This document shows, in pieces, positions 1 through 56,735 of a stretch of DNA of 56,735 bases (within the stretch, counting starts at the first letter, position 1; each line of letters begins with the position of its first letter). Made by a program: the position numbers and the translations under genes. This stretch comes from an uncultured Anaerolineales bacterium. Lineage in GTDB: Bacteria; Chloroflexota; Anaerolineae; B4-G1. The stretch spans positions 1-56,735 of the forward strand of contig CAZZEX010000021.1 of the NCBI GenBank assembly GCA_964653285.1, in the 5' to 3' direction. Under the pieces are notes generated by a model, which was given only the letters and a program-made list of their open reading frames with translations, made no database searches and had not been told where the DNA came from.

Positions 1-1
1 G

Positions 2-260
2 CCGGACATTGTGCTATCCAACGACTTTCGGGCCTTCCACACCCCCCAGGCGAAAGCCTTCTGGAAAGAGCACGGCATCGCCGTCGAGAGCCTGTATGGG
101 CTGCTGTGTGTCCTCGGCCGGCGGGAGCGTAAGGGAGAGACCGAGCCCAGAGTTGCTGGCGCGGGGTGGGCTGTACAGCCAACTCTACCGGCGGCAGTTG
201 GAATTGGCAGCGAGCGGAAACACGAAGGCCCGAAGTAACGAAAGACACGAAAGTGTTTGA
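2..260 (+). CDS. 3' end of an upstream gene, probably frameshifted. Codon-position GC favours frame 2 over about 2-130, then frame 3 over about 140-260. The frame-3 tail ...PELLARGGLYSQLYRRQ resembles an ABC-exporter ATPase C-terminus.
   Basis: GC3 pattern read by eye. C-terminal motif ELLxxGGLYxxLYxxQ is typical of MsbA-like ABC ATPases. No start codon lies in the window. Confidence 0.25.
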   Translation, partial: RTLCYPTTFGPSTPPRRKPSGKSTASPSRACMGCCVSSAGGSVRERPSPELLARGGLYSQLYRRQLELAASGNTKARSNERHESV

Positions 261-407
261 CAATACATAGGGAACTTCGTTCCAATGAACAATGAGACAA
301 TGAACAATGAACAAAAGCGGCTCAACATTCTGAATGTTATTCACAATCCTGGGGCAATAATGACATATTTCGTGTCTTTCGTGGTGTCTTTTGTGCTTTT
401 CGTGTTC

Positions 408-745
408 TCAATTGACCAGTCGCTTGATCTGCAACCGGGAAGCGCCGAAGTTTAACAGCAGGCCCAGCTTGAACCCCGATGCTTTGACGTAGTTGAGAGC
501 CTGTACGTAGCACCGTGCCGGTATCGGTGATCTCCTCGTATTCGTACTCCAGAGTTTTCTCGGTATCCATTTCTGCCTCACTCTTTCGCGCTTTTCGTGT
601 GCTTTTCGCTCCTTCGTGTTTCTTTTCGTGTGATCTTCGGCTATTCGTGTTTCCACTACCCACGGCCACACCGCACCGCATCCCTTGAACCGCTAATGTC
701 GCTGAAACACGAAAGTCCGAAAGGACGAAGGACGCGAGGGATGCA
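408..745 (-). pseudogene. Remnant of a GxxExxY-family (PF13366, PD-(D/E)XK-like) gene, probably frameshifted. Only the C-terminal ~45 aa are intact.
   Basis: ORF 408..671(-) ends ...ARCYVQALNYVKASGFKLGLLLNFGASRLQIKRLVN, matching the conserved C-terminus of GxxExxY proteins (..Q.L.YLK..G.KLGLLINFG...KRIV). The N-terminal part is unrecognisable and a neighbouring frame carries HEKKHEG / YEYEE strings. The region is full of cacgaaag / ctttcgtg inverted repeats. Confidence 0.4.
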
Positions 746-747
746 TG

Positions 748-1998
748 TCAAGCGCTCTTGCCGCCCTCGTCCTGCTCCAGCACCCACAGTCGCACCAGCG
801 CCAGCGCTCCGTCGGCGGCCCACTCCCGCACGCGGGCGCGGTCGCCGTTGAAACTGATGCGCCGGCAGGTCTCCCGGCCCCGCAGATTCACCGCCACGTG
901 GACCGCGCCGTAGGGCCGCCGGGGGGTGCTATCTTCAGGGATGATGAGCGTCCCCACGCCCACGCCGATGTCAGCATCGGTGGCCTGCCGGATCGCGTTC
1001 GCCATCGTCAGGGCGTCATCCTCGTAGGTCAGGCGGCTCCTCTTCCCTCTCCCCGACGCTTCCCATTCTGAACCGAAGATCATGCTGCGCCGGAGCCAGC
1101 GCTGGGACCCCTCCGGCCCGGTCAGCCGGGTGGCCACCAGCCCACCGGTGCCCAGTTCCGCTGTCGCGATGGTCAGCCCGCGCTTGACCAGCAGGTCGGC
1201 CGCCACCTGGGGCAGGTCCCGCTCATCCTCGCTGATGACGTGCTGTCCCAGTTCGGCCCGCAGCGTCGCCAGGTCCGCCTCAATCAGCGATTCCGCTTCC
1301 TCCAGCGTGCTGCCTGCGGCGACCACCTCGACGGTGATGGTGCCCCGGTGGGGCAGGAGCCCCAGGAGTGGGTTGCGGCCCCGCGCCAGCATGGGCTGGA
1401 TTCGCTCGTTGATCTCCGACTCCGGCAGGCCGTAGACCTTGAGCGCCGCCCGCCGGACGTGGTGACCGGTTCCCACCAATTCCCGCAGATGGGGCAGGAT
1501 GAACCTCTCCAGCATGCCTTCCATCTCGTAGGGGATACCCGGAGTGACGAAGATATGCTTTCCGCTCGTCGGCAGATAGAACCCGGCGGCGGTGCCCCGG
1601 TCGTTGTAGATGATTGTGCTGCCAGCGGGCACCTGGGCCTGGATGCGGTTGCTCGTCGGTATAGTGGACATCGTGCGGCCCCGGCGGGCGAACCGCTCCT
1701 GGATGCGGGCCAGTGCCTTGGCGTCCTCCACCAACTCCAGGTTGAAGTAGGCGGCGATGGCCTGACGGGTCAGGTCGTCCTCCGTGGGTCCCAGCCCGCC
1801 AGTGATGATGACGACGTCGGCCACTTCCAGCGCGATGCGCAGCCCTCTGTGGATGGCCTCCCGGTCGTCGCTCACAGTCAGGTGCAGGACGACCTCAGCG
1901 GGCAGGAGCGCCAGGCGGCGCGAGATGGCCTGGGAGTTGGTGTCCAGCCGGTAGCCGCAGGTCAGTTCGTCGCCGATGGTGAGAATGGCTGATTTCAT
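748..1998 (-). CDS. cinA: Competence/damage-inducible protein CinA (MocF-like N-terminal domain plus CinA C-terminal domain).
   Basis: Translation MKSAILTIGDELTCGYRLDTNSQ...VITGGLGPTEDDLT...; C-terminal ...ATAESCTGGL-like TAELGTGGLVATRL. ATG at 1996-1998 is preceded by GGAGGTGATC. The 690-aa table ORF is an upstream in-frame extension without protein-like sequence. Confidence 0.88.
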   Translation of the reverse strand: MKSAILTIGDELTCGYRLDTNSQAISRRLALLPAEVVLHLTVSDDREAIHRGLRIALEVADVVIITGGLGPTEDDLTRQAIAAYFNLELVEDAKALARIQERFARRGRTMSTIPTSNRIQAQVPAGSTIIYNDRGTAAGFYLPTSGKHIFVTPGIPYEMEGMLERFILPHLRELVGTGHHVRRAALKVYGLPESEINERIQPMLARGRNPLLGLLPHRGTITVEVVAAGSTLEEAESLIEADLATLRAELGQHVISEDERDLPQVAADLLVKRGLTIATAELGTGGLVATRLTGPEGSQRWLRRSMIFGSEWEASGRGKRSRLTYEDDALTMANAIRQATDADIGVGVGTLIIPEDSTPRRPYGAVHVAVNLRGRETCRRISFNGDRARVREWAADGALALVRLWVLEQDEGGKSA

Positions 1999-3329
1999 CT
2001 GATCACCTCCCGCGCTACCCGTCGCCCCATCTCCACAGCGTAGTTGCTCCCCCGGTCCCAGGGATAGACCTGGCTCATATTCGCCATCCACAGCCCAGGA
2101 ATGGGCGTTTTCAGCGGTGGGATGTTGCGCGAGTGGTTGAGCGGGGGAATCGGCTGGGCGTACCTTTCGGTGAACATCCAACTGGCGCGCACCCAATCGA
2201 GGTGGAAATCTGGGTTTATCTTGACCAACCCCGGCAGATAGGTCTCCAGCAACTGTTCCTTGCTGTAGTCGAAATAGGGATGGTCGGGCGGCAGGTAGTC
2301 GCCGCAGTAGACCAGGTGGTCGCCCCCGTAGTGCTCCGGGCTGACGTAGTTGGTGTGCTCGACCAGTCCCATGAAGGGAAGGCCTTCCCCCTTGGGCAGG
2401 TTGATCCAGTAGTGGCCCTCGGTCAGGCGATGCTTGAGGGCCAGGATGAGCACTACCGCGCCCATTGATTTGAGCCGACCCAATTTGGCGGCGTAATTGG
2501 GGGGGAGATCGGGGGTCAACCGTACCATCGCCTGGGGGGAGCAGGTGCCGATGACCTGCTCGTGCTCGGCGACGTCCGCCGCCGTCTCCAGCCGCAGGCA
2601 GCCATCGGCGGTGGGATGGATGGCCCGCACCGCTGTCCCCAGCCGCACCTCTCCACCCTGTGCTTGCACCCGTTCGACCAGGAGATCTATAAATCCCTGG
2701 AATCCGCCGACGAAGTAGCCCAGGCTGGCGGTACGTTTGTACAGTCTGGCCCACATCCAGGCCATGTTCACGTCCCGATAGTTCTCTTCGCCGAATTTGC
2801 TGATGAGCAAAGGCTTCCACATCACGTCGTAGGCCCGTTCACCGACTGTCCTGCGCATCCACTCATCCGCCGAAACGCGCTCCAGCGGATGCCAGTTCCT
2901 GGTCAGTATCAGGTAGACGCCCACCAGCCCGAACCGCAGGCGGTCTACCAGCGGCAGCGGAGTGAACTGGAGCGTGCGGATGGCGCGGTGCAGCGGCGCT
3001 AAAGGGATGAACTTGAGTGCAGGGACAGGGCTGTCAAGCGGGTAGAGCCGGCCCTGGTAGTAGATGGAGGTGGTGGGGCGGGGGAAGAAAAGCCGGTCGC
3101 GGGTCCCGAGTTCATCTATCATGCGGATGACGTCGTCGTCGGAGGCGAACCAGTGGTGGTAGAAGCGGTCCAGGCGCCACTCCCACCGCTCGTCGCGGAA
3201 GCCCGCCGCCAGCCCCCCGGCATAGGACCGCGCCTCGTAGACAGTGACGTCGTGGCCTTGCTTCGTCAGGTCGTAGGCGGCTGTCAGGCCAGTGATTCCT
3301 GCACCGATGATGCCGACATCCATAGGCAA
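1995..3329 (-). CDS. FAD-dependent oxidoreductase, amine-oxidase / phytoene-desaturase-like fold.
   Basis: N-terminal dinucleotide-binding motif MDVGIIGAGITGLTAAYDL...VTVYEAR..GG. Length 444 aa. Stop overlaps the cinA start (ATGA), suggesting an operon. Confidence 0.75.
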   Translation of the reverse strand: MPMDVGIIGAGITGLTAAYDLTKQGHDVTVYEARSYAGGLAAGFRDERWEWRLDRFYHHWFASDDDVIRMIDELGTRDRLFFPRPTTSIYYQGRLYPLDSPVPALKFIPLAPLHRAIRTLQFTPLPLVDRLRFGLVGVYLILTRNWHPLERVSADEWMRRTVGERAYDVMWKPLLISKFGEENYRDVNMAWMWARLYKRTASLGYFVGGFQGFIDLLVERVQAQGGEVRLGTAVRAIHPTADGCLRLETAADVAEHEQVIGTCSPQAMVRLTPDLPPNYAAKLGRLKSMGAVVLILALKHRLTEGHYWINLPKGEGLPFMGLVEHTNYVSPEHYGGDHLVYCGDYLPPDHPYFDYSKEQLLETYLPGLVKINPDFHLDWVRASWMFTERYAQPIPPLNHSRNIPPLKTPIPGLWMANMSQVYPWDRGSNYAVEMGRRVAREVIR

Positions 3330-3364
3330 GTCCTAAATCCCAATGACCAAACCCCAATAGCAGA

Positions 3365-4411
3365 CTACTTGCTCAACCCGCTTGCCCACTCGGCCAGCGT
3401 CCGCCCCAAGTCCGACTTGCCCAGCCCGCTACGCCACATAAACCACAGCCCGGCGAAGGTTTCCGTACACCATAGCACGGCGTGTAGCAACGTCTGGTAA
3501 CTGATGGCCGTGTTCTGGACGACGCCGACGTGGGTCAGCACCAGGATGGCAGGAGCGTCGAAAGTGCCCAGATTACCCGGCCCCGAAGGCAGCGCCGTCC
3601 CCAGGTTGGCCGCGCCGCTCATCAACAGGAGGTGGTGCAGGTCAACGCCAAAACCAAACGAGTTCATCAGCAGACGGTAACTGCACGTCTCGGCCGTCCA
3701 CACGGTGATGGAAAAGACCAGAACCAGGGTCAGCGTCAGGACGGATCTGATGGAGGCGAAACCACGAATGAAGCGCTCGGCGACGTCACGCAGACGTGGG
3801 CGGAAGTGCTGCGGGGTGAGGCGGGCGATGAGCCACTCCGCCAGGTGCTGGATGGGGACGGGCCATAACACCAGCGCGTAGACAAATGCCAGCGCAGCGC
3901 CAAAAATCGCCACTGCCGCCCACACGATGTAGCGCAGGTAATCGGGGATGCCTCCGATGAAGGCCGCCAGGATGAGGAACAGGATCATCGTCAGCCCGTC
4001 GAAGACACGCTCGACCAGGATGGAGGCCAGCCCGGCGGCGGCGGAAACAGAGTTGCGCTGTCGCAGCAGCAGCGCGCGTATGATCTCGCCAGTCCGAAAG
4101 GGATAGATGTTGTTTGCCCCCCGGCCCATGGCCATCGTCGGCAGAAGTTCTCGCAGGGGGATGTGACGCTCGGAGGAGAGGAGCGCCTGCCACCGGGCGG
4201 TACGGGCCACCAGCGCGAAGAGATATAGAACCACTGCTGGCGCAATCCAGAGGTAGTGGGCCTGTCTGAAGGCCAGCCAGACCTCCCTTGGCTGCAGGTT
4301 CTGGATGGCGATGTACAAGGACACGCCGCTCACCATCAGGCCCACGATAGCCCTCCAGTTGAAACGGCGTCCCCGATCTATTCTGGCTCTCACCTGTTCC
4401 CTCCCCGTCAT
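3365..4411 (-). CDS. Polytopic membrane protein of the flippase-like / lysyl-phosphatidylglycerol-synthase TM-region (UPF0104) type.
   Basis: About 8 predicted TM helices, basic N-terminus, 35-bp spacing to the downstream oxidoreductase. Family assignment is from memory of the UPF0104 pattern. Confidence 0.6.
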   Translation of the reverse strand: MTGREQVRARIDRGRRFNWRAIVGLMVSGVSLYIAIQNLQPREVWLAFRQAHYLWIAPAVVLYLFALVARTARWQALLSSERHIPLRELLPTMAMGRGANNIYPFRTGEIIRALLLRQRNSVSAAAGLASILVERVFDGLTMILFLILAAFIGGIPDYLRYIVWAAVAIFGAALAFVYALVLWPVPIQHLAEWLIARLTPQHFRPRLRDVAERFIRGFASIRSVLTLTLVLVFSITVWTAETCSYRLLMNSFGFGVDLHHLLLMSGAANLGTALPSGPGNLGTFDAPAILVLTHVGVVQNTAISYQTLLHAVLWCTETFAGLWFMWRSGLGKSDLGRTLAEWASGLSK

Positions 4412-4599
4412 CGGCGTTGTGCCGCCATCAGCAGGTTCCCTTCAGGTAAACCATTCTAGCATATCCTTCCTAAATGACAACACCAGCCGCCCCCAACCTG
4501 GCGGATAGGCTGGTTCGCGCCCGGCGTTGCTCCTCGCTCCCTGCCTCCGGTCTCTCGCTTCTTGTCTCTTGCCCCTTGCCTCCTCCCTCTTACCACTGC

Positions 4600-5361
4600 T
4601 CAACCAACCACCGGCGTCTGTCGCTGTCGCCACGCCTCGTAGAGCACGATGGACCCAGCCACGGCAGCGTTGAGGGAAGTCACCTTTCCTTGCATAGGCA
4701 GTTCAACCAGGAAGTCGCACCGCTCCCGTACCAAACGCCGCAATCCTTCCCCCTCGCTCCCTACCACCAGCGCTAGCGGGCCGTTCAGGTCGGCCTCGTG
4801 GTAGAGTTGCGTGCCGTGCAGCGCCTCCAACCCGGCCACCCACACGTCGTGCGCCTTGAGCCTCTCAATGGCGCTCACCAGATTAGTCACCTGTGCCACC
4901 AGCAGGTGCTCCACTGCACCTGCCGAGGCGTGGACCACCGCCGGTGTGATGCCCACCGCCCGCCGCCGCTGAATCACCACCCCGTGCACGCCCACGGCCT
5001 CGGCTGTGCGTAGCAAACCCCCCATGTTCTGAGGATCCTGCAACAGATCGAGCAGCAGGAGTAGAAGGGCTTCGTGACGGGATGAGGCCATGGCCAGGAT
5101 GTCATCGAGCGTGCTGTAGGGATACTCGCTCGTCTCCAGCGCCACGCCCTGGTGGTTGACGTTGCCAAGACGGTTCAGATTGCGCCGTTCGGTGCGATCC
5201 ACCGGCACCCCGGCCTGCTCGGCCAGAAAAACAATCTGGCCGATGATGTCCGTCTGCCGGACGCCTTCGGCCAGCATCACTTTGTGGGGCTTGCGCCGCC
5301 TGGCCTGCAACGATTCGCGGACCGCGTGCCGGCCATAGAGAACTTGAGAATGTCCCCTCAT
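4600..5361 (-). CDS. rlmB: 23S rRNA (guanosine-2'-O)-methyltransferase RlmB (SpoU/TrmH family).
   Basis: YGRHAVRESL... KR-rich N-terminal L30e-like domain plus SpoU motifs (LVVGSEGEGLRRLVRE, VTSLNAAVAGSIVLYE). Overlaps the cysS stop by 4 bp, as in the Bacillus cysS-yacO arrangement. Confidence 0.85.
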   Translation of the reverse strand: MRGHSQVLYGRHAVRESLQARRRKPHKVMLAEGVRQTDIIGQIVFLAEQAGVPVDRTERRNLNRLGNVNHQGVALETSEYPYSTLDDILAMASSRHEALLLLLLDLLQDPQNMGGLLRTAEAVGVHGVVIQRRRAVGITPAVVHASAGAVEHLLVAQVTNLVSAIERLKAHDVWVAGLEALHGTQLYHEADLNGPLALVVGSEGEGLRRLVRERCDFLVELPMQGKVTSLNAAVAGSIVLYEAWRQRQTPVVG

Positions 5362-6818
5362 CCTCCCCTGTGCTCCACCCGCCAGGTTGGTCCCTCGGGC
5401 CGATCTTCGACCACAATGCCGAGTTCCCTCAGTTGGCAGCGCAGCGCATCTGCTTGCTCCCAGTCCTTGGCCCCACGATATCGCTGGCGAGTGCTTAAAA
5501 TGATACCCATCAGCCCCTCAACCAACTCGCCGCCGGCCTCATGGGTCAGATTCTCGGGGATGATACCCAGTACCTTGCTGCCCAACTCACGGTAGAGGCC
5601 GTCCATCGCTGCCAGTGTGCCCCGGCTCACCGGTTGCCCTGAAGCCAGCAGCGCGTTCACGGCCCTGTTGAAGTCGAAGAGAGCAGCAATCGCTTTGGGC
5701 GTGTTGAAATCATCGTTCATTGCCTCCATGAACGCATCGTGATGGGGGTCAAGGTCGGTGATATAGGAAAGGTCTGCCGTGCCCGACGGCATAGCGTACT
5801 CCACCCGCATTCGCAATGCGCGCACGGTACTATGCAGCCGCTCAACCCCCCGCTCGGCGGCCAGCATCGCGTCGCGGCTGAAATCCATTGGTCCCCGGTA
5901 GTGGCTCGATAGGATGAAGAAACGGATTGCCTCCGGGCTGTAGAGTTTGAGCGCCTCCTTGATAGTGAGGAAGTTGCCCAGGCTTTTGCTCATCTTGATC
6001 CCGTTGACAGTCAGGGAGCCGGCCAAAATCCAGTAACGGGCGAAGGGTTTGCCGGTGGCAGCCTCCGATTGGGCGATTTCGCACTCGTTGTGCGGGAAGA
6101 TATTGTCCAGCCCGCCACCGTGAATGTCAAACGTCTCACCCAGGTACTTGGTCGCCATCGCTGTGCACTCGATGTGCCAGCCTGGATAGCCCCAGCCCCA
6201 GGGTGAGGGCCAGCGCAGGACGTGTTCCGGCTCGGCGTGTTTCCACAGCGCGAAATCGGCCGGGTGCTGCTTTTCCTCCCGCACCGCCACCCGCGCTCCT
6301 GCCTCTAACTCCTCGACCTTGTGGCCGGAGAGTTTCCCATATTCGTCAAACTTCTCCACCGAAAAATAAATATCCCCTCCTGCCGTTTCGTAGGCATATC
6401 CCTTCTCCAGCAGCGTCTTGACAATCTCTATCTGCTCGGGGATGTGGCCACTGGCGCGAGGGGAGATGTTGGGGCGAACTATTCCCAGGGCGTCCACGTC
6501 CTCGAAGTAGGAGCGAGTGTAGGTTTCCACCACCTCCATCGGCTCGACCCGCTCCCGCCGGGCTCCTTTCAGGATGCGATCCTCGCCAGTGTCCAAGATG
6601 TGACCCACATCGGTGATGTTCTGGACGTAGCGGACTTTGTAGCCCAGGTGGCGCAGGTAACGCACGATCACGTCCATCGCCACGTACGTTTTGGCATGGC
6701 CCAGGTGGGCATGATCATAAACCGTTGGACCGCAGACGTACATGCCCACCTGTCCCCTCTCCAGTGGTTCAAAAGGCTCTTTCTCGCGGGTCAGATAGTT
6801 GAAAACCTTCAGACTCAT
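5358..6818 (-). CDS. cysS: Cysteine--tRNA ligase.
   Basis: Class-I HIGH motif (CGPTVYDHAHLGHAKTY) and KMSKS (IKMSKSLGNF). 486 aa. Confidence 0.95.
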   Translation of the reverse strand: MSLKVFNYLTREKEPFEPLERGQVGMYVCGPTVYDHAHLGHAKTYVAMDVIVRYLRHLGYKVRYVQNITDVGHILDTGEDRILKGARRERVEPMEVVETYTRSYFEDVDALGIVRPNISPRASGHIPEQIEIVKTLLEKGYAYETAGGDIYFSVEKFDEYGKLSGHKVEELEAGARVAVREEKQHPADFALWKHAEPEHVLRWPSPWGWGYPGWHIECTAMATKYLGETFDIHGGGLDNIFPHNECEIAQSEAATGKPFARYWILAGSLTVNGIKMSKSLGNFLTIKEALKLYSPEAIRFFILSSHYRGPMDFSRDAMLAAERGVERLHSTVRALRMRVEYAMPSGTADLSYITDLDPHHDAFMEAMNDDFNTPKAIAALFDFNRAVNALLASGQPVSRGTLAAMDGLYRELGSKVLGIIPENLTHEAGGELVEGLMGIILSTRQRYRGAKDWEQADALRCQLRELGIVVEDRPEGPTWRVEHRGG

Positions 6819-6838
6819 CGTGTCGTCCTCCTTAGCCC

Positions 6839-7888
6839 CTACCTTGCTAATCGGGCGAAAAGCATGCGACCAGCCGCCGTCTGCAGCACCTTGGTCACAA
6901 TTACTTCCCTGTTTTGGTTGATATATGGCTTTCCGTCTTCTACCACAACCATAGTACCATCGTCTAGATATCCTACGCCTTGGCCGATCTCCTTCCCCTC
7001 CTGAACGATCTTAACGACGAACGGCTCGCCGGGGAGAAGGAGAGCTTTGACAGCGTTAGCCAGTTCGTTGATGTTGAGCACTCTTACGCCCTGCAACTCC
7101 GCCACACGATTGAGATTGTAATCGTTGGTGACGATGGGACAGTGTAGCCGCTTTGCTAGCAATACCAACTTGTCGTCAACCTCTCGCACACCCTCGATGT
7201 CCATATCAGTGACGCGCACTGGCGTGACAGATTCGTTTTGGAGCCGGTGCAACATGTCTAACCCACGACGTCCCCGGTTGCGACGCAGGGTATCGGAAGA
7301 ATCGGCGATGTGCTGGAGCTCGTTGAGCACAAAGCGCGGGACCAGCATTTCGCCTTCGATGAAACCAGTGTGGCTGATGTCGGCGATGCGCCCATCAATG
7401 ATGACGCTGGTGTCCAGTAGCACGGGTTTATGCCCATTCTTTCCGGCTTCCGGGCCCTCTCCTCGCCCTGGCAACTTCCCGCGAATGATACTGAGAATGT
7501 CGTGTTGACGAGTGATCATCACCGTAATTCCCAGGTAGCCGAAGAGCACAGCAGCGACGAAGGGCAGAATCTGGCTGAAGGGTGGCGGGAGCAGCGAGAG
7601 CGGGAACGAGAGCATAGCAGCGATGATCAGGCCGACGACCAACCCAAGCACAGTGGCCAGCAGTTGCTGCGCCGGTGTCTGGCGGATGCGTTTGCGCAAG
7701 GCCAAGAAAGGCCGCACGGTCACGTAGGGCGTTAATACCAGGCCGATCAGTGCGCTGACGAGCAGAAAGATTGCCGCATACTGGTAGGGTGGGCCTCCCA
7801 ACTGGTCTGCTACGTAGGTGCCCAAAAAGGCCCCTCCAATAGCCATCAAGATCATACCGACAATACGGGAAATGAATTCTGTACTCAT
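6839..7888 (-). CDS. yacL: PIN/TRAM-domain membrane protein, YacL-like.
   Basis: N-terminal TM helices, PIN-like core (VLLDTSVIIDGRI...), C-terminal TRAM-like beta region. Located upstream of cysS as yacL is in Firmicutes. Confidence 0.75.
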   Translation of the reverse strand: MSTEFISRIVGMILMAIGGAFLGTYVADQLGGPPYQYAAIFLLVSALIGLVLTPYVTVRPFLALRKRIRQTPAQQLLATVLGLVVGLIIAAMLSFPLSLLPPPFSQILPFVAAVLFGYLGITVMITRQHDILSIIRGKLPGRGEGPEAGKNGHKPVLLDTSVIIDGRIADISHTGFIEGEMLVPRFVLNELQHIADSSDTLRRNRGRRGLDMLHRLQNESVTPVRVTDMDIEGVREVDDKLVLLAKRLHCPIVTNDYNLNRVAELQGVRVLNINELANAVKALLLPGEPFVVKIVQEGKEIGQGVGYLDDGTMVVVEDGKPYINQNREVIVTKVLQTAAGRMLFARLAR

Positions 7889-8270
7889 AGGTATCCTCCT
7901 TATGATAAATAATTAAGACCCGATCCGCGAACACGCCCTTATCATAGAAACAGGTGAGCACCAGCAAGGCCCTCACCTGCCGAAAGGCACCCTACATAGC
8001 CTGGCACTGGCATGCCTGGGTACAGTTTCGTCCCTGTGCCAGACGATTTCGCGGTACAGAATGAAATGAGACGATGAGTACGCGCAACTGAACCACGCAA
8101 CGGATGATGAGGGCCATTGGTAGGGCCAAGCACTAATATCTTAGCACATTCGCCGTCAAAAGTCAACGGCGCTATGGCTGGTAATTATCTGAATCTGTCT
8201 GGTGCTTGCAGCCCGTGTTGGTCGGTTGTGCTGAGCATCGGTTCGCTTCGAAAACTCACCCAGAGGCCAA

Positions 8271-8299
8271 TAGGCATTTTCCCACTGTTGGGCTATAAT
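8271..8299 (+). promoter_or_regulatory. Candidate sigma70-type promoter (weak -35 TAGGCA, 17 bp, -10 TATAAT).
   Basis: TATAAT at 8294-8299 inside GGGCTATAATGT. The same GGGCTATAATGT box recurs at 18961-18974 upstream of another gene. Confidence 0.35.
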
Positions 8300-8367
8300 G
8301 TACTGTGGACCGAGGTAGGATATTCAGGTAACACGCTGACCGCGTCGTCCTCCGAAAAGACAGGCGC

Positions 8368-9441
8368 GTGATACGGCGGCATAGGCTTGATGAGGCAATG
8401 ATGACTGAGCGGACCGAGCGTTGGGGTGCCGAACCTCTGGATGAAGAAGACGCTGGTACGTGGGCCTTCCGGGGCTATCGGTTAGACCCGACCCACTTCA
8501 CCACGGCGATGGTCCATTTCTACCGGGCCGAAGTGACCCGGGCCAACACCTGGCGCACCCGGTTGGACGCAACCACCAACTGGGCGGTGGTCACCGTGGG
8601 TGCGGGGCTCACCTTTGTTTTCAGCGCGCCGCAGAATCCCCACTTCGTGCTCCTGCTGGTGCTTCTGCTGGTGCTCACTTTCCTGCACATTGAGGCTCGC
8701 CGCTACCGGTACTATGCCCTTTGGTCTTATCGGGTGCATTTGATGGAAACCGACTTCTTCGCCGCGATGCTGGCGCCGCCTTTTCGCCCTTCCTCAGACT
8801 GGGCCGACCATCTGGTGGAGAGCCTGCTTCAACTCGCTTTTCCCATCGCCCGGTGGGAGGCGGTGGGTCGGCGATTCCGCCGCAACTACGTCTGGCTGAT
8901 CACTTTGCTGCTCATCAGTTGGTGGGCCAAGCTGACTATCCACCCGGAGTTGGCGCCGGATAGGGCCACGGTGGTCGAGCGGGCCGCCGTCGGCTCCATT
9001 CCCGGAGCGTGGGTGATGGCTGCCGTCGGGGTGGTATGTGGAGTGGTGGCAGCGCTGGCAGTGGTTGCGTCTCTTCCCCATACCTGGCGGGAGGCCCTGC
9101 CGAGACCACTACGGTGGATGGGGAGACGAGTGCAGCGAGCGGCAGGTCCGTTGTTGCCGGAGCCCCGCTCCCGGGAACAGTTGGCGATCATCATTACTGC
9201 ACGTGGTCAGCAGGTCTCTTCGCGGCTCTTGGCAGAATTGAGACGCGGGGTGACAGCGTTGGAGGGAACCGGGATGTACACTGGCGAGGCGCGGAACGTG
9301 CTGCTGTGCGCCGTGACCGACGTGCAAATGCCCCACCTGGAAGAGATCGTGTATCGGGCTGACCCGGAGGCCTTCGTCGTCGTCAGCCCGGTGGAGGAGG
9401 TGCGGGGGAAGGGGTTCCGTCCCTTCGAGCCCCCCAGTTGA
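8368..9441 (+). CDS. Membrane protein fusing a DUF2270-like N-terminal domain with a DUF2179-like (YitT C-terminal) domain.
   Basis: N-terminal ...MVHFYRAEVTRANTWRTRLDATTNWAVVTV...IEARRYRYY matches my recollection of DUF2270. C-terminal ...LEGTGMYTGEARNVLLCAVTDVQMPHLEEIVYRADPEAFVVVSPVEEVRGKGF matches DUF2179. The table start is GTG 8368; ATG ATG at 8398/8401 is a likelier start. Confidence 0.65.
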   Translation: MIRRHRLDEAMMTERTERWGAEPLDEEDAGTWAFRGYRLDPTHFTTAMVHFYRAEVTRANTWRTRLDATTNWAVVTVGAGLTFVFSAPQNPHFVLLLVLLLVLTFLHIEARRYRYYALWSYRVHLMETDFFAAMLAPPFRPSSDWADHLVESLLQLAFPIARWEAVGRRFRRNYVWLITLLLISWWAKLTIHPELAPDRATVVERAAVGSIPGAWVMAAVGVVCGVVAALAVVASLPHTWREALPRPLRWMGRRVQRAAGPLLPEPRSREQLAIIITARGQQVSSRLLAELRRGVTALEGTGMYTGEARNVLLCAVTDVQMPHLEEIVYRADPEAFVVVSPVEEVRGKGFRPFEPPS

Positions 9442-9611
9442 CCTGTGGAGAAGGACCGCTGCCCGGCACGAGCGGTGGTCTGATTTCCGGCTTACTTGTT
9501 CTTGCGCAGCAGCAAGGTCTGAACTGTGCAGGCTTGCGTCTCTATTCAACCCGCTGTACAATTAGGGGAGATTTCAACACCCTCTGTGGACGGGGACAGG
9601 GAGAAATTGAG

Positions 9612-10367
9612 ATGAGCAGACGCATCGGTGTGCTGAACTACAAAGGTGGCACAGGCAAGACGACCACGGTGGTGAACCTGGCCGCTGGCCTGGCCTTGCG
9701 TGGAGTGCGCGTTCTTTGTATTGACCTGGACGCCCAAGGCAGCCTGGCGACGTGCCTGGGGGCGCGTTATACCTATTCCCTCGCCCACGTGTTGCTGGGA
9801 CAGGCAGAACCGGAGGACTGCATCGTCCAGGCGCGGGACAATCTCGATCTCATTGCCAGCGATGGCAGCCTGTTTCAGGCTGAGGGAGAGATGTGGCGCA
9901 TGAACGATAGCCGGGTGGCCCAGCAAATACTGACCAGCAAAATGCGTGGCCTGGAGGGCCAATATGATTACGTCATTCTCGATTTCTCGCCTTCGGTAAG
10001 CATCTTAAGCGAGAGCGGGCTGCGATATATCAGAGAACTCATCGTGCCGGTCTCAATGGGTTATCTGGCTATGATAGGAACCCGGCAGGTGATTGAGACG
10101 CTGAGGAATATCGGCCGGGTACCCGGGCATCGCGTTCGCCTTTACCTGATCGTCCCCACGCTTTACTCCGGCCGGTTGCGAAAGGACCGTGAGGTTCTGG
10201 GAATCCTGCAACGTCACTTTACCGACAGGGTGACCGAGCCGGTCCGGGTGAACGTAAAGCTTACCGAGGCGCCTAGTCACCACATGACCATCTACGAGTA
10301 TTCACCCCGCAGTGCTGGCGCGGCTGACTATAAACGCCTGGTAGAGAGGGTTCTTCGTGATGGTTAA
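9612..10367 (+). CDS. ParA/MinD-family P-loop ATPase (orphan ParA-like).
   Basis: Deviant Walker A VLNYKGGTGKTT, CIDLDAQGS, D-Y-V-I-L-D Walker B region. The table ORF from 9438 has a non-protein-like N-terminal extension. ATG 9612 is preceded by GGGAGAAATTGAG. Confidence 0.85.
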   Translation: MSRRIGVLNYKGGTGKTTTVVNLAAGLALRGVRVLCIDLDAQGSLATCLGARYTYSLAHVLLGQAEPEDCIVQARDNLDLIASDGSLFQAEGEMWRMNDSRVAQQILTSKMRGLEGQYDYVILDFSPSVSILSESGLRYIRELIVPVSMGYLAMIGTRQVIETLRNIGRVPGHRVRLYLIVPTLYSGRLRKDREVLGILQRHFTDRVTEPVRVNVKLTEAPSHHMTIYEYSPRSAGAADYKRLVERVLRDG

Positions 10368-12087
10368 AAGAAAACAGAAGTCCGACAAGGTACAAGAATC
10401 AGATTTAGGCCGCGATCCATTCGAAGGCATGGATATGGAATGGATGGCCTGGGAGGAAGGTGCACCGTCCATTAAGGTACTGGGCCAGGATCCATTCGAA
10501 GACATGGATGTGGACTGGATGGACCAGGAGAGGGATGAACTATCCCCCGGGTTGGCTCAGGAAGAAGTCAAGGTCGCACTTGGCGAAACCGAAGCCCGGC
10601 CTGTCCCGAGGGCAGCCGAAGAGTTTGCTCTGGATCAAGTCGTTGTAGAAGAGTTTGCCCTTGAGCGGGCTGTTGCAGAGATTGAGCCGCTGGTTCAACC
10701 TAAACCTCTGGAGCCAGTTCGAACGGGCCGCCCCACCGGCGTCGCTCCTGCAAGAACATCCATGCCCGCAGCCACGTTCCACTTTCCCGCCGACTTCAAG
10801 TGGGGCGTCGCCACCGCCGCCCACCAGGTCGAGGGCGAAAACATCCACAACGACTGGTGGGCCTGGGAGCAGACGGATGGTCACATCAGGAAGGGGCACA
10901 TGTCTGGGCTGGCCTGCGATTGGTGGGAGAACGCCGAAGCCGACTTCGACCGCGCCGCTGAAATGGGTCTGAACGCGCTCCGTCTCTCGGTCGAGTGGTC
11001 GCGCGTCGAGCCCCGCCCTGGCGTGTTTGACGATTCCGCCCTGGAGCGGTACAGCCAGATGTTGCAGGGGTTACGCGAGCGCAACATTGAGCCGATGGTC
11101 ACCTTGCACCACTTCACCAATCCCCGTTGGCTGGCCGAGCGAGGCGGCTGGGAGGCCCCGGAGACCATCGCGCTCTTCGCTCACTTCGTGCGCCGGGTCG
11201 TCGAGGCGCTGGGCCGACACTGCGATCTGTGGTGTACCATCAACGAACCCAATGTCTACGGCTACATGGGCTATTTGGAGGGTGTCTTTCCCCCCGGTCA
11301 ATCCGATCTAAAAACAGCGCTGCGTGTCGTCCGCCACCTGCTGGCGGGCCACGCTGCTGCCTACCGGGAGATCCACACACTCCAACCCCACGCCCGCGTC
11401 GGCCTCGCCCACAACATGCGCGTCTTCGATCCGGCCAACCCCCGCTCGCTGCTGGACCGGCGCGCCGCACAGATGACGGACAAGGTCTATAACCAGGCCA
11501 TCCTTACCGCGTTGACCCGGGGCCGCTGGACGCTGCCTCTGGGCTTTGGCCTGGCCCGGAAACTGCGCCGTACCCTCGATTGGATCGGCCTCAACTACTA
11601 CACTCGCGACCTGGTCGCCTCCGACCGCACGCAGCGTCGGTCGCTCCTCAACCGCCGACTGCACGCCGGCGATGCCGAGTTGCTCGATGGTGGCTACGGC
11701 GAGTTCTACCCCCGTGGGATGTTCCGCTGTCTCCAGCGGCTGGCGCGTCTGGGTCTGCCCATCTATGTCACGGAGAACGGCATCCCCGACGATAACGACG
11801 ATCAGCGGCCGCGTTACCTCCTGGCCCATCTGCACCAGGTGTGGCACGCGATTCAGTTCTGCTACCCGGTGATGGGTTACTATCACTGGACGCTGGTGGA
11901 CAACTTCGAGTGGGCCGAAGGGTGGACACTGCGCTTTGGCCTCATCTCGCTCGATCCCGAAACCCAGGCCCGCACGCCGCGCCGCAGCGCTGACCTCTAT
12001 GCCGAGGTCGTCCGGGCCAACGCCATCACGTCCCAGATCGTTGACGCCTACGCGCCAGAACTGCGGGCCGAACTGCTGCCGGGATGA
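10357..12087 (+). CDS. Glycoside hydrolase family 1 (beta-glucosidase-like) with about 135 aa of N-terminal extension: a basic tip (MMVKRKQKSDK) followed by acidic repeats.
   Basis: GH1 signatures FPADFKWGVATAAHQVEG, LRLSVEWSRVEP, TLHHFTNPRW, INEPNVY, YVTENG, HWTLVDNFEWAEG. The N-terminal repeats DPFEGMDMEWM / DPFEDMDVDWM and EEFALD/EEFALE. The start overlaps the ParA-like stop by 11 bp. An alternative internal start is ATG 10762. Confidence 0.85.
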   Translation: MMVKRKQKSDKVQESDLGRDPFEGMDMEWMAWEEGAPSIKVLGQDPFEDMDVDWMDQERDELSPGLAQEEVKVALGETEARPVPRAAEEFALDQVVVEEFALERAVAEIEPLVQPKPLEPVRTGRPTGVAPARTSMPAATFHFPADFKWGVATAAHQVEGENIHNDWWAWEQTDGHIRKGHMSGLACDWWENAEADFDRAAEMGLNALRLSVEWSRVEPRPGVFDDSALERYSQMLQGLRERNIEPMVTLHHFTNPRWLAERGGWEAPETIALFAHFVRRVVEALGRHCDLWCTINEPNVYGYMGYLEGVFPPGQSDLKTALRVVRHLLAGHAAAYREIHTLQPHARVGLAHNMRVFDPANPRSLLDRRAAQMTDKVYNQAILTALTRGRWTLPLGFGLARKLRRTLDWIGLNYYTRDLVASDRTQRRSLLNRRLHAGDAELLDGGYGEFYPRGMFRCLQRLARLGLPIYVTENGIPDDNDDQRPRYLLAHLHQVWHAIQFCYPVMGYYHWTLVDNFEWAEGWTLRFGLISLDPETQARTPRRSADLYAEVVRANAITSQIVDAYAPELRAELLPG

Positions 12088-12119
12088 CGCGAGGACACGT
12101 CGGAAGCGAGGATGCCAGG

Positions 12120-13115
12120 ATGAACGGACGAAGCATTGCCGTCGTGGTCGCATTGAGCCTGAATCTTCTGCTGTTCGGATGCAGCGGTGAGGCGACCCCA
12201 GAAGTCCCACCGGCCTCGGCTCTCGACCAGATGCCCCTCGTGCTCGCTCGCCCCTTCTTCACGACTGGGTATGAACTGGTCGGCTATTATGAACTGGACG
12301 TCGGCAGCGATGGTGTTATGGAGGCGTTGGCAGTCCTGACCTTGAGACTTCCGTTGAAGGAATCCTTTCTGGGCGATTCTTACGTGTTGCTATTTGGTCA
12401 GCATGGGGGAGCGTGGAGCCTGACTGATGATCAGCAATTGGATGGCGTCAACGCCAGTGCGGAGTTGCGCGACCTGACCGGCGACGACTTTCCCGAACTG
12501 CTCGTCTTCACCGAGGAGGCAGATACCCAGTTGGGGGACTTTGTGACGCCGCTGCGCTACACTGACCACCTGATCGTGTTCACGTACGTGCCAGATCTGT
12601 ACCTGGTGGAGTTGGGGACGTTTAGCAGCAGCCTGTCGGGCGTGATGCGCCCACACTCGACGGCAGGGGAGTGGGGAGGTAGGCCAGTCATCCAGACCGC
12701 ACAGGACCTCCCGCCGACCGGGGACCCGCTGTGGTGGCCTTTCCGCGTCGAGACTTTCGCCTGGGACGGGCAGGACTTCGCCAGCGTGCAGGTGCGGGAG
12801 CAGCGACGAATCTCGCCCATCGTTTCCTGGCTGGTGCGCCGAAACGCACCCTGGGCGATGGCGTCTCTGGTCCTGGGCGGGGCGTTGAGTTTGGTCCTGA
12901 CCACGGTCGTACGTCACTCGCGCCTGCGGGAGCGATGGGCGATCCTGGGACTGGCCCTGCTGCTCATAGCGGGCGGGGTTGGCCTGGGGCTGGCAGAGGA
13001 GTGGTTGTGTGTGCCGGCATTGATCCTGGTCGGGCTGGCAGGCTTAGTGGTTGGACGGCAAGTGGCGACGCGGCTTAAATCGAGTCGGGATGCTGAGGTG
13101 GAGAGTGAAGGATAA
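12120..13115 (+). CDS. Hypothetical lipoprotein with a C-terminal membrane anchor.
   Basis: Signal peptide plus lipobox (AVVVALSLNLLLFGCSG), two C-terminal TM helices. The table start 12084 is upstream in-frame. Confidence 0.55.
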   Translation: MNGRSIAVVVALSLNLLLFGCSGEATPEVPPASALDQMPLVLARPFFTTGYELVGYYELDVGSDGVMEALAVLTLRLPLKESFLGDSYVLLFGQHGGAWSLTDDQQLDGVNASAELRDLTGDDFPELLVFTEEADTQLGDFVTPLRYTDHLIVFTYVPDLYLVELGTFSSSLSGVMRPHSTAGEWGGRPVIQTAQDLPPTGDPLWWPFRVETFAWDGQDFASVQVREQRRISPIVSWLVRRNAPWAMASLVLGGALSLVLTTVVRHSRLRERWAILGLALLLIAGGVGLGLAEEWLCVPALILVGLAGLVVGRQVATRLKSSRDAEVESEG

Positions 13116-14058
13116 GGCACCGACTTTCTGCCCCCGCTGTGGAACGGTGATGGAGACGGCCGAAGTAGGTGGGCGCGTGCGCGAGATCTGTCCCGCCTGC
13201 GGTTTCATTCTGTACCGCAACCCGGTGCCTGGCGCTGGTGTGCTGGTGGAGATGGAGGAAGGCATTGTGCTGGTTCGGCGAGGGCAGATGCCGTTCGTGG
13301 GTTGGTGGGCGCTCCCCTCAGGCTACATTGAGGCAGACGAGAGTGTCGAGCAGGCGGCGGTGCGGGAGTGTAAAGAGGAGACCGGGCTCGACGTCGAACT
13401 CCTGGAACTGTTCGGTGTCTATTCTTTCCCGGAGGGACCGGTGCAGAGCGGCATCGTCATATTCTACCGCGCCCGGCCTGTGGGCGGTGAACTGCGGGCC
13501 GGCGACGATGCCCAGGACGTGGGTGTCTTCGCCCCAGACGATCTGCCAGAGAAACTGGCCTTCCGCACTCACCGTGAGGTACTGGCGCGCTGGGTGCGCC
13601 GACGTTCGTCCGAGTCCCGCGCCGACGTGCCCGGCATCGTCATCCGGGAGGCCCGCACCGAGGACGCCGCCCGGGTCATGGAACTACTGCCGCTGATCCC
13701 TGCGAACGCAGGGTTGAGCCCCGTCGAGGTGCAGGCCGCGGCCCAGCGCTTCCACGAGAGCCTGGCGATGGACGTGCTGGTCGCGGAGGTGGATGGACAG
13801 GTGGTGGGCTTTCTCACTCTTTCGTTTATCCCCGTCCTCTCTGGACTGCGGGCCTTGATTGACGACCTGGCCGTGGATCCGGCGTATCGGCGGCAGGGGA
13901 TCGGCGCGGCGCTGGTGGAGGCGGCAATACAGCGGGCCGACCGGCGGGGAGCGACGCATCTGCTGGTAGACACCTCACAGGGCGACGTGGCGGCCCGCGA
14001 CTTCTACCAGGCCTGCGGGTTCGAGGCGGGGGGGGTCGCCCCTCTGCGCATCCGGTAG
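13089..14058 (+). CDS. Zinc-ribbon / NUDIX-hydrolase / GNAT-acetyltransferase fusion protein.
   Basis: CPRCG...CPACG ribbon, Nudix box GWWALPSGYIEADESVEQAAVRECKEETG, GNAT motif LAVDPAYRRQGIGAALVEAA. Start uncertain (13051 or 13089). Confidence 0.8.
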
Positions 14059-14162
14059 TGGGACAGAGTTTCCGCCGTCGAACCAACGCAGACAGAAAAA
14101 CCATCTTCGCCGATCAACCCACGCCGCCGAATGCGGCGTTGGCTGCATGCGGTGGTGCGGCA

Positions 14163-14558
14163 ATGACCGCCTACGAAATCAACCAAAGCTACAGCAACGT
14201 GGTGGCTGCCATCAGCGGCATCTATGACGGCAAGTACTGGCATTCGGCCACTATCACTGGCTTGGTGGCGGATACCACTTATGGTGTGGACGTCGTCTTT
14301 AACGGGCACGATCACCACTACGAGCGGACCTGCCCCATCCTCGATGGCACCTGCACGACTCCCCAGGATGGAGGCGTGGTTTATTACGTCACAGGTGGCG
14401 GTGGGGCTCCTCTGTACAGTGTGAGCGGCGACTGGTTCACTGCCTACGGCGAAAGCCTCAATCACTTCTTAAAGGTGGAGGTCAACGATTGTTGGCTGCG
14501 TCTGGATGCGATAGACGCCAGCGGCAACGTCTTCGATAGCTACGAGATTCACCACTGA
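14163..14558 (+). pseudogene. C-terminal fragment of a calcineurin-like metallophosphoesterase (purple-acid-phosphatase type). The N-terminal metal-binding half is absent.
   Basis: ...VDVVFNGHDHHYERT...VVYYVTGGGGAPLY...FDSYEI matches the last about 120 aa of PAP-like phosphatases. No GDxxY/GNHE motifs occur upstream, where the sequence is the NUDIX-GNAT gene. Confidence 0.6.
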
Positions 14559-14677
14559 GGTAGTTCCACTCCGGCACCAACGCCAACGGCGGTGCTGGTC
14601 GTTGGGGTCGGCTTCGCTGGTATTGCCCGTTCCTACGTCAGCAGGGATGGCTAATTGTGACGCTCGCCATCCAGCAA

Positions 14678-14707
14678 TTACCCAACTTCGCCATCCTGCG
14701 GTATAAT
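14678..14707 (+). promoter_or_regulatory. Candidate promoter with -10 TATAAT (GCGGTATAATCC) upstream of the UDP-xylose synthase gene.
   Basis: TATAAT at 14702-14707, 30 bp before the RBS AAGGAG. The -35 is poor. Confidence 0.3.
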
Positions 14708-14737
14708 CCCCTCGATTTCACAAACAAGGAGCGGCAA

Positions 14738-15688
14738 ATGCGCATCCTCATCACCGGCGGGGCCGGCTTCATCGGCTCCCATCTCTGTGACCGGTTGCTG
14801 GCCGACGGCCACGAGGTTATTGCCATGGACAACCTCAGCACTGGCAGCGTGGACAACGTCGCCCACCTGGCCGGGCACGAGCGCTTCCATTTCATCAAGT
14901 ACGATGTCACTAATTACATCTATGTCGAAGGCCCCCTCGACGCGGTGCTTCACCTGGCCAGCCTGCCCAGCCCGGTGGACTACCTGAATTACCCTATCCA
15001 GACCCTCAAGGTGGGCGCGCTGGGCACGCACAAGACGCTGGGCCTGGCGATGGAGAAGGGAGCCTGCTACTTGCTGGCTTCCACCTCCGAGGTCTACGGT
15101 GATCCGCTGGTGCATCCCCAACCCGAGCACTACTGGGGCAACGTCAACCCCATCGGCCTGCGCGGTGTCTACGACGAGAGCAAACGCTTCGCCGAGGCGC
15201 TCACGATGGCCTACCACCGCTACCATGGTGTGGATACACGCATCGCAAGGATCTTCAATTGCTACGGGCCTCGTATGCGGATGGACGACGGTCGCGTGGT
15301 GCCCAACTTCGTCTGCCAGGCTCTGCGCGGTGATCCTCTCACCGTCTACGACGGTGGCTCCCGCACCCGTTCTTTCTGTTACGTGTCGGACCTGGCCGAA
15401 GGTCTCGTGCGCCTGCTCCACTCCGACGAGACCGCTCCGGTCAACCTGGGCGATCCCGACGAGATGACCATCATTGACTTCGCCCACAAGGTGCTGGAAT
15501 TGACCGGCAGCAGTTCGCCCATCGAATTCGTGACCCCCACCGATGCCCGCACTGCCGATGACCCCAAGGTGCGCTGCCCCGACATCGGCAAGGCGTGGCG
15601 CGTGTTGGGATGGGAGCCGCAAGTGTCGCTGGAAGAGGGGCTACGGCAAACGATGGCGTACTTCCAGGAGAAACTGAGGCTGAAATGA
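14738..15688 (+). CDS. uxs: UDP-glucuronate decarboxylase (UDP-xylose synthase), SDR family.
   Basis: [26 protein letters not shown] catalytic motif, strong overall resemblance to UXS/ArnA-type decarboxylases. RBS AAGGAG. Confidence 0.88.
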
Positions 15689-15876
15689 TGGGGTACATCC
15701 CATCCGTCCTGGTCTACGTCCTCCGCGAGGGCAAGGTCCTGCTGATGCACCGCTCTTCCCACCCCCAGGCCGACGCGATCTTCGCCCCCAAGATCTTGGC
15801 GATGAGCAAGGGCTGCTTTCAGGCCAAATTCGTCTACGACGCTCACCTGAACCTGGTGGAATGGATAGAGTACTGA
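15685..15876 (+). CDS. Small ORF (63 aa) with very high GC3, possibly an N-terminal NUDIX-like fragment ([16 protein letters not shown]).
   Basis: ATG overlaps the uxs stop (ATGA). Third-position GC is about 85 percent, indicating real coding. Sequence resembles the first strand/helix of Nudix proteins but lacks the Nudix box. Confidence 0.35.
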
Positions 15877-17390
15877 GTCGCGCGCTGGCCTGGAATGGCC
15901 CCCTGGTTACATCCCTGGCGCTGACGCTGGCTTTCCTCGCTGGCCTGCTGCTCATCCGGCTCACGCCTGTGGGCGGGGTGCTCTTCGTCGGGCTGGCCGT
16001 CGGCGGCGTGGCGACCGTGATCGAGCCGCTGGCCGGGCTGGCCGCCGCGCTCTTCCTCGGTCCCTTGTGGGCCTACCTGCGTGCCGAGGTGCCGCAGGTG
16101 CCCGCCCAGATCGCCCAGGTCTTCGTCGCGCTGGCGCTGGCCGTCTGGCTGGCGCAAGGCCTGGCCCGCCGCAAATTCCGCATTCCTCGCTCGCCCCTTC
16201 TTCTGCCACTGCTCATCTTCCTCGGCACGGCGCTCGTATCCCTGTGGAACGCGGTCGAATTGCCCGTCTACGGCGTGCCGGAATTGATCAAGTGGGTGCA
16301 GATCTTGCTGCTATTTCTCTTCGTCAGCGACCGCCTCACGCCCCGGCACCTGCCCTGGCTGTTTGGTGTGCTGCTCGTGACCGGGCTCTTCCAGGCCAGC
16401 GTGGGCATGTGGCAGTTCGGGCTGCGCGGTGAGGGGCCGGAGCACTTCGCTATCCTCGTCCTCGGCGAACGATTCTATCGCGCCTATGGTACCTTCGAGC
16501 AGCCGAATCCGTATGCGGGGTACGTTGGAATGATGCTGTCGCTGGCGGTAGGAATGGTCATAGAAATGATCAGAGGCAAGGTGACAAGGAGACAAGGTGA
16601 CAAGGAGACTTTTCCCCTCTCCTTGTCCCCTTGTCCCCGTGTCTCCATGTCCTCGTGTCTCCCTGTCCTGTTGCCTGTCAGCATCGCACTTGGAGCCGCG
16701 CTGTTGATGTCTTGGAGCCGGGGAGCATGGCTGGGCTTCGGGGCGGCGGTGACGGTGATGGTGGTCGCGTTGCCGCGCAGGACGCGCTGGGGGCTGTTGC
16801 TGGTCGCCGTGATCGTCGTCGGGGGTTTGGGCCTGTACGCGACCGGCCTCCTGCCGGCCCCGGTCGTAGCCCGCCTGACCGACTTTGCCCAGGACGTGCG
16901 CTTTGAGGACGTGCGCGGTGTGGGCATCAACGACGCCAACTATGCCATCATTGAGCGGCTGGCCCACTGGCAGGCGGCACTGGAGATGTTCCGCTACAAC
17001 CTGTGGACCGGCGTCGGCTTCGGTTGCTACGAGCCGGCCTACAGAGACTTTGCGCTGATCAATTGGCCCATCGCGCTGGGCCATGCCCACAACTACTACC
17101 TGAACATTGCCGCCGAGACCGGCATCATCGGCCTGGCTGCCTACCTGCTCCTGTGGGGCGCGGTCTTCTGGCAGACCTGGCGAGTCACTCGCTGCGCCGA
17201 GGGTCTCTTGCGTGGGGTTGCCATTGGGCTTCTGGGCACCTGGACCCATCTTGCCGTCCACCACTTCCTCGACAATCTTTACGTCAATAACGTTCATCTG
17301 TACATCGGCGTCCTGTTGGGCCTCCTGGCCTTTGCCATCGAGAGAACACGGGTGGCAGGACAACAACGGACGGAAACGTATGATCGCTAA
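15861..17390 (+). CDS. O-antigen ligase / polymerase-like (Wzy_C-type) polytopic membrane protein.
   Basis: Ten or more TM helices, with the characteristic loop ...SWSRGAWLGFGAAVTVMVVAL.... Carries a palindromic in-frame insert at about 16566-16680. Confidence 0.75.
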   Translation: MDRVLSRALAWNGPLVTSLALTLAFLAGLLLIRLTPVGGVLFVGLAVGGVATVIEPLAGLAAALFLGPLWAYLRAEVPQVPAQIAQVFVALALAVWLAQGLARRKFRIPRSPLLLPLLIFLGTALVSLWNAVELPVYGVPELIKWVQILLLFLFVSDRLTPRHLPWLFGVLLVTGLFQASVGMWQFGLRGEGPEHFAILVLGERFYRAYGTFEQPNPYAGYVGMMLSLAVGMVIEMIRGKVTRRQGDKETFPLSLSPCPRVSMSSCLPVLLPVSIALGAALLMSWSRGAWLGFGAAVTVMVVALPRRTRWGLLLVAVIVVGGLGLYATGLLPAPVVARLTDFAQDVRFEDVRGVGINDANYAIIERLAHWQAALEMFRYNLWTGVGFGCYEPAYRDFALINWPIALGHAHNYYLNIAAETGIIGLAAYLLLWGAVFWQTWRVTRCAEGLLRGVAIGLLGTWTHLAVHHFLDNLYVNNVHLYIGVLLGLLAFAIERTRVAGQQRTETYDR

Positions 17391-17874
17391 ACTCACGATC
17401 TTTGCTCGCGCCAAGCGGAAGGAATTCGCCCGTTTCATCAAGTTCTCCGCCGTCGGTGCGTTGGGCGCCGTGATTGACTTCGGCGTGCTCAACCTGCTGG
17501 TGCAATTGGCCGGCTTCCCCAAGGTGGTTGCCAATGGTTGCTCTTTCACCACTGCGGTCATCAGCAACTTTGTATGGAACCGTCTGTGGGTCTATCCAGA
17601 GACGCGAGGGGAGCCATTGCGCAAGCAGTTCGTGCAGTTCTCCGTCGTCAACCTGGCCGGGCTGGCCATCAACACGGCGATCTTCTATGGTTCCGACCGC
17701 TGGCTCTTGGGCGAGGCGGGCCTGCTGGTCGGACCCGTCGGCGCGCTGGCCCTCGCCATCGGGGTGGCCCACTTCGACCTGGCCTACAACGGCGCAAAAG
17801 TGATCGCCACCGGCGTGGTGCTGTTCTGGAACTTCTTAGTCAATCGGTTCTGGACCTTCCGCCACGTTCAATAA
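17380..17874 (+). CDS. GtrA-family membrane protein (polysaccharide synthesis / flippase accessory).
   Basis: FIKFSAVGALGAVIDFGVLNLLV...NFVWNRLWVY...NFLVNRFWTF, classic GtrA. Start overlaps the ligase stop. Confidence 0.85.
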   Translation: MIAKLTIFARAKRKEFARFIKFSAVGALGAVIDFGVLNLLVQLAGFPKVVANGCSFTTAVISNFVWNRLWVYPETRGEPLRKQFVQFSVVNLAGLAINTAIFYGSDRWLLGEAGLLVGPVGALALAIGVAHFDLAYNGAKVIATGVVLFWNFLVNRFWTFRHVQ

Positions 17875-17903
17875 GGCTGTTCCAGAAAAATAATCATCCC
17901 AAT

Positions 17904-17999
17904 GTCATTCTGAGCGGAACGCAGTGAAGCGAAGAATCTCACGCCACAGCACCCAAACTGCCTGTCCAGGGCGAGATTCTTCGCTACGCTCAGAATGAC
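17904..17999. repeat. Palindromic dispersed element, copy 1 (GTCATTCTGAGCG...GCGAAGAATCTC // GAGATTCTTCGCTACGCTCAGAATGAC).
   Basis: Inverted-repeat arms of about 27-37 nt around a roughly 30-nt loop. Related copies lie at 19858-19927 and 56563-56668. Confidence 0.7.
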
Positions 18000-18100
18000 A
18001 GGCTATGACCTGGGATACTTTAAGTCCTGGAACACCCTAAATCCACTGTTGTCCTGTATAAGAGAGAATCCATCAGCCATAATCGCCGCCATCAGGGTAT

Positions 18101-18940
18101 ATGGACACACTGACCTCCCCACCCTCCAGGAAGCCTCGTGGGCCAGACTTCCCATTGCCGTGGCTGGTCGTCGTGCTGGCAGTAACGGCATTCGCGGCCT
18201 TTCTCATCGTGACGCCAGGCGGCTTGTTGACCAAGGCAGATATGGTCGGCTGCGCCGTCTGCGGTCGCATAACATCTCACTCCTTCACCATTGCCGGGCG
18301 CCAACTGCCGCTGTGTGCCCGTTGTACTGGCACCTTCCTCGGCGCGCTGACTGGACTCTTCGGACAGGCCGTGGTGCTGCGCCGCCGCCGCGCCGCCGAG
18401 TTCCCTCCCCCTCTCATCATCGTCATCCTCGTCGGCTTCATGCTGCTGTGGGCGGCCGACGGCCTGAATTCCTACCTGACTCTCTTTCCCAACGGCCCGC
18501 GCCTCTACGAACCTCAGAACTGGCTGAGGCTGACCACCGGCGCGCTCAACGGGCTGGCGATGAGCGCACTCGTCTACCCGGTCTTCAACTTCACACTCTG
18601 GCGACGCCCCGTCCCTGAGCGTGCCATACGGAACTTGCGCGATCTGAGCGTGCTGCTCCTGCTTGAAGCCGGCCAGGTCGGCCTGGTGCTCACCCAATGG
18701 TCTTTCCTGCTCTACCCGCTGGCACTGCTGAGCGCGTTGAGTGTGCTGACCCTCCTCACCAGTGTCAACAGCATGCTGGTGTTGATGATCGTGCGGCGGG
18801 AGAACGTGGTGGGCACCTGCCGCGAGGCCGTCGTCCCGCTGCTGGCTGGCTTCACGGTGAGCCTCATCCAGGTCGGCGTGATTGATGTCGTGAGGTACGC
18901 GCTCATCAGCACGCTGGAGGGCATACCGCCGTTGCAGTAG
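18101..18940 (+). CDS. DUF2085-like membrane protein (CxxC...CxRCxG motif).
   Basis: CAVCGRITSHSFTIAGRQLPLCARCTGTFLG plus 5-6 TM helices. Confidence 0.7.
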   Translation: MDTLTSPPSRKPRGPDFPLPWLVVVLAVTAFAAFLIVTPGGLLTKADMVGCAVCGRITSHSFTIAGRQLPLCARCTGTFLGALTGLFGQAVVLRRRRAAEFPPPLIIVILVGFMLLWAADGLNSYLTLFPNGPRLYEPQNWLRLTTGALNGLAMSALVYPVFNFTLWRRPVPERAIRNLRDLSVLLLLEAGQVGLVLTQWSFLLYPLALLSALSVLTLLTSVNSMLVLMIVRRENVVGTCREAVVPLLAGFTVSLIQVGVIDVVRYALISTLEGIPPLQ

Positions 18941-18943
18941 CAG

Positions 18944-18972
18944 TTGCCTCTTGCGCACACCTGGGCTATAAT
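18944..18972 (+). promoter_or_regulatory. Candidate sigma70 promoter TTGCCT-17-TATAAT.
   Basis: -35 TTGCCT 18944-18949, 17-bp spacer, -10 TATAAT 18967-18972. The downstream gene starts at 19058. Confidence 0.45.
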
Positions 18973-19057
18973 GTGCTCCAATGAACAATGACCTGGCTGA
19001 CGAAGCGACTACAGGTCCGCAGACAGGCAGAGGCAATAATGACATAGGGAGGGTGCA

Positions 19058-19783
19058 ATGGACATCGCCAAGGCATTAGGTTTCGTGTTCGAAGACGAGG
19101 ATTGGGTGAGCAAGATCTTGCTGGGGGCGGCAATAATGCTGATCCCCATCTTTGGCGGGTTTGCGCTCATGGGATATGCCATCGCTGTCATCCGCAACGT
19201 CATGGCTGGCGAGCCCCGGCCCTTGCCTGCCTGGGATGATCTGGGGCGCTACTTCATGGATGGGTTGATGTTCTGGGTCGCCACCTTGATTTACGCGCTG
19301 CCCCTCTTCATCTTCATCTGCCCGATCGTGGTGGTCTGGGCTCTGCCAGCGATTGCCGGTGAGAGCGAGAACCTGAAGACTATCCTGATCAGCGCATCAG
19401 GGCTCGTGAGCGTGGGGCTGGGCTGCCTGGCGAGTCTGTACGGCATCCTCCTGGGGCTCCTGACGCCCGCGTTGCAGATACGATACGCGGAGACTGGTGA
19501 ACTCGGGGCCTGCCTCCGCTTTGGGGAAGTCTTCCGTTTCCTGTTCGCCAACATCGGGGGTATCATCATCGCCCAGATACTCTTGTGGGTGGCGGGCATG
19601 GTCATCGGGATGATAGTGAGTGTGCTGGCTGGCGTCTTGAGCATCATTCCCATCTGCGGGTGGATTCTGGGCGCAGCACTCGGCTTGCTGATGCTGCCTG
19701 TTGGTGTCTGGTTGGCCGTCTTCTCCGGCCATCTGTACGGTCAGATCGGTCACCAGGCCGGGATAGGCCCTCTGGAGGTCTGA
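19058..19783 (+). CDS. DUF4013-like membrane protein.
   Basis: MDIAKALGFVFEDEDWVSKILLGAAIMLIPIFGGFALMGYAIAVIRNVMAGEPRPLPAWDD matches my recollection of the DUF4013 N-terminus. RBS GGGAGGGTGCA. Confidence 0.7.
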   Translation: MDIAKALGFVFEDEDWVSKILLGAAIMLIPIFGGFALMGYAIAVIRNVMAGEPRPLPAWDDLGRYFMDGLMFWVATLIYALPLFIFICPIVVVWALPAIAGESENLKTILISASGLVSVGLGCLASLYGILLGLLTPALQIRYAETGELGACLRFGEVFRFLFANIGGIIIAQILLWVAGMVIGMIVSVLAGVLSIIPICGWILGAALGLLMLPVGVWLAVFSGHLYGQIGHQAGIGPLEV

Positions 19784-19857
19784 GTAGCGCATGCGACAAT
19801 AGGTCCCTGCAACGCGACGCCGGATACATCGTTCGGCAGTAGCGCAAAACTTGCTAT

Positions 19858-19927
19858 GTCACCCTGAGTGAAGCCGAAGGGTCTCGGTTCTCATATAGGC
19901 GAGATTCTTCGCTACGCTCAGAATGAC
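19858..19927. repeat. Palindromic dispersed element, copy 2 (shorter and divergent left arm).
   Basis: Right arm GAGATTCTTCGCTACGCTCAGAATGAC is identical to copy 1. The left arm is GTCACCCTGAGTGAAGCCGAAGGGTCTC. Confidence 0.65.
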
Positions 19928-20012
19928 GGTCTGTTGCCCAGTAACTTTTGCGGTACTGCGGCAGTTTATAGCAACTTTGGCGGTATTGCATCGTTTGTCT
20001 GGAGGACGCAAA

Positions 20013-20585
20013 ATGGTAGCACAAGCATTCTTGAGCCTGGCGACGGCCTTTGGCCTTTCGACCTCGGCCGGATTGAACGCCTACATCCCGCTCCTGGTCG
20101 TCGCACTCCTGGCCCGCTTCACGTCGCTGGTCACGCTCAACGAGCCGTACGACGCGCTGAGCAGTTGGTGGGTCATCGGCATACTGGCCGTGCTCCTGAT
20201 CGTCGAAATCCTGGTGGATAAGGTTCCCGCCGCCGACACTGTCAACGACGTTATCCAGACCTTCATCCGGCCGGCGGCCGGGGCGATCCTCTTCGCTGCC
20301 ACCACGAACACCGTCGGCGTCCACCCTGTTCTGGCGGCCATCTGCGGGGTGATCCTGGCTGGCGGCGTGCACGCCGTCAAGGCGGGAGGGCGACCGGTGG
20401 TGGCGGTCACAACTGCGGGGGTGGGTGATCCGATTGTGAGCACGATTGAGGACACCGTCTCGTTGGTGATATCGGTGCTGGCCATCGTGGCCCCCTACCT
20501 GGTGGTCGCCCTGATCGTGATCTCGCTGGCACTGTTCACCTGGTGGTACGTGCGCCGTCGGCAGCGGCGGGGGGCTAAGACTTAG
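20013..20585 (+). CDS. DUF4126-like membrane protein.
   Basis: Four TM helices, ...STSAGLNAYIPLLVVALLARF.... ATG 20013 follows GGAGGACGCAAA. The table ORF starts upstream at 19923. Confidence 0.7.
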   Translation: MVAQAFLSLATAFGLSTSAGLNAYIPLLVVALLARFTSLVTLNEPYDALSSWWVIGILAVLLIVEILVDKVPAADTVNDVIQTFIRPAAGAILFAATTNTVGVHPVLAAICGVILAGGVHAVKAGGRPVVAVTTAGVGDPIVSTIEDTVSLVISVLAIVAPYLVVALIVISLALFTWWYVRRRQRRGAKT

Positions 20586-20743
20586 GGGCTGTGAAGAAAT
20601 AACTTCCCGTTTTTGAAACTATCGGCTGCCGTAGGGCAGGTTGGCGGCGAGTCAGACGTGCAACCGTCTCGTATCGGCCACATCCGTCGTGGCCACCCCC
20701 CATCAAAGCAAATCACCAAAGCCGCCTACCTGCCATCCTGTTG

Positions 20744-23700
20744 TTATCCATCTCTCTTCGCCACCGGCAGGTAGTACTGCCACGGCTCCAGGAAGAGCCG
20801 GTACGCCACCGGCAGGTAGGCTCGCCACGGCTTCAGGAGGAGCCACGTCGCCCGCTCCCACGTCCCCCCCGTTCCATCCTCCAGAAAGGCCACGCTGTAC
20901 AGGGGCGGGTGAATGGGATTGGTAGGCAGGGTGAGCCAGTAGGTCAGAGTCACCCGGCCCCCGGCGCTCAGGGAGCCGTTCCAGCGCACCGTTTCAGTCA
21001 GTACCTCCGTCGTGCCTCCACCCATCCAGACCAGGGAGTCGGGGACAAGTGTGGCGTCCGCCGGGAGGAGGTTGGTGATCACCGCCGCAGGGGCATCTCC
21101 AGGGCCGGCGTTGGCGAGGGCCAGCGTGCAGGTGACTGTGGTGCCGGGCCGGGCAGGGGATGGGCTACATCGGAAAGCCGACGGAGAGAGATCGGGCGTG
21201 CCTACCCGCACCACAGCGGCGTGGTGGAAGCGGATGTCCTGATCCTCCAACCCGAAGCAGGCCATGTTGGCGATGAGGGTGCCGGTGGGGAGGCCGGCCG
21301 CCACGGTGACTCGATAAGTGGAGGTAATCGCTGCCCCCGGCCCGAGTGGCCCCTCCCAGGAGAATCGGTGCGTGAGCGGGTCGTAGGCAGCGGGTCCAGT
21401 CAGGCCGTCGGGGACCAGGGTAAGGCTGGAGGGCAGAGTGTTGGAGAGCGTAGCGCTGACCGTCTCCGGGCCGCTGTTGTGCAGGGCGGTGGTGTAGGTA
21501 AGCACGTCACTGCCAGAGATTGCACCCCGGTCGGCGGAGAAAGTCGAGCCGCCCAGCCAACTCAGCCACCCGACGACGCGCTTCATCACCTCGGCTCGGC
21601 CAGCCTCCGGCAGCGTCTCATACGGGAAGGAGAAAAACATTGTCCTGTAGTCTCCCTTCTGCCGCGCCAGCGAGATGGGACGGCGCTCCTGGTCGCGGAA
21701 GGGGACGGCGGTGCCGGGAGTGGGCACGACCGCGTCCGACCAGTTGTGAAAGGGGTAATCCAGCGAGTAGGGGCCCAGCCGGTCTCCGACGGGGTTCTCT
21801 GGCACCCCACACGCCAGCGTCGGCGTGACGTCCTCGGTGTGGGTCATCACCCCCAGGTAGTCCCAACTGAATAGGTCGTGCTGGTGGTAGTAAAGGAAGT
21901 CCTGAGAAGAGAGAAACAACCGTCCCCCGCCATCAAGGTATTCCGCCAGCGCCGCCTCCTCGTCGGCGGTCACCGGCGCGTACCAGTCGTAGCCGGTGAA
22001 CCAGACGATGATGGGGTAGTGCCGCAGCACGTCCGACGGGGGTCTGCCTTCCGGTCCTGCGCCGTTGGCTTCCTCGGTGTGGCAATAGTCGTAGTGGAAA
22101 CCACCGCTCGCCAACGCTGCTTCGTATTTGGTCTCTTGGTCGTACCAGCGGTCGTCGTCCACCAACAGGATGGGAGCAGGGACCTTGGACGTGAGGATGG
22201 CAGTCTGGGCCAGGGTGGGAGAAAGGGACGAACGGGCGGTGAGGGTGATCACGTCCCGTGCGTCCCACTCGGCGGTGGGGGGAGCGGTGACAGTCACCAC
22301 GATGGTGGCCGAGGTGCAGGGGGCCAGGGGGAGGGACTGGGCGCTGAGTTGGGTGGCCCAAGATACGCCGTCGAGCGAGAGGCTGACGGTATCGGTAGTA
22401 CCTCCCTGCCCCACGTGTCGCACCCGCAGTGCATGGGTGACGGCGGTGCCGGGGAGGCCGATGTGGGTCTGGGTGGCGGGGGTCAGTTCCAGGCCGGCGA
22501 CGGGGGGATCGGCCACCAGCCACGCCAGCGCCCGGCCCATCACCTCCCGGCGGGCGGCCCGGTCGTTGATGGCCTCCAAGCCGAACGAGAGGTAGATGAC
22601 CCGGTAGTCCAGGCAAGTCCCTACCCGCACTCCCCCGCAGCCATCCTCTTGATAGGTCAGTATCGGTGCGGCGGCGTCGGGGTCAGCGACGGCGATTTCG
22701 TCGGGGAAATCCTGGTTGTCGGCCCCGCCGGGGCCTGTGATGGTGATAGTCAGGCCAGCGAAGACGTCGTCTCCCAGCCCCTCCAGCACCCGCGCCTGCG
22801 CGTCGTCGCTGACGTAACGAGCCTTGAGGTAATCCTGGTAGTAGGTGCACCGGTGGATCAACGATCCGCCACCGTCCCAGAAGCCTACGTCCTGCCCGCT
22901 CAGGAGCAGCCGCCCCCCGGCGGAGAGGTAGCCGGTGATGGTATTCTGGGCGCCGATATAGCCAGGAGCGTCCTGTGGCGCGCTCCAGGCCACGGCATCA
23001 TAGGGGGACAGGTCGGCTACAGCCGGGATGTCGCCGGGCAGGTGCTTGATGGCCCATTCGTCGTAGGCGTAAGCCAGGTCGTCCAGCGCCTGGCGAAAGT
23101 AGTTGGCCTGGCTGCCGTAGTACCAGGGACCGCTGTCTACCAGGAGGATGGACGCGGCGGGAGGCAGAGCCAGGTCTGCCTCAATGCTCTGCCCGGCGAT
23201 GATGTGCACGGTGGTGGTAATGACCCGGTATCCCAGGCTGCGGGCGCGAAGGGTGTAGGTGCCAGCAGGGAGGGTGAAGACGTAGGCGCTGGCGGTGACT
23301 TCAAGGGGAGTATCCAGCACGGCGATGGCGGCCGTGACTGGCATGCCGGTGGCGGCGTCGGTGACTTGGCCACACAGGGTACCGGTGGGCAGCGGCTCGA
23401 GAGAGAAGCCCTGCACGCTCGTCGTGCCGGTCGTCACTACTACCCCCCAGGCAGTGGTGGGCTCGTAGCCGAAGGCAGAGGCGGTCAGGTCGTAGGTGGT
23501 GGGGGCCAGCGCCAACAGGTAGTTCCCGTCAGCATCGGTGGTGGTCGTCCCCCCGCCCTCGCCCCCGTGAGGGGTGGCGGCGACCGTTGCCCCGGCGATG
23601 GGTGCACCATCTCCGTCCCGTACCACTGTCCCGGCGATGAGGCCAGGCTGGGCCAGCGCGGCGACGGCGGCAAAACCGTCCACCCGGCCCCAGCCGGCGT

Positions 23701-25250
23701 CGTTGTTGGGGATGGGGTCGCCCAGGGGGGCGGCGGTGCTGGTGATGAGGAGGGCAGCACGGGTGATACTCAGCGTGGGGCTGACCGAGCGCAGGAGAGC
23801 GGCGATGCCGGAGACGTGGGGGGCGGCCATCGAGGTGCCGCTCATCGGGCCGTAAGCGCCCCCCGGCAGGCTGGAGCGTACATTCACCCCAGGCGCGGCC
23901 ACGTGGGGACGGACCTCCCCCCAGGGGGAAGGACCCCGGCTGGAGAAGCCAGCCACCTCGTCGTCGGAGTCGGTGGCGCCGGCGGCGAAGGCTTCGGGCA
24001 GGGAAGCCGGTGAGTCGACCGTGCCCCCGTTGGGGCCATTGTTGCCATTGGCAAAGACGGCGAAGATGCCGGCAGCCTGCAGAGCCCGCAGATCGGGTTG
24101 AAAGGTGGTCAGAGAGCCATTTTCGTTGCTCCAGGAGGAGTTGACCACATCGGGGGCTCGGGACGGGTCGCCGCCAGGAGCCAGGAGCCACTGGAACCCC
24201 TCGTGGATCCAGGAGTCGTAGCCGTAGCCCTGATTATTCAGGACTTTGACCGCGATCCATCGTGCCCCGGGTGCAACGCCGATGCCATCCTGCCCGACGA
24301 TGGTACCCAGTGTGTGGCTACCATGGCCGTGGCCGTCCACCGGGTAGAGCGCACCGCCACCGGTGGCGTCGTGCCAACTGTAGGTGTGGTTGGCCGGCCC
24401 GTGAGGGTCGTAGCCCCGGTAGTTGGCCTGCAGCGCCGGGTGGAGCCAGTCCACTCCCGTGTCCATCCCCGCCACGACGGCCCCGGTGCCGGAGACGTGG
24501 AGGGAGGCCCAGACCTGGTCGGCGCGGATGCGGGCAACGTTCCACTCGATTGCAGAACAAGAATCCAGGTTTTCTCCTAAAAACCTGGTTTCTGGAAGGG
24601 TCGTGAGTTGCGAATTTGGGGTTCGGGGTTCGGGGTTTGGGATTTCGGTGGCGAGCCACTGGCGGTAATGATCCAGGCGAACGGCGGCGACGGTGGGATG
24701 AGCGGCGAGGGCCCGGATGAGGGACGGGCGCGCGCGGACGGCGATGCCGTTGAAGATCCAGAAAGGGGTGTAGGAATCCACCAGCCCGGCGGCCCGTGCC
24801 CCCTCCAGATAGGCCCGCAGCGAGGCTTGAGAACGGGCGGCGTTGGCCTGCAGTGCCGAGACGACGCGGGGGCGGGCCTCGGTCGTATTCAGCGCTCCGC
24901 CGACCGCCGCCTCGAGATCGGCCTGCTCGCGCAGGTGAACAATGACGCGAAGATACTCATCGGACTCTGCCTCAAGCAGAGCCCGCAATAGTTCCGGCTC
25001 AATGGGAGGCCCGTCCTGCTCAATTCCTCTCATTGGTCCAGGGGTGGACAGTTGCCACGGCGGTGAGAGCACAGCAGGCGTCGCTTCCCATCCGGGCGTC
25101 TCCCGGTAGAGGGGGAAACCTGGCTCTTCTCCCTGTTGAGGACTCCCCCCTTCGATTCTGTCGATCTGGGGGGAGTCAAGTGCGGGAATGCCCGCACTTG
25201 TCAACAGGAAGAATATGAGTATCATACTTGCGATGCGGTAGAGTGTGCTC
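20744..25250 (-). CDS. Large secreted subtilisin-like serine protease (S8) with an I9-like propeptide, carboxypeptidase-regulatory-like and CARDB/DUF11-like beta-sandwich domains (about 1500 aa).
   Basis: Signal peptide MSTLYRIASMILIFFLLTSAG. Catalytic triad contexts VVAGMDTGVD, HGHGSHTLGT, GTSMAAPHVSG. Multiple Ig-like repeats. Degenerate 45-bp tandem repeat at the 3' end. Confidence 0.9.
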
Positions 25251-25332
25251 ATTTTTGCCCTTCGCTCAATCCACCAACTTCCAATCATTATACCATCGGA
25301 GGTCAGGGAACGGAAATTCTGGAGGTGTCACC

Positions 25333-26310
25333 ATGCTGACGGAGAAACTATCACGTGTGTCCATCGCCCACCTGCCCACTCCGCTGGAGCCGCTGCCCCG
25401 GTTGAGCGCAGCGCTGGGCGGCCCAGAGTTGTGGATCAAGCGGGATGACCAGACCGGGTTGGCGACGGGTGGCAACAAGGCCCGCAAATTAGAATACCTG
25501 GTAGCCGACGCACTGGCGCAAGGGGCCGACATGCTCATCACCGCCGGTGCGGCCCAGTCCAACCACGCCCGCCAGACGGCGGCGGCTGCGGCCAAGTTCG
25601 GGCTGGCCTGTGCGCTGGTATTGCGAGGGGAGGAACCGCCGCACATGCAGGGCAACCTGCTGCTGGACCGGCTGCTGGGCGCGGAGGTGGTCTGGGCGGG
25701 GGGCCGGCCATTGGCCGAGGCGATGAATCGGGTGGCCGAGGAATTGCGGGCGGCTGGCCGCCGTCCCTACGTTATCCCTTACGGCGGGAGCAACCCTATC
25801 GGGGCCAGCGGATACGTGGCGGCGATGGAGGAGTTGCTGGCACAGTGCGCGGAGCGGGACGTGCGCTTCGATCACATCGTGCTACCCTCCTCCAGCGGTG
25901 GTACGCAGGCGGGGTTGGTGGTGGGAGCGCGGGCGCTGGAGCACGAGGGGTGCATCCTGGGCATCAGCGTGGACCCGCGGGCCGGGGCGCTAACCCGCAC
26001 GCTGGCGGGGTTGGCGACGGCCACAGCGGACCACCTGGGACTGGGGCAGGCGTTCGCCCCGCAGGACTTCGCCGTGAACGACGGCTACCTGGGCGGCGGG
26101 TACGGCGTGGTGGGGGAACTGGAGCGGGAGGCGATCCGCGCCATGGCTCGCACAGAAGGGATACTGCTCGGTCCGGTCTACACTGGGCGGGCCTTTGGAG
26201 GCCTCATGGATCTGATCCGCCGGAGCGGTTTCCGGCCCGACGAGCGGGTGCTTTTCTGGCACACTGGCGGGACGGCGGGGCTATTCGGGCATGGGGATGA
26301 GGTGATCTGA
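25333..26310 (+). CDS. PLP-dependent D-cysteine desulfhydrase / ACC-deaminase-family enzyme.
   Basis: ...WIKRDDQTGLATGGNKARKLEYL.... The lysine in GGNKARK is the PLP site. RBS GGAGGTG. Confidence 0.85.
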   Translation: MLTEKLSRVSIAHLPTPLEPLPRLSAALGGPELWIKRDDQTGLATGGNKARKLEYLVADALAQGADMLITAGAAQSNHARQTAAAAAKFGLACALVLRGEEPPHMQGNLLLDRLLGAEVVWAGGRPLAEAMNRVAEELRAAGRRPYVIPYGGSNPIGASGYVAAMEELLAQCAERDVRFDHIVLPSSSGGTQAGLVVGARALEHEGCILGISVDPRAGALTRTLAGLATATADHLGLGQAFAPQDFAVNDGYLGGGYGVVGELEREAIRAMARTEGILLGPVYTGRAFGGLMDLIRRSGFRPDERVLFWHTGGTAGLFGHGDEVI

Positions 26311-26335
26311 CCACCGGCATGCTCAGCAATAGTGC

Positions 26336-26364
26336 TTGCGCTTGGGATAGATTTGTGATATTCT
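26336..26364 (+). promoter_or_regulatory. Candidate promoter TTGCGC-17-TGaTATTCT (extended -10) for the zinc-ribbon / SPFH operon.
   Basis: -35 26336-26341, -10 TATTCT 26359-26364 with upstream TG. Confidence 0.4.
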
Positions 26365-26418
26365 TTGGGTCAACGGGTCGTGAGACTAGATGGCCCCAGT
26401 GGGCGAGGGCAATGAAGC

Positions 26419-27552
26419 ATGCCTGAATGCATTGTTTGCAAAGGGCACTACGAGGTGGGGCAACGCTGCGAGCGCTGCGGTGCTGACAACAGCGCCTGGG
26501 AGGAGTGGAAACGTGAAGAGGAAGGACTCGGCGCACCGGAGGCCCTGTTGCACTTTCTGGCACCTCATCTCTTCCTGCCTCTGATGGTCGCTGGCTGGGC
26601 ACTGATCTTTGGTCTACTGGGAATGCTCTGGCCCTGGGGCGGGGTCAAGCCGCATGTGCTTGTGCCGGTTATCGCGTTTACCTTCATCGGGTGCATCCTC
26701 GCGGCTGTGGACATCTATGAAAAGCGCTTTGACTTGCGCGAAAAGGAGTTGCTCAGAAAGATCAGGCGGGGACGGAAGAAAGGGATCGGGATCGAAGTGC
26801 GGACTTTGCTTGTGCCCGCCATTGTTCTCAGCCTGGCAATGATTTTGACGCTATCTCTGATACAGAGCGAGACACTTTGGGAGTTAGTGGGATGGCTGGT
26901 GCTCGAACCCCGGCCCGGCGATTCTGGCGTCGAAGAAACGCCTGCGCAACAGGAGGAAACCTCCAGCGAAGGCGCTCCATTGCCCCAGGAGAAACCAGAC
27001 ATCCAAGAGAGGTTCGGGCGGGCTTTTCCTTTGATGTGCCTGAGTGGTTACGTCACCCTTGTTGCTTTCGCCTATTCTTCCTCGCTGATGCTGGCGCGGG
27101 TATACGCCAGGCGGCTGAATGAGCGGCTGCCGCATCCAATCTTTTTGCAAGACGAGAAACTGGCCCAGATTGTACGGCGGGAGGCTGAGGTTGAGTTGGG
27201 CCGGCTCGATCCCAAGAGCACAAACGTGATAAGCCTGATGGGCTATCTGCAGTTCGAGGGCCAGACCGATCCGCAAATTCTTCACCTTTCCCCGAGTGTG
27301 GAGCTGTCAACTGCGGTAGGGGTTCCGTTATCGCCACAGGTTCAGCTGTGGGGCCAGGCCGCCACCTGGGTCTGGGACGAGTTAACCCGCACCGATGATG
27401 GCGGCATCGAGATGAAGGTCGCCCGGCAGGAGATGTACCAACTGCCCCAACCAACTCAGAACTCAGGCCACCGTCCCCACCCACGAGTGTGCTACGTCGT
27501 GCGTGCAGACCCGTGGGGGCACATCATCGAGATCAAGCGGGATATCGAGTAG
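26419..27552 (+). CDS. Membrane protein with N-terminal zinc ribbon (CxxC...CxxC), four TM helices and a cytoplasmic C-terminal region. Function unknown.
   Basis: MPECIVCKGHYEVGQRCERCGAD. Hydrophobic segments. Confidence 0.6.
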   Translation: MPECIVCKGHYEVGQRCERCGADNSAWEEWKREEEGLGAPEALLHFLAPHLFLPLMVAGWALIFGLLGMLWPWGGVKPHVLVPVIAFTFIGCILAAVDIYEKRFDLREKELLRKIRRGRKKGIGIEVRTLLVPAIVLSLAMILTLSLIQSETLWELVGWLVLEPRPGDSGVEETPAQQEETSSEGAPLPQEKPDIQERFGRAFPLMCLSGYVTLVAFAYSSSLMLARVYARRLNERLPHPIFLQDEKLAQIVRREAEVELGRLDPKSTNVISLMGYLQFEGQTDPQILHLSPSVELSTAVGVPLSPQVQLWGQAATWVWDELTRTDDGGIEMKVARQEMYQLPQPTQNSGHRPHPRVCYVVRADPWGHIIEIKRDIE

Positions 27553-27579
27553 ACACAGCAGGCTTGTGAATTCGGTGCG

Positions 27580-29274
27580 ATGGAAATCTTGCCGGAAATC
27601 TTGAACGACATATCAATCCTTGTGACGGTTGTGGTCGGGGGCACGGTGGCCACCGTCGCTTTTCTTGGGCTGGCCATGTTCTCGCGGCGCGACGGATTGA
27701 TGGTATTAACGATACGCCTCATCGTAGGGGCGTTCTGCGCCCTCGTCTACCTCGGGCTGGCAATGAGATTCTCGCTCAGCGGCCCGATGGTCGTCTTCTT
27801 GAGCGCCCTGATTGCGGAACCGCTACAAATTCCGCTCTCGTACGTTTGGATGCCCACCAATAAGTGGTTTCGGCGGTGGGTACCCTGCGTCGTGTGGCTT
27901 TATCTCTGGGTCACGGCTCTCATTGGCTGGCGATCCGGATGGCTGGGGCTGCTGATCGTCACGCTGCCGGCGCTCCTCATCGCCGGGCTAGGGCTCTTCT
28001 TTGTGGCCGGCTATCTTTTGCCCTTCCCGAAGCAAGACCTATACCGGGGCAAGCATCCTGCGCCCGGCGCAAGGGGCATACCGACTTTCGGTCAGGAGAT
28101 TCGGGATTTTCTTGATCTCCTTCGCTATCCCCAAAATCGGGAAGCCCGGAAGCAATGTATCGAACAGCGCCGGAAGGCCCTCCAGTGTCTCCTGACGTAT
28201 ACGCTGGGGACGAACCGCCCTTACTACGTCGTCATAGACGAAAAGATCGCAGAACGCGCTGAGGGTACCACTACCTGGTTGACAGAGGAGGAGAAACTGA
28301 TTCAGCGGGTGGATGGCGCTATCTTTGGAGAGTTCCTGGCGGGTCCAGGTATTGTCCTCACTGGCTGCGACCAGGCCGTCGCCATCTCCACTGGCCAGAA
28401 GTTCAAAGGGGCCAAAGGCCCCGGCATCGTCTTCACCGGCTACACTGACCTTCCCGCGCACGTCGTTGACCTGCGAGTGCAGTTATGTGCCTTCCCGGTG
28501 GAGGCCTGGACAAAGGATGGCATCGCCATTAGAGTCACTACGTTCATCCCGTTCCAGATCGGCACAGGCAAAGAAGAACCGGCCCTGGGGCAGGGGTTCC
28601 CCTATCGTTCCAGCGACGTCTTCAAGGCGGTACACGCGCAACTGATGGAGCACGTGGACCCGTCCCAGGTGCCGGAGAGTCTGGAGGAGCAGAAGTGGTA
28701 CGATCTGCCCCGTCTGGCCGGCGAGCGCATCGTGCGCGAGATTATCTCCCGCTACGAGTTCGACGAGCTCTACACGCCATTTGAGTTGCACACAGACCTC
28801 GGCCAGGATCCCCGTTCCAGGATCGGCAAAGAAATGCGAGAGGAACTGAACCAGACACTGCCAGGTTGGGGTATCCAATGCATAGGCTGTGGCATCGGTA
28901 ACATAGTGCCGGTGGACGAGCGCGTGATCGAACAGCGTATCGAGGCCTGGAGGACCGACTGGGCGCGCAAGATCATGCTTCAACAGGCTGCGGGCCAGGC
29001 CAGGCGGCTACGCCTGGTGGAGCAGGCGCGGGCGCAGGCACAGATTGACATCGTCTTGGCTGTCGGCAGACGCCTGGAGCGACTGCGAGCCGCCGGGGGC
29101 CCTGTTCCATTGGACGCCATTGTGCTCTATTTCGTCGAGGTGCTGGAAGAGTTGGCCGGAAGGTCGGCGTTGCGCAAGCTCCTCCCAGGAGATATGGACA
29201 CCATTATACAGCGTGCACGCGGGGCGATCGGAAGGGGGCCAGCCGGCGCGGAGGGGGAACAGACCAATGCGTAG
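27580..29274 (+). CDS. SPFH/band-7 (flotillin-like) domain membrane protein with multi-TM N-terminus, paralog 1.
   Basis: ...GPGIVFTGYTDLPAHVVDLRVQLCAFPVEAWTKDGIAIRVTTFIPFQI... SPFH core. C-terminal coiled-coil (RRLRLVEQARAQAQIDIVLAV). Confidence 0.7.
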   Translation: MEILPEILNDISILVTVVVGGTVATVAFLGLAMFSRRDGLMVLTIRLIVGAFCALVYLGLAMRFSLSGPMVVFLSALIAEPLQIPLSYVWMPTNKWFRRWVPCVVWLYLWVTALIGWRSGWLGLLIVTLPALLIAGLGLFFVAGYLLPFPKQDLYRGKHPAPGARGIPTFGQEIRDFLDLLRYPQNREARKQCIEQRRKALQCLLTYTLGTNRPYYVVIDEKIAERAEGTTTWLTEEEKLIQRVDGAIFGEFLAGPGIVLTGCDQAVAISTGQKFKGAKGPGIVFTGYTDLPAHVVDLRVQLCAFPVEAWTKDGIAIRVTTFIPFQIGTGKEEPALGQGFPYRSSDVFKAVHAQLMEHVDPSQVPESLEEQKWYDLPRLAGERIVREIISRYEFDELYTPFELHTDLGQDPRSRIGKEMREELNQTLPGWGIQCIGCGIGNIVPVDERVIEQRIEAWRTDWARKIMLQQAAGQARRLRLVEQARAQAQIDIVLAVGRRLERLRAAGGPVPLDAIVLYFVEVLEELAGRSALRKLLPGDMDTIIQRARGAIGRGPAGAEGEQTNA

Positions 29275-30697
29275 GAAAGTTGAGTCCCAGTACTTCAAGC
29301 GTCTGTCTGTACTTCTGCTGCTGGTTGCACTGGTGTTCCTCCTCGGTGGCCAAGCGGAATTTCACCGTCGCCAGATAGACCTGACGGCGTTGGACGTCAG
29401 AGCCATAGCCATTTTGATGGTCAGCCTGCTCCCCGCTGCTGTACTCAACTCGCTCCCGGCATTTGTGGCGCTGGTTGCCATCCCGTGGCTGGCCTCGCGT
29501 TTCATCTACACTCTCTACGACCCGAAGAACCTAAAGGAAGCCCACGAGTTCTTGCACCGTAACGTGTTTGGCATGGCGACGCTTAGGCCAATTCTGATCG
29601 TGAAAGAAGGGCACATCGCCGTTGGCGCGGGCAGCCTGTGCGACCGTATCGGTGGCCGCGGTTTCATGGTGGTCCACAACGACAGCGCGGTGGTGTTGGA
29701 AAAGGGGGGGCGTCTGACCCGTGTCGTGGGGGGGCCTTCTTTGGGTTTTCTTGAACGCTTCGAGCGGGTCTGGGAGGTCGTCGACCTGCGCCGTCAGCGC
29801 TGGCTCCTCACTGTTAACGGGATGACCAAGGAGGGCATCCCCATCGCCTGCCAGGCCGACATCACCTTCAAGATTGACGACCGGTTTGTTGATCAATGGG
29901 AAGATATGCAGCAAACGCTACCAGTCGAGACAGAGATCCAGCCATTCACGGATGCAGCGATCGCCGCGGAACTGGAGAAGGCCGGAATAGCGAAACCCCT
30001 CCCCTACACGGAGGAGGCGGTGTTCAAGGCAGCCACGAGCATCTGGGTCCGCGTCCGCCAACCGGACCATAAAGAGCAACTGAGGAAGTGGACGGGGCGG
30101 GTGGTGATTGGCGAGGTGGAAGGCACCTTGCGCTCCATCCTGGCCCGCTACCGGCTCGACTGGCTCATGCGGCCGTCCCAGCCGGGGCAAAAGCATCCCC
30201 GGGAGGAGATACGGGGGCTGTTGGAGCAAGCACTGCGCGATGCGTTTCCGGTGGGCAACCCCATCGGCGCCCGGATTCTCCACGTGGGCCTGGGGCGGAT
30301 TGACGTGAAGGACGAGAGGATCTCCACCCAATGGGTCAAAGCCTGGCAGGCCGGGTGGGAGCAGAGAGCGGTGGAGGGCCGGGCGGAGGGAGAGGCGGAG
30401 ATGGCGCGCCTGCAGGCGGCTCAGGTGCGGGCGCAGGCGGAGATGGCCCTGGCCCTCACAGAGGCGATCCGGCCGCTCGTTACCAGCGTAGAGGAATTCC
30501 CCTCCTACCTGCTCGCTATGCAGTTTATCGAGACCCTGCGGTGGATGGCCTACGACCCGTGGAAGCGGGTCTTCCTACCACCCGAGGCACTGCGGACGCT
30601 CGACGAACTGGAGAAGATGATGGATAAGGCGGGTGTATCTCCGGACGAGACCCGCTCGGAGATCAGACGGCTGCTGGCAGAAGCGAGAGAGACATGA
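29267..30697 (+). CDS. SPFH/band-7 domain membrane protein, paralog 2.
   Basis: ...GRGFMVVHNDSAVVLEKGGRLTRVVGGPSLGFLERFERVWEVVDLRRQRWLLTVNGMTKEGIPIACQADITFKI... is collinear with paralog 1. EA-rich coiled coil. ATG 29267 overlaps the upstream stop by 8 bp. The table ORF starts earlier at 29045. Confidence 0.7.
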   Translation: MRRKVESQYFKRLSVLLLLVALVFLLGGQAEFHRRQIDLTALDVRAIAILMVSLLPAAVLNSLPAFVALVAIPWLASRFIYTLYDPKNLKEAHEFLHRNVFGMATLRPILIVKEGHIAVGAGSLCDRIGGRGFMVVHNDSAVVLEKGGRLTRVVGGPSLGFLERFERVWEVVDLRRQRWLLTVNGMTKEGIPIACQADITFKIDDRFVDQWEDMQQTLPVETEIQPFTDAAIAAELEKAGIAKPLPYTEEAVFKAATSIWVRVRQPDHKEQLRKWTGRVVIGEVEGTLRSILARYRLDWLMRPSQPGQKHPREEIRGLLEQALRDAFPVGNPIGARILHVGLGRIDVKDERISTQWVKAWQAGWEQRAVEGRAEGEAEMARLQAAQVRAQAEMALALTEAIRPLVTSVEEFPSYLLAMQFIETLRWMAYDPWKRVFLPPEALRTLDELEKMMDKAGVSPDETRSEIRRLLAEARET

Positions 30698-30764
30698 GTA
30701 ACCCGGAGACGACGTACAGGCTTTGAACCCGTATCAAGAGGCCTGGTAACAGTTATCGGGTCGG

Positions 30765-31769
30765 TTGGCCATCGGAGGGAATATGATCAATTTGCCATCT
30801 ACACTAACCCCGTCCGCATTGCTTCGCCGCGAGGAACTACCACCATTCGTTGACGAACTGCTGCGAGGCTCCCGCTCGTTGCGCAGGGAGGGCAGGTTGC
30901 CGGAGGCCGAGCGGTGTGCGTTGGATGTCATAGAGGCCAGCCAGGAACCGGGCACCAACGTCAGCCAGGCGGTGGCCCTGATCCATCTGGCGGACGTGCA
31001 TCGTGAGATGGGCAAACTGAGACCGGCGCTGGTCGATTGTCAGAAGGCCTATCCCATCTTCCAACGCCAGCCGTCCCGCGATCAACGCCATAACGAGGCG
31101 GTAGCCGCCTATGCCCTCGGACTGGCGCACCAACTGCTCGGCAGCGAGATGGACGCGCTGAGGTGGTACCAGGAGGCGGCTCAACTGTTTGAGAGGGCCA
31201 GGGAGGACTGGGCCGCCGTCAATGCCCTGGCCCAGGTGGAGACCTGCACCCGCATCCGACGCTGGATGGAGACACTGAGCGAATACCTGACCGCTGCCCG
31301 GACCCGCAGCACGGATGCGAACCTCGGCACTGGCGTCTGGGTGCCCGTCGTTCCCTCGGACGGCGACGGAGGTGAGTTCGCCATAGTAGAGCTGAGGATA
31401 GACCAGTACAGGTTAGAGCGGGAAGCGACGGTCAACGGGGAATCGTTCCGTGTACACCCCCTGAGGGGAACCCGACGCATCTCCCTGGTGCCTGGCGTCG
31501 AGTATTATGCCTTGCAGGTTCCCGATGAAGCGCGCGGGCCTTTAGGCGCTGGCGAGGGAGACTATGCGCTGGTAGTTCGGAAGAAGGACGCAGATCGAGA
31601 GGGCCCCGGCGTGCTGGAGACACTCAGTGGGCCAGAGTTTGGCCATTTCGAGCGCGACGATGAAGGCAATATCAACTTTATTCGTCCTGATGCCCAGGTG
31701 ATCGGCGGCAAGGACATCGGCGAGGATTTCCAGGTCGGGTACATCAACGCACTGCTGAAGCCAACGTAG
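30765..31769 (+). CDS. Hypothetical protein with a TPR-like helical N-terminal half and a beta-rich C-terminal domain (possibly a degenerate LexA/S24-like fold).
   Basis: Helical repeats (AVALIHLADVHREMGK..., AYALGLAHQLLGSEMDALRWYQEAAQLFE). C-terminal GDYALVVRKKDA...GNINFIRPD recalls the S24 beta-barrel but lacks the Ser of the Ser-Lys dyad. Confidence 0.5.
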   Translation: MAIGGNMINLPSTLTPSALLRREELPPFVDELLRGSRSLRREGRLPEAERCALDVIEASQEPGTNVSQAVALIHLADVHREMGKLRPALVDCQKAYPIFQRQPSRDQRHNEAVAAYALGLAHQLLGSEMDALRWYQEAAQLFERAREDWAAVNALAQVETCTRIRRWMETLSEYLTAARTRSTDANLGTGVWVPVVPSDGDGGEFAIVELRIDQYRLEREATVNGESFRVHPLRGTRRISLVPGVEYYALQVPDEARGPLGAGEGDYALVVRKKDADREGPGVLETLSGPEFGHFERDDEGNINFIRPDAQVIGGKDIGEDFQVGYINALLKPT

Positions 31770-31874
31770 GGCCGGGATCGGCAGCGAGACTCCCCTGCTC
31801 CTGCTTGTCATTAGCTGACCTGAACCTCAAAGGCGCGTCAGCATAACTGTTGGAGCTGAAGACGCCGGACTGAC

Positions 31875-31903
31875 TTGCACACTTCAAAGAGATGTGCTAT
31901 GCT
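31875..31903 (+). promoter_or_regulatory. Candidate promoter TTGCAC-17-TGcTATGCT upstream of the AlaRS-like gene.
   Basis: -35 TTGCAC 31875-31880, -10 TATGCT 31898-31903 with extended TG. RBS GAGAGGG 9 nt before ATG 31949. Confidence 0.4.
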
Positions 31904-31948
31904 ATAAATGCCTCTGTTCTGCGCACAGTTAAATGAGAGGGCCTCGGC

Positions 31949-33286
31949 ATGAACTCCATTGAGATTCGGCGGCGCTTCGTGGACTACTACGAAGGACATG
32001 GGTTTCACCTGCTCTCTCGTGCTCCCATGCTCCATCCCTCAATCCCCATGTCTTTTGTGATGAGCGCCGGTCTGGTTCAGGTGGAAACTTCGCTGGCCCG
32101 GGCAGAGGAAAGGCATGGCGATCAGTTCGTCCTCGTGCAAGAGTGTTTCCGCCACTTCGATCTCGACAAGGTGGGTACTGATGGCACTCACCTTAGTCTG
32201 TTTGAGATGCCTGGAGCATTCGTTTTCGGGCCAAACGGAAAAGCAGAAACTGTTCGGCGAATGTGGATACTGGCAACCTCGGTCTTAGGGATAGATAAGA
32301 GCCGCATCTGGGTCTCGTACTTCAAGGGTGGAAAGATGTTGGGCGATTACCTGCCGGGTGACGAGGTGACACGCCAGGCATGGGTCAAGGTGGGGATGCC
32401 TGAGAACCGGATTGTCGGGTTAGTGGACGACAACTATTGGGTGCAAGGCGGTGGTATTGATGGGATGGAGACGCCCCGAAAAGCCGGCCCAAACACAGAG
32501 TTGTTCTACGACAGAGGGGTCGAGAGAGCATGTGGGCCAGATTGTAGACCGGGCTGCAAGTGTGGGCGTTTTGTAGAGTTCTCCAACTCCCTGTTCATCT
32601 GCCGCGAACAGGATTCACAGAGCAGGTCTCTCCGCCCGATGGCGGAACCCTTCTCCGAAACTGTCATTGGCACTGAGCGAGTGGCGATGATATTGCAGGG
32701 CACTCAATCGGTGTTTGACACAGATACCTACCGACCGATCATCACGGCTGTGCATGGTTTCGTTCGCGCACCTGACCTGCCAGAACCGTTGCTCACCGCA
32801 AGCGAACGAGTGATAGCCGATTATCTCAAGGCACTCTACTTCCTGGTGGCAGATGGCGCTCCTCCGCCAGGTAAAAACGGGCGAGAGCGCATCATCAAGA
32901 TATTGATTCGAGGTGTGATAGCGCGGCAGGTCATCCTGGGCATTCAATCCAAGGAGTTTCTGCCCACACTGATAGATTGCATTTCCCAGACGGTTCACAG
33001 CAGTTTGCGAGCGACGCCGGAGGAAGAGAGGCGACTGGTGTCCTACTTCTCAACCGAGTCACAGCGTTTCTCAAAGACCATTGAGCGTGGACGTCGCCAA
33101 CTACTGCGGTTCCTGAAAGAGAACGATGGACGCACGCTTTCTGGCCCGCAGATTGTCTGTCTGGAAAAGAAGTGGGGCCTGCCACGCCTTCTAACTGCCG
33201 CAATGTTGCGGGAGAAGGGATTGGTGTTTACGGAAGCGGAGTACGGAGAGGCGTTGGAGGTCTGGAAGCAGCAGCCCCATAACTGA
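31949..33286 (+). CDS. Stand-alone alanyl-tRNA-synthetase catalytic-core paralog (class II core plus tRNA-recognition helical domain, no editing or C-Ala domains). 445 aa.
   Basis: Collinear with the AlaRS N-terminus: IRRRFVDYYEGHGFH, motif-2-like CFRHFDLDKVGTDGTHLSLFEMPGAFVFG, ELFYDRG, FVEFSNSLF, RVIADYLKALYFLVADGAPPPGKNGRERII. Ends about 440 aa where the AlaRS editing domain would start. Confidence 0.8.
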   Translation: MNSIEIRRRFVDYYEGHGFHLLSRAPMLHPSIPMSFVMSAGLVQVETSLARAEERHGDQFVLVQECFRHFDLDKVGTDGTHLSLFEMPGAFVFGPNGKAETVRRMWILATSVLGIDKSRIWVSYFKGGKMLGDYLPGDEVTRQAWVKVGMPENRIVGLVDDNYWVQGGGIDGMETPRKAGPNTELFYDRGVERACGPDCRPGCKCGRFVEFSNSLFICREQDSQSRSLRPMAEPFSETVIGTERVAMILQGTQSVFDTDTYRPIITAVHGFVRAPDLPEPLLTASERVIADYLKALYFLVADGAPPPGKNGRERIIKILIRGVIARQVILGIQSKEFLPTLIDCISQTVHSSLRATPEEERRLVSYFSTESQRFSKTIERGRRQLLRFLKENDGRTLSGPQIVCLEKKWGLPRLLTAAMLREKGLVFTEAEYGEALEVWKQQPHN

Positions 33287-33437
33287 ATCTGCATACCTGG
33301 GAATCGTGTGCCGCAACTACATTGGTGGCCCGTTTCACTAATCCGCAACAGTGCTGTAACTCAAACGAAATCCAAAGAATGTTGACTCTGAGTTATACTA
33401 ATGCTGAGGACATAAGGATGGCGAGGAGAGTGACCCA

Positions 33438-36400
33438 ATGACCATCTCTCAAGAACTTGACAGAAAACAGTTCTTTCAACCGGTGGTGGAAACCATCAGT
33501 CTGACCCTGAGAATGCCGGCCTGCATCTGGCTTGCTGATGAGACTGGAGAAGCCCTCTGGATTGCCGCAGCTACGGAGGAGTTATCAGATGATTACATCC
33601 GCAAGGCGGTCTTGCGCCTGGATGAACCCAGCGTTGCGTCCGAAGTGGTTGCAGAACGCAAAACGGTCGTTGTGACAGACATTGCCTCCGATGACCGCTG
33701 GAAGTACAAGCCCGAAGCCGCTGACATGGGGTTGAAATCGGCTATGGTGGTACCATTGCAAGTCAAAAACAAGATCGTGGGCGTGCTTGATGTCTATGCC
33801 GACGAAGTAAGAGATTTCAGCGATTCCGAGAAGGCGCTGATTGAGGGCTTCGCCACCCAGATAGCCATCACGCAGCGTCGGATTCGGGATTTGGCGGTTT
33901 TGAACGAAGTGAGCCTGCTAATCAATTCCGAGTTACGCCCCTCCGATCTTTTCAAACGCATTGTGCAAGCCGCAGAAAGGGTGCTGGATTGTCAGCACGT
34001 CAGCATATTCCTGGTGGATAAGAGCGGTGACCTGGTGTTGGAGACCGCCTCGTCAGCAGGCATCGCACGACAGCGGTTCGCCCAAGGGGTCGGGTTGGCC
34101 GGGTGGGTAGCTAAAACCAAGCGCTCAGAACTCGTCCCGGATGCAGTCAAGCACCCCCAGTTTGTCCCCGGTCTGTCGTCAGAACTCATCAAGCGCTCGA
34201 TGTTGCTGTCGCCTATGCTCTTCAAGGACAAGGCTATTGGCGTGATCTCGGCTGATATGGACGGCCTGGGCGGCTTCAATGAGCATGATCAGATGTTACT
34301 GGAGGCATTGGCAAGTCAAGCCGCCGTGGCTGTACGCAATGCGAGATTGTTTGAGCAGCGGGAATTGCTTCGAGAGATCGCTCGGGACGTCACCAAGGTG
34401 CGAGGAACAGAAGAACTTCTGGAGGAGATATTAAGACGCTCCTTGACTTTGCTTGATTGTGAGGTTGGTTCGATTGCCCTGTTGAATGAGACTACCGGTG
34501 AACTGGAGTTTCGCTATGCGATTGGCAAGTCCGTCGGGATCTGCCTTCCGGTTGATAAGGGGCTCATGACTGCGGCGGCCCGAGAGCGTAGGCCGGTGCG
34601 AATCGGGGACGTTACGAAGGATAAGAGGTATGTTTGTCACGTAGACTCAACGCGCTCTGAACTAGACATGCCCTTGCTGGCACGTGGGAAGGCGATCGGA
34701 GTGCTAAACTTCGAGAGTCCATACTACAATGCCTTTGATGAGGACGATGAGATGTTGGCTCATGCATTGGCCGACCATGCAGCAATCGCCCTCTACAATG
34801 CACAGCAAGGTGAGCGGCTAAGTACGCTAGTCAAAGTAGGGCAAGATTTGACCTCCGAAATCCATTTGGAACGGGATGAGATACTAGAGTTGATCTACGA
34901 ACAAGCCCGCAGACTAACGGGTACTCAAGACATGTACATCGCCCTGTACGACGATGAGTCGAACAGAATCCGCTTTGGGTTGGCAATGGAAGATGGAAAA
35001 CGAGTAGAAGTAGGTGTAGGCGGATGGTCTCCCCGTGAAGCCGATCTGGAAAAAAGAGGGAAGACGGAAGAGATCATCCTGATCAAAGAGCCAATCCTGC
35101 ACAGGACGCTGGACGAATCGACAAAGTGGTATGAGGAGCCTGGACACAAGGAATTCCTCGGTCGAGTCGCTACATCTTGGATGGGTGTTCCCATGGTTCT
35201 AGGGGACAGGGTTCTAGGCGTGATCGCCATCTACGATTGGGAGCGCGAGTACGCCTACGACGAGCAGGATCTGCAGGTCATATCCTCTATGGCCAGCCAA
35301 GCCGCGATTGCTTTGGATAATGCAGATCTATACCATCGGCGTCTCAAGGGTCTGGATGCGCTGAACCAGGTGGGACAGGTCCTTAGTTCCAGTGTTTGGC
35401 TGGAGCAAACGGAGATACTAGAGTTGATCTACGAACAAGCCCGCAGACTAACGGGTACTCAAGACATGTACATCGCCCTGTACGACGATGAGTCGAACAG
35501 AATCCGCTTTGGGTTGGCAATGGAAGATGGAAAACGAGTAGAAGTAGGTGTAGGCGGATGGTCTCCCCGTGAAGCCGATCTGGAAAAAAGAGGGAAGACG
35601 GAAGAGATCATCCTGATCAAAGAGCCAATCCTGCACAGGACGCTGGACGAATCGACAAAGTGGTATGAGGAGCCTGGACACAAGGAATTCCTCGGTCGAG
35701 TCGCTACATCTTGGATGGGTGTTCCCATGGTTCTAGGGGACAGGGTTCTAGGCGTGATCGCCATCTACGATTGGGAGCGCGAGTACGCCTACGACGAGCA
35801 GGATCTGCAGGTCATATCCTCTATGGCCAATCAGGCGGCAATCGCGCTGAACAATGCAGCTTTGTACCAGCAGGTGGAGACAGTGCGGAGCGTTGCCAAC
35901 GCCATCACTACAGAGTTGGACCCGCAAGCCTGTATGGAACGTATTCTTGACGAGACGATGAAGCTATTGGGTGTCCATTACGCTACCATTCAATTGGTAG
36001 ACAAGGCGACCGATGAACTGGTCATACGTGCACAGAGAGGCGTAGAAGGGAGGATACTGGCACCTGATCTATACAGAATCAAGATAGGCGAAGGAATCAC
36101 AGGTGTAGCAGCCCAGGGTAAGCGGACGATTAGAGTGGGCAACGTGGACGATGTCGGGTACTATCTGGATTACATTGAGGGCACGCGCTCAGAAATGGCA
36201 ACGCCGTTGATCCAGCGTGGGGAAGTGATCGGTGTGCTTAACGTAGAGGATCCAAGAGAAAATGTTTTTGATCAAGACGACGAAGATTTATTCGAACTGC
36301 TGGCGGAGGAAGTAGTGGTCGCGATCCAGAATGCTGCGCTCTTTGAAGAAAAGGATCAAGCTCTAAGGTCGCTGCGGGAGGAGCAAAGGAAAAGCAGGGC

Positions 36401-37085
36401 TGCCGAACGTTTAGCAGCAGTAAACACCGTAGCGGCAGGGTTTGTGCATAGAATGAACAATGTTGCTGGCACGATACCGGTGCGTGTTGGGCAAATCAAA
36501 GAACTGTTGGATCCAGGCGATCCGAAATATTCCAAGATTGCCCATTTTCTGGGTGCTATAAACAGGGATGTCGATGGCATCCTCAGAACCGCGAAGACTA
36601 TTAGGTCATCCACCGAAGCCACGGAACCTCTCGAGCTGGTAAATGTTGCTCTTCTGGTTTCCAGTGCAATCGAAAGAATCGCATTACCCACGGGCATAAC
36701 AGTCTGCAACCAGTGCGAGCAGGATCTGCCCGACGTGCTTGTTTTCAGCGGTAAGCTCATAGATGCTCTAGAGAACCTTATTCGAAATGGCATTGAAGCC
36801 ATTAAAGGGTCGGGTTCAGTTACTATAGCATGCAGAACATCGGTGAAAGAGGATCAGGAGTGGGTAGCCATTGAGATAGAGGATACAGGCCGTGGCATTT
36901 CTTCCGAGGATTTGCCCAGGATCTTTGACCTGTTCTTTTCCACCAAGGGTGGAATGGGCTTTGGCCTTTGGGGAGCCAGAACGCTTGTCGAGAGCCTGGG
37001 GGGCAGGATTGACGTATCAAGTGAGTTCGGTAAAGGTACGACTTTCACGATCCTTCTACCGGTGGAGAAGGAGGCGCAGAGATGA
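33438..37085 (+). CDS. Cytoplasmic multi-GAF sensor histidine kinase (about 6 GAF domains plus HisKA plus HATPase_c).
   Basis: Repeated GAF signatures. H-box ...AAGFVHRMNNVAGTIP.... ATP-lid/G-boxes IEDTGRGIS, GGMGFGLW. No TM segments. Confidence 0.9.
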   Translation: MTISQELDRKQFFQPVVETISLTLRMPACIWLADETGEALWIAAATEELSDDYIRKAVLRLDEPSVASEVVAERKTVVVTDIASDDRWKYKPEAADMGLKSAMVVPLQVKNKIVGVLDVYADEVRDFSDSEKALIEGFATQIAITQRRIRDLAVLNEVSLLINSELRPSDLFKRIVQAAERVLDCQHVSIFLVDKSGDLVLETASSAGIARQRFAQGVGLAGWVAKTKRSELVPDAVKHPQFVPGLSSELIKRSMLLSPMLFKDKAIGVISADMDGLGGFNEHDQMLLEALASQAAVAVRNARLFEQRELLREIARDVTKVRGTEELLEEILRRSLTLLDCEVGSIALLNETTGELEFRYAIGKSVGICLPVDKGLMTAAARERRPVRIGDVTKDKRYVCHVDSTRSELDMPLLARGKAIGVLNFESPYYNAFDEDDEMLAHALADHAAIALYNAQQGERLSTLVKVGQDLTSEIHLERDEILELIYEQARRLTGTQDMYIALYDDESNRIRFGLAMEDGKRVEVGVGGWSPREADLEKRGKTEEIILIKEPILHRTLDESTKWYEEPGHKEFLGRVATSWMGVPMVLGDRVLGVIAIYDWEREYAYDEQDLQVISSMASQAAIALDNADLYHRRLKGLDALNQVGQVLSSSVWLEQTEILELIYEQARRLTGTQDMYIALYDDESNRIRFGLAMEDGKRVEVGVGGWSPREADLEKRGKTEEIILIKEPILHRTLDESTKWYEEPGHKEFLGRVATSWMGVPMVLGDRVLGVIAIYDWEREYAYDEQDLQVISSMANQAAIALNNAALYQQVETVRSVANAITTELDPQACMERILDETMKLLGVHYATIQLVDKATDELVIRAQRGVEGRILAPDLYRIKIGEGITGVAAQGKRTIRVGNVDDVGYYLDYIEGTRSEMATPLIQRGEVIGVLNVEDPRENVFDQDDEDLFELLAEEVVVAIQNAALFEEKDQALRSLREEQRKSRAAERLAAVNTVAAGFVHRMNNVAGTIPVRVGQIKELLDPGDPKYSKIAHFLGAINRDVDGILRTAKTIRSSTEATEPLELVNVALLVSSAIERIALPTGITVCNQCEQDLPDVLVFSGKLIDALENLIRNGIEAIKGSGSVTIACRTSVKEDQEWVAIEIEDTGRGISSEDLPRIFDLFFSTKGGMGFGLWGARTLVESLGGRIDVSSEFGKGTTFTILLPVEKEAQR
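34877..35828. repeat. Perfect 418-bp direct repeat with 534-bp period (34877-35294 equals 35411-35828), an in-frame duplication of one GAF domain inside the kinase gene.
   Basis: Identical antisense ORFs are reported at 34914/35448 and 34925/35459. Aligning the two copies shows divergence only after ..ATGGCCA (SSMASQ vs SSMANQ). Confidence 0.9.
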
Positions 37086-37471
37086 GCGACAGACGCATTC
37101 CCCGTATCCTGGTCGTGGACAGCGAGCCCAAGTGGAGTCAAGCGGTAAAAGCCACTTTGGAAGAACATGGGAAGTACTACGTTGTAAATGTCGGTGATAG
37201 TGAGACTGCTTTGAAATCTTCCTATGGTGACGGCTTTGACCTCATCCTCATCAATGCTACCCTTGCCCTTGGAGAGAACATGCCCAAGTTCGAGGAGATA
37301 GTGCGTCTATACGCAGATAAGGTACTGGTCATTTCCGACGTGCGTTCGATATCAACGGCCATAAAAGTGTTTAAGATGGGAGCGGACTATGCAGAGAAGC
37401 CGTTCGAGCCAAGACGAGTCATAGATCTGGTAGCGAGTCGCTTGCAGCAGGCATACGGAACTGCGAGCTAG
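37082..37471 (+). CDS. Single-domain receiver (REC) protein, likely a pseudo-receiver (phospho-acceptor Asp replaced by Asn).
   Basis: ILVVDSEPKW...FDLILIN(ATLALGE)NMP...VLVISD...EKPF. T/S and K are conserved; D57-equivalent reads N and D13-equivalent reads S. Start overlaps the HK stop (ATGA). Confidence 0.7.
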   Translation: MSDRRIPRILVVDSEPKWSQAVKATLEEHGKYYVVNVGDSETALKSSYGDGFDLILINATLALGENMPKFEEIVRLYADKVLVISDVRSISTAIKVFKMGADYAEKPFEPRRVIDLVASRLQQAYGTAS

Positions 37472-37494
37472 CGTCACACGAGGAGGAGAGTAAA

Positions 37495-38352
37495 ATGGAG
37501 ACCTTACCCCAAGACCGTCCACGCGTGCTCATTGTGGATGATCAACCGAACTGGCGGGAAGCGTTGTGCGAATTACTGGATCCCACCAAGTACGAGATTG
37601 AGACAGCAGCCAGCTACGATGAGGCCAAGCGTAAACTACGGCAACGCGCCTTCCACGTACTGGTGGCTGACCAGAGGCTGGTGGACGCTCAGGTGAACAA
37701 CATACAAGGCATCCTTTTGTTGGACGAAGTGAACAAGCTTCGGGATGGAACCCAGGCCATCATCGTGACAGGTTATCCGTCAATCGAGGCGGCCAAGGAT
37801 GCACTGAAGGGGCGTGCTGCCTACGACTACATATTTAAGTCCCCGGAAGAGAGTGAGCCGCCATTCAATATCCAGTACCGGGAACGGGTTAAAGAAGCCA
37901 CCGAGGAGGCGGAGCTGGAGCGACAGAAGGCAATTACGTTGGGCTTTTCAGTGTCGTCACTGATCGCGGGCTTAACTTATGAGCGAATTGCTGAAACCTT
38001 GTTCCCCGCAGGCACGGTGTCCCAAGATTTGCTGGAGGGTGTTAAGAGAGTGCTACATAGGCTACTTTACCCGCTCCAGCCCTTGGCGCGTCAGATGGGT
38101 AGAGTTTGGCTGTCGGAGTCAGATCAAACATGTGAGGTTCTTTGTTGGAGTAGAAATCGCGGCAAAGCAGCTTTGATCAGGATCGGTAGAGAAAGACTCT
38201 CGTTAGACGACCGTAAACCCGAATGGCTTAAGGAGAGTTGGCGTTCGATTAAGGACGAGCAGTTCGCGTCCGTTCCACTTGTAGGAATCTCGTACACGAT
38301 TGATGATATGATGTTTGAGGACTTCGTAGCTTTGGTTAAGGAAGAAGATTAG
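37495..38352 (+). CDS. Receiver domain protein with a roughly 150-aa uncharacterised C-terminal domain (no HTH).
   Basis: VLIVDDQPNWREAL...HVLVADQRL...IIVTGYPS...IFKSP. The C-terminus is unassigned. Confidence 0.7.
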   Translation: METLPQDRPRVLIVDDQPNWREALCELLDPTKYEIETAASYDEAKRKLRQRAFHVLVADQRLVDAQVNNIQGILLLDEVNKLRDGTQAIIVTGYPSIEAAKDALKGRAAYDYIFKSPEESEPPFNIQYRERVKEATEEAELERQKAITLGFSVSSLIAGLTYERIAETLFPAGTVSQDLLEGVKRVLHRLLYPLQPLARQMGRVWLSESDQTCEVLCWSRNRGKAALIRIGRERLSLDDRKPEWLKESWRSIKDEQFASVPLVGISYTIDDMMFEDFVALVKEED

Positions 38353-38353
38353 T

Positions 38354-39358
38354 ATGGGACCGAAGCCGAAGAAGCGCATACTGGTGATAGAGGATCAACC
38401 TAATTGGCAGGACCTAATTGGTGAATTGATCCAGGAAGTCGCTGATGAGATTGGATGCGCAATCGAAGTGGTGATCGCGACTCGCTTTGTGGAGGCATTG
38501 AAGAGCATCGCGGCAACGTTCTACGACTGTGTTACTGTTGACAACGCTCTCCCGGATGGCAAGATGGCAAGGGCGCTAATCGATCGTATCGGGAATCTTG
38601 GCTACAGAGTTCCAGTTGTCGTTGTAAGCGGACAGGTGAAACCAAGCGACGTTGGAGATTTCTTCCAGGACTACAGAATTGACGGGTTCTTTTGGAAGGG
38701 AGAAGATTTCGAGCCGAAGAAATTCAAAAACACACTTGCAAGGCTACTCGCGCCTGTCAAGAAAGGTGAGGAACTGCAAGGACTGCAGCGCAAGGAAAGA
38801 GGAGACAGACTTATGGACTGGAACACAATCATTAGCCTGGCTGTATCCGCTGTGTCACCGTACGCCGTCGCATTTGCGACGAGCGCCGCAACTGTCGCTG
38901 GAAAGGAGCTGGTCGAGACAGCTTCCGAAAGTATTAAAAGGCTGTGGCAATGGATTAATCAGACTATCAGCAAAAGCAATGATAAGTCCGCTAGGAAAGT
39001 ATGGGAGGGCTTCAAGAAGGATCCCCGTAGCAACAAGGATGCTTTGGTTGACGCCATCTGGCGGCTGAGTCCAGATGATGATACGGTTCTGCGCGGATAT
39101 GTGCGGGGGCTCATTCAGGAAGTGCAACTCCGAAAAGGCGCACTGTTGTTTTCTTTGCTTGACAATCCCGACTATTACACCTTCAACGATCTGAAGCGTA
39201 TCTGCAGTCGAGTTAGCCCGCAATGGGAAGGCGAGACAGGGCCCCCGACGCGTGAGGGCTTGGCACGCTGGGTCGTCACCTATGTTCCAACAAGGAACAG
39301 ACAGCAAGATTTGATTGCAGCCATGCTGGAAGTGAATCCAACCGTAATGCTGCAATAG
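38354..39358 (+). CDS. Receiver domain protein with a helical middle region and a C-terminal module resembling an effector-associated (EAD/death-like) domain.
   Basis: ILVIEDQPNWQDL...CVTVDNALPDG...VVVVSGQ...FFWKGEDF. C-terminal ...YTFNDLKRICSRV...GETGPPTREGLARWVVTYVPTRNRQQDLIAAMLEVNPT fits the F..eL..lC...G......r.kA.eLV.y.e..r.....L...L pattern of EAD-type adaptor domains. Confidence 0.65.
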   Translation: MGPKPKKRILVIEDQPNWQDLIGELIQEVADEIGCAIEVVIATRFVEALKSIAATFYDCVTVDNALPDGKMARALIDRIGNLGYRVPVVVVSGQVKPSDVGDFFQDYRIDGFFWKGEDFEPKKFKNTLARLLAPVKKGEELQGLQRKERGDRLMDWNTIISLAVSAVSPYAVAFATSAATVAGKELVETASESIKRLWQWINQTISKSNDKSARKVWEGFKKDPRSNKDALVDAIWRLSPDDDTVLRGYVRGLIQEVQLRKGALLFSLLDNPDYYTFNDLKRICSRVSPQWEGETGPPTREGLARWVVTYVPTRNRQQDLIAAMLEVNPTVMLQ

Positions 39359-39450
39359 CCTGGACGCATAAGGCGCGGATAGGCTGGCTATCACCGCTAC
39401 CTCCGCGCCTTCTTTCGCGTTGACTGTCCCCACAGAATCGGATCGCTGCT

Positions 39451-40113
39451 ATGACCCAAGACATCATCGCCCTCCTAACCGCCTTCGCCTACGTCTTCGC
39501 CATGATCGGCGTCGCCGAGGCACTCCGCAAGTGGCGCGGCTACTCGGTCGAGTTCACGCGCAAGTTCATCCACATCGCGGTCGGCATGTGGGCCTACGGG
39601 ACGGTGCTGCTGTTCGAGCACCGCACCTTCGCCATCATCCCGCCGCTGGCGTTCGTCGCCATCAACGGTTTCTCCTACTGGCGCGGGACGTTCAAGGCCA
39701 TGGAGACCGGGGAAAAGGGACAGTTGGGCACCGTCTACTTCCCCATCTCGTTCGTCGTGCTCATCTGGCTGCTGTGGGACCGCCCGCATTTGCTGGTGGC
39801 GAGCCTGATGCCGATGACCTGGGGGGATGCACTGGCCGCCGTGGTGGGACGGCGCATCGGCCAACGGCGCTACACTGTCGCTGGAAGCACCCGCTCGCTG
39901 GAGGGGTCGGTGGTGCTGTTCCTCATCAGTTGGGCGGCGACGCTCGTGCCACTTATGCTGCTGGCTCCGGAGCCCATTAACCCGGCCGCCGCAGTGGGAA
40001 CCGCGGCCGTGACGGCACTGGGCGCAGTGGTCGTCGAGGCGGTCTCGCCGTGGGGCATTGATAATCTGACCGTGCCAGCAGTCTCAGCGCTGGTGCTGGT
40101 GTGGATGTTGTAG
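39451..40113 (+). CDS. Polyprenol/phytol-kinase-like membrane protein (DGK1/SEC59/VTE5, CTP-dependent kinase family).
   Basis: Polytopic protein with FTRKFIHIAVGMWAY and C-terminal ...RSLEGS...TALGAVVVEAVSPWGIDNLTVP, typical of the phosphatidate-cytidylyltransferase-like kinase family. Confidence 0.65.
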   Translation: MTQDIIALLTAFAYVFAMIGVAEALRKWRGYSVEFTRKFIHIAVGMWAYGTVLLFEHRTFAIIPPLAFVAINGFSYWRGTFKAMETGEKGQLGTVYFPISFVVLIWLLWDRPHLLVASLMPMTWGDALAAVVGRRIGQRRYTVAGSTRSLEGSVVLFLISWAATLVPLMLLAPEPINPAAAVGTAAVTALGAVVVEAVSPWGIDNLTVPAVSALVLVWML

Positions 40114-40117
40114 GAGA

Positions 40118-40200
40118 GTAAATGGGTGAATGAGGAAAGGGTAAATGAGGAGACCCATCTACTCATTCCTCATCTACTCATTCCTCATTTACTCATCTAC
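40118..40200. terminator. Hairpin and direct-repeat region between convergent genes (GAATGAGGAA ... TTCCTCAT xN; TACTCATTCCTCAT repeated).
   Basis: Inverted repeats seen directly, located between the stop of the kinase-like gene (40113) and the stop of the minus-strand gene (40197). Confidence 0.4.
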
Positions 40201-40991
40201 TCACTCACCTCCTCCGTGATCAGGAACTGGGCGATGCCCTGCAGCCGGGCCTCAATGAAGACGTGAATCTCGCAAGTACCCGGTTCCCAGCCCCCCGGCG
40301 GCTTACAATAGTACGAGTTACGTCCGTGCTCGCCCCAATCCCGCCCCTCAACCAACCCCCAAAGCCACGTGTCCGAGCAGAAATCTATGAACTCCCCATC
40401 TCTATACCAGGCAAAGGTCGTCACGACGCCGTTCTCCATCCCTTCGTAGGTGAAGAATAGGTACACCCGGTGATCGCCCGGTGGGAACTCGGTGCCCGGA
40501 TCCACAGGCTCACCGCTATCGTCCTGGTCGGCGGCCAGGGTGATGACGGCGATACGTGCATCCTCTCCGGCCGGCACGGCTGAGGGCAGCGGCGTCAGCG
40601 CCATATCGGGCAGGGGGGCGGCCGGCGTGGGCGTGGGGATCAAGGGCGGGGTCGCTGTGGGCCGGCGGGTAGGGGTGACAGTTGGCGTGCGGGTGGGGCG
40701 CGGGGTAGGCGTGAGCGTGATCGTTGGGGTCGCAGTCGGGGCAGGGATGGGGGCAGGCACGATGACCGCCAGGTACAGAGCCGCGATCAGCAGAGCGATG
40801 GCCGACGCCTGTAGCACCAGCGATGTCAGGAGCCAGCGCTTGGCCCGCCTGAGGGCATCCCGGCGCATGGCATAGTACGGGGCGTGGCGCGCCTTGACGA
40901 GTTGAGAGATGACCAGCCCTACCGGGATGGCGGAAGCGATCAACAACGCGTAAGCAGCCCAGCGTATCAGGCTCAGAGTCAGGGGGGTCAA
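40197..40991 (-). CDS. Membrane-anchored protein with a Pro/Thr-rich linker and a Cys-containing C-terminal domain. Function unknown.
   Basis: Two N-terminal TM helices, PTATPTITLTPTPRPTRTPTVTPTRRPTATPP linker, C-terminal domain with four Cys. Confidence 0.55.
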   Translation of the reverse strand: MTPLTLSLIRWAAYALLIASAIPVGLVISQLVKARHAPYYAMRRDALRRAKRWLLTSLVLQASAIALLIAALYLAVIVPAPIPAPTATPTITLTPTPRPTRTPTVTPTRRPTATPPLIPTPTPAAPLPDMALTPLPSAVPAGEDARIAVITLAADQDDSGEPVDPGTEFPPGDHRVYLFFTYEGMENGVVTTFAWYRDGEFIDFCSDTWLWGLVEGRDWGEHGRNSYYCKPPGGWEPGTCEIHVFIEARLQGIAQFLITEEVSE

Positions 40992-41101
40992 GCCAGCCTA
41001 CCTCACTACCAATCTATCAACCTGCCAACCCACTGGCGGAACTATACCACAAATCTCCAATTTCAACAACAGATTTCCTGGCCTGCAAAAGCCGTCTGCA
41101 C

Positions 41102-43039
41102 CTACAGGTGCTCCTTGACGGCCAGGGCCACAGTACGGGGGATGCCAGGCACGGCGGCCAGTTGCTCGACGCTGGCTGCGCGGATACCATTGAGGGAGCC
41201 GAAGGCTTTAAGGAGCGCCTTACGCCGCGCCGGCCCCACGCCGGGGATGCTGTCTAGTTGCGACGCGACCCCCGCCCTGCGCCGGCGCGCGCGGTGGTGC
41301 GTGATGGCGAAGCGGTGCGCCTCGTCCCGCACGCGCTGCACGAGAAAGAGCCCCTGGGAGCGACGGGGGAGCAGAACAGGCTTGACCCGTCCTGGCAGGA
41401 AAATCTCCTCGCGCTGCTTGGCCAGGGCCGCCACCGGCACCCTGGCGAGCAGATCGAACTCCTGCAGCGCCTCGACCGCCACACCCAACTGCCCTCTGCC
41501 ACCATCCACGACGAGCAGGTCGGGCAATTTGGCCCAGCCTTTGATACCCCCCTCAATCCCCCCTCCAGGGGGGAGGCTTCCCTTGATACCCCCCTCAATC
41601 CCCCCTCCAGGGGGGGGAGCACCCCCCTCAATCCCTCCTACGAGGGGGGAGGCTGACGCGGCGGTCTGCCAGCGGCGGAGGCGGCGCTGCAAAACTTCGC
41701 GCATGCTGGCGTAGTCGTCCTGGCCCTGCACACTGCGCACGACGAAGCGTCGGTATTCGGACTTGCGGGGCACACCCTGGACAAAGACGACCATGCTGCC
41801 GACTACTTCCGTCCCCTGCGTCGTAGAGATGTCGTAGCACTCAATGCGTATCGGAGGCCTGGGGAGTTCCAGCGCCTTCTGGAGTTCGGCCAGTGCCTGC
41901 TCGTGCCTGTGGGCGTCGGCCTGCCACTGGGCACGCAGGGCGGCCAGCGTCTCGGCGGCGTTCTTGGCCGCCAGTGCCACCAACTCCCGTTTCTGACCCC
42001 GGCGGGGCACGCGCAGCGTCACCTTGGCCCCTCGCTTCCCCTTCAGCCACTGCTCGATGACCAGTGCCTCCTCGATCTGCTCTGGCAGCAGCACCTCGGG
42101 CGGGACGTAGGCGGCCTCCTCGTAGAACTGCTTGAGGAAGGCAGCCATCACCTCCCGCTCGTCCTCGTCCTGCGCTCCCTCCAGCACAAAGTACTCCCGT
42201 CCCAGCAGTTTGCCCCCTCGGATGAAGAAGACCTGCACGCAGGTGTCGTCTTCTTCGCGAGCGAAGGCGATCACGTCCTGGTCAGTGCCGGCCGATGAGA
42301 CGATCTTCTGCCGCTCGACGACGCGTTGCACCGCCTGTAGTTGATCGCGCAAGGATGCTGCCTGCTCGAAGTCCCATCCATCGGCAGCGGCCTGCATCCG
42401 CGCCTCCAGGTCTGCGATCACTTTCTCACTGCGACCTTCGAGGAAGTGGACCAGCCCCCGGATCATCGCGCGGTACGCGTCTTGTGTCACTGCGCCGATG
42501 CAGGGTCCCAGGCAGAGTTTGATGTCGTAATACAGGCAGGGCCGCTCGTCGTGACCGGTGATCTCCCGATTGCAGGTCAAGTATGGGAATGACTTGCGCA
42601 GCAGGTCGAGCGTCTGGTGCATGGCCGAGGCGGAGGTGAAGGGGCCGAAGTAGCGGCTGCCGTCCTGTTCCATGCGGCGGGTGATGAGTACCCTGGGGAA
42701 CGGGTCGGCCCAGGTGATCTTGATGTAGGGGTAACGCTTGTCGTCCTTGAGGCGCACGTTGTAGCGGGGACGGTGCTGCTTGATCAGGTTCGCCTCCAGG
42801 ATCAGCGCCTCCAGTTCCGAATCGGTGACGATGAACTCCAGATCGGTGATCTCGGACACCAGCGCGTGCACCTTGGGGTTCTCCTGGGCCGAGGCGTGGA
42901 AGTAAGAGCGCACGCGGGCGCGCAGGTCAACTGCCTTGCCCACATAGATGACGGCCCCGCTCACGTCGCGCATCAGGTAGACGCCCGGCTTGCGAGGAAG
43001 TGTCTCAATCTGGGTCCAAATGTGCTCTGGGAAGTTCAT
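41102..43039 (-). CDS. uvrC: Excinuclease ABC subunit C.
   Basis: GIY-YIG N-terminus (KPGVYLMRDVSGAVIYVGKAVDLRARV), UvrBC-interaction region, RNase-H-like/endoV domain, HhH2 C-terminus. Contains an in-frame repeat insert at 41521-41650. Confidence 0.95.
   Translation of the reverse strand: MNFPEHIWTQIETLPRKPGVYLMRDVSGAVIYVGKAVDLRARVRSYFHASAQENPKVHALVSEITDLEFIVTDSELEALILEANLIKQHRPRYNVRLKDDKRYPYIKITWADPFPRVLITRRMEQDGSRYFGPFTSASAMHQTLDLLRKSFPYLTCNREITGHDERPCLYYDIKLCLGPCIGAVTQDAYRAMIRGLVHFLEGRSEKVIADLEARMQAAADGWDFEQAASLRDQLQAVQRVVERQKIVSSAGTDQDVIAFAREEDDTCVQVFFIRGGKLLGREYFVLEGAQDEDEREVMAAFLKQFYEEAAYVPPEVLLPEQIEEALVIEQWLKGKRGAKVTLRVPRRGQKRELVALAAKNAAETLAALRAQWQADAHRHEQALAELQKALELPRPPIRIECYDISTTQGTEVVGSMVVFVQGVPRKSEYRRFVVRSVQGQDDYASMREVLQRRLRRWQTAASASPLVGGIEGGAPPPGGGIEGGIKGSLPPGGGIEGGIKGWAKLPDLLVVDGGRGQLGVAVEALQEFDLLARVPVAALAKQREEIFLPGRVKPVLLPRRSQGLFLVQRVRDEAHRFAITHHRARRRRAGVASQLDSIPGVGPARRKALLKAFGSLNGIRAASVEQLAAVPGIPRTVALAVKEHL
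41521..41650. repeat. Three tandem copies of a G/C-rich palindromic unit (..ATACCCCCCTCAATCCCCCCTCCAGGGGGG..) inserted in-frame in uvrC, encoding (P)PGGGIEGGIKG x3.
   Basis: Direct inspection. Insert lies just before the conserved UvrC LVVDGGRGQL motif. Confidence 0.75.
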
Positions 43040-43166
43040 CGTTTCATTTCTGGCAGAATCGTCAAGACGACCACTTAAGCCTGAGTCTGCGCGAATGGCG
43101 TCGTGCTCCGGGGGGTGGGTCGGTGTGGTCGGAGCGTGCTACGTCGTTCCTGTGACCTGTGGCCTG

Positions 43167-44171
43167 CTACAATTGGGCGGCGAAGGCTTCCAACGCGTCT
43201 GGCGTGATGGGAGGTGTTGCGCCGCGCTGTGTGGCGACGTAGGCTCCCAGCAGGTTGGCGAAGTCGGCCACCTCGGCCAGCGGCCGGCCAGCCAGGTACT
43301 TCACGACCAGCGCCGCCGTGAAGGCATCCCCGGAGCCGACCGTGTCCACGACCGGGCAGGCATAGCCAGGTGAGACGACCCGCTCCTGGCGCGTGCGCAG
43401 GATGCACCCGCGCGCGCCCAGCGTCACGCAGACCAACTCCAGGCCGTAGGCTTCCAGCAGGTGGAGCAGGAACTTGTCTTCGTCCAGATCATCTTGCCCC
43501 AGCATTCCCTGCACTATGCGCAGTTCGTCGTCGTTTAACTTCAGCAAGTGGCACCGCGACAGCGAACCGCGCACGACCTCGACGGAGTAGTGGGGTGGGC
43601 GCAGGTTGAGGTCGCAGACAATGAGCGCCGGCGCGGTGCCTTGAGCGCCTCGACTGGGCTCGGCGAAGTCTTGTCGGAGGGAGGCGACCTCCAGCAGCGC
43701 GGCGATGGACCGCCGTGCTACCGGGTGCCGCTGCGCCAGCGTGCCGAAGCAGACCACATCGGCGGCGCGGACACGTGCCACGGCTACCGGGTCAGCAGCG
43801 AGATAATCGTAAGCCACCTCTGTGCAGATGTCGAACTCCGGCTGCCCGTCGGCGTGGAGCGTCACGTGCACCTGCCCGGTGGGGTGGTCGGTATCGCGCT
43901 GGACCGGGCTGGCATCCACACCTAGTTCTCGTGCTCTGGTCATGATCTCGTCGCCCAGTTCGTCCCGACCCACGCGGCTGACGATCGCGCTGCGAGCACC
44001 CAGGTGGTGGCAGTGGACGGCGAAGTTGAAGGGCGCACCGCCCAGGTGCATCCCTCCCGCCCCCCCTCCACCTTCCCCCCCAAAGTTGGGGGGGACAGAG
44101 GGGGGGCGGGAAGGGAGGATGATGTCCCAGAGAACTTCGCCGATGGCTATGACGTCGAGTGCTCTGTCCAC
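43167..44171 (-). CDS. PfkB-family carbohydrate kinase (fructokinase/ribokinase-like) carrying a 22-aa palindrome-encoded insert near the N-terminus.
   Basis: VIAIGEVLWDII[LPSRPPSVPPNFGGEGGGGAGGMH]LGGAPFNFAV..., C-terminal DTVGSGDAFTAALV (PfkB signature). The insert corresponds to palindrome 44041-44110. Confidence 0.85.
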   Translation of the reverse strand: MDRALDVIAIGEVLWDIILPSRPPSVPPNFGGEGGGGAGGMHLGGAPFNFAVHCHHLGARSAIVSRVGRDELGDEIMTRARELGVDASPVQRDTDHPTGQVHVTLHADGQPEFDICTEVAYDYLAADPVAVARVRAADVVCFGTLAQRHPVARRSIAALLEVASLRQDFAEPSRGAQGTAPALIVCDLNLRPPHYSVEVVRGSLSRCHLLKLNDDELRIVQGMLGQDDLDEDKFLLHLLEAYGLELVCVTLGARGCILRTRQERVVSPGYACPVVDTVGSGDAFTAALVVKYLAGRPLAEVADFANLLGAYVATQRGATPPITPDALEAFAAQL

Positions 44172-44199
44172 ATTCCCTCCTGATCAACCCGGCAGCGGG

Positions 44200-44895
44200 C
44201 TAATGCACCGGGTGGTGTGTAGGTCCGAACTCGTTCTCCAGGATGGCCCAGATGTCTGCCCACAGGTCCCGGTCGGCGAAACTGGTGTGAATCTCGTCCA
44301 GCGTCTGGTTGAAGGTGTGCTGGTCGGTCTCTCCCAGGATGGTGAGCACGGCGTTGGCGACCCCGAAGCGAATTTCGCGGTTGGCGCGGTGATGGCGGTG
44401 CACCTGGCGCAGGCGCGGGATGTCTTCCAACTGTCCCAGCATGATCATACCGGCCACACCGTTGGCGACCGGTTCCTCGTCATCGGAGTCCAGTCCTTCG
44501 CGCAGGTAGGGCAGGGCGCGGTCGTCTCCCAGGCCAGCCAGGCTCAGCGCGGCGGTGGAGACTCGCTCCGGGTCGTCCCGGTTGTCCTGGAGAAACTGCC
44601 ACACTGGTTCACGCGCTTGCTCATCGCCGGTGCCTCCCAGGAGGGAGACGACCTCGTCGGTCGCGATGGGATCCAGCGCCGGATCGGCCAGCGCCTCCAG
44701 CAGCTCGGGTGCAACGAGTTCACCCATGCGAGCCAGCCGGTCGAAGGCCAGGTCATGATCGGCCTGTGTGAGGCCGGCCAATTGGCGGATCAAGTCAGGC
44801 GCTCGTGCGCCGTACTTGCGGTAGGCGCGTTCTGCCTGGGGGTGCATATTGCGGCGACGCTCGGCCGCCGCCTCCATCATTTTGCGGTTGGGCAC
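44200..44895 (-). CDS. HEAT-repeat (PBS-lyase-type) protein.
   Basis: Repeated ...ALxxLGxxxAxxxLxxxLxDxDxxVR...-like helical repeats. Confidence 0.6.
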   Translation of the reverse strand: MPNRKMMEAAAERRRNMHPQAERAYRKYGARAPDLIRQLAGLTQADHDLAFDRLARMGELVAPELLEALADPALDPIATDEVVSLLGGTGDEQAREPVWQFLQDNRDDPERVSTAALSLAGLGDDRALPYLREGLDSDDEEPVANGVAGMIMLGQLEDIPRLRQVHRHHRANREIRFGVANAVLTILGETDQHTFNQTLDEIHTSFADRDLWADIWAILENEFGPTHHPVH

Positions 44896-44970
44896 CTCTC
44901 ACCTCTTTTCACCTCAGCACCGGCTCTTCAGGCCGGTGCGGTCGACTCTCCCCCCGCTGTGTGGGGGCTT

Positions 44971-45387
44971 CTACTCTCCCATCATCTGTACCACCAGCCG
45001 CCGTGACCTGGGGCGGGTGTCGAAATCGAGAAACACGATCTGCTGCCACGTGCCCAGCGTGAGGCGGCTCTCGACGAAGGGCACCGTCAGCGAGGGACCG
45101 ATGAGAGCGGAGCGGATGTGGGAGTGGCCGTTGTCGTCCCCCCAGCGCAGGTGGTGGCGGTAATCCCGGTCTGGCGGCGCGACCTCGTCGAGCACCCGCT
45201 GGAGGTCGGCCAGCACGCCGCTCTCATACTCGATCGTGGTCAGGCCCCCGGTCGAACCGGGGCAGAAAACGGTGACAATGCCCGCCTGCAGGTCTGATTC
45301 CTTCACCACCCCCGCGACCTGGGGGGTGATGTCCTGAATGTCGCAGTGGCCACGGGTATGCAGTTGTAGTTCGTGAGTAATAACCAT
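44971..45387 (-). CDS. yjbQ: YjbQ/UPF0047 family protein (secondary thiamine-phosphate synthase-like).
   Basis: ...DITPQV...GIVTVFCPGSTGGLTTIEYE...HSHIRSALIGPSLTVPF... is characteristic of UPF0047. Confidence 0.85.
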   Translation of the reverse strand: MVITHELQLHTRGHCDIQDITPQVAGVVKESDLQAGIVTVFCPGSTGGLTTIEYESGVLADLQRVLDEVAPPDRDYRHHLRWGDDNGHSHIRSALIGPSLTVPFVESRLTLGTWQQIVFLDFDTRPRSRRLVVQMMGE

Positions 45388-45690
45388 CCGCTTGTCTCCT
45401 CCGATTCGATATCTGAACTATGCCCCGTTGTTGGGAAGATCCCCGTCCCCTTGATGCCCTAACCGAAGTCTGGTACACTGTGGCTAGAAGCCGGGTGGTG
45501 TAGCCTCCTCACGGTAACCAGTCCGTGACCGAATCTACACAGTACCGCGAAAGCGGTTTCTTGATTGTTCCTTGGTGGCCTGTATACTCATCGTCACTGA
45601 TACCAGCCAGCCGGTTTCCAATATCATAGCACAATTCTCTCAGATTCCAAAATTGGCGCGCTGTGTCCAGTCATGTTACAATGCGCCACC

Positions 45691-47919
45691 ATGGACATCC
45701 TTGAAGGACTCAACTCCCAACAACAGAAAGCCGTCACCGCCTCTGACGGCCCGGTGCTGGTGCTGGCTGGGCCGGGCAGCGGCAAGACCCGCGTGCTCAC
45801 CCATCGCGTCGCCTGGCTGGTGCTGGAACTGGACGTCGCCCCCTGGCGCATCATGGCGGTCACCTTTACCAACAAGGCTGCCCGCGAGATGCGGGAACGG
45901 CTGGAGTACCTTCTTGGTCCCTCCCGCGCCCGCAGCCTCACGCTGGGCACCTTCCACGCCACCTGTGCCCGCATCCTACGCCGCGAGGCCGAGGCAGCGG
46001 GCATCCCCCGTGATTACGCCATCTTCGATGCCGACGACCAACTCCGCCTGGTCAAGCAGGTGATCCGTGACCTGGACCTGGACGACAAGCGTTACCGCCC
46101 CCAGGCGGTGCATGGTGCCATCTCCCGCGCCAAGAACGAGCTGATTCCGCCGGAGGCGTACTCCACCGGCTCTTACTACGGCGAGGTCGTCAAACGGGTC
46201 TACGAGCGCTACCAGGGGCTGCTGGCGGCCAACAGCGGGCTCGACTTCGACGACCTGCTGATGGTGACGGCGCGCATGTTCGGCCAGAACCCGGACGTGC
46301 TGGCGAAGTACCAGGAGCGCTACCGGCACATCCTGGTGGATGAGTTCCAGGACACCAACCAGGCGCAGTACGTGTTGTTGCGGCAACTTTCGGGGCGGCG
46401 TCACAACTTGTTCTGTGTGGCTGACGAGGATCAATCAATCTATGCGTGGCGTGGCGCGGACTATCGCAACATCCGCCGCTTGCGGGACGATCACCCTGAC
46501 CTGGTGACCATTCTCCTGGAGCAGAACTACCGCTCCACCCAGACCATCCTGGACGCCGCGCACGCCGTCATCCGCCGCAACCCCGACCGCACCGACAAAT
46601 CGCTCTTCACGCGACGGGGGCGCGGACCTGAGATCATCGTCCACGAAGCCTACGACCAGGACGACGAGGCCCGGTTCGTCGTGGACACCATCGCCCAACT
46701 GGCTGCCTCTCCCCCCCCTGGAGGGGGAGGCAGGGGGGGGGTACGCCCCGGCGACTGCGCTGTGATGTACCGCACCAACGCCCAATCTCGTGCCTTCGAG
46801 GAATCCTTCATCCGCGCCGGACTGCCTTACAGGCTGGTCGGCGCCACCCGCTTCTATGCCCGCCGTGAGATCAAGAACCTGATCGCTTTCCTGCGCCTGA
46901 TCCACAACTCCACCGACGGCGTGAGTATGGCCCGCGTGATCAACGTCCCTCCCCGGGGCATCGGCCGGAAGACGGTGGCGGTGCTGGAGGACGCGGCGCG
47001 GGAGCGGGGCGTCTCGGTCTACAAAGTGCTCAAGGAAATCCCTCAGGAAAGCCCCAAGCCCCAAGCCCCAAGCCCAAAACTGGGGACGCGGGCACGCCGG
47101 GCGCTGGCACTGTGGCTGGGACTATTGGAGGGCTGGATCGCGGCGCGTGCTGCATTGACGGTGGCGCAGTTGATAGACCGCGTCTTGGAGGACACCCGCT
47201 ATGCTGACTACCTACGCGACGGCACCGAGGAGGGGGAGGAACGCTGGGCCAACGTGCTGGAGTTACGCAACGTGGCCGCCGAGTACGAGGACCTGATGCT
47301 GACCGACTTCCTGGCCGATGTCGCGCTTGTTTCCGACGTGGACAACTTGAGCGACGAGGCGGACGCGCCGACGCTGCTCACGCTTCACAGTGCCAAGGGG
47401 CTGGAGTTTCCCGTCGTCTTCGTCACCGGGCTGGAGGAGGGGATGCTCCCTCATAGCCGCTCCTTCGACGAACCGGAGCAGATGGCCGAGGAGCGACGGC
47501 TGATGTACGTCGGCCTGACGCGGGCGAAGGACCGGCTCTTCTTGACCTACGCCTTTATCCGTACCCGCTACGGCGACAGCGAGCCCTCGGTGCCCAGCCG
47601 TTTCCTGGACGACATCCCCCCGGAGTTGGTCAAGGGCTCGTGGGGAGGGGGGCAGGAAGCAGGAGGCGGGAGGCAAGAGGCAGGAGGCGGGAGGCAAGGG
47701 GCAAGGGGGACGAGAGGCGAGGGGCGCAATTCGCCATTCGCCATTCGCAATTTGCAATTCCGTGCCGGGCAGCGGGTGCAGCATGCGACCTTCGGCGAGG
47801 GGCTGGTGATCGAGAGCCGCGCCGATGGGGACGATGAGATGGTGACCGTGGTCTTTGAGGAGGTCGGGTTGAAACGACTGATGGCGGGCCTGGCGCACCT
47901 GGAACGGCTGGAGGATTAG
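45691..47919 (+). CDS. uvrD: ATP-dependent DNA helicase UvrD/PcrA.
   Basis: LNSQQQKAVTASDGPVLVLAGPGSGKTRVLTHRVAWLV (motif I), DEFQDTNQAQY (II), YRSTQTIL, TLHSAKGLEFPVVFV. The table ORF starts 18 nt upstream at 45673. Contains several in-frame repeat inserts. Confidence 0.9.
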   Translation: MDILEGLNSQQQKAVTASDGPVLVLAGPGSGKTRVLTHRVAWLVLELDVAPWRIMAVTFTNKAAREMRERLEYLLGPSRARSLTLGTFHATCARILRREAEAAGIPRDYAIFDADDQLRLVKQVIRDLDLDDKRYRPQAVHGAISRAKNELIPPEAYSTGSYYGEVVKRVYERYQGLLAANSGLDFDDLLMVTARMFGQNPDVLAKYQERYRHILVDEFQDTNQAQYVLLRQLSGRRHNLFCVADEDQSIYAWRGADYRNIRRLRDDHPDLVTILLEQNYRSTQTILDAAHAVIRRNPDRTDKSLFTRRGRGPEIIVHEAYDQDDEARFVVDTIAQLAASPPPGGGGRGGVRPGDCAVMYRTNAQSRAFEESFIRAGLPYRLVGATRFYARREIKNLIAFLRLIHNSTDGVSMARVINVPPRGIGRKTVAVLEDAARERGVSVYKVLKEIPQESPKPQAPSPKLGTRARRALALWLGLLEGWIAARAALTVAQLIDRVLEDTRYADYLRDGTEEGEERWANVLELRNVAAEYEDLMLTDFLADVALVSDVDNLSDEADAPTLLTLHSAKGLEFPVVFVTGLEEGMLPHSRSFDEPEQMAEERRLMYVGLTRAKDRLFLTYAFIRTRYGDSEPSVPSRFLDDIPPELVKGSWGGGQEAGGGRQEAGGGRQGARGTRGEGRNSPFAIRNLQFRAGQRVQHATFGEGLVIESRADGDDEMVTVVFEEVGLKRLMAGLAHLERLED

Positions 47920-47951
47920 GACGGGATACTGGATACTGGTCACTTTCGGGA

Positions 47952-49136
47952 GTGGAGATACTGGTGGAATGCTTGATTGATTTGCAAGAGTTGGACGGCC
48001 CGCGCCTCGTCCGGCGGCAGGAACTGGCGGCCTCGGAGCGGCTGGCGGCGCTGTGCTTTCCCGGTGCAGCAGGGGTGATGGAAGGGATTCGTACGTACAC
48101 CCCACCCCGGCGCGGAGGCATCCAGGTTTTATGCCACCAGGGCGTGCCCGTCTCCCAGATCGGTGTCTACCACAGCCGTGTCAGCGTGTACGGCAGCCAT
48201 CTGCGGGTCGCCAGCATCGGCAGCGTGTGTACCCATCCCGACTACCGGGGCCGGGGCCTGGCTACTCACCTGCTCGACTATTGCACGCGCCAACTGACCG
48301 CTGAAGGCGCACGGCTGATGCTTATCTCCGGCATGCGGGGGCTGTATACCCGGGCCGGCTGCGTCACTGCCCAGGAGTTTGAGTACATCGTGCTCAAGTC
48401 CGATGATCTTAGGACACGGATCAGCAGGATTAACGGATTAAGAGTTCGCCCGGCGACCGAAGCCGATGCCCCACTCTGTGCTCGTCTCTACCAGATGGAA
48501 GCGGTCCACTTCGTGCGGCGCGTGGAGGAGTTCGTTGCCCACTTTCAGCGGCCCGAGGAGTTCTCCAAAGCGAAGGACTGGATCATTGAGGTGGCAGGGC
48601 GGCCAGTGGCCTATCTCTTCACCGGCATTCCCTGGGAGTATCAGCGTGATAAGGATGCGGGCGTGCGGGAAGTGGTCGAGCATGCCGGTAGCCGGGTGGC
48701 GCTGGTTGGTGCGTTGGCCGGGGTGATGGCGCGCCTGAACCTGCGGGAACTGCGGCTGCTCGTGCCGTGGCAGGACGTGGACTTCCTCCAACTTCTCCGA
48801 GAGCAGGGGGCTACTGGGGAGCACATTCCCCTTATCGGGCATACCATGCGCATCGTGGACTTCCCCGGCCTGATGTCGGACCTGCGGCCCTACGTGCGAG
48901 CACGGCTGACAGCCCGACAGCGGCGTGGCCTGCGGTTTGAGCAGGAGGGAGACCGGTATAGTATCGCGCGGGGGCGGGAGCGGCTCGAGCTGGATGGGAA
49001 AGGGATGACGCGGCTGGTGGCGGGAGCGCCGGCCGAGGTAGCCCCCGACGTTCCGGTTGCGCCGGGCGCACTGGGCGAGATCATCCCGGCGCTGTTCCCC
49101 TTGCCCTCGTTTCTGCCGGGGCTGAACTACCGGTGA
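47952..49136 (+). CDS. Eis-like GNAT acetyltransferase with a C-terminal sterol-carrier-like domain.
   Basis: GNAT core ...ASIGSVCTHPDYRGRGLATHLLDY..., second GNAT-like region and SCP2-like tail, arranged as in Eis-family enzymes. Confidence 0.65.
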   Translation: MEILVECLIDLQELDGPRLVRRQELAASERLAALCFPGAAGVMEGIRTYTPPRRGGIQVLCHQGVPVSQIGVYHSRVSVYGSHLRVASIGSVCTHPDYRGRGLATHLLDYCTRQLTAEGARLMLISGMRGLYTRAGCVTAQEFEYIVLKSDDLRTRISRINGLRVRPATEADAPLCARLYQMEAVHFVRRVEEFVAHFQRPEEFSKAKDWIIEVAGRPVAYLFTGIPWEYQRDKDAGVREVVEHAGSRVALVGALAGVMARLNLRELRLLVPWQDVDFLQLLREQGATGEHIPLIGHTMRIVDFPGLMSDLRPYVRARLTARQRRGLRFEQEGDRYSIARGRERLELDGKGMTRLVAGAPAEVAPDVPVAPGALGEIIPALFPLPSFLPGLNYR

Positions 49137-49272
49137 GCGCTGCTTACTTGCTGCCGCCATTGTTGTGAGCGAGCGCTGGTTTGACATCCCCTGACGCGCA
49201 TAGTATACTGGCCGTGAAAATGCTCAAGAAGCATTGTATTGGCTGCAAAGATTGTAAGGAGCCCAATTCGCG

Positions 49273-49605
49273 ATGGACGCGACAACGCTTGAGCCGGAAG
49301 TTCTGGATCGCATTTTTCACTCCCTCTCCCCCGATGATCGGGCGGAGATTCTCAGTGTCGAAGCGGCATTTCGCCGTTTGAGCCTGCAGAAGCGACTGGC
49401 TCTGGCTCAGAGCAAGGTGCAAGCCTTCGAGGCCAAGTATCACACTACTCTTGACCAGCTTGAAGCCGATGGGCTGCTCGACGATGCTGGCTATGCCATG
49501 CACGAAGACTACGTCGAGTGGCACTATTGGTCACGGGTGTTGGAGCAGGCCTGGAAGACGTTGGACGCTCTGGTTGCGATCTCTCCAGCGCCGGAGCCAG
49601 CGTAA
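49273..49605 (+). CDS. Acidic helical protein, the first gene of a three-gene PIN module. Possible antitoxin/accessory.
   Basis: 110 aa, coiled-coil-like. Stop overlaps the PIN start (TAATG). Confidence 0.45.
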   Translation: MDATTLEPEVLDRIFHSLSPDDRAEILSVEAAFRRLSLQKRLALAQSKVQAFEAKYHTTLDQLEADGLLDDAGYAMHEDYVEWHYWSRVLEQAWKTLDALVAISPAPEPA

Positions 49606-50060
49606 TGAGCAATCAGAGCCGGCGCGTCTATTTGGATGTCTGTGCATTGTGCCGTCCTTTTGACGATCAGAGTCAGATCCGTATCCGCCTGGAGACCGAG
49701 GCTGTGCAGTTGATCCTCAGTCACGTCCGGACGGGGAATCTGAGTTTGGTCGTCTCGCCGGTTCACGATGCTGAAATTGCTCCCATTGATGACCTGGCCG
49801 AACGGACACATCTCCAGGTGATGCTCCAGCAAATCGGCCATCGCATCCCTGTGGACCTTACGCAGGCCAGGCAGCGTGCCGAGGCCCTGGTGCAACAGGG
49901 ACTTGGGCCCGCCGACGCAGCTCACCTGGCTTGCGCCGAGCAGGTGAGGGCCGATTCCGTGACCTGTGACGACTGGCTTATTCGTCAGTGTCGGCGGGTC
50001 AAACCGGGCATCTGGTTCGGCACGCCGATTGCGTTCTGTGATAAGGAGAACCTGCGATGA
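49605..50060 (+). CDS. PIN-domain (VapC-like) ribonuclease.
   Basis: RVYLDVCALCRPFDD (first acidic residue), ...VSPVHDAEI..., D-rich C-terminus (DAAHLACAE). 151 aa. Confidence 0.75.
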   Translation: MSNQSRRVYLDVCALCRPFDDQSQIRIRLETEAVQLILSHVRTGNLSLVVSPVHDAEIAPIDDLAERTHLQVMLQQIGHRIPVDLTQARQRAEALVQQGLGPADAAHLACAEQVRADSVTCDDWLIRQCRRVKPGIWFGTPIAFCDKENLR

Positions 50061-50284
50061 AGGCTCAGATTTACCTCCCAGAAGATGTGATGGTGCGACG
50101 CGCTTTGGAAGCATTAATGAATGCCCTCGGACCGGTTGAGATGACTCGTTTTCTCACTCTCCCCCGGCAACGGCGGTTGGATGCGGTTCAACGGCACCGC
50201 CAATGGCAGGCCGGTTTGGACAAAGACCGGTTTTTTGACCAAGTTTTCGGTGCGGCCGTCACTGAGCAGCCCTCTGAGGAGTAA
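50057..50284 (+). CDS. Ribbon-helix-helix (CopG-like) small protein, probable antitoxin partner of the PIN gene.
   Basis: MKAQIYLPEDVMVRRALEAL... has the typical RHH beta-strand plus helix N-terminus. Start overlaps the PIN stop (ATGA). Confidence 0.5.
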   Translation: MKAQIYLPEDVMVRRALEALMNALGPVEMTRFLTLPRQRRLDAVQRHRQWQAGLDKDRFFDQVFGAAVTEQPSEE

Positions 50285-50427
50285 ACTCTTCTCCCCCGCT
50301 GACCCCACCTTCGCCGCATCACTCCCCACCCCACTGCGGCCAGTACCAGGGATACCACGAGTCGGGGATGGATGAGACCTCCACCGGCTCACCGCTGCTG
50401 CCGTCCCGCCCATCAGTCAGACGTGGA

Positions 50428-51063
50428 CTATGGCAGCGGCAGGTCCGTGATGTCCCACACCTTGAGGTTGTCGAAGTACACCCGCAGCGTGGTTTTGTCA
50501 ACGCCACTGTGAACCGCCAGTGAAATCCTGCCTCTGCTCGACGATTCGTCATGGACGAACCACAACGGCTCTCTGTTCATGTAGACCGCAATCCGAGGGC
50601 TCTGAGCAATGATCGTCAAATGGTTTGTTCCCAATCCCTGCTCGAAGGTAGAGGCATACACTGAATATCCCACCAAGTCTGTAATGACCCCACCGACGTT
50701 GCTGTGTAGGTTGAAGGAGCCATCAGGTAGGAAGTTCAAGTTGTAACCGGCGTTACTAGGATCTTCGAGAGTTCCCGGTACATCACGAAAACACACTTCC
50801 CAGCTACCCCATTCGCCGGAGGCGAACTGTGCATCTACCTCCAGGACGAAATCGGAGAACCACAGTGCGCGGCCTGGTGTGGCACCAACGTTCTCATCGG
50901 CTTGCGCTGCTAAGATAAAGTAAGCATCGTCTTCGTAGCCCCATTCGTCTCCATCGGCGTCTGACCCGGTGGGCCACCCGCTCCCTGGATCGCTGAAGTC
51001 ATCCTCGTAATCCGGTGGCCTATCGGCGATGGCGGCCAGGATGGGCTCGGCGAAGGCGCGGGC
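50428..51063 (-). other. In-frame continuation of the Ser/Thr kinase gene past a TAG codon (212 codons, DUF1080/LamG-like jelly-roll domain). Pseudogene segment, sequencing error or stop-codon readthrough.
   Basis: Translating the minus strand from 51063 gives ARAFAEPILAAIADRPPDYEDDFSDPGSGW...GRISLAVHSGVDKTTLRVYFDNLKVWDI with no stop until 50428. No ATG start lies in this stretch; the table ORF uses an internal GTG. Confidence 0.5.
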
Positions 51064-54015
51064 CTAGTCGGCGAGGGAAGAAGCAGTGGGCGCTATGCCG
51101 GTGTCGAGGATCAGGAGTTGAGTGCCGTTGGCCACCAGCACCTCCAGGGCAGGATCGCTGTCCAGGTTTGCCGCCGCCAGGCCGAAGCCACCTTCGTTGT
51201 GGATGGAGTCCAGGGGGTAACCCCATAGCAGGTTGTTGGATCCATCCACGGCGTCCACGGAATAAGGGGGCTCTATCCCATAAAACCGGATTGTGCCCGC
51301 CACGATGTCATCTACTCCATCCCCATTCACATCGCCCACCGCGTGAACGCCGCTGCGGGTTCTGGACCACAGCTCCTCTCCTGTGTTTCCTTTGACCACG
51401 TGAAGGTCACCCGCGAAGGCGGAACTGAATACCACCTCGGTCTGGCCGTCGCCGTTCACATCGCTGGCTGAAACAGAGTCTCCTCCCCGGCTGGTAGCCC
51501 ACTCCTGGCTGCCGCTTGGGTCATAGGAAATGACATTGGCCACCACGGAGACGATTTCGTAAGTCTCGTCATCGTCCACGTCCTCGATGATGACATCCCG
51601 TCCGTGATAACCCTTGGGATGCGACCAGAGGATGCTGCCGGTTGCGCCGTCCAGCAGGAACACCTTGTTGTCATAGTTCTCCACCGCGACCTCCATGTCC
51701 CCATCGCCGTCCACGTCCCGGGCGTCAATGCCCTGGGCATGCCCGCTGCCCAGGGATTGCGACCAGACCCGTTCGCCGGTAGTACCCTCAATGAGGATCA
51801 CCTGCCCGCCACCCCAGGAATACGTGCCCACAGAGGCGACGACATCGGTATCCCCGTCGCCATCTATGTCGCTGTAGGCCAGGTCCACCGCCTCCTCGTA
51901 GTCGCCCAGGGCCTGCCATTTCCTGGTGCCATCCCTGCCCAGGACACAGATGATCGCCTTCCCCTGGCTTGTGGAGTCTCCTTTGCCTGTCCCTACCACA
52001 TCGAGGACGCCGTCATCGTCCACGTCCACCACATCGGCGTTAACGGGTGTGCCCGTCTGGGTGGTGATTCTATAGGACCACAGCTCCTCGCCATTGGCTC
52101 CATTTACGGCGGTCACGTATCCCCCTCCCGTGCCAAAGACCACATCGGGGACACCGTCGTCGTTGAGATCGCCCGTGGTCAGGCCATCGCCCCAGGAGTC
52201 CAGGGACCAGATAACATCTGGGGCAGTGTAGGTCCATTTGACTGTGACGGCAGTGAGCGTCGCCGTTGGGTGCGGGGTGGGCGTATGGGCCGCCGGTGTT
52301 GGTTCAGCAATCGAAGGAGCCAGATCAAGCTTTACGGAATACCAGGCATTTCTCACCCCGGCATATTGGCAGTCATATATCTCCTGAGCGCCTGGCAGTC
52401 CTTCTTTGTCTATATCGCTGCAGTGGAGCCACACGTTACTGTATATGTTGTCGTCGCCGTCCAGGAGCTGCCATTCTATGCCAGGCATCGCCCGGACAGG
52501 GGGATCAAACTCAAAAGTGATCAACCATGAGGCCTTTACCGGCACCTCTGTTCCACTGGGCAGTTCCCTGCTGGTCGCAGTGGATTCTTTATCGCCCAGG
52601 GTCAGCATTAGCTTCGAAGGTCCTGCTTTAACGTGAGTGTAGTAGCTGTCCTCTCTACTGGTCGTTAGATAGAAGGTCACAGCGCTCACGTCACTTTCGG
52701 GGAAGTCCGCTGGCAGATTGCCGTAATGTCGAACTTGACAACCGCAACAAGAGGTTCCCCCTGCCGGCCCATAAAAACCCTCAGTGCGCTCGCCGGAAGA
52801 GGTATAAACCAGCGCGCTCGGGGTTGGGCCAGTCATCGGTGAAGGCGCTGGTGTGGGTGTGACCGAAGCTGTCGCCGTTTCCGTCGGCGTCGCCGTCTCC
52901 TCCACCACCCGCACCACCTCCAGTTGCCCGCCGCTGATCTGTACCTTGAGCGGCACGCGGCTCAGGACGAGGAAGAGGGCCACCAGTGCAGCGATGCCTA
53001 CCGCCACCCACGCGGCCACTCGCCCCCATTTCGCCAGGAGTGGTTTCCGCGCGCGGGCCACTGCCCTTTCGGTTGGCGGCGCGGCTACCTCCGGCACGAC
53101 GGGTTCTACCCTTGCCGCTGGCACCGCCGGCTCAGTCCGCGCTGCCGCCTCCGCCGCCCGCACCGCCCCATCCAGCGCCTGCACCATCTCTCCCGCCGTC
53201 TGGAAGCGGTCGTCGGGCTCCTTGGCCATCGCCCGCAGGATCACCCGCTCCACCTCCTCTGGCAGGTCGGGCCGGATTGAGCGGGGCAGCGGCAGCGGCT
53301 CGGTGATGTGCTTCAGCACCACCGCCAGCGGTGTCTCCGCCTCGTAGGGCGCGTGCCCAGTGACCAGCTCGTACAGCATCACCCCCAGGCTGTAGACGTC
53401 GGTGCGGGAGTCCACTTTGGCTCCCTTGCCCTGCTCGGGGCTCATGTAGGTCGGCGTCCCGATTCCCACCCCCGTGCCGGTCAACTGCACCGACGATTCC
53501 ACCATCTTCGCCAGGCCAAAGTCGGTCAGAAAGGCATCCCCCTCGGCGTCTAGCAGGATGTTGGTCGGCTTCACGTCCCGGTGGATGACCCCCATCCGGT
53601 GGGCGTAGTCCAGCGCGCTGCCCACCTGCCCGATGATGCGGTTGACCTCGCTCAGGGGGAGCGGTCCCTCGACCATCCGGTACTTCAGCGTTCCTGCCTC
53701 CAGGTAGCGCATCACCAGGTAGGGCCTCCCCTCGGCCTCGCCGGAGTCGTAGACGGGGAGGATGTGGGCGTGTTCCAGCCGGGCCACCGCCCGCGCCTCG
53801 CGGCGGAAGCGCCGGAGGAAAGTCTCATCCTGGGCGAAGTGAGACGCGATCACCTTGACCGCCACGTACCGGTCCATCGCCGGCTGGTAGGCTTTGTACA
53901 CCGTCGCCATCCCGCCAGTGCCGATCTGCTCCAGGATGCGATACGGTCCCAGGTGCTGTCCAATCAGGTCATTCATCGTTATACTTATGGTAGCACATTC
54001 TGTTGTCGAAGTCAA
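51064..54015 (-). CDS. Ser/Thr protein kinase (Hanks-type) with one TM helix and an extracellular FG-GAP/VCBS repeat beta-propeller.
   Basis: GTGGMATVYKA, VAVKVI, HRDVKPTNILL, DFGLAK, TM LAKWGRVAAWVAVGIAALVALFLVL, repeated DxDGDGxxD FG-GAP motifs. Ends at TAG 51064-51066, which is followed in-frame by a further 212 codons. Confidence 0.9.
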   Translation of the reverse strand: MTSTTECATISITMNDLIGQHLGPYRILEQIGTGGMATVYKAYQPAMDRYVAVKVIASHFAQDETFLRRFRREARAVARLEHAHILPVYDSGEAEGRPYLVMRYLEAGTLKYRMVEGPLPLSEVNRIIGQVGSALDYAHRMGVIHRDVKPTNILLDAEGDAFLTDFGLAKMVESSVQLTGTGVGIGTPTYMSPEQGKGAKVDSRTDVYSLGVMLYELVTGHAPYEAETPLAVVLKHITEPLPLPRSIRPDLPEEVERVILRAMAKEPDDRFQTAGEMVQALDGAVRAAEAAARTEPAVPAARVEPVVPEVAAPPTERAVARARKPLLAKWGRVAAWVAVGIAALVALFLVLSRVPLKVQISGGQLEVVRVVEETATPTETATASVTPTPAPSPMTGPTPSALVYTSSGERTEGFYGPAGGTSCCGCQVRHYGNLPADFPESDVSAVTFYLTTSREDSYYTHVKAGPSKLMLTLGDKESTATSRELPSGTEVPVKASWLITFEFDPPVRAMPGIEWQLLDGDDNIYSNVWLHCSDIDKEGLPGAQEIYDCQYAGVRNAWYSVKLDLAPSIAEPTPAAHTPTPHPTATLTAVTVKWTYTAPDVIWSLDSWGDGLTTGDLNDDGVPDVVFGTGGGYVTAVNGANGEELWSYRITTQTGTPVNADVVDVDDDGVLDVVGTGKGDSTSQGKAIICVLGRDGTRKWQALGDYEEAVDLAYSDIDGDGDTDVVASVGTYSWGGGQVILIEGTTGERVWSQSLGSGHAQGIDARDVDGDGDMEVAVENYDNKVFLLDGATGSILWSHPKGYHGRDVIIEDVDDDETYEIVSVVANVISYDPSGSQEWATSRGGDSVSASDVNGDGQTEVVFSSAFAGDLHVVKGNTGEELWSRTRSGVHAVGDVNGDGVDDIVAGTIRFYGIEPPYSVDAVDGSNNLLWGYPLDSIHNEGGFGLAAANLDSDPALEVLVANGTQLLILDTGIAPTASSLAD

Positions 54016-54059
54016 CGCCTACGCGCGTGAAACGTGATGCGTGTTGCGTGAGTGGGCAC

Positions 54060-56441
54060 TTAACGCGACGCCGGTGGGGTGGCCCACGGCGGCAAGCGCA
54101 GCGGGAGGCCGGGATGCTCCTCTCCGCTTCGGGGGGGCTGGGGGGGGAGCACGCCCGGCGTTGACCATTGCGCCTCTGAGCCGCTCTCCTCGCCACTTAC
54201 TGGGGATAGCGGCAGGTACAGCGTGTACCCTTGTCCGAAGACGTGCTCGCCCAATCGCTGGGTACAGGTGCTCAGCCGGTTCACCTCTGGCTGGCGCTGC
54301 TGCGCCGGGCAGAACACACGCTGCCAACGGTTGTCCGCCGTCATGCGGTACAGGCCCAGACTGTCCTCATCCAGCCCCATCACATCTGCGTCTGTGTACT
54401 GCCAGGTAACGGTGATTGGAAGGAGCAGAGTCATTAACTCAGACGGGATCGGCTGTCCGTCTCTATACGCGGCCAATGTAAAGGCGGTGACGCCGATCAG
54501 AGGGCCGGGCGGCGACTCGGATGGCAGGCGAGGCGTGAAACGTATCTCCATGGGTCTCGTCACCGTCCCGGCAGGGAATAGGAAGGCCAGGTGGCCGCTG
54601 GCCGAGGTCAGCACGGCAGCGGCATCGGGCTGCAATGTAGTCGTGACGACGACCGGGATCGTCATTTCGACGTAGTTGTTGCCCTCGTCCTGCTCGTCCA
54701 GAACCCCGTCGCTATCTACCTCCAGCGCCAGGCGGTAGATGTCCTCGTTCGGAACGGGCAGAGTCAATTCCTCCACGACAGTCACCTGAGCGCCGGAGCC
54801 GAGGGCCGGGATGGAGAAACGCTGGGCGGGCAGGGTCAGAGTGCCGTGGATGCTGCTCAGGTAAAGTGCGCCAGAAACGGGTAGCGTAGGCCACAACCCC
54901 TCGTTGGTTGTCCTCAGAGTGACGCCTAGCATACCGTCGGGGGTTCCCGGTGAGCGGATGCTCCAGGCCGTCGTCGAAATCAGCAGGTCGGGTCGGGCGT
55001 CCACGGTCACCGTGCAGGTGTTGTTCCAACGGCGCGCGTCGGCCACCGCCTGGGCTGGGTCAGCGATGAGCGACGGATCGTATATCCCAGGTTCAGTGAT
55101 GACGAGCATCGGCACCGGCAGCGGGGCGACGTCCTCCTCGTACCGGGCAGGCACATCCTGGATGAGTTGGAAGCCTGGCAATGGGGAAGTGATGACCACA
55201 CCGGCCGCGGGTACCTGGCCCAGATTGGCGACTGCCCCCGTCACCGGGAGTGTGATGGTCAGCGCATCGTAGGGCACGGTTGGGGTGAGGTGCTTGAGCG
55301 GCTCCGAATTGACCCATAGTTGAGCCGTCAGGTCGATGTAGTCGGCTTGCGTGTCGGTCAGGGCGGCGGTGTAGTCGGCGTAGGTCTGCCCCATTGGGGA
55401 GAGTTCCTTGGAGCCACTGTGAAACAGATAGCCGTTGTAGTACTGATCATCGGACAGGCTGTACCAGGCCCAGGCCTGCACCAGCCGGTAGTCGTCCTCG
55501 GGATAGCCAATGTCCGGATAGGCTTCGTTGAGAAACAGGTCGTAGGTCTGGGTCATAAAGTGGCTCACGCGGGCGGGGGGAAAGGTGCGCCCGTCCTCAT
55601 CCGCGAACCAGTCTGGCCACAGTACCCCGTACTCGCTGATGATCAGCGGTTTATTCTGTCCCCCCTTGTCCTTCATCCACTGGCGCATGGCGATGAAGTG
55701 ATTGCGGAGCACGTCCACGTTGTCGCCGTCGCGGACGGGGTAGTCCATAGCGCAACTGGGATCCACTCCCGGCGGCGTGCTGGCCCCCCAGGAGCCATAC
55801 ACCTCGCGCAGGATAAAGGCGTGCACATTCCACACATCCACCGGCATCGGCTCGCCGTAGGTCTGCTGATACGTGTCCCACACAATGTCCAGGTACTCCA
55901 GCCGGCAGGGGGTGGGCTGGACGATGCCGCCGTTGGCGATGAGAGCGGTGGGGTCCCAACCCTTGATGTAGGTGTAAAAGTCGTGGTAGAGTATGGCATA
56001 GACCTCAGGCAGGATAGGATCGCCCGCGTAGATGGAATCCGGCTCGTTGCTCATAAGCCACAGGGAGCCCGGGTGGGCGGCGGCGATCTGGGCGATGACC
56101 TCCCGGCTGGGGTCCACCGTCACCTGCGCCGGGTCGTGGGGGTCGGCGCCAGCGTGGAAGCGGATCAGTTGCACGTAGGTGAGGCCATCGGGATGGGCTG
56201 GACTGAGGCTGGCGACCCAGTTGCTGTACCATCCGGCGTGGAGCAGGGCGACGTCGTAGCCAGTCAGCGCGCTGCTATCGAAGCCAAAGCGGTCGCGGGG
56301 ATCGGGGTAGGGGGGCAGGAAGTGATGGCCGGAGTGTAGGGTGCGCAACGGGGCCGCTGGAGCGGCGAATGAGAGCAGTGCACCAATGGTCAACAAGAGC
56401 AGCAGACTTAGGAATAGGGGTAACAGTGGTTTTCTCATCAC
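54060..56441 (-). CDS. Secreted glycoside-hydrolase-like protein (clan GH-A-like catalytic region with NEP / SEYG motifs) plus C-terminal CARDB-like beta-sandwich domains.
   Basis: Signal peptide MMRKPLLPLFLSLLLLLTIGAL. ...LWLMSNEPD... and ...LIISEYGVLW... resemble acid/base and nucleophile contexts of GH-A enzymes. C-terminal Ig-like repeats. Confidence 0.55.
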   Translation of the reverse strand: MMRKPLLPLFLSLLLLLTIGALLSFAAPAAPLRTLHSGHHFLPPYPDPRDRFGFDSSALTGYDVALLHAGWYSNWVASLSPAHPDGLTYVQLIRFHAGADPHDPAQVTVDPSREVIAQIAAAHPGSLWLMSNEPDSIYAGDPILPEVYAILYHDFYTYIKGWDPTALIANGGIVQPTPCRLEYLDIVWDTYQQTYGEPMPVDVWNVHAFILREVYGSWGASTPPGVDPSCAMDYPVRDGDNVDVLRNHFIAMRQWMKDKGGQNKPLIISEYGVLWPDWFADEDGRTFPPARVSHFMTQTYDLFLNEAYPDIGYPEDDYRLVQAWAWYSLSDDQYYNGYLFHSGSKELSPMGQTYADYTAALTDTQADYIDLTAQLWVNSEPLKHLTPTVPYDALTITLPVTGAVANLGQVPAAGVVITSPLPGFQLIQDVPARYEEDVAPLPVPMLVITEPGIYDPSLIADPAQAVADARRWNNTCTVTVDARPDLLISTTAWSIRSPGTPDGMLGVTLRTTNEGLWPTLPVSGALYLSSIHGTLTLPAQRFSIPALGSGAQVTVVEELTLPVPNEDIYRLALEVDSDGVLDEQDEGNNYVEMTIPVVVTTTLQPDAAAVLTSASGHLAFLFPAGTVTRPMEIRFTPRLPSESPPGPLIGVTAFTLAAYRDGQPIPSELMTLLLPITVTWQYTDADVMGLDEDSLGLYRMTADNRWQRVFCPAQQRQPEVNRLSTCTQRLGEHVFGQGYTLYLPLSPVSGEESGSEAQWSTPGVLPPQPPRSGEEHPGLPLRLPPWATPPASR

Positions 56442-56562
56442 ATACCATCTCTCGAAGTCGAAACCTTCAGTCGAACAATGAGGGCGCGGCGGGCTTGGGC
56501 CTGAACTCAGTCGAATGGCCGAAGGCCCGCTTCTCTTGTGCTGATGGAAGGGGCGTGCTATA

Positions 56563-56668
56563 CTTTCTGAGCCGGAGCGCAGCGGAGGCGAAGAATCTCA
56601 TTGTTTGCATAGGGAAACGCTTGTTTGCCCGAAACGAGATTCTTCGTCACTTCGCTTCTCAGAATGAC
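56563..56668. repeat. Palindromic dispersed element, copy 3.
   Basis: Left arm TTTCTGAGCCGGAGCGCAGCGGAGGCGAAGAATCTC closely matches the copy 1 left arm. Right arm GAGATTCTTCGTCACTTCGCTTCTCAGAATGAC. Confidence 0.65.
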
Positions 56669-56735
56669 AGGTTATTAAAATCGTATCTTCTCAATATTTC
56701 GGGGCAGTGCTGGATACAAAGGAATTTCTGACAAT

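Follow-up and report, generated by a model that had tools for sequence, protein, structure and literature searches.

A conserved gene pair of a ParA-like ATPase and an N-terminally tagged GH1 beta-glycosidase as a candidate positioning module in Anaerolineae

Introduction

The known cargos of ParA/MinD ATPases are chromosomes, plasmids, carboxysomes, chemoreceptor arrays, flagella, the divisome and secretion or conjugation machines. What, then, is the role of a ParA-like ATPase whose gene runs directly into that of a beta-glycosidase with a long N-terminal extension? We address this question for a locus in a 56,735-nucleotide stretch of DNA from an uncultured Anaerolineales bacterium (contig CAZZEX010000021.1, positions 1 to 56,735; the whole stretch is referred to here as the window); all features described below lie on the forward strand. 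In the literature searched, no paper connects a ParA-like ATPase with a glucosidase.

Results

The two genes overlap and are preceded by conserved putative expression signals

The gene of the ParA/Soj-like ATPase (Pfam AAA_31/CbiA) spans positions 9612 to 10367 and encodes 251 amino acids, and the coding sequence of the tagged GH1 beta-glycosidase (575 amino acids) spans 10360 to 12087. The reading frame of the latter is open from 10357 to 12087, with a GTG codon at 10357 preceding the ATG at 10360. A comparison of homologue N-termini assigns the start to the ATG rather than the GTG, because homologues begin with MVKRK or MAKRK and the protein P0002 is an identical 575-residue product. It follows that the ParA stop and the GH1 start overlap by 8 nt (ATGGTTAA), which corrects the 11-bp overlap given in the initial annotation. 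The same ATGnnTAA stop/start junction occurs in 18 of 19 GH1-linked loci.

A Shine-Dalgarno-like GAGAGGG within the 3' end of the ParA gene (10344–10350), 9 nt before the partner ATG, is retained in almost every one of 22 loci, also in one located among chemotaxis genes (L023, described below). The ParA gene has its own Shine-Dalgarno sequence, GGAG (9600–9603), in a GGAGAAATCGAGATG-type context that is conserved in most loci, again including L023. Further upstream, the promoter-like element TTGCGT-N17-TACAAT (9534–9562; core TGTACAAT) is found again in eight loci, 52–124 nt upstream of ParA, and we regard it as a putative promoter. A consensus promoter scan called nothing; it missed this element because the −35 hexamer matches at only 3 of 6 positions. 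Downstream of the pair, a 343-residue open reading frame has no match in Pfam or NCBIfam.

The ATPase is Soj-like and retains the residues of the ATPase cycle

The ATPase matches Pfam AAA_31 (E = 2.9e-38) and CbiA (E = 5.4e-17). Its deviant Walker A motif KGGTGKTT (residues 11–18, positions 9642–9665) contains the signature lysine K11 and the catalytic lysine K16, and the Walker A' and Walker B aspartates (D38, D40 and D124) are kept; all five residues are invariant across 65 ParA homologues. The nearest sequences in the PDB are T. thermophilus and H. pylori Soj (TtSoj 1WCV, E = 2.6e-35), and an AF2 model (pTM 0.81) has TM-scores of 0.78–0.83 against HpSoj and TtSoj, with HpSoj at 0.83. The motif, the invariant lysines and aspartates and the Soj fold agree with the original assignment to the ParA/MinD-type ATPases, and by these features the protein is Soj-like and predicted to be ATPase-competent.

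We mapped the DNA-binding residues reported for H. pylori Soj (PMC11229316) onto the window's ParA by alignment. HpSoj K199, K230 and K247 align, in sequence alignment only, with R193, K216 and R233, positions that are basic in 62, 65 and 60 of the 65 homologues, respectively, while HpSoj K227 falls within a two-residue HpSoj insertion beside the invariant R212 of ParA. R188, which aligns to R189 of B. subtilis Soj, is an arginine in 56 of 65 homologues, and this variation counts against our reading. Pfam scans of 39 of the window's larger open reading frames found no ParB-family domain, chemotaxis protein or bacterial microcompartment (BMC) gene, and in related loci ParB never lies directly beside ParA, the next gene always being the tagged GH1. 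The earlier description of the ATPase as lacking a nearby parB thus holds for the scanned frames and for the genes adjoining ParA. Against the PADLOC defence models, ParA had only weak P-loop matches, at E of 1e-5 or worse, and the GH1 protein had none.

The partner combines a predicted beta-glycosidase with a conserved N-terminal tag

The catalytic domain of the partner is a GH1 TIM barrel (10762–12084; Pfam PF00232, E = 8.8e-89; the Pfam domain begins at about residue 141) whose nearest PDB entry is 1VFF, a P. horikoshii beta-glycosidase (E = 4e-84), and AF2 predicts the barrel with confidence (pLDDT mostly >90). Two catalytic residues can be read from the sequence: a putative acid/base, E296, in the NEP motif of TINEPN (11245–11247), and a putative nucleophile, E472, in the TENG motif of VTENG (11773–11775). 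The role of E296 is one that we presume from established knowledge of GH1 enzymes. An NEP-type motif is matched in 117 and TENG in 115 of 120 GH1 homologues. The NCBIfam BGL model scores 296.7, below its cut-off of 478.5. The protein has neither a transmembrane segment nor a signal peptide, and these features together describe a catalytically intact cytoplasmic beta-glycosidase, with activity predicted.

Ahead of this domain lie 134 residues that AF2 predicts to be disordered; the extra residues recognized in the initial annotation are present and translated, although their number changes from about 135 with the corrected start. Of the 120 best GH1 homologue clusters, 115 retain the extension in frame, through indels in relatives that are multiples of three. 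Its dN/dS is 0.15–0.34 in the tag (defined below) and 0.2–0.9 in the linker, compared with 0.08–0.22 in the GH1 domain. These values indicate purifying selection on the tag, and the maintained frame points to an extension that is translated. No Pfam or NCBIfam model matches the extension. When used alone as a query it returned one partial protein, a result of word-index limits rather than of rarity, and the full-length query recovered the family.

Three segments can be distinguished in the extension. The basic tip, MVKRKQKSDK (10360–10389), had been noted as the kind of peptide that stimulates ParA-family ATPases. Such tips are indeed common, as 86 of 115 homologues have at least three Lys/Arg within their first 12 residues, but 10 of 115 (∼9%) have at most one, and P0104, whose tip MADDHKQSEG contains at most one by count, still has ParA directly upstream (L029). 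What does not vary is a motif of 14–16 residues that follows in one to three copies, (K)-V-L-G-H-D-P-F-E-x-h-D-h-E-W-h, which we term the tag. Across 114 instances its G, D and P are invariant, with L at 94% and W at 89%, so that the sequence comparison identifies LGxDPF...D..W, and not the Lys/Arg tip, as the invariant element.

The window's protein carries two copies of the tag, LGRDPFEGMDMEWM (residues 16–29, 10405–10446) and LGQDPFEDMDVDWM (residues 41–54, 10480–10521). A second copy is present in 97 of 115 homologues (two copies in 96, three in 1), and 18 have one. At the DNA level the copies belong to a 63-nt direct repeat (10408–10470 and 10483–10545, 76% identity) encoding DPFEGMDMEWM and DPFEDMDVDWM. 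Of the two acidic repeat pairs noted previously, this one is conserved family-wide, whereas the EEFAL tandem (10618–10677) is a local feature of the variable linker. That linker (residues 55–134, 10522–10761) is acidic and rich in Pro and Ala (P 16%, E 15%, A 14%), ranges from 23 to 185 residues among homologues (median 79) and has pLDDT <50 in the AF2 model, in which the tag does not dock on the GH1 domain.

ParA and the tagged GH1 enzyme are inherited together

ParA lies directly upstream in 21 of 21 tag-bearing loci with readable upstream DNA. The ParA proteins of these at least 21 loci are 67–88% identical and always 251 residues long, and they come from different species-level genomes of Anaerolineae. 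In a set of 17 loci that were compared, ParA shows 67–81% identity and adjoins the tagged GH1 gene each time, the flanking genes differ, and no third gene is consistently found beside the pair. The adjacency on which the original proposal was founded is thus conserved in relatives despite changing flanks, and ParA and the tagged GH1 form a strictly co-inherited gene pair. The expectation that a GH1 enzyme without ParA should also lack the extension is borne out in one case, L019, where a GH1 that is 77% identical in the catalytic domain has neither ParA nor tag.

Two further proteins annotated as untagged GH1 enzymes, P0103 and P0062, were rejected as such; their starts are mis-called, and the DNA of both encodes the tag in frame. 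For P0115 (L020) the tag status is ambiguous owing to a run of N upstream. Nudix-GNAT genes are neighbors in most loci, and NrtR-type Nudix-WHD genes occur in L019, where the order is NrtR-Nudix then GH1, and in L024, where it is NrtR-Nudix then ParA.

A chemotaxis locus carries the same tag on a CheW protein

A profile of the tag was searched against 1.84 billion representative proteins. Apart from GH1 fragments it matched P0253 (E = 5.5e-5), which consists of the tag and a Pfam CheW domain (E = 1.4e-27). Its gene follows, with the same type of junction, that of a ParA 66% identical to the window's ParA, and the pair sits between cheY and cheR in a chemotaxis operon (L023). This CheW-type partner is represented by one species-level example, as L023 and L026–L028 are ∼100% identical. 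Four other candidates (P0249, P0250, P0252 and P0256) were rejected by eye as unrelated repeat proteins. On a 1-kb contig (L030), the 3' end of a ParA gene is followed by a tag protein, P0246, whose N-terminus is very acidic and whose tail is not GH1.

Discussion

Comparison with known positioning systems

In gene layout and domain architecture, on which the comparison rests, the pair resembles ParC/ParP of Vibrio and Pseudomonas, in which the ATPase gene precedes a partner composed of an N-terminal region, a Pro-rich linker and a cargo domain. ParP consists of an N-terminal ParC-interaction domain, which is transplantable, a Pro-rich linker and a CheW-like domain (PMC5706961). The sister locus L023 has this layout, with ParA followed by a CheW partner inside a che operon. 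In the window, by contrast, the C-terminal domain of the partner is GH1 rather than CheW-like, ParA is not in a chemotaxis operon (no che genes in the scanned open reading frames), and whereas Vibrio ParC is held at the pole by HubP, the window's ParA appears to keep a Soj-type DNA-binding patch. The closest match to the mechanism proposed below, from its description, is PpfA/TlpT of Rhodobacter sphaeroides, which segregates a cytoplasmic chemoreceptor cluster; there the matrix for an orphan ParA is chromosomal DNA, used without sequence specificity, and the N-terminus of the partner engages the ATPase (PMC5706961, PMC9178275). TlpT differs in being a chemoreceptor in a large array, not a single enzyme.

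Chromosomal Soj/Spo0J (ParABS) provides the best structural and sequence matches of the ATPase, and the likeness extends to the partner. In H. pylori, the ParB peptide MAKNKVLGRG binds to Soj through contacts of K3, V6, L7 and R9 (PMC11229316), and the start of the tagged proteins, MAKRK..KVLG(H/R), resembles it. The systems differ in that ParB is missing here and the tag continues as DPFExhDhEWh, not GL.ALL; the position of ParB Arg9 is His in 66–77% of tag motif instances, and HpSoj F52, which stacks on Arg9, aligns with Ala/Val in the window-type ParA.

McdA/McdB is a system in which a nucleoid-bound ParA-family ATPase spreads a protein-based metabolic cargo, with a largely disordered partner that has an N-terminal interaction region, and the tagged GH1 shares this disorder, the N-terminal region and the metabolic cargo. 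The ParA protein aligns only partially with McdA, and the match is weak (E of about 4e-11). The signature lysine is missing from type-1 McdA (SGGQGKT; PMC9178275), whereas K11 is invariant in the window's ParA family; the partner, moreover, is a 575-residue GH1 rather than a small McdB, and the McdAB cargo is a megadalton organelle. More generally, N-terminal peptides of partners confer cargo specificity (PMC10241942), and a portable N-terminal "luggage tag" that could assign any cargo to a ParA/MinD ATPase has been put forward as a design proposal (MAPS, Pulianmackal et al. 2023; PMC10241942). Here, by contrast, the transfer of such a tag between a CheW adaptor and an enzyme appears to have happened in nature.

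A candidate positioning module for a metabolic enzyme

The reading that we favor, and consider probable, is that the two genes form a ParA/partner positioning module, likely operating on the nucleoid, with a ParP-like partner whose cargo domain is GH1; tag, flexible linker and GH1 would correspond to the ParP architecture with GH1 in place of the CheW-like domain. ATP-bound ParA dimers would bind the nucleoid via the Soj-type basic patch, and the tag, which each chain carries one to three times after a tip that is usually basic, would bind ParA near the dimer interface and stimulate ATP hydrolysis. The enzyme would be multivalent through duplication of the tag, possibly also through oligomerization, and would be attached to the nucleoid and dispersed over its length by a diffusion ratchet like that of PpfA or McdAB, resulting in even distribution or inheritance of the GH1 enzyme in Anaerolineae cells. 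We infer ParA-tag binding, ATPase stimulation and positioning alike. Most likely, the module originated when a system for positioning chemoreceptor arrays and this GH1 gene exchanged domains, and a cargo-positioning system seems to have been redirected to a single metabolic enzyme.

The proposal that ParA positions a metabolic enzyme is supported by the adjacency, the joint absence and the CheW sister, but not in its emphasis on the Lys/Arg tip, which is not the invariant element. Since a basic tip would be expected for ATPase stimulation, its absence in about 9% of homologues counts against this reading, as do the mostly His residue in place of ParB Arg9 and the single species-level example of a CheW-type partner. 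Diffusion ratchets work best with large multivalent cargos, so a single enzyme is an odd one, and what a beta-glucosidase gains from being positioned is unexplained; both points also weigh against it. We advance only tentatively, as the less probable form of the proposal, that ParA organizes a single soluble enzyme, involving no organelle, DNA or membrane machine, via a modular, naturally shuffled address-label motif for this ParA subfamily.

Alternative explanations

A larger structure could enter if GH1 itself were an adaptor, its catalytic domain binding a membrane patch, glycolipid or polysaccharide deposit that ParA positions or links to the nucleoid. The closest solved homologue, 1VFF, gives this some appeal, as the P. 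horikoshii enzyme has been described as associating with membranes and acting on alkyl glycosides. The ParA partners known so far, too, mostly serve as adaptors that are part of large cargos (PMC10241942, PMC5706961). The flanks vary, however, with no conserved third gene, and the protein looks like an ordinary soluble enzyme because it lacks transmembrane segments and a signal peptide while its catalytic motifs are retained; we consider an adaptor role unlikely. Unlikely as well is a purely regulatory pair, in which ParA sequesters or switches the enzyme, or the tagged enzyme titrates ParA, with no role in positioning or partitioning. A single enzyme as cargo, a stop-start overlap suggesting near-stoichiometric co-expression, and regulatory neighbors (NrtR-type Nudix-WHD in L019 and L024, Nudix-GNAT in most loci) would fit such an arrangement. 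Yet the sister system belongs to a chemotaxis operon of a type known for spatial organization, and ParA keeps the residues of the ATPase cycle in full and apparently the Soj-type DNA-binding patch as well, as a dynamic positioning ATPase should.

That the extension is a functionless relic, left over from a decayed ParA/ParP-like pair that was joined to GH1 by chance, might be suggested by its highly variable linker and by a tag copy number of 1 to 3, but the retention of the pair in at least 21 loci with a tag dN/dS of 0.15–0.34, the invariant G, D and P, and the conserved overlap and Shine-Dalgarno sequence make this very improbable. We give almost no credence to an untranslated extension, with GH1 starting at the ATG at 10762 (a 441-residue product) and ParA as an ordinary chromosome-partition Soj that lies upstream by chance. 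Some automatic annotations do start GH1 at an internal Met (P0103, P0062), and among solved structures ParA is most like chromosomal Soj; those two starts are mis-called, however, with the tag in frame in the DNA, the frame is kept across indels with the tag under purifying selection, a conserved Shine-Dalgarno sequence and ATG precede the extension, and ParB is missing from the scanned window frames and from the genes directly next to ParA in related loci. The internal ATG, raised as a possible true start in the initial annotation, is not the start, as judged from the frame, dN/dS, the Shine-Dalgarno sequence and the homologue starts.

Implications

Should the positioning reading be correct, a single enzyme, a glycoside hydrolase carrying its own partner tag, would constitute a new class of ParA/MinD cargo. 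It would also show at work in nature the principle of a portable N-terminal tag, which is wanted for synthetic positioning systems. A sharply defined motif of 14–16 residues, a small ATPase of 251 residues and an easily assayed enzyme make binding, ATPase stimulation and localization directly testable. The sister chemotaxis locus would illustrate an evolutionary route to new cargos, a domain swap behind a conserved ParA-tag junction. In filamentous Anaerolineae, the duplicated tag and the disordered acidic linker may give rise to mesoscale GH1 assemblies spaced along the nucleoid; ParA positioning would then extend to ordinary cytoplasmic enzymes, with tags that move between cargos in evolution.

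ParA Is a Soj-Like ATPase with No ParB Partner among the Window ORFs Scanned

The 251-residue ParA (9612–10367, forward strand) carries the deviant Walker A motif KGGTGKTT, as the initial annotation stated, and matches Pfam AAA_31 (E = 2.9e-38) and CbiA. It is nearest to chromosomal Soj proteins (Thermus Soj, 1WCV, E = 2.6e-35; TM score of 0.83 between its AlphaFold2 model and Helicobacter pylori Soj, HpSoj) and retains K11, K16, D38, D40 and D124. Its best 120 homologs (67–100% identity) are all about 251 residues long, and the two that we inspected at the low end of this range likewise belong to the GH1-linked type. Several homologs in GH1-linked loci have the Walker A variant KGGTAKTT (Gly15 to Ala), with the signature and catalytic lysines invariant. 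HpSoj contacts DNA through K199, K227, K230 and K247 (PMC11229316). By alignment, three of these four lysines correspond to R193, K216 and R233 of ParA, positions that are basic in 62, 65 and 60 of 65 homologs, respectively; the fourth lies within a Helicobacter-specific insertion, beside R212, which is invariant in ParA homologs.

The locus differs from an ordinary ParABS system in two respects: none of the 39 window ORFs scanned contains a ParB-family domain, consistent with the earlier remark that parB is absent nearby, and the gene following ParA in related GH1-type loci is always the tagged glycosidase. PADLOC lent no support to a defense-system reading, and our literature search found no paper tying ParA-like ATPases to a glucosidase. 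Elsewhere in the window, a pair of long ORFs (564 and 550 residues; 27580–30697) overlap by ∼230 nt and each weakly match SPFH/Band-7; a 377-residue ORF without a family match precedes the pair. The reverse strand encodes a 1,514-residue S8 subtilase with CarboxypepD_reg and DUF11 domains (20744–25288), opposite which lie long, spurious-looking overlapping ORFs.

The GH1 Extension Is Translated and Carries a Conserved Tag Predicted To Be Disordered

The GH1 ORF ends at 12087 on the forward strand, and its Pfam GH1 domain (E = 8.8e-89) begins at about residue 141, in agreement with the extra N-terminal residues reported initially. Homologs start with MVKRK or MAKRK and an identical 575-residue protein, P0002, is on record, which places the start at ATG 10360; this start therefore overlaps the ParA stop by 8 nt (ATGGTTAA), rather than by the 11 bp originally assigned. 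The junction reads ATGnnTAA in 18 of 19 GH1-linked loci, and a Shine-Dalgarno-like GAGAGGG, 9 nt 5′ of the ATG, is kept in nearly all. The G+C content is ∼52–57% across the 3′ half of ParA and the extension and ∼65% in the GH1 domain. Upstream of ParA, a promoter-like element, TTGCGT-N17-TACAAT (9534–9562; core TGTACAAT), recurs in eight loci; a generic promoter scan made no call on it.

An internal ATG start, which would leave the extension untranslated, is refuted by several observations. The reading frame survives indels of 12, 48 and 30 nt in a relative 60% identical across the extension, and pairwise dN/dS against 13 loci is 0.15–0.34 for residues 1–58, compared with 0.2–0.9 for the linker and 0.08–0.22 for the GH1 domain; the conserved Shine-Dalgarno-like site argues in the same direction. 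Two candidate untagged GH1 proteins, P0103 and P0062, were rejected as such, their starts being mis-called and the tag lying in frame in both DNAs.

The extension is carried by 115 of the 120 best GH1 homolog clusters (61–100% identity; Chloroflexota/Anaerolineae MAGs), and no Pfam or NCBIfam model covers it. Its tag core, (K)-V-L-G-H-D-P-F-E-[GD]-[LM]-D-[ML]-E-W-[LMI], has invariant G, D and P, with L at 94–100% and W at 76–89%, and is found as two copies in 96 homologs, a single copy in 18 and three copies in one. Both acidic repeats described earlier are present, as a 63-nt direct repeat (10408–10470 and 10483–10545, 76% identical) and a 30-nt EEFAL tandem (10618–10677), the latter part of the variable linker, which is 23–185 residues long in homologs, with Pro, Glu and Ala abundant. 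The Lys/Arg-rich N-terminal peptide, also proposed initially, is found in most homologs (at least three K/R among the first 12 residues in 86 of 115) but not in all, since no more than one K/R is present there in ten; P0104, which belongs to these ten and begins MADDHKQSEG, comes from a locus that keeps the adjacent upstream ParA and the 8-nt overlap. The tag is predicted to be disordered as well as being conserved: AlphaFold2, run with an 82-sequence alignment, gave pLDDT below 50 for residues 1–130 and a confident GH1 barrel, with no docking of the extension onto the enzyme.

ParA and the Tag Appear To Be Gained or Lost Together

ParA and the tagged GH1 gene are genetically coupled. Scanning species-representative genomes with the tag profile yielded 16 loci, each in a MAG assigned to Anaerolineae or Anaerolineales. 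Once loci retrieved through protein identity were added, 21 tag-GH1 loci had readable upstream DNA, and every one of these has an adjacent upstream 251-residue ParA (67–81% identity). The pair is the sole constant, its flanks varying between DUF2270-DUF2179 or PIN-TRAM upstream and a 343-residue membrane or lipoprotein-like ORF or Nudix-GNAT downstream. The GH1 of locus L019, whose catalytic domain is 77% identical, lacks both ParA and tag and starts MPEATFYFP right after an NrtR-type Nudix-WHD regulator gene; in L024 the same upstream NrtR gene is followed by ParA. Thus, ParA and tag behave as one insertion/deletion unit.

In the window, the DUF2270-DUF2179 fusion protein (8368–9441) lies directly 5′ of ParA, as it does in about half of related loci, with PIN-TRAM in the rest. 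The 343-residue ORF (12084–13115) begins at an ATG overlapping the GH1 stop (ATGA), and its product combines a lipoprotein-like signal (LLLFGCSG) with hydrophobic helices toward the C-terminus; it has no match in Pfam, NCBIfam or PADLOC and recurs in some related loci only (L003, L005, L011 and L013). Nudix and GNAT functions almost always accompany GH1 (window 13051–14058; L002–L017, L018, L019, L024 and L029), in most loci as a 3′ fusion, in L018 as separate genes and in L019 and L024 as the upstream NrtR-type Nudix regulator, which points to a putative small-molecule glycoside pathway.

A Chemotaxis Protein Carries the Same Tag

Two unrelated cargo domains, GH1 and CheW, carry the same tag beside sister ParAs. 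We ran the tag profile, A2, against 1.84 billion representative proteins and obtained 16 hits, mostly GH1 fragments, a few unrelated repeat proteins and one CheW protein, P0253 (254 residues, E = 5.5e-5, N-terminus MMDSKKTISKKVMGKDPFEDMDMGWMDGEEGE), in which the tag is followed by an acidic linker and a Pfam CheW domain (E = 1.4e-27). Its contig, L023, encodes a PatA-like response regulator, CheY, ParA, tag-CheW, CheR and a CheA-like Hpt protein, in that order, a chemotaxis operon noted at 3279–4785; the G+C content for this organism is 45%. The L023 ParA is 66% identical to that of the window over its full length (Thermus Soj, ∼36%), with the same stop/start overlap and ribosome-binding-site context as at ParA/GH1 loci; the two proteins are a ParC/ParP-like pair. 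The L023 sequence (near-identical in L026–L028) was assembled from four samples but represents one organism and hence counts as a single independent example. In L030, a 1-kb contig (1–1050), the 3′ end of a ParA gene and a short gap precede an ORF that carries the tag; its N-terminus is very acidic and lacks the basic tip, and its C-terminal part is not GH1. This ORF may represent another, third kind of partner or an assembly error.

A Putative Positioning Module for an Enzyme

In Vibrio ParP, a long linker rich in proline joins an N-terminal ParC-interaction domain, which stays functional when placed on CheW1, to a CheW-like domain at the C-terminus (PMC5706961), and the specificity element of ParA/MinD partners is generally a disordered, charged N-terminus, a proposed “luggage tag” (PMC10241942). 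The tagged GH1 shares this architecture, with an enzyme at the cargo position. In the HpSoj-DNA-ParB peptide structure, MAKNKVLGRG sits near the dimer interface, with contacts involving K3, V6, L7 and R9 (PMC11229316). The likeness of this peptide to the tag start, MAKRK..KVLG(H/R)D, is a resemblance rather than demonstrated homology; the position of Arg9 is mostly His in the GH1 tag, and the residue aligned with HpSoj F52 is Ala or Val in GH1-linked ParA.

The nearest solved GH1 is the Pyrococcus horikoshii β-glycosidase 1VFF. This enzyme has been described as membrane-associated, which leaves room for a reading in which GH1 would instead be an adaptor tying ParA to a larger structure or another cargo. 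The interaction between ParA and GH1 may also be purely regulatory, while a functionless relic is very unlikely given the conservation of both the pair and the tag.

For GH1 as the positioned cargo, we envisage that ATP-bound ParA dimers would coat the nucleoid and that the GH1 tag would bind them and set off ATP hydrolysis, so that the enzyme would be kept on the nucleoid and spread along it; the duplicated tag, and perhaps also oligomerization, would make GH1 multivalent. Every test that could be run favors the interpretation first put forward, and together they support a putative ParA/partner positioning module whose cargo is a tagged enzyme.

What the first reader, a model, noticed from the sequence alone, without database searches (positions are those of the whole stretch)
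31875..33286. Stand-alone AlaRS catalytic-core paralog with a divergent alanine pocket, sitting in front of a signalling cluster
The 445-aa protein is collinear with the aminoacylation core and tRNA-recognition helical domain of alanyl-tRNA synthetase, then stops exactly where the editing domain would begin. A 445-aa gene cannot be the housekeeping alaS. The residue that aligns with the Asp binding the alanine alpha-amino group (DTGMGLER in E. coli) reads TVIGTER here, and the GNFSFG loop reads GAFVFG, which suggests a changed or lost amino-acid specificity. The gene has its own promoter-like TTGCAC-17-TGcTATGCT and precedes a cytoplasmic GAF kinase and three receiver proteins. Truncated aaRS paralogs elsewhere act as amino-acid:carrier-protein ligases, biosynthetic enzymes or regulators. 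This one is uncharacterised.
Basis: partly seen in the sequence, partly recalled or inferred. Interest (0 to 1): 0.7.

Follow-up and report, generated by a model that had tools for sequence, protein, structure and literature searches.

The report
AlaRS-derived input module of a kinase cassette
This short alanyl-tRNA-synthetase look-alike is not a translation enzyme: it is the conserved first gene (in some organisms the fused N-terminus) of a histidine-kinase cassette whose outputs are mostly protease, TIR, Schlafen and similar 'cell-suicide' domains, so a tRNA-charging enzyme seems to have been recruited as the input of a bacterial defence or cell-death switch.

Summary
The ORF is real (31949-33286, +, 445 aa). 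It has the AlaRS aminoacylation and tRNA-recognition domains and nothing else (Pfam E 5e-65; AF2 pLDDT 91.6; TM 0.79 to E. coli AlaRS 3HXU). It belongs to a monophyletic family, here called AlaL. AlaL keeps every ATP/adenylate-site residue. It invariantly replaces the alanine-pocket residues (D235E, G237V, V214L, N95A, W211 to a small residue) and both G3:U70 readers (N303 and D400, now G/K and K).

The main result is context. In about 31 of 35 loci from Chloroflexota, filamentous cyanobacteria, Saprospiraceae and Methylococcaceae the order is AlaL, GAF histidine kinase, stand-alone receiver(s), receiver-effector proteins. Upstream genes vary. Effectors swap: CHAT, caspase, TIR, Schlafen/AlbA_2, APH/TCAD9, PNP. 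Only 1 of 106 partners has a DNA-binding output. Natural fusions exist (AlaL-GAFn-HK and AlaL-AlaL-GAF-HK). The cassette is usually GC-poorer than its flanks.

Best reading: AlaL is the ATP-binding input module of a Detocs-like two-component conflict or cell-death system. Its ligand (small acid, adenylate or RNA acceptor end) is unknown. I found no prior description. Whether a canonical alaS coexists in these genomes could not be checked.

The parts
31875..31948 (+). It is weak and not statistically supported.
   Evidence: Sequence read. 7 of 12 consensus matches. Not reported by the scan; the region has 4 sites against 5.3 expected by chance. No Rfam family such as a T-box.
31949..33286 (+). 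AlaL: a 445-aa AlaRS-derived protein (aminoacylation domain, about aa 1-250, plus helical tRNA-recognition-type domain, about aa 251-445). No editing or C-Ala domain.
   Evidence: AF2 pLDDT 91.6. Foldseek 3HXU TM 0.79. Family of at least 120 proteins at 58% identity or more. Monophyletic signature clade.
32150..32680 (+). Active-site codons. Retained ATP/adenylate site: R68 (32150), D71, F85, W164, E184, E210 (32576), N213, G241, E243, R244 (32678). Family-specific pocket changes: A90 (32216; N95 in E. coli), L215 (32591; V214), E237 (32657; D235), V239 (32663; G237).
   Evidence: Column statistics over 99 close members and over 50 family against 75 canonical modules. Coordinates.
32870..33169 (+). 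Positions equivalent to the G3:U70-reading residues of AlaRS: G308/K309 (32870-32875; E. coli N303) and K407 (33167-33169; E. coli D400). They lie within invariant basic motifs GAPPPGKxGRxR..K and LEKxxGxP.
   Evidence: The role of N303 and D400 is taken from PMC10036535.
33438..37085 (+). Cytoplasmic sensor histidine kinase: six GAF domains, an H-box FVH(1004)RMNN (His codon at 36447) and HATPase_c (aa 1107-1210). It is the conserved partner of AlaL and is fused to it in other organisms.
   Evidence: Conserved adjacency. Fusions P0129, P0131, P0122, P0123.
34878..35829 (+). Two exactly identical 418-nt segments (34878-35295 and 35412-35829, 534 nt apart) inside the kinase gene, i.e. a very recent duplication or gene conversion of a GAF unit.
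   Evidence: The same arrangement is seen in two independent assemblies (L001, L002).
37082..37471 (+). RR1: stand-alone receiver-fold protein whose phospho-acceptor Asp is replaced by Asn (a pseudo-receiver). It overlaps the kinase stop codon by 4 nt.
   Evidence: Pfam Response_reg. Alignment to CheY gives D57 to N. The same position is S or N in 12 other loci.
37495..38352 (+). RR2: receiver with an intact acceptor Asp plus a C-terminal domain of about 150 aa that matches no family. It occupies the slot that REC-Schlafen/AlbA_2 or REC-TIR proteins occupy in sister loci.
   Evidence: Its REC is the same lineage as that of the REC-Schlafen proteins (hhalign probability 98.9%).
38354..39358 (+). 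RR3: receiver, then a conserved hydrophobic stretch (about aa 158-176), a helical region and a conserved C-terminal domain of about 60 aa with weak EAD7-like similarity.
   Evidence: EAD7 E 0.16 here and 0.12 in the L016 orthologue. Hydropathy. No second copy of the domain in the window.

Best explanation
AlaL is the input (sensor or signal-handling) subunit of a two-component cassette built like the anti-phage system Detocs.

Proposed mechanism:
1. AlaL keeps the class II ATP/adenylate site and the AlaRS helical RNA-binding domain. Its alanine pocket and G3:U70-reading residues have been re-specified. It therefore binds ATP plus a ligand that is not the alanine/tRNA-Ala pair: a different small carboxylate, an aminoacyl-adenylate-like molecule, or an RNA acceptor end.
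2. Ligand occupancy or turnover is passed to the GAF-array histidine kinase. The two proteins contact each other when separate and are one chain in the natural fusions.
3. The kinase autophosphorylates on His1004.
4. The phosphoryl group goes to receiver domains fused to effector domains: CHAT or caspase proteases, TIR, Schlafen/AlbA_2, APH/TCAD9 or PNP in other genomes, and two unassigned domains in this window. Stand-alone receivers and pseudo-receivers buffer or gate the signal.
5. The output is enzymatic self-damage or proteolysis, not transcription.

Shown here: the fold, the residue pattern, the conserved gene order, the fusions and the effector repertoire. Inferred: ligand binding, the direction of signalling, and the defence or cell-death role.
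For: Not a housekeeping enzyme. The alaS equivalog model TIGR00344 scores 214 bits against a cutoff of 457. In 50 family modules against 75 canonical ones: D235 is E 50/50 against D 75/75, G237 is V 49/50 against G 75/75, V214 is L 45/50 against V 75/75, N95 is A 47/50, W211 is a smaller residue (S, A, L or G in 43 of 50), and N303 and D400 are replaced. The signature proteins form one clade with no canonical member inside it.

Still a functional nucleotide-binding module. R69, D76, F90, M92, W170, E183, E209, G239, E241 and R242 are invariant. The AlaRS fold is predicted with confidence.

Coupled to the kinase. The order AlaL, GAF-HK, REC proteins holds in about 31 of 35 loci from four phyla, while upstream genes differ. 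Intergenic gaps are often -3 to +16 bp. Fusions AlaL-GAFx4-HATPase_c (P0129, found on 6 contigs with the same downstream REC set) and AlaL-AlaL-GAF-HATPase_c (P0122, P0123) place AlaL at the N-terminal, input end of the kinase.

Conflict-type output. Of 106 downstream partners, 76 have a REC domain. Fused or adjacent domains are CHAT 15, TCAD9 8, APH 7, Schlafen/AlbA_2 4, caspase 2, TIR 2, Trypco1 2, EAD7 2 and HD-CE 1. A DNA-binding output occurs once. A PNP_UDP_1 protein follows one fusion.

Architectural parallel. Detocs has a kinase, a buffer REC and a REC-effector with swappable effectors. The cassette is GC-poorer than its flanks in 21 of 24 loci, including this window (0.537 against 0.625), and it is taxonomically patchy, with 46 loci found among 185,579 species genomes.
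Against: No experiment exists for any member. PADLOC models hit none of the core window proteins (AlaL, kinase, RR2, RR3); the only hits are marginal ones to RR1 and the TPR neighbour. The window's own two effector domains are unidentified, so the cell-suicide output is extrapolated from sister loci. Fusion to the N-terminus fits a sensor equally well as an enzyme that makes the ligand for the adjacent GAF domain. Strict conservation of the whole catalytic site argues for chemistry and not only binding. CHAT or caspase receivers could serve developmental proteolysis in filamentous bacteria and not defence. Coexistence with a canonical alaS in the same genomes was not verified.
Confidence: 0.55

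Rival explanations
1. AlaL is a signal-producing enzyme. It adenylates a small acid and releases a nucleotide product (an acyl-adenylate-derived compound or an Ap4A-type dinucleotide). The GAF domains of the neighbouring kinase bind that product, as a cyclase and its sensor are paired in CBASS or type III CRISPR systems.
For: All ATP, Mg and adenylate ligands are invariant while the side-chain pocket is re-specified. GAF domains are small-molecule and nucleotide binders (established knowledge). In the fusion P0129 the Pfam matches place AlaL at residues 6-464 and the first GAF at 473-612, so the two are directly adjacent. Canonical AlaRS already adenylates the non-amino-acid lactate (PMC12143591).
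Against: The number of GAF domains varies from 1 to more than 6, which is unexpected for a dedicated receptor of one product. The whole RNA-recognition-type helical domain, with invariant basic motifs, is retained, and a small-molecule synthase would not need it. No product is known.
Confidence: 0.2
2. AlaL is an acyl or aminoacyl transferase that modifies a macromolecule or metabolite. It could use Ala-tRNA as donor, as AcmF does, or transfer its own adenylate to a protein lysine, as in the AlaRS lactyltransferase activity. The target might be the kinase or a receiver.
For: AcmF is the one characterised truncated AlaRS-like enzyme. It has the same two-domain architecture and the same Asp-to-Glu change at the alanine-binding position (PMC12945691). 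AlaRS can acylate proteins through lactyl-AMP. Pseudo-receivers that lack the acceptor Asp are conserved next to the kinase and could be targets.
Against: AcmF also has N-to-Q and has lost most ATP-binding residues, whereas AlaL keeps N212 (47 of 50) and the full ATP site. No clade member shows N212Q. No nucleoside-antibiotic or other biosynthetic genes, and no second AlaRS, lie in any of the loci.
Confidence: 0.12
3. AlaL is a working mini-AlaRS: a second, editing-free or inhibitor-resistant alanyl-tRNA synthetase, or one half of a split enzyme. It merely shares an operon with signalling genes.
For: E. coli N-terminal fragments and the Tupanvirus mini-AlaRS charge tRNA-Ala without editing or C-Ala domains. 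The viral enzyme does so without the N and D G3:U70 readers (PMC10036535). AlaL keeps the adenylation machinery.
Against: The alanine-contacting residues D235, G237 and V214 are 100% conserved in 75 canonical enzymes and replaced in essentially all AlaL. The alaS equivalog score is less than half the cutoff. There is no editing or C-Ala ORF nearby. AlaL is covalently fused to histidine kinases. It is rare and patchy in distribution.
Confidence: 0.04

Closest known systems
Detocs (defensive two-component system: DtcA kinase, DtcB stand-alone receiver, DtcC receiver-effector; Rousset et al., bioRxiv 10.1101/2023.01.24.525353)
   Same: A sensor histidine kinase, one or more stand-alone receiver proteins, and receiver domains fused to interchangeable cell-damaging effectors in place of DNA-binding domains. 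One AlaL locus is followed by a PNP_UDP_1 protein, which belongs to the broad domain family of the main Detocs effector.
   Different: The Detocs kinase senses through TPRs and has no aaRS-like partner. Here the kinase carries GAF arrays and is always preceded by, or fused to, AlaL. No core cassette protein matched the PADLOC models. Many first receivers here lack the acceptor Asp. No phage phenotype has been tested.
AcmF, the truncated AlaRS-like Ala-tRNA-dependent transferase of ascamycin biosynthesis (PMC12945691; ACS Catal 2024 14:3533)
   Same: Only the aminoacylation and tRNA-recognition domains are present. Asp is changed to Glu at the alanine amino-group binding position. It forms a clade distinct from canonical AlaRS.
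   Different: AcmF has N-to-Q and has lost most ATP-binding residues, whereas AlaL retains both. AcmF sits in a nucleoside-antibiotic gene cluster with a second AlaRS (AcmD) and a hydrolase, whereas AlaL sits in a two-component cassette. Direct sequence relatedness was not tested.
GCN2 (eukaryotic eIF2-alpha kinase with a HisRS-like regulatory domain that binds uncharged tRNA); from established knowledge
   Same: A degenerate aaRS module is covalently or functionally joined to a protein kinase as its regulatory input. The AlaL-GAF-HK fusions are the bacterial counterpart in outline.
   Different: The synthetase class member differs (AlaRS, not HisRS) and so does the kinase type (histidine kinase, not Ser/Thr). 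AlaL is N-terminal to the kinase. AlaL keeps its catalytic ATP site. tRNA binding by AlaL is unproven.
Tupanvirus mini-AlaRS (PMC10036535)
   Same: A natural two-domain AlaRS without editing or C-Ala domains. [quoted passage not shown]
   Different: The viral enzyme is a true AlaRS of eukaryotic type, described as having an intact catalytic domain. AlaL is a bacterial-type clade with a re-specified amino-acid pocket and a signalling context.
Canonical AlaRS acting as lactate sensor and lactyltransferase (cited in PMC12143591)
   Same: It shows that the AlaRS core can adenylate a non-amino-acid ligand and act as a metabolite sensor and protein modifier.
   Different: That is a moonlighting activity of the full-length housekeeping enzyme with an unchanged pocket. 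No link to histidine kinases is known.
NTP-dependent 'ternary' conflict systems of multicellular prokaryotes (Kaur, Burroughs, Iyer, Aravind; PMC7159879, PMC8195603)
   Same: The effector and adaptor vocabulary is shared (CHAT, caspase, TIR, APH-like kinase, Trypco1, EAD7, TCAD9, receiver domains). Both are enriched in filamentous lineages.
   Different: Those systems are built around STAND, MoxR-vWA or related NTPases. The authors report no histidine kinases among them and mention no aaRS-like component.

Membership tests
Canonical alanine--tRNA ligase (alaS, TIGR00344 equivalog) | Score at or above the curated equivalog cutoff | tested here: not met
   214.1 bits against a cutoff of 457.05. 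PRK01584 scores 196.8 against 529.
Canonical alanine--tRNA ligase (alaS, TIGR00344 equivalog) | Four-domain architecture: aminoacylation, tRNA recognition, editing, C-Ala | tested here: not met
   445 aa. The match ends at profile position 421 of 552 (Pfam) and 413 of 847 (TIGR00344). No editing or C-Ala ORF in the window or in the flanks of related loci.
Canonical alanine--tRNA ligase (alaS, TIGR00344 equivalog) | Alanine-pocket residues D235, G237, V214 (E. coli numbering) | tested here: not met
   They read E237, V239 and L215 in the window. E 50/50, V 49/50 and L 45/50 in the family, against D, G and V in 75 of 75 canonical sequences.
Canonical alanine--tRNA ligase (alaS, TIGR00344 equivalog) | G3:U70-reading residues N303 and D400 | tested here: not met
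   G308/K309 and K407 in the window. Basic or Gly throughout the family, against N 70/75 and D 68/75 in canonical sequences. A caveat is that some true AlaRS also lack them.
Canonical alanine--tRNA ligase (alaS, TIGR00344 equivalog) | Class II ATP/adenylate site (motif 2 Arg, motif 3 Arg, Mg-binding Glu) and the AlaRS fold | tested here: met
   R68, E210 and R244 are invariant. Model pLDDT 91.6, TM 0.79 to 3HXU.
Canonical alanine--tRNA ligase (alaS, TIGR00344 equivalog) | It is the only or essential AlaRS of the genome | not tested
The rarity of AlaL (46 loci found among 185,579 species genomes) argues that it is accessory.
AcmF-type Ala-tRNA-dependent aminoacyl transferase | Truncated two-domain AlaRS-like architecture with Asp changed to Glu at the alanine-binding position | tested here: met
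   AcmF features are taken from PMC12945691.
AcmF-type Ala-tRNA-dependent aminoacyl transferase | N-to-Q change (N212 equivalent) and loss of most ATP-binding residues | tested here: not met
   N212 is retained in 47 of 50 and none has Q. R69, E183, E209 and R242 are invariant.
AcmF-type Ala-tRNA-dependent aminoacyl transferase | Located in a nucleoside-sulfamate biosynthetic cluster with a dedicated AlaRS (AcmD) | tested here: not met
   None of 35 loci contains a second AlaRS or biosynthetic genes. The neighbours are the kinase and receivers.
Detocs-like defensive two-component system | Operon of a histidine kinase, a stand-alone receiver and a receiver fused to a non-DNA-binding effector, with effector swapping | tested here: met
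   Only 1 of 106 partners has Trans_reg_C.
Detocs-like defensive two-component system | Sequence homology to DtcA, DtcB or DtcC | tested here: inconclusive
   No PADLOC model hit AlaL, the kinase, RR2 or RR3. I could not confirm that this PADLOC release contains Detocs models.
Detocs-like defensive two-component system | Protection against phage that depends on the kinase His and the receiver Asp | not testable with these tools
   It needs heterologous expression and phage challenge.
Kaur/Aravind NTPase-centred ternary conflict systems | A core STAND or MoxR-vWA type NTPase with EAD or TCAD adaptors | tested here: not met
   Effector and adaptor domains are shared (TCAD9, EAD7, CHAT), but the conserved core here is AlaL plus a histidine kinase. 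nSTAND1 was seen in only 1 of 106 partners. The papers report no histidine kinases in those systems.

The most novel reading that the evidence does not exclude
AlaL is a bacterial analogue of the GCN2 HisRS-like domain, wired to cell suicide. This former tRNA synthetase would monitor the state of a tRNA acceptor end (uncharged, cleaved, foreign or mis-acylated) or an aminoacyl-adenylate-like toxin. It would directly gate a histidine kinase that switches on caspase/CHAT, TIR, Schlafen or ATP-nucleosidase effectors in filamentous, multicellular bacteria. That would be a new class of immune or stress sensor that reads out the translation apparatus.
Probability: 0.3. Interest if true: 0.9.

Novelty: new variant of a known kind. 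Interest (0 to 1): 0.78.

Why it matters
aaRS paralogs are a classic source of new biochemistry; known examples include HisZ, EpmA, AsnA, cyclodipeptide synthases and AcmF. A catalytic-core AlaRS paralog that is an obligate partner of a histidine kinase, and sometimes a fused domain of it, would be a new input-domain type for two-component signalling.

It would also extend the recently discovered 'defensive two-component' logic (Detocs) to a much richer effector set: caspase/CHAT, TIR, Schlafen and PNP. These occur in Chloroflexota, cyanobacteria and Bacteroidota, lineages where cell-death systems are thought to relate to multicellularity.

It gives a concrete and testable link between the aminoacylation machinery and programmed cell death or immunity in bacteria. 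The defined residue signature (E-x-V-I-G-x-E-R, GAPPPGKxGR, LEKxxGxP) lets annotators stop mislabelling these genes as alanyl-tRNA synthetase.

Tried and rejected
1. T-box or other leader RNA. Rfam at gathering thresholds found nothing in the whole window.
2. A co-travelling tRNA or tRNA-like gene. ARAGORN found none in the window. In 28 loci it found only unrelated tRNAs more than 3 kb away in two loci.
3. Split AlaRS. tblastn with E. coli AlaRS found only the AlaL ORF in the window. The C-terminal half hit nothing in any locus.
4. Known defence system. PADLOC gave no hit for AlaL, the kinase, RR2 or RR3.
5. The 'AGGK deletion' as a family hallmark. Rejected, because most canonical AlaRS lack that segment.
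6. First structure model from 21 sequences. It was unusable in the catalytic core (pLDDT 68.5). The repeat with 99 sequences was confident.
7. Identity of the window's effector domains. The RR2 C-terminus has no Pfam or PDB match and does not match the Schlafen domain of sister proteins. The RR3 C-terminus gives only sub-threshold EAD7 hits and has no partner copy.
8. A curated name in public sources. There is none, only JGI's automatic 'alanyl-tRNA synthetase'.
9. Prior literature. Searches for AlaRS-like or paralog terms, for PF01411/tRNA-synt_2c and for conflict-system papers found AcmF and the mini-AlaRS but nothing on this cassette.
10. The sigma-70 promoter claim. Not supported.
11. Pfam on neighbouring unknown ORFs (220-aa membrane protein, 264-aa and 377-aa proteins, TPR C-terminus). 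No hits.
Full report
**1. The observation**

The window contains an ATG-initiated ORF at 31949..33286 on the + strand that encodes 445 aa. Pfam tRNA-synt_2c covers residues 5-436 against profile positions 1-421 of 552 (E 5.4e-65). The best solved relative is the 441-residue catalytic fragment of E. coli AlaRS, aligned end to end (E 2e-47).

An AlphaFold2 model built from 99 family sequences is confident (pLDDT 91.6, pTM 0.90). It superposes on 3HXU over its whole length (TM 0.79). The protein is therefore the aminoacylation plus tRNA-recognition part of AlaRS and nothing more.

The residue assignment for the alanine-binding Asp is not. D235 aligns with Glu237 and G237 with Val239 (…S-E-T-V-I-G-T-E-R…).

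The promoter-like string is physically present at 31875. It has only 7 of 12 consensus matches, and the scan finds no excess of such sites over shuffled sequence.

**2. A conserved, re-specified family, not a decaying copy**

A search of 5.8 billion proteins returned at least 120 proteins of about 445 aa with 58-100% identity. An exhaustive profile search of 1.84 billion representatives placed about 55-60 clusters (at 50% identity) above the first canonical AlaRS of about 880 aa, which appears at 264 bits.

I classified near-full-length modules by motif. The 50 signature-bearing modules form one neighbour-joining clade with no canonical sequence inside it. Mean identity is 36% within the clade and 27% to canonical sequences.

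Column statistics for 50 family modules against 75 canonical ones are clear:
- Conserved in both: R69, D76, H86, F90, M92, W170, E183, E209, N212, G239, E241, R242. This is the whole ATP/adenylate site.
- Changed in the family: D235 to E (50/50 against 0/75), G237 to V (49/50 against 0/75), V214 to L (45/50), N95 to A (47/50), W211 to a smaller residue (S, A, L or G in 43 of 50).
- The two residues that read the G3:U70 identity pair (N303 and D400; PMC10036535) become Gly/Lys and Lys, inside invariant basic motifs.

V214 and D235 contact the alanine methyl and amino groups in crystal structures (PMC12143591). The amino-acid pocket is therefore re-specified while the adenylation chemistry is preserved.

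The alaS equivalog model scores 214 bits against a cutoff of 457. A 4-residue gap after motif 2 that I first noted as distinctive turned out to be an E. coli-type insertion.

**3. Context is the key finding**

A scan of one genome per species (185,579 species) with family-specific peptide patterns gave 46 loci. Most are Chloroflexota (Anaerolineae, Caldilineaceae, Promineifilaceae). The rest are filamentous cyanobacteria (Phormidium, Leptolyngbyaceae, Spirulina), Saprospiraceae and one Methylococcaceae.

I clustered the ORFs of 35 loci that have flanks. The only neighbour family shared by 34 of 35 loci is the kinase/receiver group. Gene-by-gene maps show the order AlaL, then a GAF histidine kinase (550-2064 aa), then one or two small receivers, then one or two larger receiver proteins. 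This holds in essentially every locus with readable downstream sequence. Upstream genes are unrelated except among the closest relatives. Gaps between AlaL and the kinase are often -3 to +16 bp.

Pfam on the 106 co-directional genes downstream of the kinase found Response_reg in 76. Attached to these, instead of DNA-binding domains, were CHAT (15), TCAD9 (8), APH-like kinase (7), Schlafen/AlbA_2 (4), caspase (2), TIR (2), Trypco1 (2), EAD7 (2) and HD-CE (1). Trans_reg_C occurred once.

The small receivers are of two kinds. A canonical one ('FDLALLDxRLD') occurs in all phyla. A pseudo-receiver directly after the kinase has Ser or Asn in place of the acceptor Asp; the window's RR1 has Asn.

**4. 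Rosetta-stone fusions**

The exhaustive search recovered four kinds of fusion:
- P0129 (1718 aa): AlaL-GAFx4-HATPase_c.
- P0131: AlaL-GAFx4.
- P0122 and P0123: AlaL-AlaL-GAF-HATPase_c.
- P0121: AlaL-AlaL.

Both modules of the tandems keep the family signature. P0129 occurs on six contigs and is followed by REC, REC, REC-APH/TCAD9 and REC-CHAT. P0122 is followed by a REC protein and a PNP_UDP_1 protein.

AlaL therefore sits where sensor domains sit in histidine kinases. Its functional coupling to the kinase rests on conserved adjacency and on gene fusion, two independent lines of genomic evidence.

**5. What kind of system**

The architecture has a kinase with a sensor, a stand-alone receiver, and receiver-effector proteins with interchangeable damaging effectors. 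That is the architecture of Detocs, an experimentally validated anti-phage system in which the stand-alone receiver is proposed to buffer stray phosphorylation (bioRxiv 10.1101/2023.01.24.525353).

The effector vocabulary is that of the conflict systems of multicellular prokaryotes described by Kaur et al. Those papers mention no aaRS-like component and report no histidine kinases in their systems.

The cassette is GC-poorer than its flanks in 21 of 24 loci (mean -6.5 points). In this window it is 0.537 against 0.625. Together with the patchy distribution across phyla, this indicates horizontal mobility. No PADLOC model matches the core cassette proteins, and the searchable literature holds no description of PF01411 in such a context.

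**6. Mechanism**

The best-supported reading (about 0.55) is that AlaL is the ATP-binding input module. It binds, and possibly turns over, a ligand that is no longer the alanine/tRNA-Ala pair, and it controls the GAF kinase. The kinase then phosphorylates the receiver-effectors.

What the ligand is remains open:
- The retained helical domain with invariant Lys and Arg argues for an RNA acceptor end, as in the GCN2 HisRS-like domain.
- The intact adenylation site argues for real chemistry. This keeps alive the rival that AlaL makes a nucleotide signal for the adjacent GAF domains (about 0.2).
- It also keeps alive the rival that AlaL acylates a target, AcmF-like or lactyltransferase-like (about 0.12).

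AcmF shares the truncation and the Asp-to-Glu change. It differs in having N-to-Q, in having lost its ATP site, and in its biosynthetic context.

A housekeeping, back-up or split AlaRS is unlikely (about 0.04). However, I could not check directly that the same genomes carry a full-length alaS.

**7. This window's cassette**

The cassette is AlaL (31949-33286), the kinase (33438-37085; six GAF domains, His1004), pseudo-receiver RR1 (37082-37471), RR2 (37495-38352) and RR3 (38354-39358). No strong + strand terminator-like site separates them.

RR2's receiver is the same lineage as that of the REC-Schlafen proteins in sister loci (hhalign 98.9%), but its C-terminal domain matches nothing. RR3 has a conserved hydrophobic stretch and a conserved C-terminal domain of about 60 aa with only sub-threshold EAD7 similarity. 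The output in this particular organism is therefore unknown.

**8. Verdict**

One residue call and the promoter were wrong, and the significance lies elsewhere. This is a conserved AlaRS-derived input module of a Detocs-like two-component cassette, and I found no prior description of it. The cassette has caspase, TIR, Schlafen and PNP-type outputs. I rate it a new variant of a known kind, with interest 0.78.

Noticed in passing
window 34878-35295 and 35412-35829: Two 418-nt segments inside the GAF kinase gene are 100% identical and lie 534 nt apart, while the sequence between and around them is diverged. This suggests a very recent GAF-unit duplication or gene conversion. The same arrangement occurs in two independent metagenome assemblies. 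GAF number in cassette kinases ranges from 1 to more than 6.
   Followed up: partly
window 32000-40000: GC falls from about 0.62 to about 0.53 exactly over the AlaL, kinase and receiver block. The homologous cassette is GC-poorer than its flanks in 21 of 24 other genomes.
   Followed up: yes
window 37082-37471 (RR1): This stand-alone receiver has Asn at the phospho-acceptor position and DS in place of the DD acidic pair. In 12 other loci the first receiver after the kinase has Ser or Asn there ('FDLVIASS'). It is a conserved pseudo-receiver of unknown role.
   Followed up: partly
window 38354-39358 (RR3), about aa 158-176 and aa 275-334: A conserved hydrophobic stretch (AVSAVSPYAVAFATSAA) and a conserved C-terminal domain of about 60 aa (LLDNPDYYTFNDLKRICSR…LIAAMLEVNP) are shared only with L008 and L016. 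The EAD7 hits are sub-threshold (E 0.16 and 0.12). It may be a new adaptor or membrane-active output.
   Followed up: partly
window 27580-29274, 29267-30697, 30765-31769: Two SPFH/Band_7 proteins and a TPR protein, whose 155-aa C-terminal domain matches no Pfam family, lie directly upstream. The trio is conserved only in the closest relatives (L007-L009). Band_7 proteins also appear downstream of the cassette in L013 and L047.
   Followed up: partly
window 32531-32563 (AlaL C195, C199, C203, C205): Four invariant cysteines (C-x3-C-x3-C-x-C) lie just before the E210 strand. A similar Cys cluster is present in many canonical bacterial AlaRS (for example P0179 and P0180) but not in E. coli. It may be a metal site inherited from the ancestor.
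   Followed up: no
P0121, P0122, P0123 (metagenomic proteins): These proteins carry tandem AlaL-AlaL modules in one polypeptide, and both copies keep the family signature. This suggests AlaL works as a (pseudo)dimer.
   Followed up: partly
P0160, P0173, P0175, P0178, P0220, P0243: A more divergent, Lys/Asn-rich subgroup of about 415 aa ('PMSFNMSAG', 'ESVIGLER') shares the D235E and G237V signature. Its genomic context was not examined.
   Followed up: no
L048 8528-9839: AlaL is split into two ORFs (102 and 363 aa) in this Caldilineaceae MAG. It is a probable frameshift or pseudogene, and the adjacent kinase is reduced to 286 aa.
   Followed up: no
L053 1-4755 (minus strand): Next to the AlaL-GAF-HK fusion cassette lie a 1223-aa TCAD9 protein and a 1630-aa AAA_16 protein. 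This is a second conflict-type system, which suggests a defence-island neighbourhood.
   Followed up: no
window about 20747-25252 (minus strand): A very large (about 1500 aa) S8 subtilisin-like peptidase with CarboxypepD_reg and CLIPPER-type domains is annotated on the source contig. It is unrelated to the cassette.
   Followed up: no

Follow-up and report, generated by a model that had tools for sequence, protein, structure and literature searches.

The 56,735-nucleotide stretch of Anaerolineales DNA analysed in this study (hereafter, the window) contains a low-GC cassette of five genes that, judging from sequence comparison, is best read as belonging to a widespread and hitherto undescribed family of cytoplasmic two-component systems. 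The outputs of the cassette, which are the C-terminal domain of the second receiver protein (REC2-C) and an EAD7-like tail on the third, are predicted interaction modules. The window would therefore hold an adaptor-only variant of a two-component conflict or stress (programmed-cell-death-type) system that is gated by a paralog of alanyl-tRNA synthetase (AlaRS) and is analogous to Detocs. We give this reading a probability of about 0.55. No description of an AlaRS-like/GAF-kinase/receiver family was found in the searchable literature.

Gene layout and composition

The cassette runs from the AlaRS-like gene through the REC3 gene (31949-39358) and includes the following features.

31949-33286, + strand: AlaRS-like paralog, 445 aa, first gene of the low-GC cassette (PF01411, 220 bits)
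33438-37085, + strand: sensor histidine kinase, 1215 aa, with GAF domains in six stretches, a putative DHp region and HATPase_c (84 bits)
34878-35829, + strand: internal GAF-unit duplication in the kinase gene (repeat search and base-by-base check)
36447-36449, + strand: codon of His1004 (FVHRMNN), the presumed autophosphorylation site (motif search, inspection by eye and NCBIfam core alignments)
37082-37471, + strand: REC1, stand-alone pseudo-receiver, 129 aa (PF00072, 34.1 bits), with a start codon that overlaps the stop codon of the kinase gene (ATGA)
37495-37848, + strand: REC2 receiver domain (PF00072, 52.7 bits; alignments; VDDQPNWR hallmark)
38017-38349, + strand: REC2-C, a C-terminal domain of a helix and a five-stranded antiparallel sheet
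38354-38728, + strand: REC3 receiver domain (PF00072, 30.0 bits, just under the cut-off; alignments)
38813-39142, + strand: first part of the REC3 tail; residues 154-183 form a weakly hydrophobic stretch of Ala/Ser/Val, and a helical region comes next
39143-39355, + strand: EAD7-like C-terminal helical adaptor of REC3, residues ~264-334 (PF19960, hhalign)

The genes in the ORF listing were identical to those called independently on the public contig to which the window belongs, which bears out the first-pass annotation of a multi-GAF kinase followed by three tightly packed receiver genes. The kinase and REC1 genes overlap by 4 nt (ATGA), and the spacings between REC1 and REC2 and between REC2 and REC3 are 23 and 1 nt, respectively. 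The GC content of the cassette is 52.6% vs 62.5% for the rest of the window, and GC3 is 57-63% vs 73-87%. This low-GC block, from the AlaRS-like gene through REC3, is best read as the functional unit on the basis of composition and gene order. The AlaRS-like gene is counted within the unit because the next gene is a same-strand GAF kinase ORF in 62-63 of 65 metagenome loci.

Three genes upstream of the cassette encode possible partners.

27580-29274, + strand: SPFH/Band_7 membrane protein 1, 564 aa (PF01145 on the public gene call; hydrophobic N-terminal segments)
29267-30697, + strand: SPFH/Band_7 membrane protein 2, 476 aa (gene call; faint PF01145 match)
30783-31769, + strand: TPR protein, 328 aa (TPR_12 and TPR_1 matches; C-terminal ~160 aa without a family)

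In 10 of 31 loci, SPFH genes lie ahead of the cassette, a position that homologs of SPFH protein 2 occupy in L008, L017 and L038-L052. The TPR homolog of L046, encoded at the same position, has an additional N-terminal bona fide EAD7 domain (64.7 bits). The linkage of the SPFH and TPR genes is partial, and their GC content in the window is host-like (60% for SPFH protein 1). Both SPFH proteins and the TPR protein are possibly accessory to the cassette and not part of its core.

Multi-GAF histidine kinase

The kinase is predicted to be cytoplasmic, and no transmembrane segment was noted. Its residues 980-1214 align to the kinase cores of AtoS, ZraS and PrsK in NCBIfam, and Pfam HisKA was not detected in the profile search of the kinase. 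The GAF duplication consists of a 418-nt segment (34878-35295) and a perfect copy of it at 35412-35829, which gives a 534-nt period. The number of GAF domains varies in the family, since orthologous kinases span 836-1603 aa.

AlaRS-like paralog with a remodelled amino-acid pocket

The AlaRS-like paralog consists of the aminoacylation and tRNA-recognition domains without an editing or C-Ala domain. Its PF01411 match spans profile positions 1-421 of 552, and its alignment to Escherichia coli AlaRS spans residues 4-432. The canonical alanine pocket (D235, G237 and V214) is replaced in 13 of 13 orthologs by D235E, G237V and V214L. The same 13 orthologs share a signature in which R69, W170 and N212 are kept, the AGGK loop is deleted and a new four-cysteine cluster is present; the motif-3 arginine is also kept. 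These alignments indicate that the family has a remodelled amino-acid pocket and that the gene encodes a paralog, not the housekeeping enzyme.

Assignment to housekeeping AlaRS (the TIGR00344 equivalog) was rejected at 214 bits vs a cut-off of 457, with a match to profile positions 1-413 of 847 only.

The pairing of the AlaRS-like gene with the GAF kinase is nearly invariant across the 65 loci. A functional link between the kinase and the upstream AlaRS-like gene had only been suggested in the first-pass annotation and became the strongest result of the analysis. The role of the paralog, as sensor, enzyme or effector, is a matter of conjecture. As a sensor partner, it would draw on its retained tRNA acceptor-stem domain and remodelled amino-acid pocket. 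Similar logic is known elsewhere: GCN2 is a kinase regulated by a HisRS-like domain, and HisZ is a HisRS paralog that serves as a regulatory subunit. The hypothetical likeness is a functional analogy, not homology, in which a catalytically altered class II synthetase paralog senses a ligand or tRNA and thereby controls another enzyme. The cases differ in synthetase family, in kinase type (Ser/Thr vs His) and in domain of life, and the cassette components are separate proteins.

The paralog may instead be an enzyme. It would pass the alanine (or glycine) of an aminoacyl-tRNA on to a small-molecule or protein acceptor, or synthesize an aminoacyl-adenylate or a nucleotide of the Ap4A type; its product would be read by the kinase GAF domains, or the kinase pathway would control the enzyme. 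A published model for the transfer reaction is AcmF, a truncated AlaRS-like aminoacyl-transferase of ascamycin biosynthesis that takes Ala-tRNA without activating alanine and holds the alanyl moiety through a Glu (D232E) (PMC12945691). Compared by published description, AcmF and the window paralog share the truncation to the aminoacylation and tRNA-recognition domains and an Asp-to-Glu change at the position where the amino group of alanine is bound (D232E in AcmF and D235E in the paralog). AcmF also carries N219Q, whereas the AlaRS-like family keeps the equivalent Asn (N212) and adds G237V, V214L and the four-cysteine cluster. The retention of R69, W170, N212 and the motif-3 arginine favours an enzyme, as does the ability of GAF domains, six of which are found in the kinase, to bind small molecules. 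However, G237V and V214L should fill the amino-acid pocket, and no biosynthetic or acceptor-substrate genes were found near the paralog among its window neighbours. AcmF belongs to a nucleoside-antibiotic cluster, whereas the AlaRS-like family is tied to a kinase and not to biosynthetic genes. On balance, we regard an enzymatic role as unlikely.

The enzymatic alternative overlaps with the preferred reading and differs from it in the first step only.

Receiver motif and the REC1 pseudo-receiver

The three receivers carry an unusual motif, VDSEPKW in REC1, VDDQPNW in REC2 and IEDQPNW in REC3. The presence of this PNW-type motif in all three, as first annotated, was confirmed; the paralogy argued from it was not, given that the receiver domains are 19-27% identical in pairs and no closer to one another than each is to CheY. 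The motif is thus a family hallmark and not evidence of recent paralogy, and sequence comparison identifies it as a mark of the whole receiver family that adjoins such kinases.

A catalytic receiver has a quintet of two acidic residues, a phospho-acceptor Asp, a Thr/Ser and a Lys. REC2 (D15, D16, D59, T92 and K115) and REC3 (E13, D14, D63, S92 and K115) carry the full set. REC3 scores just below the PF00072 gathering score (30.2 bits), and its orthologs pass it. REC1 has D13, S14, N58, S85 and K106 at these positions and departs from the quintet, so it is a pseudo-receiver that keeps Ser85 and Lys106. The claim that REC1 is an Asn-type pseudo-receiver had been made to depend on the register of the Asn, which was examined by pairwise MAFFT alignment with CheY and by profile alignment. 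Both place Asn58 at the D57 position, and Ser14 occupies the D13 position. The Asn is conserved in orthologs with 69-78% identity, which sustains the claim. The first receiver after the kinase has N, S or G at the phospho-acceptor position in the related clade, and 35 of 40 cassettes encode a receiver in which the phospho-acceptor Asp is missing. Among receiver domains in general, 2% lack this Asp (PMC12632262).

Non-enzymatic output modules of REC2 and REC3

Pfam and NCBIfam profile searches found no HTH or enzyme domain in REC1, REC2 or REC3, in agreement with the initial view that the receivers lack DNA-binding and enzymatic outputs. In REC2 (285 aa, 37495-38352), residues ~120-285 returned no Pfam or NCBIfam family. 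REC2-C is rare (15 clusters among 1.84 billion representatives) and contains motifs, including CWSR and QPLA, that are invariant across orthologs. It aligns only to the N-lobe of TCAD9 and has no catalytic lobe; neither a Pfam match to TCAD9 (PF19974), an APH-like kinase known from ternary conflict systems, nor the complete kinase fold with its catalytic C-lobe was found. REC2-C is probably, by alignment, a remnant of a truncated TCAD9/APH-type kinase N-lobe without the catalytic lobe. The original description of a C-terminal domain outside known output families still stands; the fold is probably not wholly novel.

In REC3 (334 aa, 38354-39358), the first part of the tail is conserved in 20 homologs and reaches a maximum 19-residue hydropathy of 1.6. 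The same tail module is fused elsewhere to SPFH (P0018), TIR (P0104) or another REC domain. EAD7 (PF19960) is a small, all-helical, non-enzymatic domain related to EAD1/6/7. The last ~60 residues of REC3 match its profile weakly (12.1 bits, E=0.18), and nine of 10 homologs give sub-threshold matches at the corresponding place (12.7-20.3 bits; E=5e-4 to 0.11 in 8 of 10). The matches are always C-terminal and extend from profile positions 1-9 to 62 of 62. All tails score 12-20 bits, below the EAD7 gathering score of 32 bits. True EAD7 domains that pass this threshold occur at the N-terminus of the REC3 ortholog P0004 (86 bits) and in the L046 TPR homolog. An hhalign comparison of 30 tails with two true EAD7 domains gave a score of 25.4 over 67 aligned columns, against a shuffled maximum of 14.4 (P=2e-4). 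The tail residues that are invariant across orthologs include W291, L303, W306 and P329. The end of the REC3 tail is EAD7-like, a divergent adaptor predicted from sub-threshold but consistent matches, and the homolog and hhalign results support the EAD-like tail that had been proposed from its residue pattern. A second EAD7-like domain was not found within the 56.7-kb window.

These modules could also be remains of a decaying, formerly effector-bearing system in which REC2 is a truncated REC-TCAD9, REC3 has lost CHAT, REC1 is dead and the outputs are non-functional. The N-lobe-only match of REC2-C, with its missing catalytic lobe, fits such decay, as do the REC-CHAT-sized proteins of L009, L079 and L090 at the position where the window has a receiver with a tail. 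Against decay, the three ORFs are intact and have many full-length orthologs (41-78% identity) with invariant motifs, the tail module recurs in fusions with SPFH and TIR, and pseudo-receivers, far from being accidental, are almost always present in the family. A relic is highly improbable by our estimate.

A widespread family with variable effectors

The cassette family is represented by 265 loci in one metagenome collection and by at least four phyla. The AlaRS-like/GAF-kinase pair is found in Anaerolineae, Chloroflexia, Thermoflexia, Moduliflexus/UASB14, Sedimentisphaerales and Desulfobacterales genomes. Receivers come after 37 of 38 complete kinases in the metagenome loci; their number ranges from one to four, and they belong to a dedicated clade whose hallmark is VDDQxNWR. 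The full order of AlaRS-like gene, kinase, REC1, REC2 and REC3 also occurs in L004/5, L008, L048, L049, L079 and L090, so the gene order whose recurrence was to be checked is present in further loci. The last receivers have interchangeable outputs, which may be enzymes or adaptor domains; in the relatives they are usually fused to cell-killing or immune-type domains, whereas the window receivers have non-enzymatic modules only. The outputs of the relatives, which resemble PADLOC defence effectors, are as follows.

CHAT: L009, L039, L043 and L051
SLFN_AlbA_2: L039 and L054
TCAD9 kinase: L026, L051, L094 and L113
TIR: L018, L022 and L074
Nuc_deoxyrib_tr with EAD8: L012 and L013, with trypsin in addition in L012

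Such a variable-effector pattern, as read from domain content, is typical of conflict or cell-death systems. The first-pass view of a protein-protein adaptor system remains apt for the window outputs and is corrected in scope, as the window holds one variant of a much larger variable-effector family.

The cassette might instead encode an ordinary stress, nutrient or developmental two-component pathway of filamentous bacteria with no conflict or cell-death role. The receivers would then contact housekeeping targets, and the TIR, CHAT and Schlafen domains of the relatives would serve regulated proteolysis or nucleotide signalling in normal physiology. The window variant indeed has no toxic enzyme, its neighbours are housekeeping genes (UvrC, PfkB, UvrD and CysRS) with no defence island among them, and neither the kinase nor the AlaRS paralog matched a defence-system model in PADLOC v2.0.0. 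Chloroflexota commonly have GAF kinases and stand-alone receivers as well. However, the cassette is compositionally foreign, and close relatives whose AlaRS paralog is 84% identical have different kinases and effector sets. Moreover, swapping among TIR, CHAT, Schlafen, trypsin, TCAD9 and EAD is a signature of conflict systems (PMC7159879). We therefore consider an ordinary pathway improbable.

Relationship to known systems

Detocs is a defensive two-component system of DtcA, DtcB and DtcC (Rousset et al., bioRxiv 10.1101/2023.01.24.525353). Its likeness to the cassette family is one of architecture only: an operon with a cytoplasmic sensor histidine kinase, an extra stand-alone receiver that is proposed in both to guard against accidental firing, and a receiver joined to an exchangeable effector that kills the cell. 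The Detocs kinase senses by TPRs, whereas the window kinase has six GAF domains and is paired with an obligatory AlaRS paralog. As a phosphate sink, DtcB depends on its phospho-acceptor Asp, and REC1 cannot be such a sink because it has Asn at this position. Detocs effectors are mostly PNP ATP nucleosidases, in contrast to the CHAT, TIR, Schlafen, TCAD9 and trypsin domains of the cassette family and the adaptors of the window, and a cassette of this family contains up to four receivers.

Membership in Detocs was rejected by gene make-up (a GAF instead of a TPR sensor, Asn in the stand-alone receiver and non-enzymatic outputs).

The EAD-coupled, effector-diversifying conflict systems of multicellular bacteria (Kaur, Burroughs, Iyer and Aravind 2020/2021; PMC7159879, PMC8195603) share with the family the EAD7, EAD8, TCAD9, CHAT, TIR and trypsin domains, the use of a receiver as an effector-linked domain, the proposed coupling of separately encoded components by matching EADs, and a phyletic distribution biased towards filamentous bacteria. 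At the core of those systems are NTPases (STAND, MoxR-vWA and GAP1-type GTPases), whereas the cassette core is a histidine kinase and an AlaRS paralog. Histidine kinases were reportedly not found with vWA-associated effector receivers, and such receivers were later stated to occur independently of histidine kinases; the AlaRS paralog is mentioned in neither paper (PMC7159879, PMC8195603).

Proposed mechanism and implications

In the adaptor-only, AlaRS-gated reading, the AlaRS paralog would report the state of tRNA(Ala) or aminoacyl-tRNA, or make a small adenylate-type ligand for the GAF domains, and would control the kinase in the manner of the HisRS-like domain on GCN2. The kinase would autophosphorylate on His1004 and pass the phosphate to REC2 Asp59 and REC3 Asp63. 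REC1, predicted to be non-phosphorylatable and translationally coupled to the kinase, may occupy the kinase docking site or pair with the other receivers and thereby set the activation threshold. Phosphorylated REC3, via its membrane-proximal tail and EAD7-like end, would recruit the SPFH and TPR proteins encoded next to the cassette or a partner with an EAD7 domain from elsewhere in the genome. REC2 may contribute another interaction surface through its putative kinase N-lobe, which would be catalytically dead.

A bolder version gives the paralog the dedicated task of sensing whether tRNA(Ala) or aminoacyl-tRNA is intact or charged and of gating the kinase accordingly, as a bacterial counterpart of GCN2 logic. 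When phage or stress perturbs translation, cell arrest or death would follow from activation, through the phosphorelay, of caspase-like, TIR, Schlafen or kinase effectors or, in the window, of EAD adaptors. The near-obligatory Asn/Ser pseudo-receiver would be a non-phosphorylatable gatekeeper on the kinase, unlike the phosphate-sink receiver of Detocs. We put this version forward tentatively and consider it unlikely to be correct.

Detocs is the single studied case of a two-component system used directly as an immune or cell-death switch. The family described here joins histidine-kinase signalling to the EAD/TCAD/CHAT/TIR toolkit, which was earlier described as kinase-independent, and may reuse a kinase N-lobe and an EAD as bare adaptor modules. 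It also provides a natural series of pseudo-receivers (Asn, Ser, Gly and Thr) at a defined position that is useful for learning how pseudo-receivers work. Because its sensor side would be a recognizable tRNA-synthetase paralog with assayable ligands (tRNA, amino acid and ATP), the family may give a concrete, testable answer to the question of what such immune kinases sense.

Gene organization and extent of the cassette

The histidine kinase gene is followed by three co-directional, tightly packed genes encoding the receiver proteins REC1, REC2 and REC3. This arrangement, reported by the first-pass annotation, was reproduced by the ORF listing and by gene calls made independently on the public sequence containing the window (JGI Ga0307430_1000148 and NCBI DAOUEY010000159), and both sets of gene models agree.

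Genes of the kinase–receiver segment
33438–37085: kinase, 1215 aa, six GAF domains and HATPase_c
37082–37471: REC1, same strand as the kinase, receiver protein
37495–38352: REC2, same strand as the kinase, receiver protein
38354–39358: REC3, same strand as the kinase, receiver protein

The kinase and REC1 genes overlap by 4 nt (ATGA), and gaps of 23 nt and 1 nt separate REC1 from REC2 and REC2 from REC3, respectively. The functional unit exceeds the segment first noted (33438–39358) and comprises five genes, from a catalytic-core-only alanyl-tRNA synthetase-like gene (AlaRS paralog; 31949–33286, + strand) to REC3. The GC content is 52.6% over exactly 31949–39358 versus 62.5% elsewhere, and GC3 is 57–63% within this interval versus 73–87% outside. 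Promoter and terminator scans gave signals no higher than shuffled expectation.

The kinase gene contains a perfect 418-nt direct repeat (34878–35295 and 35412–35829) with a period of 534 nt, which corresponds to one GAF unit. The kinase orthologs are between 836 and 1603 aa long. The copy number of the GAF repeat could be an assembly effect because assembly breaks fall within the kinase gene in two further contigs of this organism.

Several other features were observed in the window. A long palindromic hairpin (40106–40213) lies between the convergent genes 39451–40113 (+) and 40197–40991 (−). The hairpin is considered generic because only sub-threshold microRNA-precursor models match it, and it is probably a bidirectional terminator. 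The UvrC gene (41102–43039, −) contains an internal GGIEGG / PPGGG repeat insertion in the linker region. A 1514-aa secreted-type subtilase (20744–25288, −) combines Peptidase_S8 and an I9 propeptide with CarboxypepD_reg and DUF11 repeats; an antisense 711-aa ORF (21878–24013) belongs to no family and is probably spurious.

Receiver domains and pseudo-receivers

The unusual P(N/K)W motif described previously is read in all three receivers, as VDSEPKW in REC1, VDDQPNW in REC2 and IEDQPNW in REC3. The hallmark (I/V)VDDQxNW(R) occurs on every receiver encoded beside these kinases, and D(I/V)RLxD...N and TGYP are also present in many of them. The motif had been taken to indicate that the three receivers are paralogs, but their domains are only 19–27% identical in pairwise comparison, no closer to one another than to CheY. 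The motif is located at the start of helix α1, the main kinase-docking surface of receivers, so a common interface with the kinase may account for its conservation no less than shared ancestry does. The receivers of the cassette family form a dedicated clade with variable outputs.

Active sites were placed by alignment to CheY, both directly and via a profile of 24 receivers. In REC1, Asn58 replaces the phospho-acceptor residue and Ser14 the second acidic residue, but Ser85 and Lys106 are retained. The active sites of REC2 (DD/D59/T92/K115) and REC3 (ED/D63/S92/K115) are complete. The Asn of REC1, proposed earlier from the sequence, is thus confirmed at the phospho-acceptor position, and it is retained in REC1 orthologs of 69–78% identity. 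Pfam and NCBIfam searches identified no DNA-binding or enzymatic domain in REC1, REC2 or REC3, in agreement with the original reading that no HTH or enzymatic output is evident.

Loss of the acceptor Asp extends across the family. Among 222 receiver domains from all fetched loci, the acceptor column contains 170 Asp, 31 Asn, 14 Ser, 4 Gly, 2 Thr and 1 Leu, and at least one receiver without Asp is encoded in 35 of the 40 cassettes with enough sequence 3′ of the kinase. For PF00072 domains in general, approximately 2% lack the Asp, and the usual substitute is Glu (PMC12632262). Two layouts are observed. In the first, which includes the window, a small pseudo-receiver (N, S or G) directly follows the kinase and precedes canonical receivers. 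In the second, a canonical small receiver leads, and the pseudo-receiver behind it carries an effector fusion, such as TIR. Pseudo-receivers are evidently a component of the cassette family and not an accident.

The AlaRS paralog and recurrence of the cassette

The AlaRS paralog (445 aa) aligns with residues 4–432 of E. coli AlaRS, which cover the aminoacylation and tRNA-recognition domains, and lacks the editing and C-Ala domains. Thirteen orthologs (39–76% identity) share a common signature. They retain R69, W170 and N212, lack the AGGK loop after R69, carry the substitutions V214 to Leu, D235 to Glu and G237 to Val, and have acquired a Cys cluster (C-x4-C-x3-C-x-C) ahead of the N212 strand. 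In E. coli AlaRS structures, D235 is the residue that holds alanine by its amino group, with G237 and V214 lining the pocket. No tRNA gene, T-box, riboswitch or other known RNA element was found near the AlaRS paralog. The only truncated AlaRS-like enzyme described, AcmF, uses Ala-tRNA as a substrate without activating alanine; it shares the truncated AlaRS-like core and the identical Asp-to-Glu change with the AlaRS paralog (PMC12945691).

The same five genes occur in the same order on other contigs (L004/5, L048, L049, L079, L090 and L008, an Anaerolineales MAG), with REC2 and REC3 orthologs of 58–65% identity and AlaRS paralogs of 52–76% identity. The gene order therefore recurs elsewhere, Chloroflexota included, which answers a check suggested by the first-pass annotation. 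A scan of a metagenome collection with an alignment of AlaRS-like proteins yielded 265 loci, 80 of which were fetched. In 62–63 of the 65 loci whose downstream sequence reaches 500 bp or more, the next same-strand ORF after the AlaRS paralog contains GAF domains, and receivers follow the kinase in 37 of the 38 loci with a complete kinase. Among species-representative genomes, the triad of AlaRS-like protein, GAF kinase and receiver is found in Anaerolineae, Chloroflexia and Thermoflexia, as well as in Candidatus Moduliflexus/UASB14, Sedimentisphaerales and one Desulfobacterales genome. Because the AlaRS–kinase pairing is near-constant across loci, the link to the AlaRS-like gene, advanced tentatively at first, is the best-supported statement on the locus.

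The C-terminal domain of REC2

The AlphaFold model of the REC2 C-terminal domain alone (REC2-C) is confident (pLDDT 89): a long helix leads into two short helices and one more helix, after which come an antiparallel sheet of five strands and a closing helix. Across 29 members there is no recurrent Pfam family, and REC2-C, searched with HMMER against 1.84 billion representatives, retrieved only 15 clusters. Twelve of them are REC plus REC2-C-type proteins (11 of about 260–290 aa and one 58-aa fragment), and the other three are repeat-protein artefacts; no TCAD9 protein was reached. A Foldseek search of the PDB with REC2-C gave no significant match, and profile searches of PDB sequences with REC2-C and with the C-terminal module of REC3 gave none.

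Receivers fused to the APH-like kinase TCAD9 are found among REC2 relatives, so a 38-sequence REC2-C profile was compared with the region preceding the catalytic lobe of three TCAD9 proteins. The two regions match with a probability of 72% (P = 3.4e-5, score 37.2); the maximum score of 30 column-shuffled controls was 17.8, and that of a reversed template was 11.2. Both contain RL(L/F)YP...QPLAxG, (V/I)-(K to R)-(F/I)-G and GG(I/V)xYS motifs. The equivalent of the ATP-binding Lys is not conserved in REC2-C. With odds somewhat better than even, REC2-C would be the remnant of a kinase N-lobe whose catalytic lobe was lost. The domain, previously called uncharacterised, indeed belongs to no Pfam family, but its profile resembles the TCAD9 N-lobe.

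A cryptic HTH of the LuxR/sigma-r4 type (GLTYERIAETL...VKRVLHRLL) was also considered for REC2-C and rejected. None of the HTH families turns up repeatedly in the 29 members, the putative turn differs among them in sequence and length, as does the beginning of the recognition helix, and the region aligns rather with the helix ahead of the TCAD9 N-lobe.

The REC3 tail and the upstream SPFH and TPR genes

The C-terminal tail of REC3 (∼180 residues) is conserved as a module and opens with an Ala/Ser/Val stretch of weak hydrophobicity (maximum hydropathy 1.6). The module is carried by PNW-type receivers, another receiver type (P0015/16), an SPFH protein (P0018) and a TIR protein (P0104). Its presence on SPFH/Band_7 and TIR proteins suggests a portable membrane-proximal adaptor. 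The last ∼70 residues give a sub-threshold EAD7 match in the window protein and in eight of ten homologs, always at the same place and spanning the whole profile. Comparison by hhalign with two true EAD7 domains, from the P0004 N-terminus (86 bits) and an L046 protein (64.7 bits), gave P = 2e-4 and a score of 25.4 against a shuffled maximum of 14.4. The EAD resemblance noted at first is supported by this match and its consistent position, and the tail end is called EAD7-like because it falls below the Pfam membership threshold. Searches with the tail HMM and a true EAD7 query detected no second EAD7-like domain in the window.

Two SPFH genes (27580–29274 and 29267–30697) and a TPR gene (30783–31769) lie upstream of the cassette. 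A homolog of the TPR protein at L046:4145–5482 has a true N-terminal EAD7 and likewise sits after the SPFH genes and before the AlaRS paralog. SPFH genes precede the cassette in 10 of 31 loci. The SPFH and TPR genes were rejected as core parts and are only possible accessories because of this partial linkage and their host-like GC content. The C-terminal ∼160 aa of the window TPR protein match no Pfam family or PDB sequence, and a 377-aa ORF without a Pfam match (26419–27552, +) lies directly upstream of the first SPFH gene.

Swappable outputs in related cassettes

In related loci, the last receivers are fused to CHAT (L009, L039, L043 and L051), Schlafen/AlbA_2 (L039 and L054), TCAD9 (L026, L051, L094 and L113) or TIR (L018, L022 and L074) domains, or to a deoxyribosyltransferase-like/TIR-like domain and EAD8 (L012 and L013, the former also with trypsin). 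These effector domains resemble PADLOC defence effectors (for example ThsB, bSEFIR, pAgo-associated TIR, retron-type proteases and LmuA); PADLOC defence models gave no meaningful matches to the core cassette genes. L039, L041, L043 and L051 encode AlaRS paralogs 74–84% identical to that of the window, with differing receiver–effector sets (Schlafen, CHAT and TCAD9). The kinase core was compared in L039 alone, where it is far more diverged from that of the window (E about 5e-15). Modules thus appear, from these sequences, to be shuffled behind a conserved sensor.

A second two-component set, with receivers fused or adjacent to PALP (pyridoxal-phosphate enzyme) domains, lies beside more distant cassettes (L035:11083–16725 and L036:9631–14304, −). 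The window also contains a PALP gene (25228–26310), which may be a coincidence.

Relation to known systems and proposed mechanism

Shuffling of modules behind a conserved sensor has been described for conflict systems of multicellular bacteria, in work that built these systems around NTPases and reported no histidine kinases with the vWA-associated effector receivers (PMC7159879). A follow-up paper states that such effector receivers occur independently of histidine kinases (PMC8195603). The nearest experimentally studied system is Detocs (DtcA/DtcB/DtcC), which combines a kinase, a stand-alone 'buffer' receiver and a receiver–effector (bioRxiv 10.1101/2023.01.24.525353). The two systems differ substantially. 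The Detocs sensor is TPR, whereas that of the cassette kinase is GAF. Moreover, the Detocs buffer receiver keeps a functional Asp, which is Asn in REC1, and Detocs effectors are mostly PNP, with no synthetase paralog in the system. Searches of full-text literature, with most subscription journals outside their scope, returned nothing relevant on AlaRS paralogs with histidine kinases, GAF, TIR, CHAT or Schlafen.

Onto the observed and conserved architecture, we place a hypothetical mechanism. The AlaRS paralog would provide the input, either by sensing tRNA or aminoacyl-tRNA or by making a ligand for the GAF domains, and the kinase would transfer phosphate to REC2 and REC3. REC1, presumably translationally coupled to the kinase and unable to accept phosphate, may act as a gatekeeper. 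Close to the membrane, REC3 may recruit either a partner carrying EAD7 or the SPFH/TPR proteins.

The finding first noted is real, and its interpretation was essentially right. The locus fits two known kinds, the defensive two-component system and the EAD-coupled conflict system, and is the adaptor-only form of a two-component system that is widespread, apparently undescribed, and would be gated by a tRNA-synthetase paralog.

Follow-up and report, generated by a model that had tools for sequence, protein, structure and literature searches.

The palindromic repeats RPE-1 to RPE-10 (Ogata et al. 2000/2002), as portrayed in the passages of two papers that deal with them, are dispersed, and many lie in-frame in unrelated, functional genes, where the protein fold can accommodate them; no obvious transposase is assigned to them in those passages (PMC10969869, PMC3733652). 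They are given there as approximately 100-150 bp long, AT-rich and restricted to Rickettsia, with a conserved peptide and a single reading frame per family (PMC10969869, PMC3733652). REPs are GC-rich palindromes of 20-40 nt, often clustered and mostly extragenic, and intragenic GTAG- and CGTC-tagged REPs were found by Di Nocera et al. 2013 in UvrABCD, UvrD/Rep helicases, TruB and tRNA synthetases (PMC3733652). Short tandem heptamer repeats are also described, including the cyanobacterial STRR and the quadruplex-forming GGGNATC repeats (PMC4692102).

Three genes of an uncultured Anaerolineales bacterium (Chloroflexota) carry in-frame inserts built of C and G runs in the window, i.e. the whole stretch of 56,735 nucleotides that was analysed. 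On balance these inserts are probably a very short G/C palindromic repeat family that behaves like the intragenic REPs and RPE, is selfish or neutral and resides in permissive loops. The three host genes, and a fourth gene with a separate repeat, are as follows.

41102-43039, minus strand: uvrC, 645 amino acids, intact ORF, with Pfam domains GIY-YIG, UVR, UvrC_RNaseH and HHH
43167-44171, minus strand: pfkB-family sugar kinase gene, 334 amino acids, intact ORF, with PF00294
45673-47919, plus strand: uvrD/pcrA helicase gene, 748 amino acids, intact ORF, with UvrD-helicase, UvrD_C and Tudor domains
15861-17390, plus strand: Wzy_C O-antigen ligase/polymerase-like gene, 509 amino acids, intact ORF, with PF04932 at residues 274-429

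Full domain sets are present in all four hosts. UvrC has a baseline length of 617 amino acids in relatives compared with 645 in the window, and the best solved relative of the pfkB product is the fructokinase 2qhp. The initial annotation had reported in-frame inserts in uvrC, pfkB and uvrD, and these were located to within a few bases.

41546-41652, minus strand: three tandem core units in uvrC, with the unit yT-C6-TGGA-G6-ATTGA-G6-T on the coding strand, at 41621-41652 (degenerate), 41588-41619 and 41546-41575
44049-44117, minus strand: near-perfect hairpin of 69 nt in pfkB, CTCCCTTCCCG-C7-TCTGT-C7-AACTTT-G7-AAGGTGGA-G7-CGGGAGGGATG on the coding strand
46708-46740, plus strand: single core unit of 33 nt in uvrD, TCT-C8-TGGA-G5-AGGCA-G9, encoding SPPPGGGGRGG

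Both the three tandem units in uvrC and the uvrD peptide had been predicted correctly. The uvrC units, with tandem periods of 42 and 33 (Tandem Repeats Finder) and host-derived spacers (ATCAAGGG), encode SPLVGGIEGG-APPPGGGIEGGIKG-SLPPGGGIEGGIKG. The pfkB hairpin encodes LPSRPPSVPPNFGGEGGGGAGGM in place of the GAEK/GAER of orthologs, and the uvrD unit stands directly before helicase motif IV (AVMYRTNAQSR). All three insert peptides are Pro/Gly-rich. Copies within the 56.7-kb window are confined to one 5.3-kb stretch, which we count against the explanation favoured here.

A single palindrome common to all three genes had been proposed, and this holds for uvrC and uvrD, which share the core yT-C6-8-TGGA-G5-6-N5-G6-9-T (27-33 nt; consensus form yT-C6-TGGA-G6-ANNGA-G6-T, about 27-30 nt). 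The pfkB element (C7-N5-C7-AACTTT-G7-N8-G7) is a related outer-hairpin subfamily, separate from the uvrC/uvrD unit. In another Chloroflexi genome bin the core is nested in the loop of the outer hairpin, and three loci of that bin share this AACTTT loop as well as one composite junction. Bases not forced by the search pattern are conserved across phyla, namely the T before the C run and the TGT after the second G run. The ATTGA core leaves five of the six reading frames open, the ACAGA core and the outer hairpin all six.

The motif CCCCCCTCCAGGGGGG, allowing at most two mismatches, has five matches in the window against 0.12 expected, and none of 100 shuffles reaches five. Hairpin stability, a check suggested by the initial annotation, is high for pfkB (-63.5 kcal/mol, z = -4.45); folding of the uvrC and uvrD stretches is strong, yet no stronger than that of dinucleotide-preserving shuffles (z = -0.5 and -1.25, respectively), so for these two genes the case against chance lies in the recurrence of the motif and not in folding energy. 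Rfam gave no family match at gathering score anywhere in the window.

Close orthologs have three to four ordinary codons at the three insert sites. In the protein alignments the empty-site baselines are ...SDEVLGSRDIKGW for UvrC, WDII-GAEK-HLGG for PfkB and AQLAA-QEGV-RPGD for UvrD. At the DNA level, the uvrC site reads GAA CTG CTG in three orthologs (L007, L004 and L012), the empty pfkB allele of L202 reads GGC GCA GAG AGG, and the uvrD unit replaces the CAG GAA AAC (QEN/QEG) of orthologs. Thus 9-12 host bases are replaced per site, as opposed to a clean insertion with target duplication. The pfkB and uvrD sites are not always occupied together: L199 has the pfkB insert and an empty uvrD site, while L202 has the reverse, and the uvrD state of both was compared at the DNA level.

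All three inserts lie in surface loops, as initially suggested, the assignment for pfkB being that of a predicted model. Thermotoga maritima UvrC (2nrt) has nothing equivalent to the uvrC insert (UvrC residues 456-503) between its residues 80 and 83, and the uvrD insert corresponds to an 8-residue gap in Mycobacterium tuberculosis UvrD1 (9dci). The pfkB insert forms a coil in the AlphaFold2 model, flanked by strands 14-18 and 40-44 and with a block-mean pLDDT of 54-58. The G arm of the pfkB hairpin is decayed in a relative of 77% identity, and the C arm there shows no change that would compensate for it, which argues that the hairpin structure is not under selection. The window and a relative of 81% identity have nearly the same pfkB element over 66 nt, with flanks that differ at synonymous sites, a pattern suggestive of homogenisation or constraint. 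A neighbour-joining tree built from 120 UvrC proteins shows occupied and empty clades in alternation, at least 6-8 times and with the same junction, so simple vertical inheritance of one insertion is no explanation. The uvrC site also hosts other, nested repeat families (EAGRPEARLQPG, GDLRPT).

A scan of species-representative genomes, an arbitrary sample in which all counts are lower bounds, revealed more than 111 stretches with the core; a single Anaerolineae bin (N3_163) accounts for at least 14 loci. The core occurs in at least 20 functionally unrelated genes, the hosts including UvrC, UvrD, TruB and AspRS. Among the matches listed, 29 of 33 Chloroflexota copies (88%) lie in long open frames compared with 19 of 68 in other phyla (Fisher p = 9e-9), and Pfam domains were found in 23 of the 29 tested ORFs with Chloroflexota copies. 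Outside Chloroflexota the motif is, among the matches listed, mostly intergenic with a spacer of 3 nt, whereas the Chloroflexota form has a 5-nt spacer, giving 27 nt. Again among the matches listed, run-to-run lengths divisible by three make up 26 of 44 in Chloroflexota (59%) and 17 of 82 elsewhere (21%; p = 2.6e-5).

An exact 28-mer, CCCCCCTGGAGGGGGGATTGAGGGGGGT, occurs twice in the window uvrC and at seven other loci, six in Anaerolineae/Anaerolineales bins and one in a Flavobacteriaceae bin; four of the seven are in Pfam-confirmed genes (amidohydrolase, PMT_2, P-type ATPase and TatD). The frames SPLEGG.., PPGGG.. and PPWRG.. are all used, as is the reverse orientation, and tandem units are seen in uvrC (three) and in a TatD gene (five). 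The unclassified bacterium JZ-2.bins.100 has the core within a repeat of about 190 nt (a length estimated by eye on the alignment) with terminal inverted repeats of about 44 bp. The Chloroflexota copies, including the window sites, yielded no target-site duplication, terminal repeat or transposase.

The same repeat is thus scattered in many unrelated genes of related genomes, and is a new family of a known phenomenon. Copies may arrive by hairpin-dependent single-strand transposition; alternatively, short-patch templated repair or gene conversion from other copies is suggested by the 9-12 host bases replaced per site and by the lack of any target duplication seen. Their persistence could be due to the near absence of stop codons, together with the 27-nt length of the Chloroflexota variant and the tolerance of loops for flexible Pro/Gly peptides. 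Resident copies would then amplify locally by slippage and attract further repeats. The inserts probably have no host function.

Many different inserts occupy the same loop positions across lineages, host bases are replaced and not cleanly interrupted, the uvrC tandem units include host-derived sequence, and a minimal form, CCCCCTGGTGGGGG, is present in L067. These features, and the alternation of occupied and empty clades in the UvrC tree, speak for generation in place, in which hypervariable loops gain homopolymer runs or inverted duplications by slippage or template switching and the similarity reflects convergence, not dispersal. We consider this unlikely, although worth weighing, as the exact 28-mer is common to unrelated genes and genomes, the unforced bases are conserved across phyla, and the AACTTT loop and composite junction recur at three loci of another genome.

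In a broader reading, the C6-TGGA-G6-spacer-G6 module of about 27 nt would itself be the unit of mobility across phyla, either recognised by some enzyme, as a hairpin or in the form of an intramolecular C·G*G triplex, or else propagated through short-patch templated repair. In Bacteroidota, Desulfobacterota and the unclassified lineage it would be intergenic and lie within MITEs that bear terminal inverted repeats, and the frame-neutral 27-nt variant of Anaerolineae would be a mainly intragenic parasite that repeatedly hits the same protein loops, as suggested by the alternating uvrC clades with their one junction. If true, the module would be a general source of new protein loop sequence; taken jointly, with all its steps, this proposal is more doubtful still.

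The hairpins and G/C runs could instead serve the host as translational attenuators, quadruplex or triplex elements, or slippage-prone tracts (C8 and G9 in uvrD), which in the last case would switch nucleotide-excision-repair genes off and create mutator subpopulations. The C6-loop-G6-spacer-G6 arrangement would match that of an intramolecular purine-motif triplex. The pfkB gene has a very stable hairpin close to its 5' end, uvrD contains runs of 8-9 bases, and two of the three hosts are excision-repair genes, reminiscent of UvrABCD, where intragenic REPs show an unexplained enrichment (PMC3733652). Host use is nonetheless very unlikely given the occurrence of the element in so many functionally unrelated genes and the uncompensated decay of one pfkB hairpin arm; for uvrC, allowing quadruplexes in the fold brought no gain that could be interpreted. 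The identical UvrC protein on eight contigs argues weakly against tract-length variation, as the exact-protein look-up returns identical proteins only and is blind to variants.

Ancestral low-complexity linkers inherited with the genes, to which the Pro/Gly-rich, loop-borne peptides might point, are extremely improbable and contradicted by the ortholog alignments, in that the inserts are absent from most 75-85%-identical orthologs and from all solved homologs, and L199 and L202 each have one insert without the other. Assembly or sequencing artefacts such as poly-G read errors, brought to mind by the homopolymer-rich inserts and by an L113 match resembling such junk, can be practically dismissed, given that the identical UvrC is on eight contigs (the three displayed are from three samples), related inserts occur in independent ENA, NCBI and Logan assemblies, and the reading frame is kept in every case.

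The window also contains repeats of other families.

47049-47075, plus strand: (AAGCCCC)x3.9 heptamer repeat in uvrD, in-frame, encoding PKPQAPSPK
47647-47760, plus strand: (GGCAGGA)n followed by (CGCAATT)n heptamer arrays in uvrD, in the linker before the Tudor domain
16573-16669, plus strand: hairpin in the O-antigen ligase gene, (GAGACAAG)n with its complement (CTTGTCYC)n, a separate octamer-repeat family

The two in-frame uvrD repeats are absent from the initial annotation. The AAGCCCC repeat, four residues longer than the sequence of relatives, belongs to another family and is the same phenomenon as the core inserts; at the Tudor linker, relatives have an unrelated linker or other heptamer-derived peptides. 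The O-antigen-ligase hairpin (-52.9 kcal/mol, z = -5.9), which encodes residues ~238-270 just ahead of the Wzy_C domain, is real and a separate family as annotated, but the proposed addition of about 35 residues does not stand, since homologs have an equally long, variable loop at this site. An expanded version of this octamer array is present in the L006/L107 ortholog, and L188 and L194 have additional copies.

Compared with the described systems, the dispersed G/C repeat proposed here resembles RPE in lying in-frame in unrelated, intact genes with full domains at surface loop positions. The RPE-type selfish behaviour initially proposed is therefore retained and membership of the RPE family is not, the element being set apart from RPE, as those are described in the passages cited above, by its length (27-69 nt), C/G runs and Chloroflexota host. 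It also differs in being read in several frames and both orientations, in forming tandem arrays, and in having a core that is found in other phyla, where it is mostly intergenic. Like REPs it has a GC-rich core of 27-33 nt in many copies, with hosts in common with the intragenic REPs (UvrC, UvrD, TruB and AspRS). Unlike REPs, it has no GTAG/CGTC tag (its consensus is flanked by T ahead of the C run and by T or TGT behind the last G run), has a three-run architecture (C-loop-G-spacer-G) instead of a simple imperfect palindrome, and is mostly intragenic in Chloroflexota, an extragenic majority being seen only outside this phylum. A RAYT (Y1) transposase is associated with REPs; here a crude tblastn search with an approximate IS200 TnpA query, a weak test, gave no match in 1.6 Mb of loci. 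Only the JZ-2.bins.100 motif, within its terminal inverted repeats, is MITE-like; the Chloroflexota copies are far smaller than MITEs (70-300 bp), without terminal inverted repeats or target duplication. The AAGCCCC, GGCAGGA, CGCAATT and GAGACAAG arrays of the window, some in-frame in uvrD and the O-antigen ligase gene, are similar to STRR, unlike the core element, which is a hairpin unit and not a tandem heptamer. The element falls outside the RPE, tagged-REP and MITE families; what is new is the repeat family, and the phenomenon, already known, is not a new kind of biology.

The inserts in uvrC, pfkB and uvrD are a real, non-random feature of the window: the insert sequences quoted in the initial annotation are confirmed there, and CCCCCCTCCAGGGGGG, with at most two mismatches, has five matches in the window against 0.12 expected. 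The genes concerned are the following.

15861-17390, forward strand, Wzy_C O-antigen ligase/polymerase-like gene, the second site named by the initial annotation; hairpin at 16573-16669
41102-43039, reverse strand, uvrC, Pfam domain set complete; insert at 41546-41652
43167-44171, reverse strand, PfkB-family sugar kinase, Pfam domain set complete; insert at 44049-44117
uvrC-uvrD region, HEAT-repeat gene, Pfam domain set complete
uvrC-uvrD region, yjbQ, Pfam domain set complete
45673-47919, forward strand, uvrD/pcrA, Pfam domain set complete; insert at 46708-46740

The closest named relatives of the window proteins are Chloroflexota, Anaerolineae and Thermoflexia genome bins, and the 69-kb contig Ga0307430_1000148 of JGI metagenome 3300031337 includes the window. 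Most of the window has 60-65% GC; within 32001-40000, which holds a tRNA-synt_2c-domain gene, a 1215-aa multi-GAF protein and three response-regulator genes, the fraction falls to 0.52-0.55, against 0.60-0.65 elsewhere.

For uvrC, arrays with periods of 42 and 33 were detected by Tandem Repeats Finder at 41548-41651. The empty site in the related locus L007 reads TCG GAT / GAA CTG CTG / GGC AGC CGG GAC ATC AAG GGC TGG, while the one-unit site in loci L006 and L107 reads GAT / TTCCCCCCTGGAGGGGGGATAAAGGGGGGT / GGC AGC, so that 30 nt replace 9 nt. The window gene has three units with a duplicated, host-derived ATCAAGGG between them. The uvrD insert, TCT-C8-TGGA-G5-AGGCA-G9, places 33 nt where CAG GAA AAC would stand and has the layout of the uvrC unit (C-run/TGGA/G-run/5-nt/G-run), hereafter the core. 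The pfkB insert differs, with extended outer arms (C7-TCTGT-C7-AACTTT-G7-AAGGTGGA-G7), and puts 69 nt in place of GGC GCA GAG AGG. This outer stem resembles the host codons GGCGCAGAGAGG too weakly to support an origin by copying from them. In the Lake Kivu-type Chloroflexi bin K_DeepCast_250m_m2_317 the outer hairpin also stands alone with an identical AACTTT loop, and at three other loci the core is nested in that loop (AACTT / CCCCCCTGGAGGGGGGACTGAGGGGGG / T) with the same junction each time (L100 6244, reverse; L125 1246, forward; L168 6548, reverse). Because of these composites, core and outer hairpin are regarded as related modules of one repeat system. The single palindrome that the initial annotation saw in all three genes therefore stands for uvrC and uvrD, whereas pfkB carries a related but not identical module.

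As DNA, the element (oligonucleotide CTCCCCCCTGGAGGGGGGATTGAGGGGGGT) could conceivably fold as a hairpin, triplex or quadruplex. The 69-nt pfkB insert is a near-perfect hairpin (-63.5 kcal/mol, z = -4.45). The folds of uvrC (z = -0.5) and uvrD (z = -1.25) are also strong but are matched by shuffles preserving CC/GG dinucleotides, and the z-scores are thus uninformative for these two. Folding with quadruplexes permitted left uvrC unchanged and gave odd output for pfkB and uvrD, and the result was set aside. No Rfam family matched at gathering score anywhere in the window.

The loop location proposed in the initial annotation is upheld for all three proteins. UvrC residues 456-503 align to the interval from residue 80 to residue 83 of Thermotoga maritima UvrC (2nrt), in a loop of the RNase-H-like endonuclease domain immediately before the PDLLxVDGGxGQ strand. 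The UvrD insert corresponds to an 8-residue gap against Mycobacterium tuberculosis UvrD1 (9dci), between a helix and the motif IV strand. In the AlphaFold2 model of PfkB (mean pLDDT 91.7) the insert is predicted as coil between strands 14-18 and 40-44, with block means of 54-58 and values below 50 for residues 29-36; the alignment to fructokinase 2qhp begins only past the insert.

Ortholog alignments of UvrC, PfkB and UvrD show empty baselines, and the view that the inserts are absent from the ancestral state is borne out. UvrC relatives of 78-89% identity have a baseline of 617 aa (...RRWQMATSDEVLGSRDIKGWAKLPD). The site in close relatives holds one to three PxGGG(I/T)(K/E)GG units or decayed versions of these; in other close relatives the same position has an unrelated hairpin encoding EAGRPEARLQPG, has GDLRPT repeats or is empty. 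PfkB relatives read WDII-GAEK-HLGGAPFNF, a few with the insert of the window and others with different inserts in the same hairpin turn. UvrD relatives read AQLAA-QEGV-RPGDCAVMYRTN, and only the closest carry the insert. Some close UvrD relatives (P0255, P0271, P0280, P0333, P0354 and P0360) are 1088-1110 aa long with intein domains (PF14890, Hint), which are absent from the uvrD of the window. In the 80 uvrC loci, tblastn of PfkB and UvrD gave matches in the source contigs only, and the PfkB and UvrD relatives were therefore gathered by separate protein searches. In locus L199 (GCA_034189605.1), where the order uvrD-yjbQ-pfkB is conserved, the pfkB site is filled and the uvrD site empty, and L202 (GCA_034430995.1) has uvrD filled and pfkB empty. 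Since the sites differ among orthologs and these two loci are reciprocal, the inserts were gained at different times. An ancestral linker is rejected on the alignments; so is an assembly artefact, the inserts also having been recovered from several samples and assemblies.

An exact-pattern scan (CCCCCCTGGAGGGGGN{4,8}GGGGGG) of one genome per species found the core in more than 111 stretches, where chance would give at most tens. At least 14 core loci occur in Anaerolineae N3_163, at least 13 in the unclassified bacterium JZ-2.bins.100, at least nine in Anaerolineales SRP214966_co5_314 and at least six in the K_DeepCast Chloroflexi bin; among the matches listed the motif was found too in Bacteroidota, Desulfobacterota and Myxococcota. 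Bases that the pattern does not force are conserved, namely a T preceding the C run and a TGT following the final G run. Among listed copies, 29 of 33 in Chloroflexota are flanked on each side by 60 or more codons of open frame (78% for random positions in the same loci), compared with 19 of 68 in other phyla (63% for random positions; Fisher p = 9e-9 between the groups). The repeat is dispersed and, among the Chloroflexota copies listed, mostly genic. Viral contigs gave just four matches and hence no sign of phage carriage. In a Coatesbacteria bin (L181, 3887-3912) the core lies directly upstream of what appears by eye to be a tRNA gene (GGGCCTGTAGCTCAGTGGATAGAGCA...).

Clear Pfam domains were found in 23 of 29 motif-spanning ORFs, three cases being two alternative frames over one copy. 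The confirmed hosts are P-type ATPase, V/A-ATPase subunit A, PBP1A (three), PMT_2 (three), TMEM260-like, CotH/beta-helix, GH94, GH5, GAF-SpoIIE, SNF2 helicase, Wzy_C, amidohydrolase, TruB, MCH, GFO/IDH/MocA, phosphorylase, DUF6513 and AspRS. A TatD host gene has five tandem units of 33 nt. The core is read in all three forward frames and in reverse orientation; of its six possible frames, five are open in the ATTGA core, and all six are open in both the ACAGA core and the outer hairpin. The exact 28-mer of the window uvrC units recurs at seven other loci, six belonging to Anaerolineae/Anaerolineales bins and one to a Flavobacteriaceae bin; four of the seven loci lie in Pfam-confirmed genes.

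In most Chloroflexota copies the spacer is 5 nt long (ATTGA, ACTGA, ACAGA, ACCGA), for a total of 27 nt from first C to last G; in most copies from other phyla it is 3 nt (TTA, CCA), for a total of 25 nt. The run-to-run length, an approximate measure of the true insert length, is a multiple of three in 26 of 44 listed Chloroflexota copies and 17 of 82 from other phyla (Fisher p = 2.6e-5). Such a bias is what would be expected if selection kept the reading frame intact.

Several observations bear on the mode of spread. Neither terminal inverted repeats nor target duplications were seen in the Chloroflexota copies, and each of the three window inserts takes the place of 9-12 host bases. Short-patch templated repair or conversion would account for this no less well than cut-and-paste transposition would. 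A crude neighbour-joining tree of 120 UvrC proteins, built with the insert masked, shows occupied clades interspersed with empty ones, with at least 6-8 alternations and an identical junction, suggesting that the site gained the insert repeatedly or that an allele spread by recombination. A relative of 81% identity has a pfkB hairpin that differs hardly at all over 66 nt, with synonymous differences in the flanks, which hints at homogenisation; in another relative, of 77% identity, the G arm of the hairpin is decayed and the C arm has no compensating changes, which argues against selection for the hairpin structure. A tblastn search with an IS200 TnpA (Y1 transposase) query gave no match in 1.6 Mb of loci, a weak test that does not count as evidence of absence. 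The motif of JZ-2.bins.100 is part of a longer repeat, ~190 nt as judged by eye on the alignment, with terminal inverted repeats of ~44 bp (GTAACTGTAACAATTTAGTAGGTGTCACTTTTTCTGTCTGAACA...; L085, L090, L105, L134, L139, L142, L155, L164 and L186), the interior of which consists of C6/G6 hairpin modules including the core; a second terminal-repeat variant exists. In at least one lineage, therefore, the core travels in a conventional MITE.

The hairpin in the O-antigen ligase is, as initially stated, unrelated to the core and belongs to a separate octamer-repeat family, (GAGACAAG)n plus its complement (z = -5.9). It encodes residues ~238-270, immediately upstream of the Wzy_C domain. The claimed net insertion of about 35 residues does not hold: a variable loop has been replaced, and homologs have an unalignable loop of equal length, some with other repeat-derived peptides. 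The L006/L107 ortholog has the same octamer array, expanded, and further arrays occur at other loci.

Other short repeats occur in the window. The linker before the UvrD Tudor domain (47647-47760) consists of (GGCAGGA)n and then (CGCAATT)n heptamer arrays; in relatives it is unrelated (RRDTSRHITAWQP...) or made of other heptamer-derived peptides, e.g. RNSQFAIRNSQF. At 47049-47075 uvrD contains an in-frame (AAGCCCC)x3.9 array (PKPQAPSPK), which makes the protein ~4 residues longer there than its relatives. A hairpin at 40103-40215, with 49-nt arms of 7- and 15-nt repeats (-51 kcal/mol, z = -4.8), separates the convergent genes 39451-40113 (forward) and 40197-40991 (reverse) and is present also in L014, another related locus. 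An intergenic inverted repeat, TGTCATTCTGAGCGGAACGCAGTGAAGCGAAGAATCTC ... GAGATTCTTCGCTACGCTCAGAATGACA, lies at 17903-18000, with no second copy among the fetched loci. A stretch without long ORFs has a short-repeat cluster at 283-722, with (CAATGAA)n at 283-314, TTTCGTGT-type repeats at 372-395 and 584-653 and an inverted partner, GAAACACGAAAG, at 704-722. Spurious long ORFs cross the repeats at 41254-41631 (reverse), 41258-41656 (forward), 43792-44187 (reverse) and 43822-45006 (forward), using other frames or the opposite strand (e.g. ...PPSIPPPGG...). Such opposite-strand Pro/Gly-rich ORFs likely seed false hypothetical proteins in automatic annotation, and the inserts themselves make marker genes from metagenome bins look more divergent than they are.

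In-frame palindromic repeats in functional genes are known mainly from Rickettsia, with sparse REP cases in Proteobacteria and Opitutus, and a review from 2024 continues to present Rickettsia as an exception (PMC10969869). Literature searches for 14- to 16-mers of the motif found no paper in the library covered, and those on intragenic palindromes in Chloroflexi/Anaerolineae found only general REP, RPE and MITE papers. The much smaller G/C-run element does likewise in free-living, GC-rich Chloroflexota, where about nine in ten sampled copies are genic. Notable are this strong intragenic bias, the existence of 27- and 25-nt variants, a core shared across phyla, a single uvrC site that is occupied again and again, and hosts that repeatedly include repair genes. 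It offers a second, independent system for studying how proteins tolerate, and perhaps recruit, repeat-derived loops, and why repair genes recur as hosts. Intragenic REPs are strikingly frequent in UvrABCD, UvrD/Rep, TruB and tRNA synthetase genes (Di Nocera et al., PMC3733652), and excision-repair genes, TruB and an aminoacyl-tRNA synthetase recur as hosts here. The behaviour of the element matches that of both RPEs and intragenic REPs, and the RPE-like reading of the initial annotation is right in substance and wrong in some details; size and taxon exclude membership of the RPEs. Unlike REPs it has neither the GTAG/CGTC tag nor, in Chloroflexota, an extragenic location, and the Chloroflexota element differs from MITEs in terminal repeats, target duplications and size. 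The most fitting classification is a new family within a kind of element already known.
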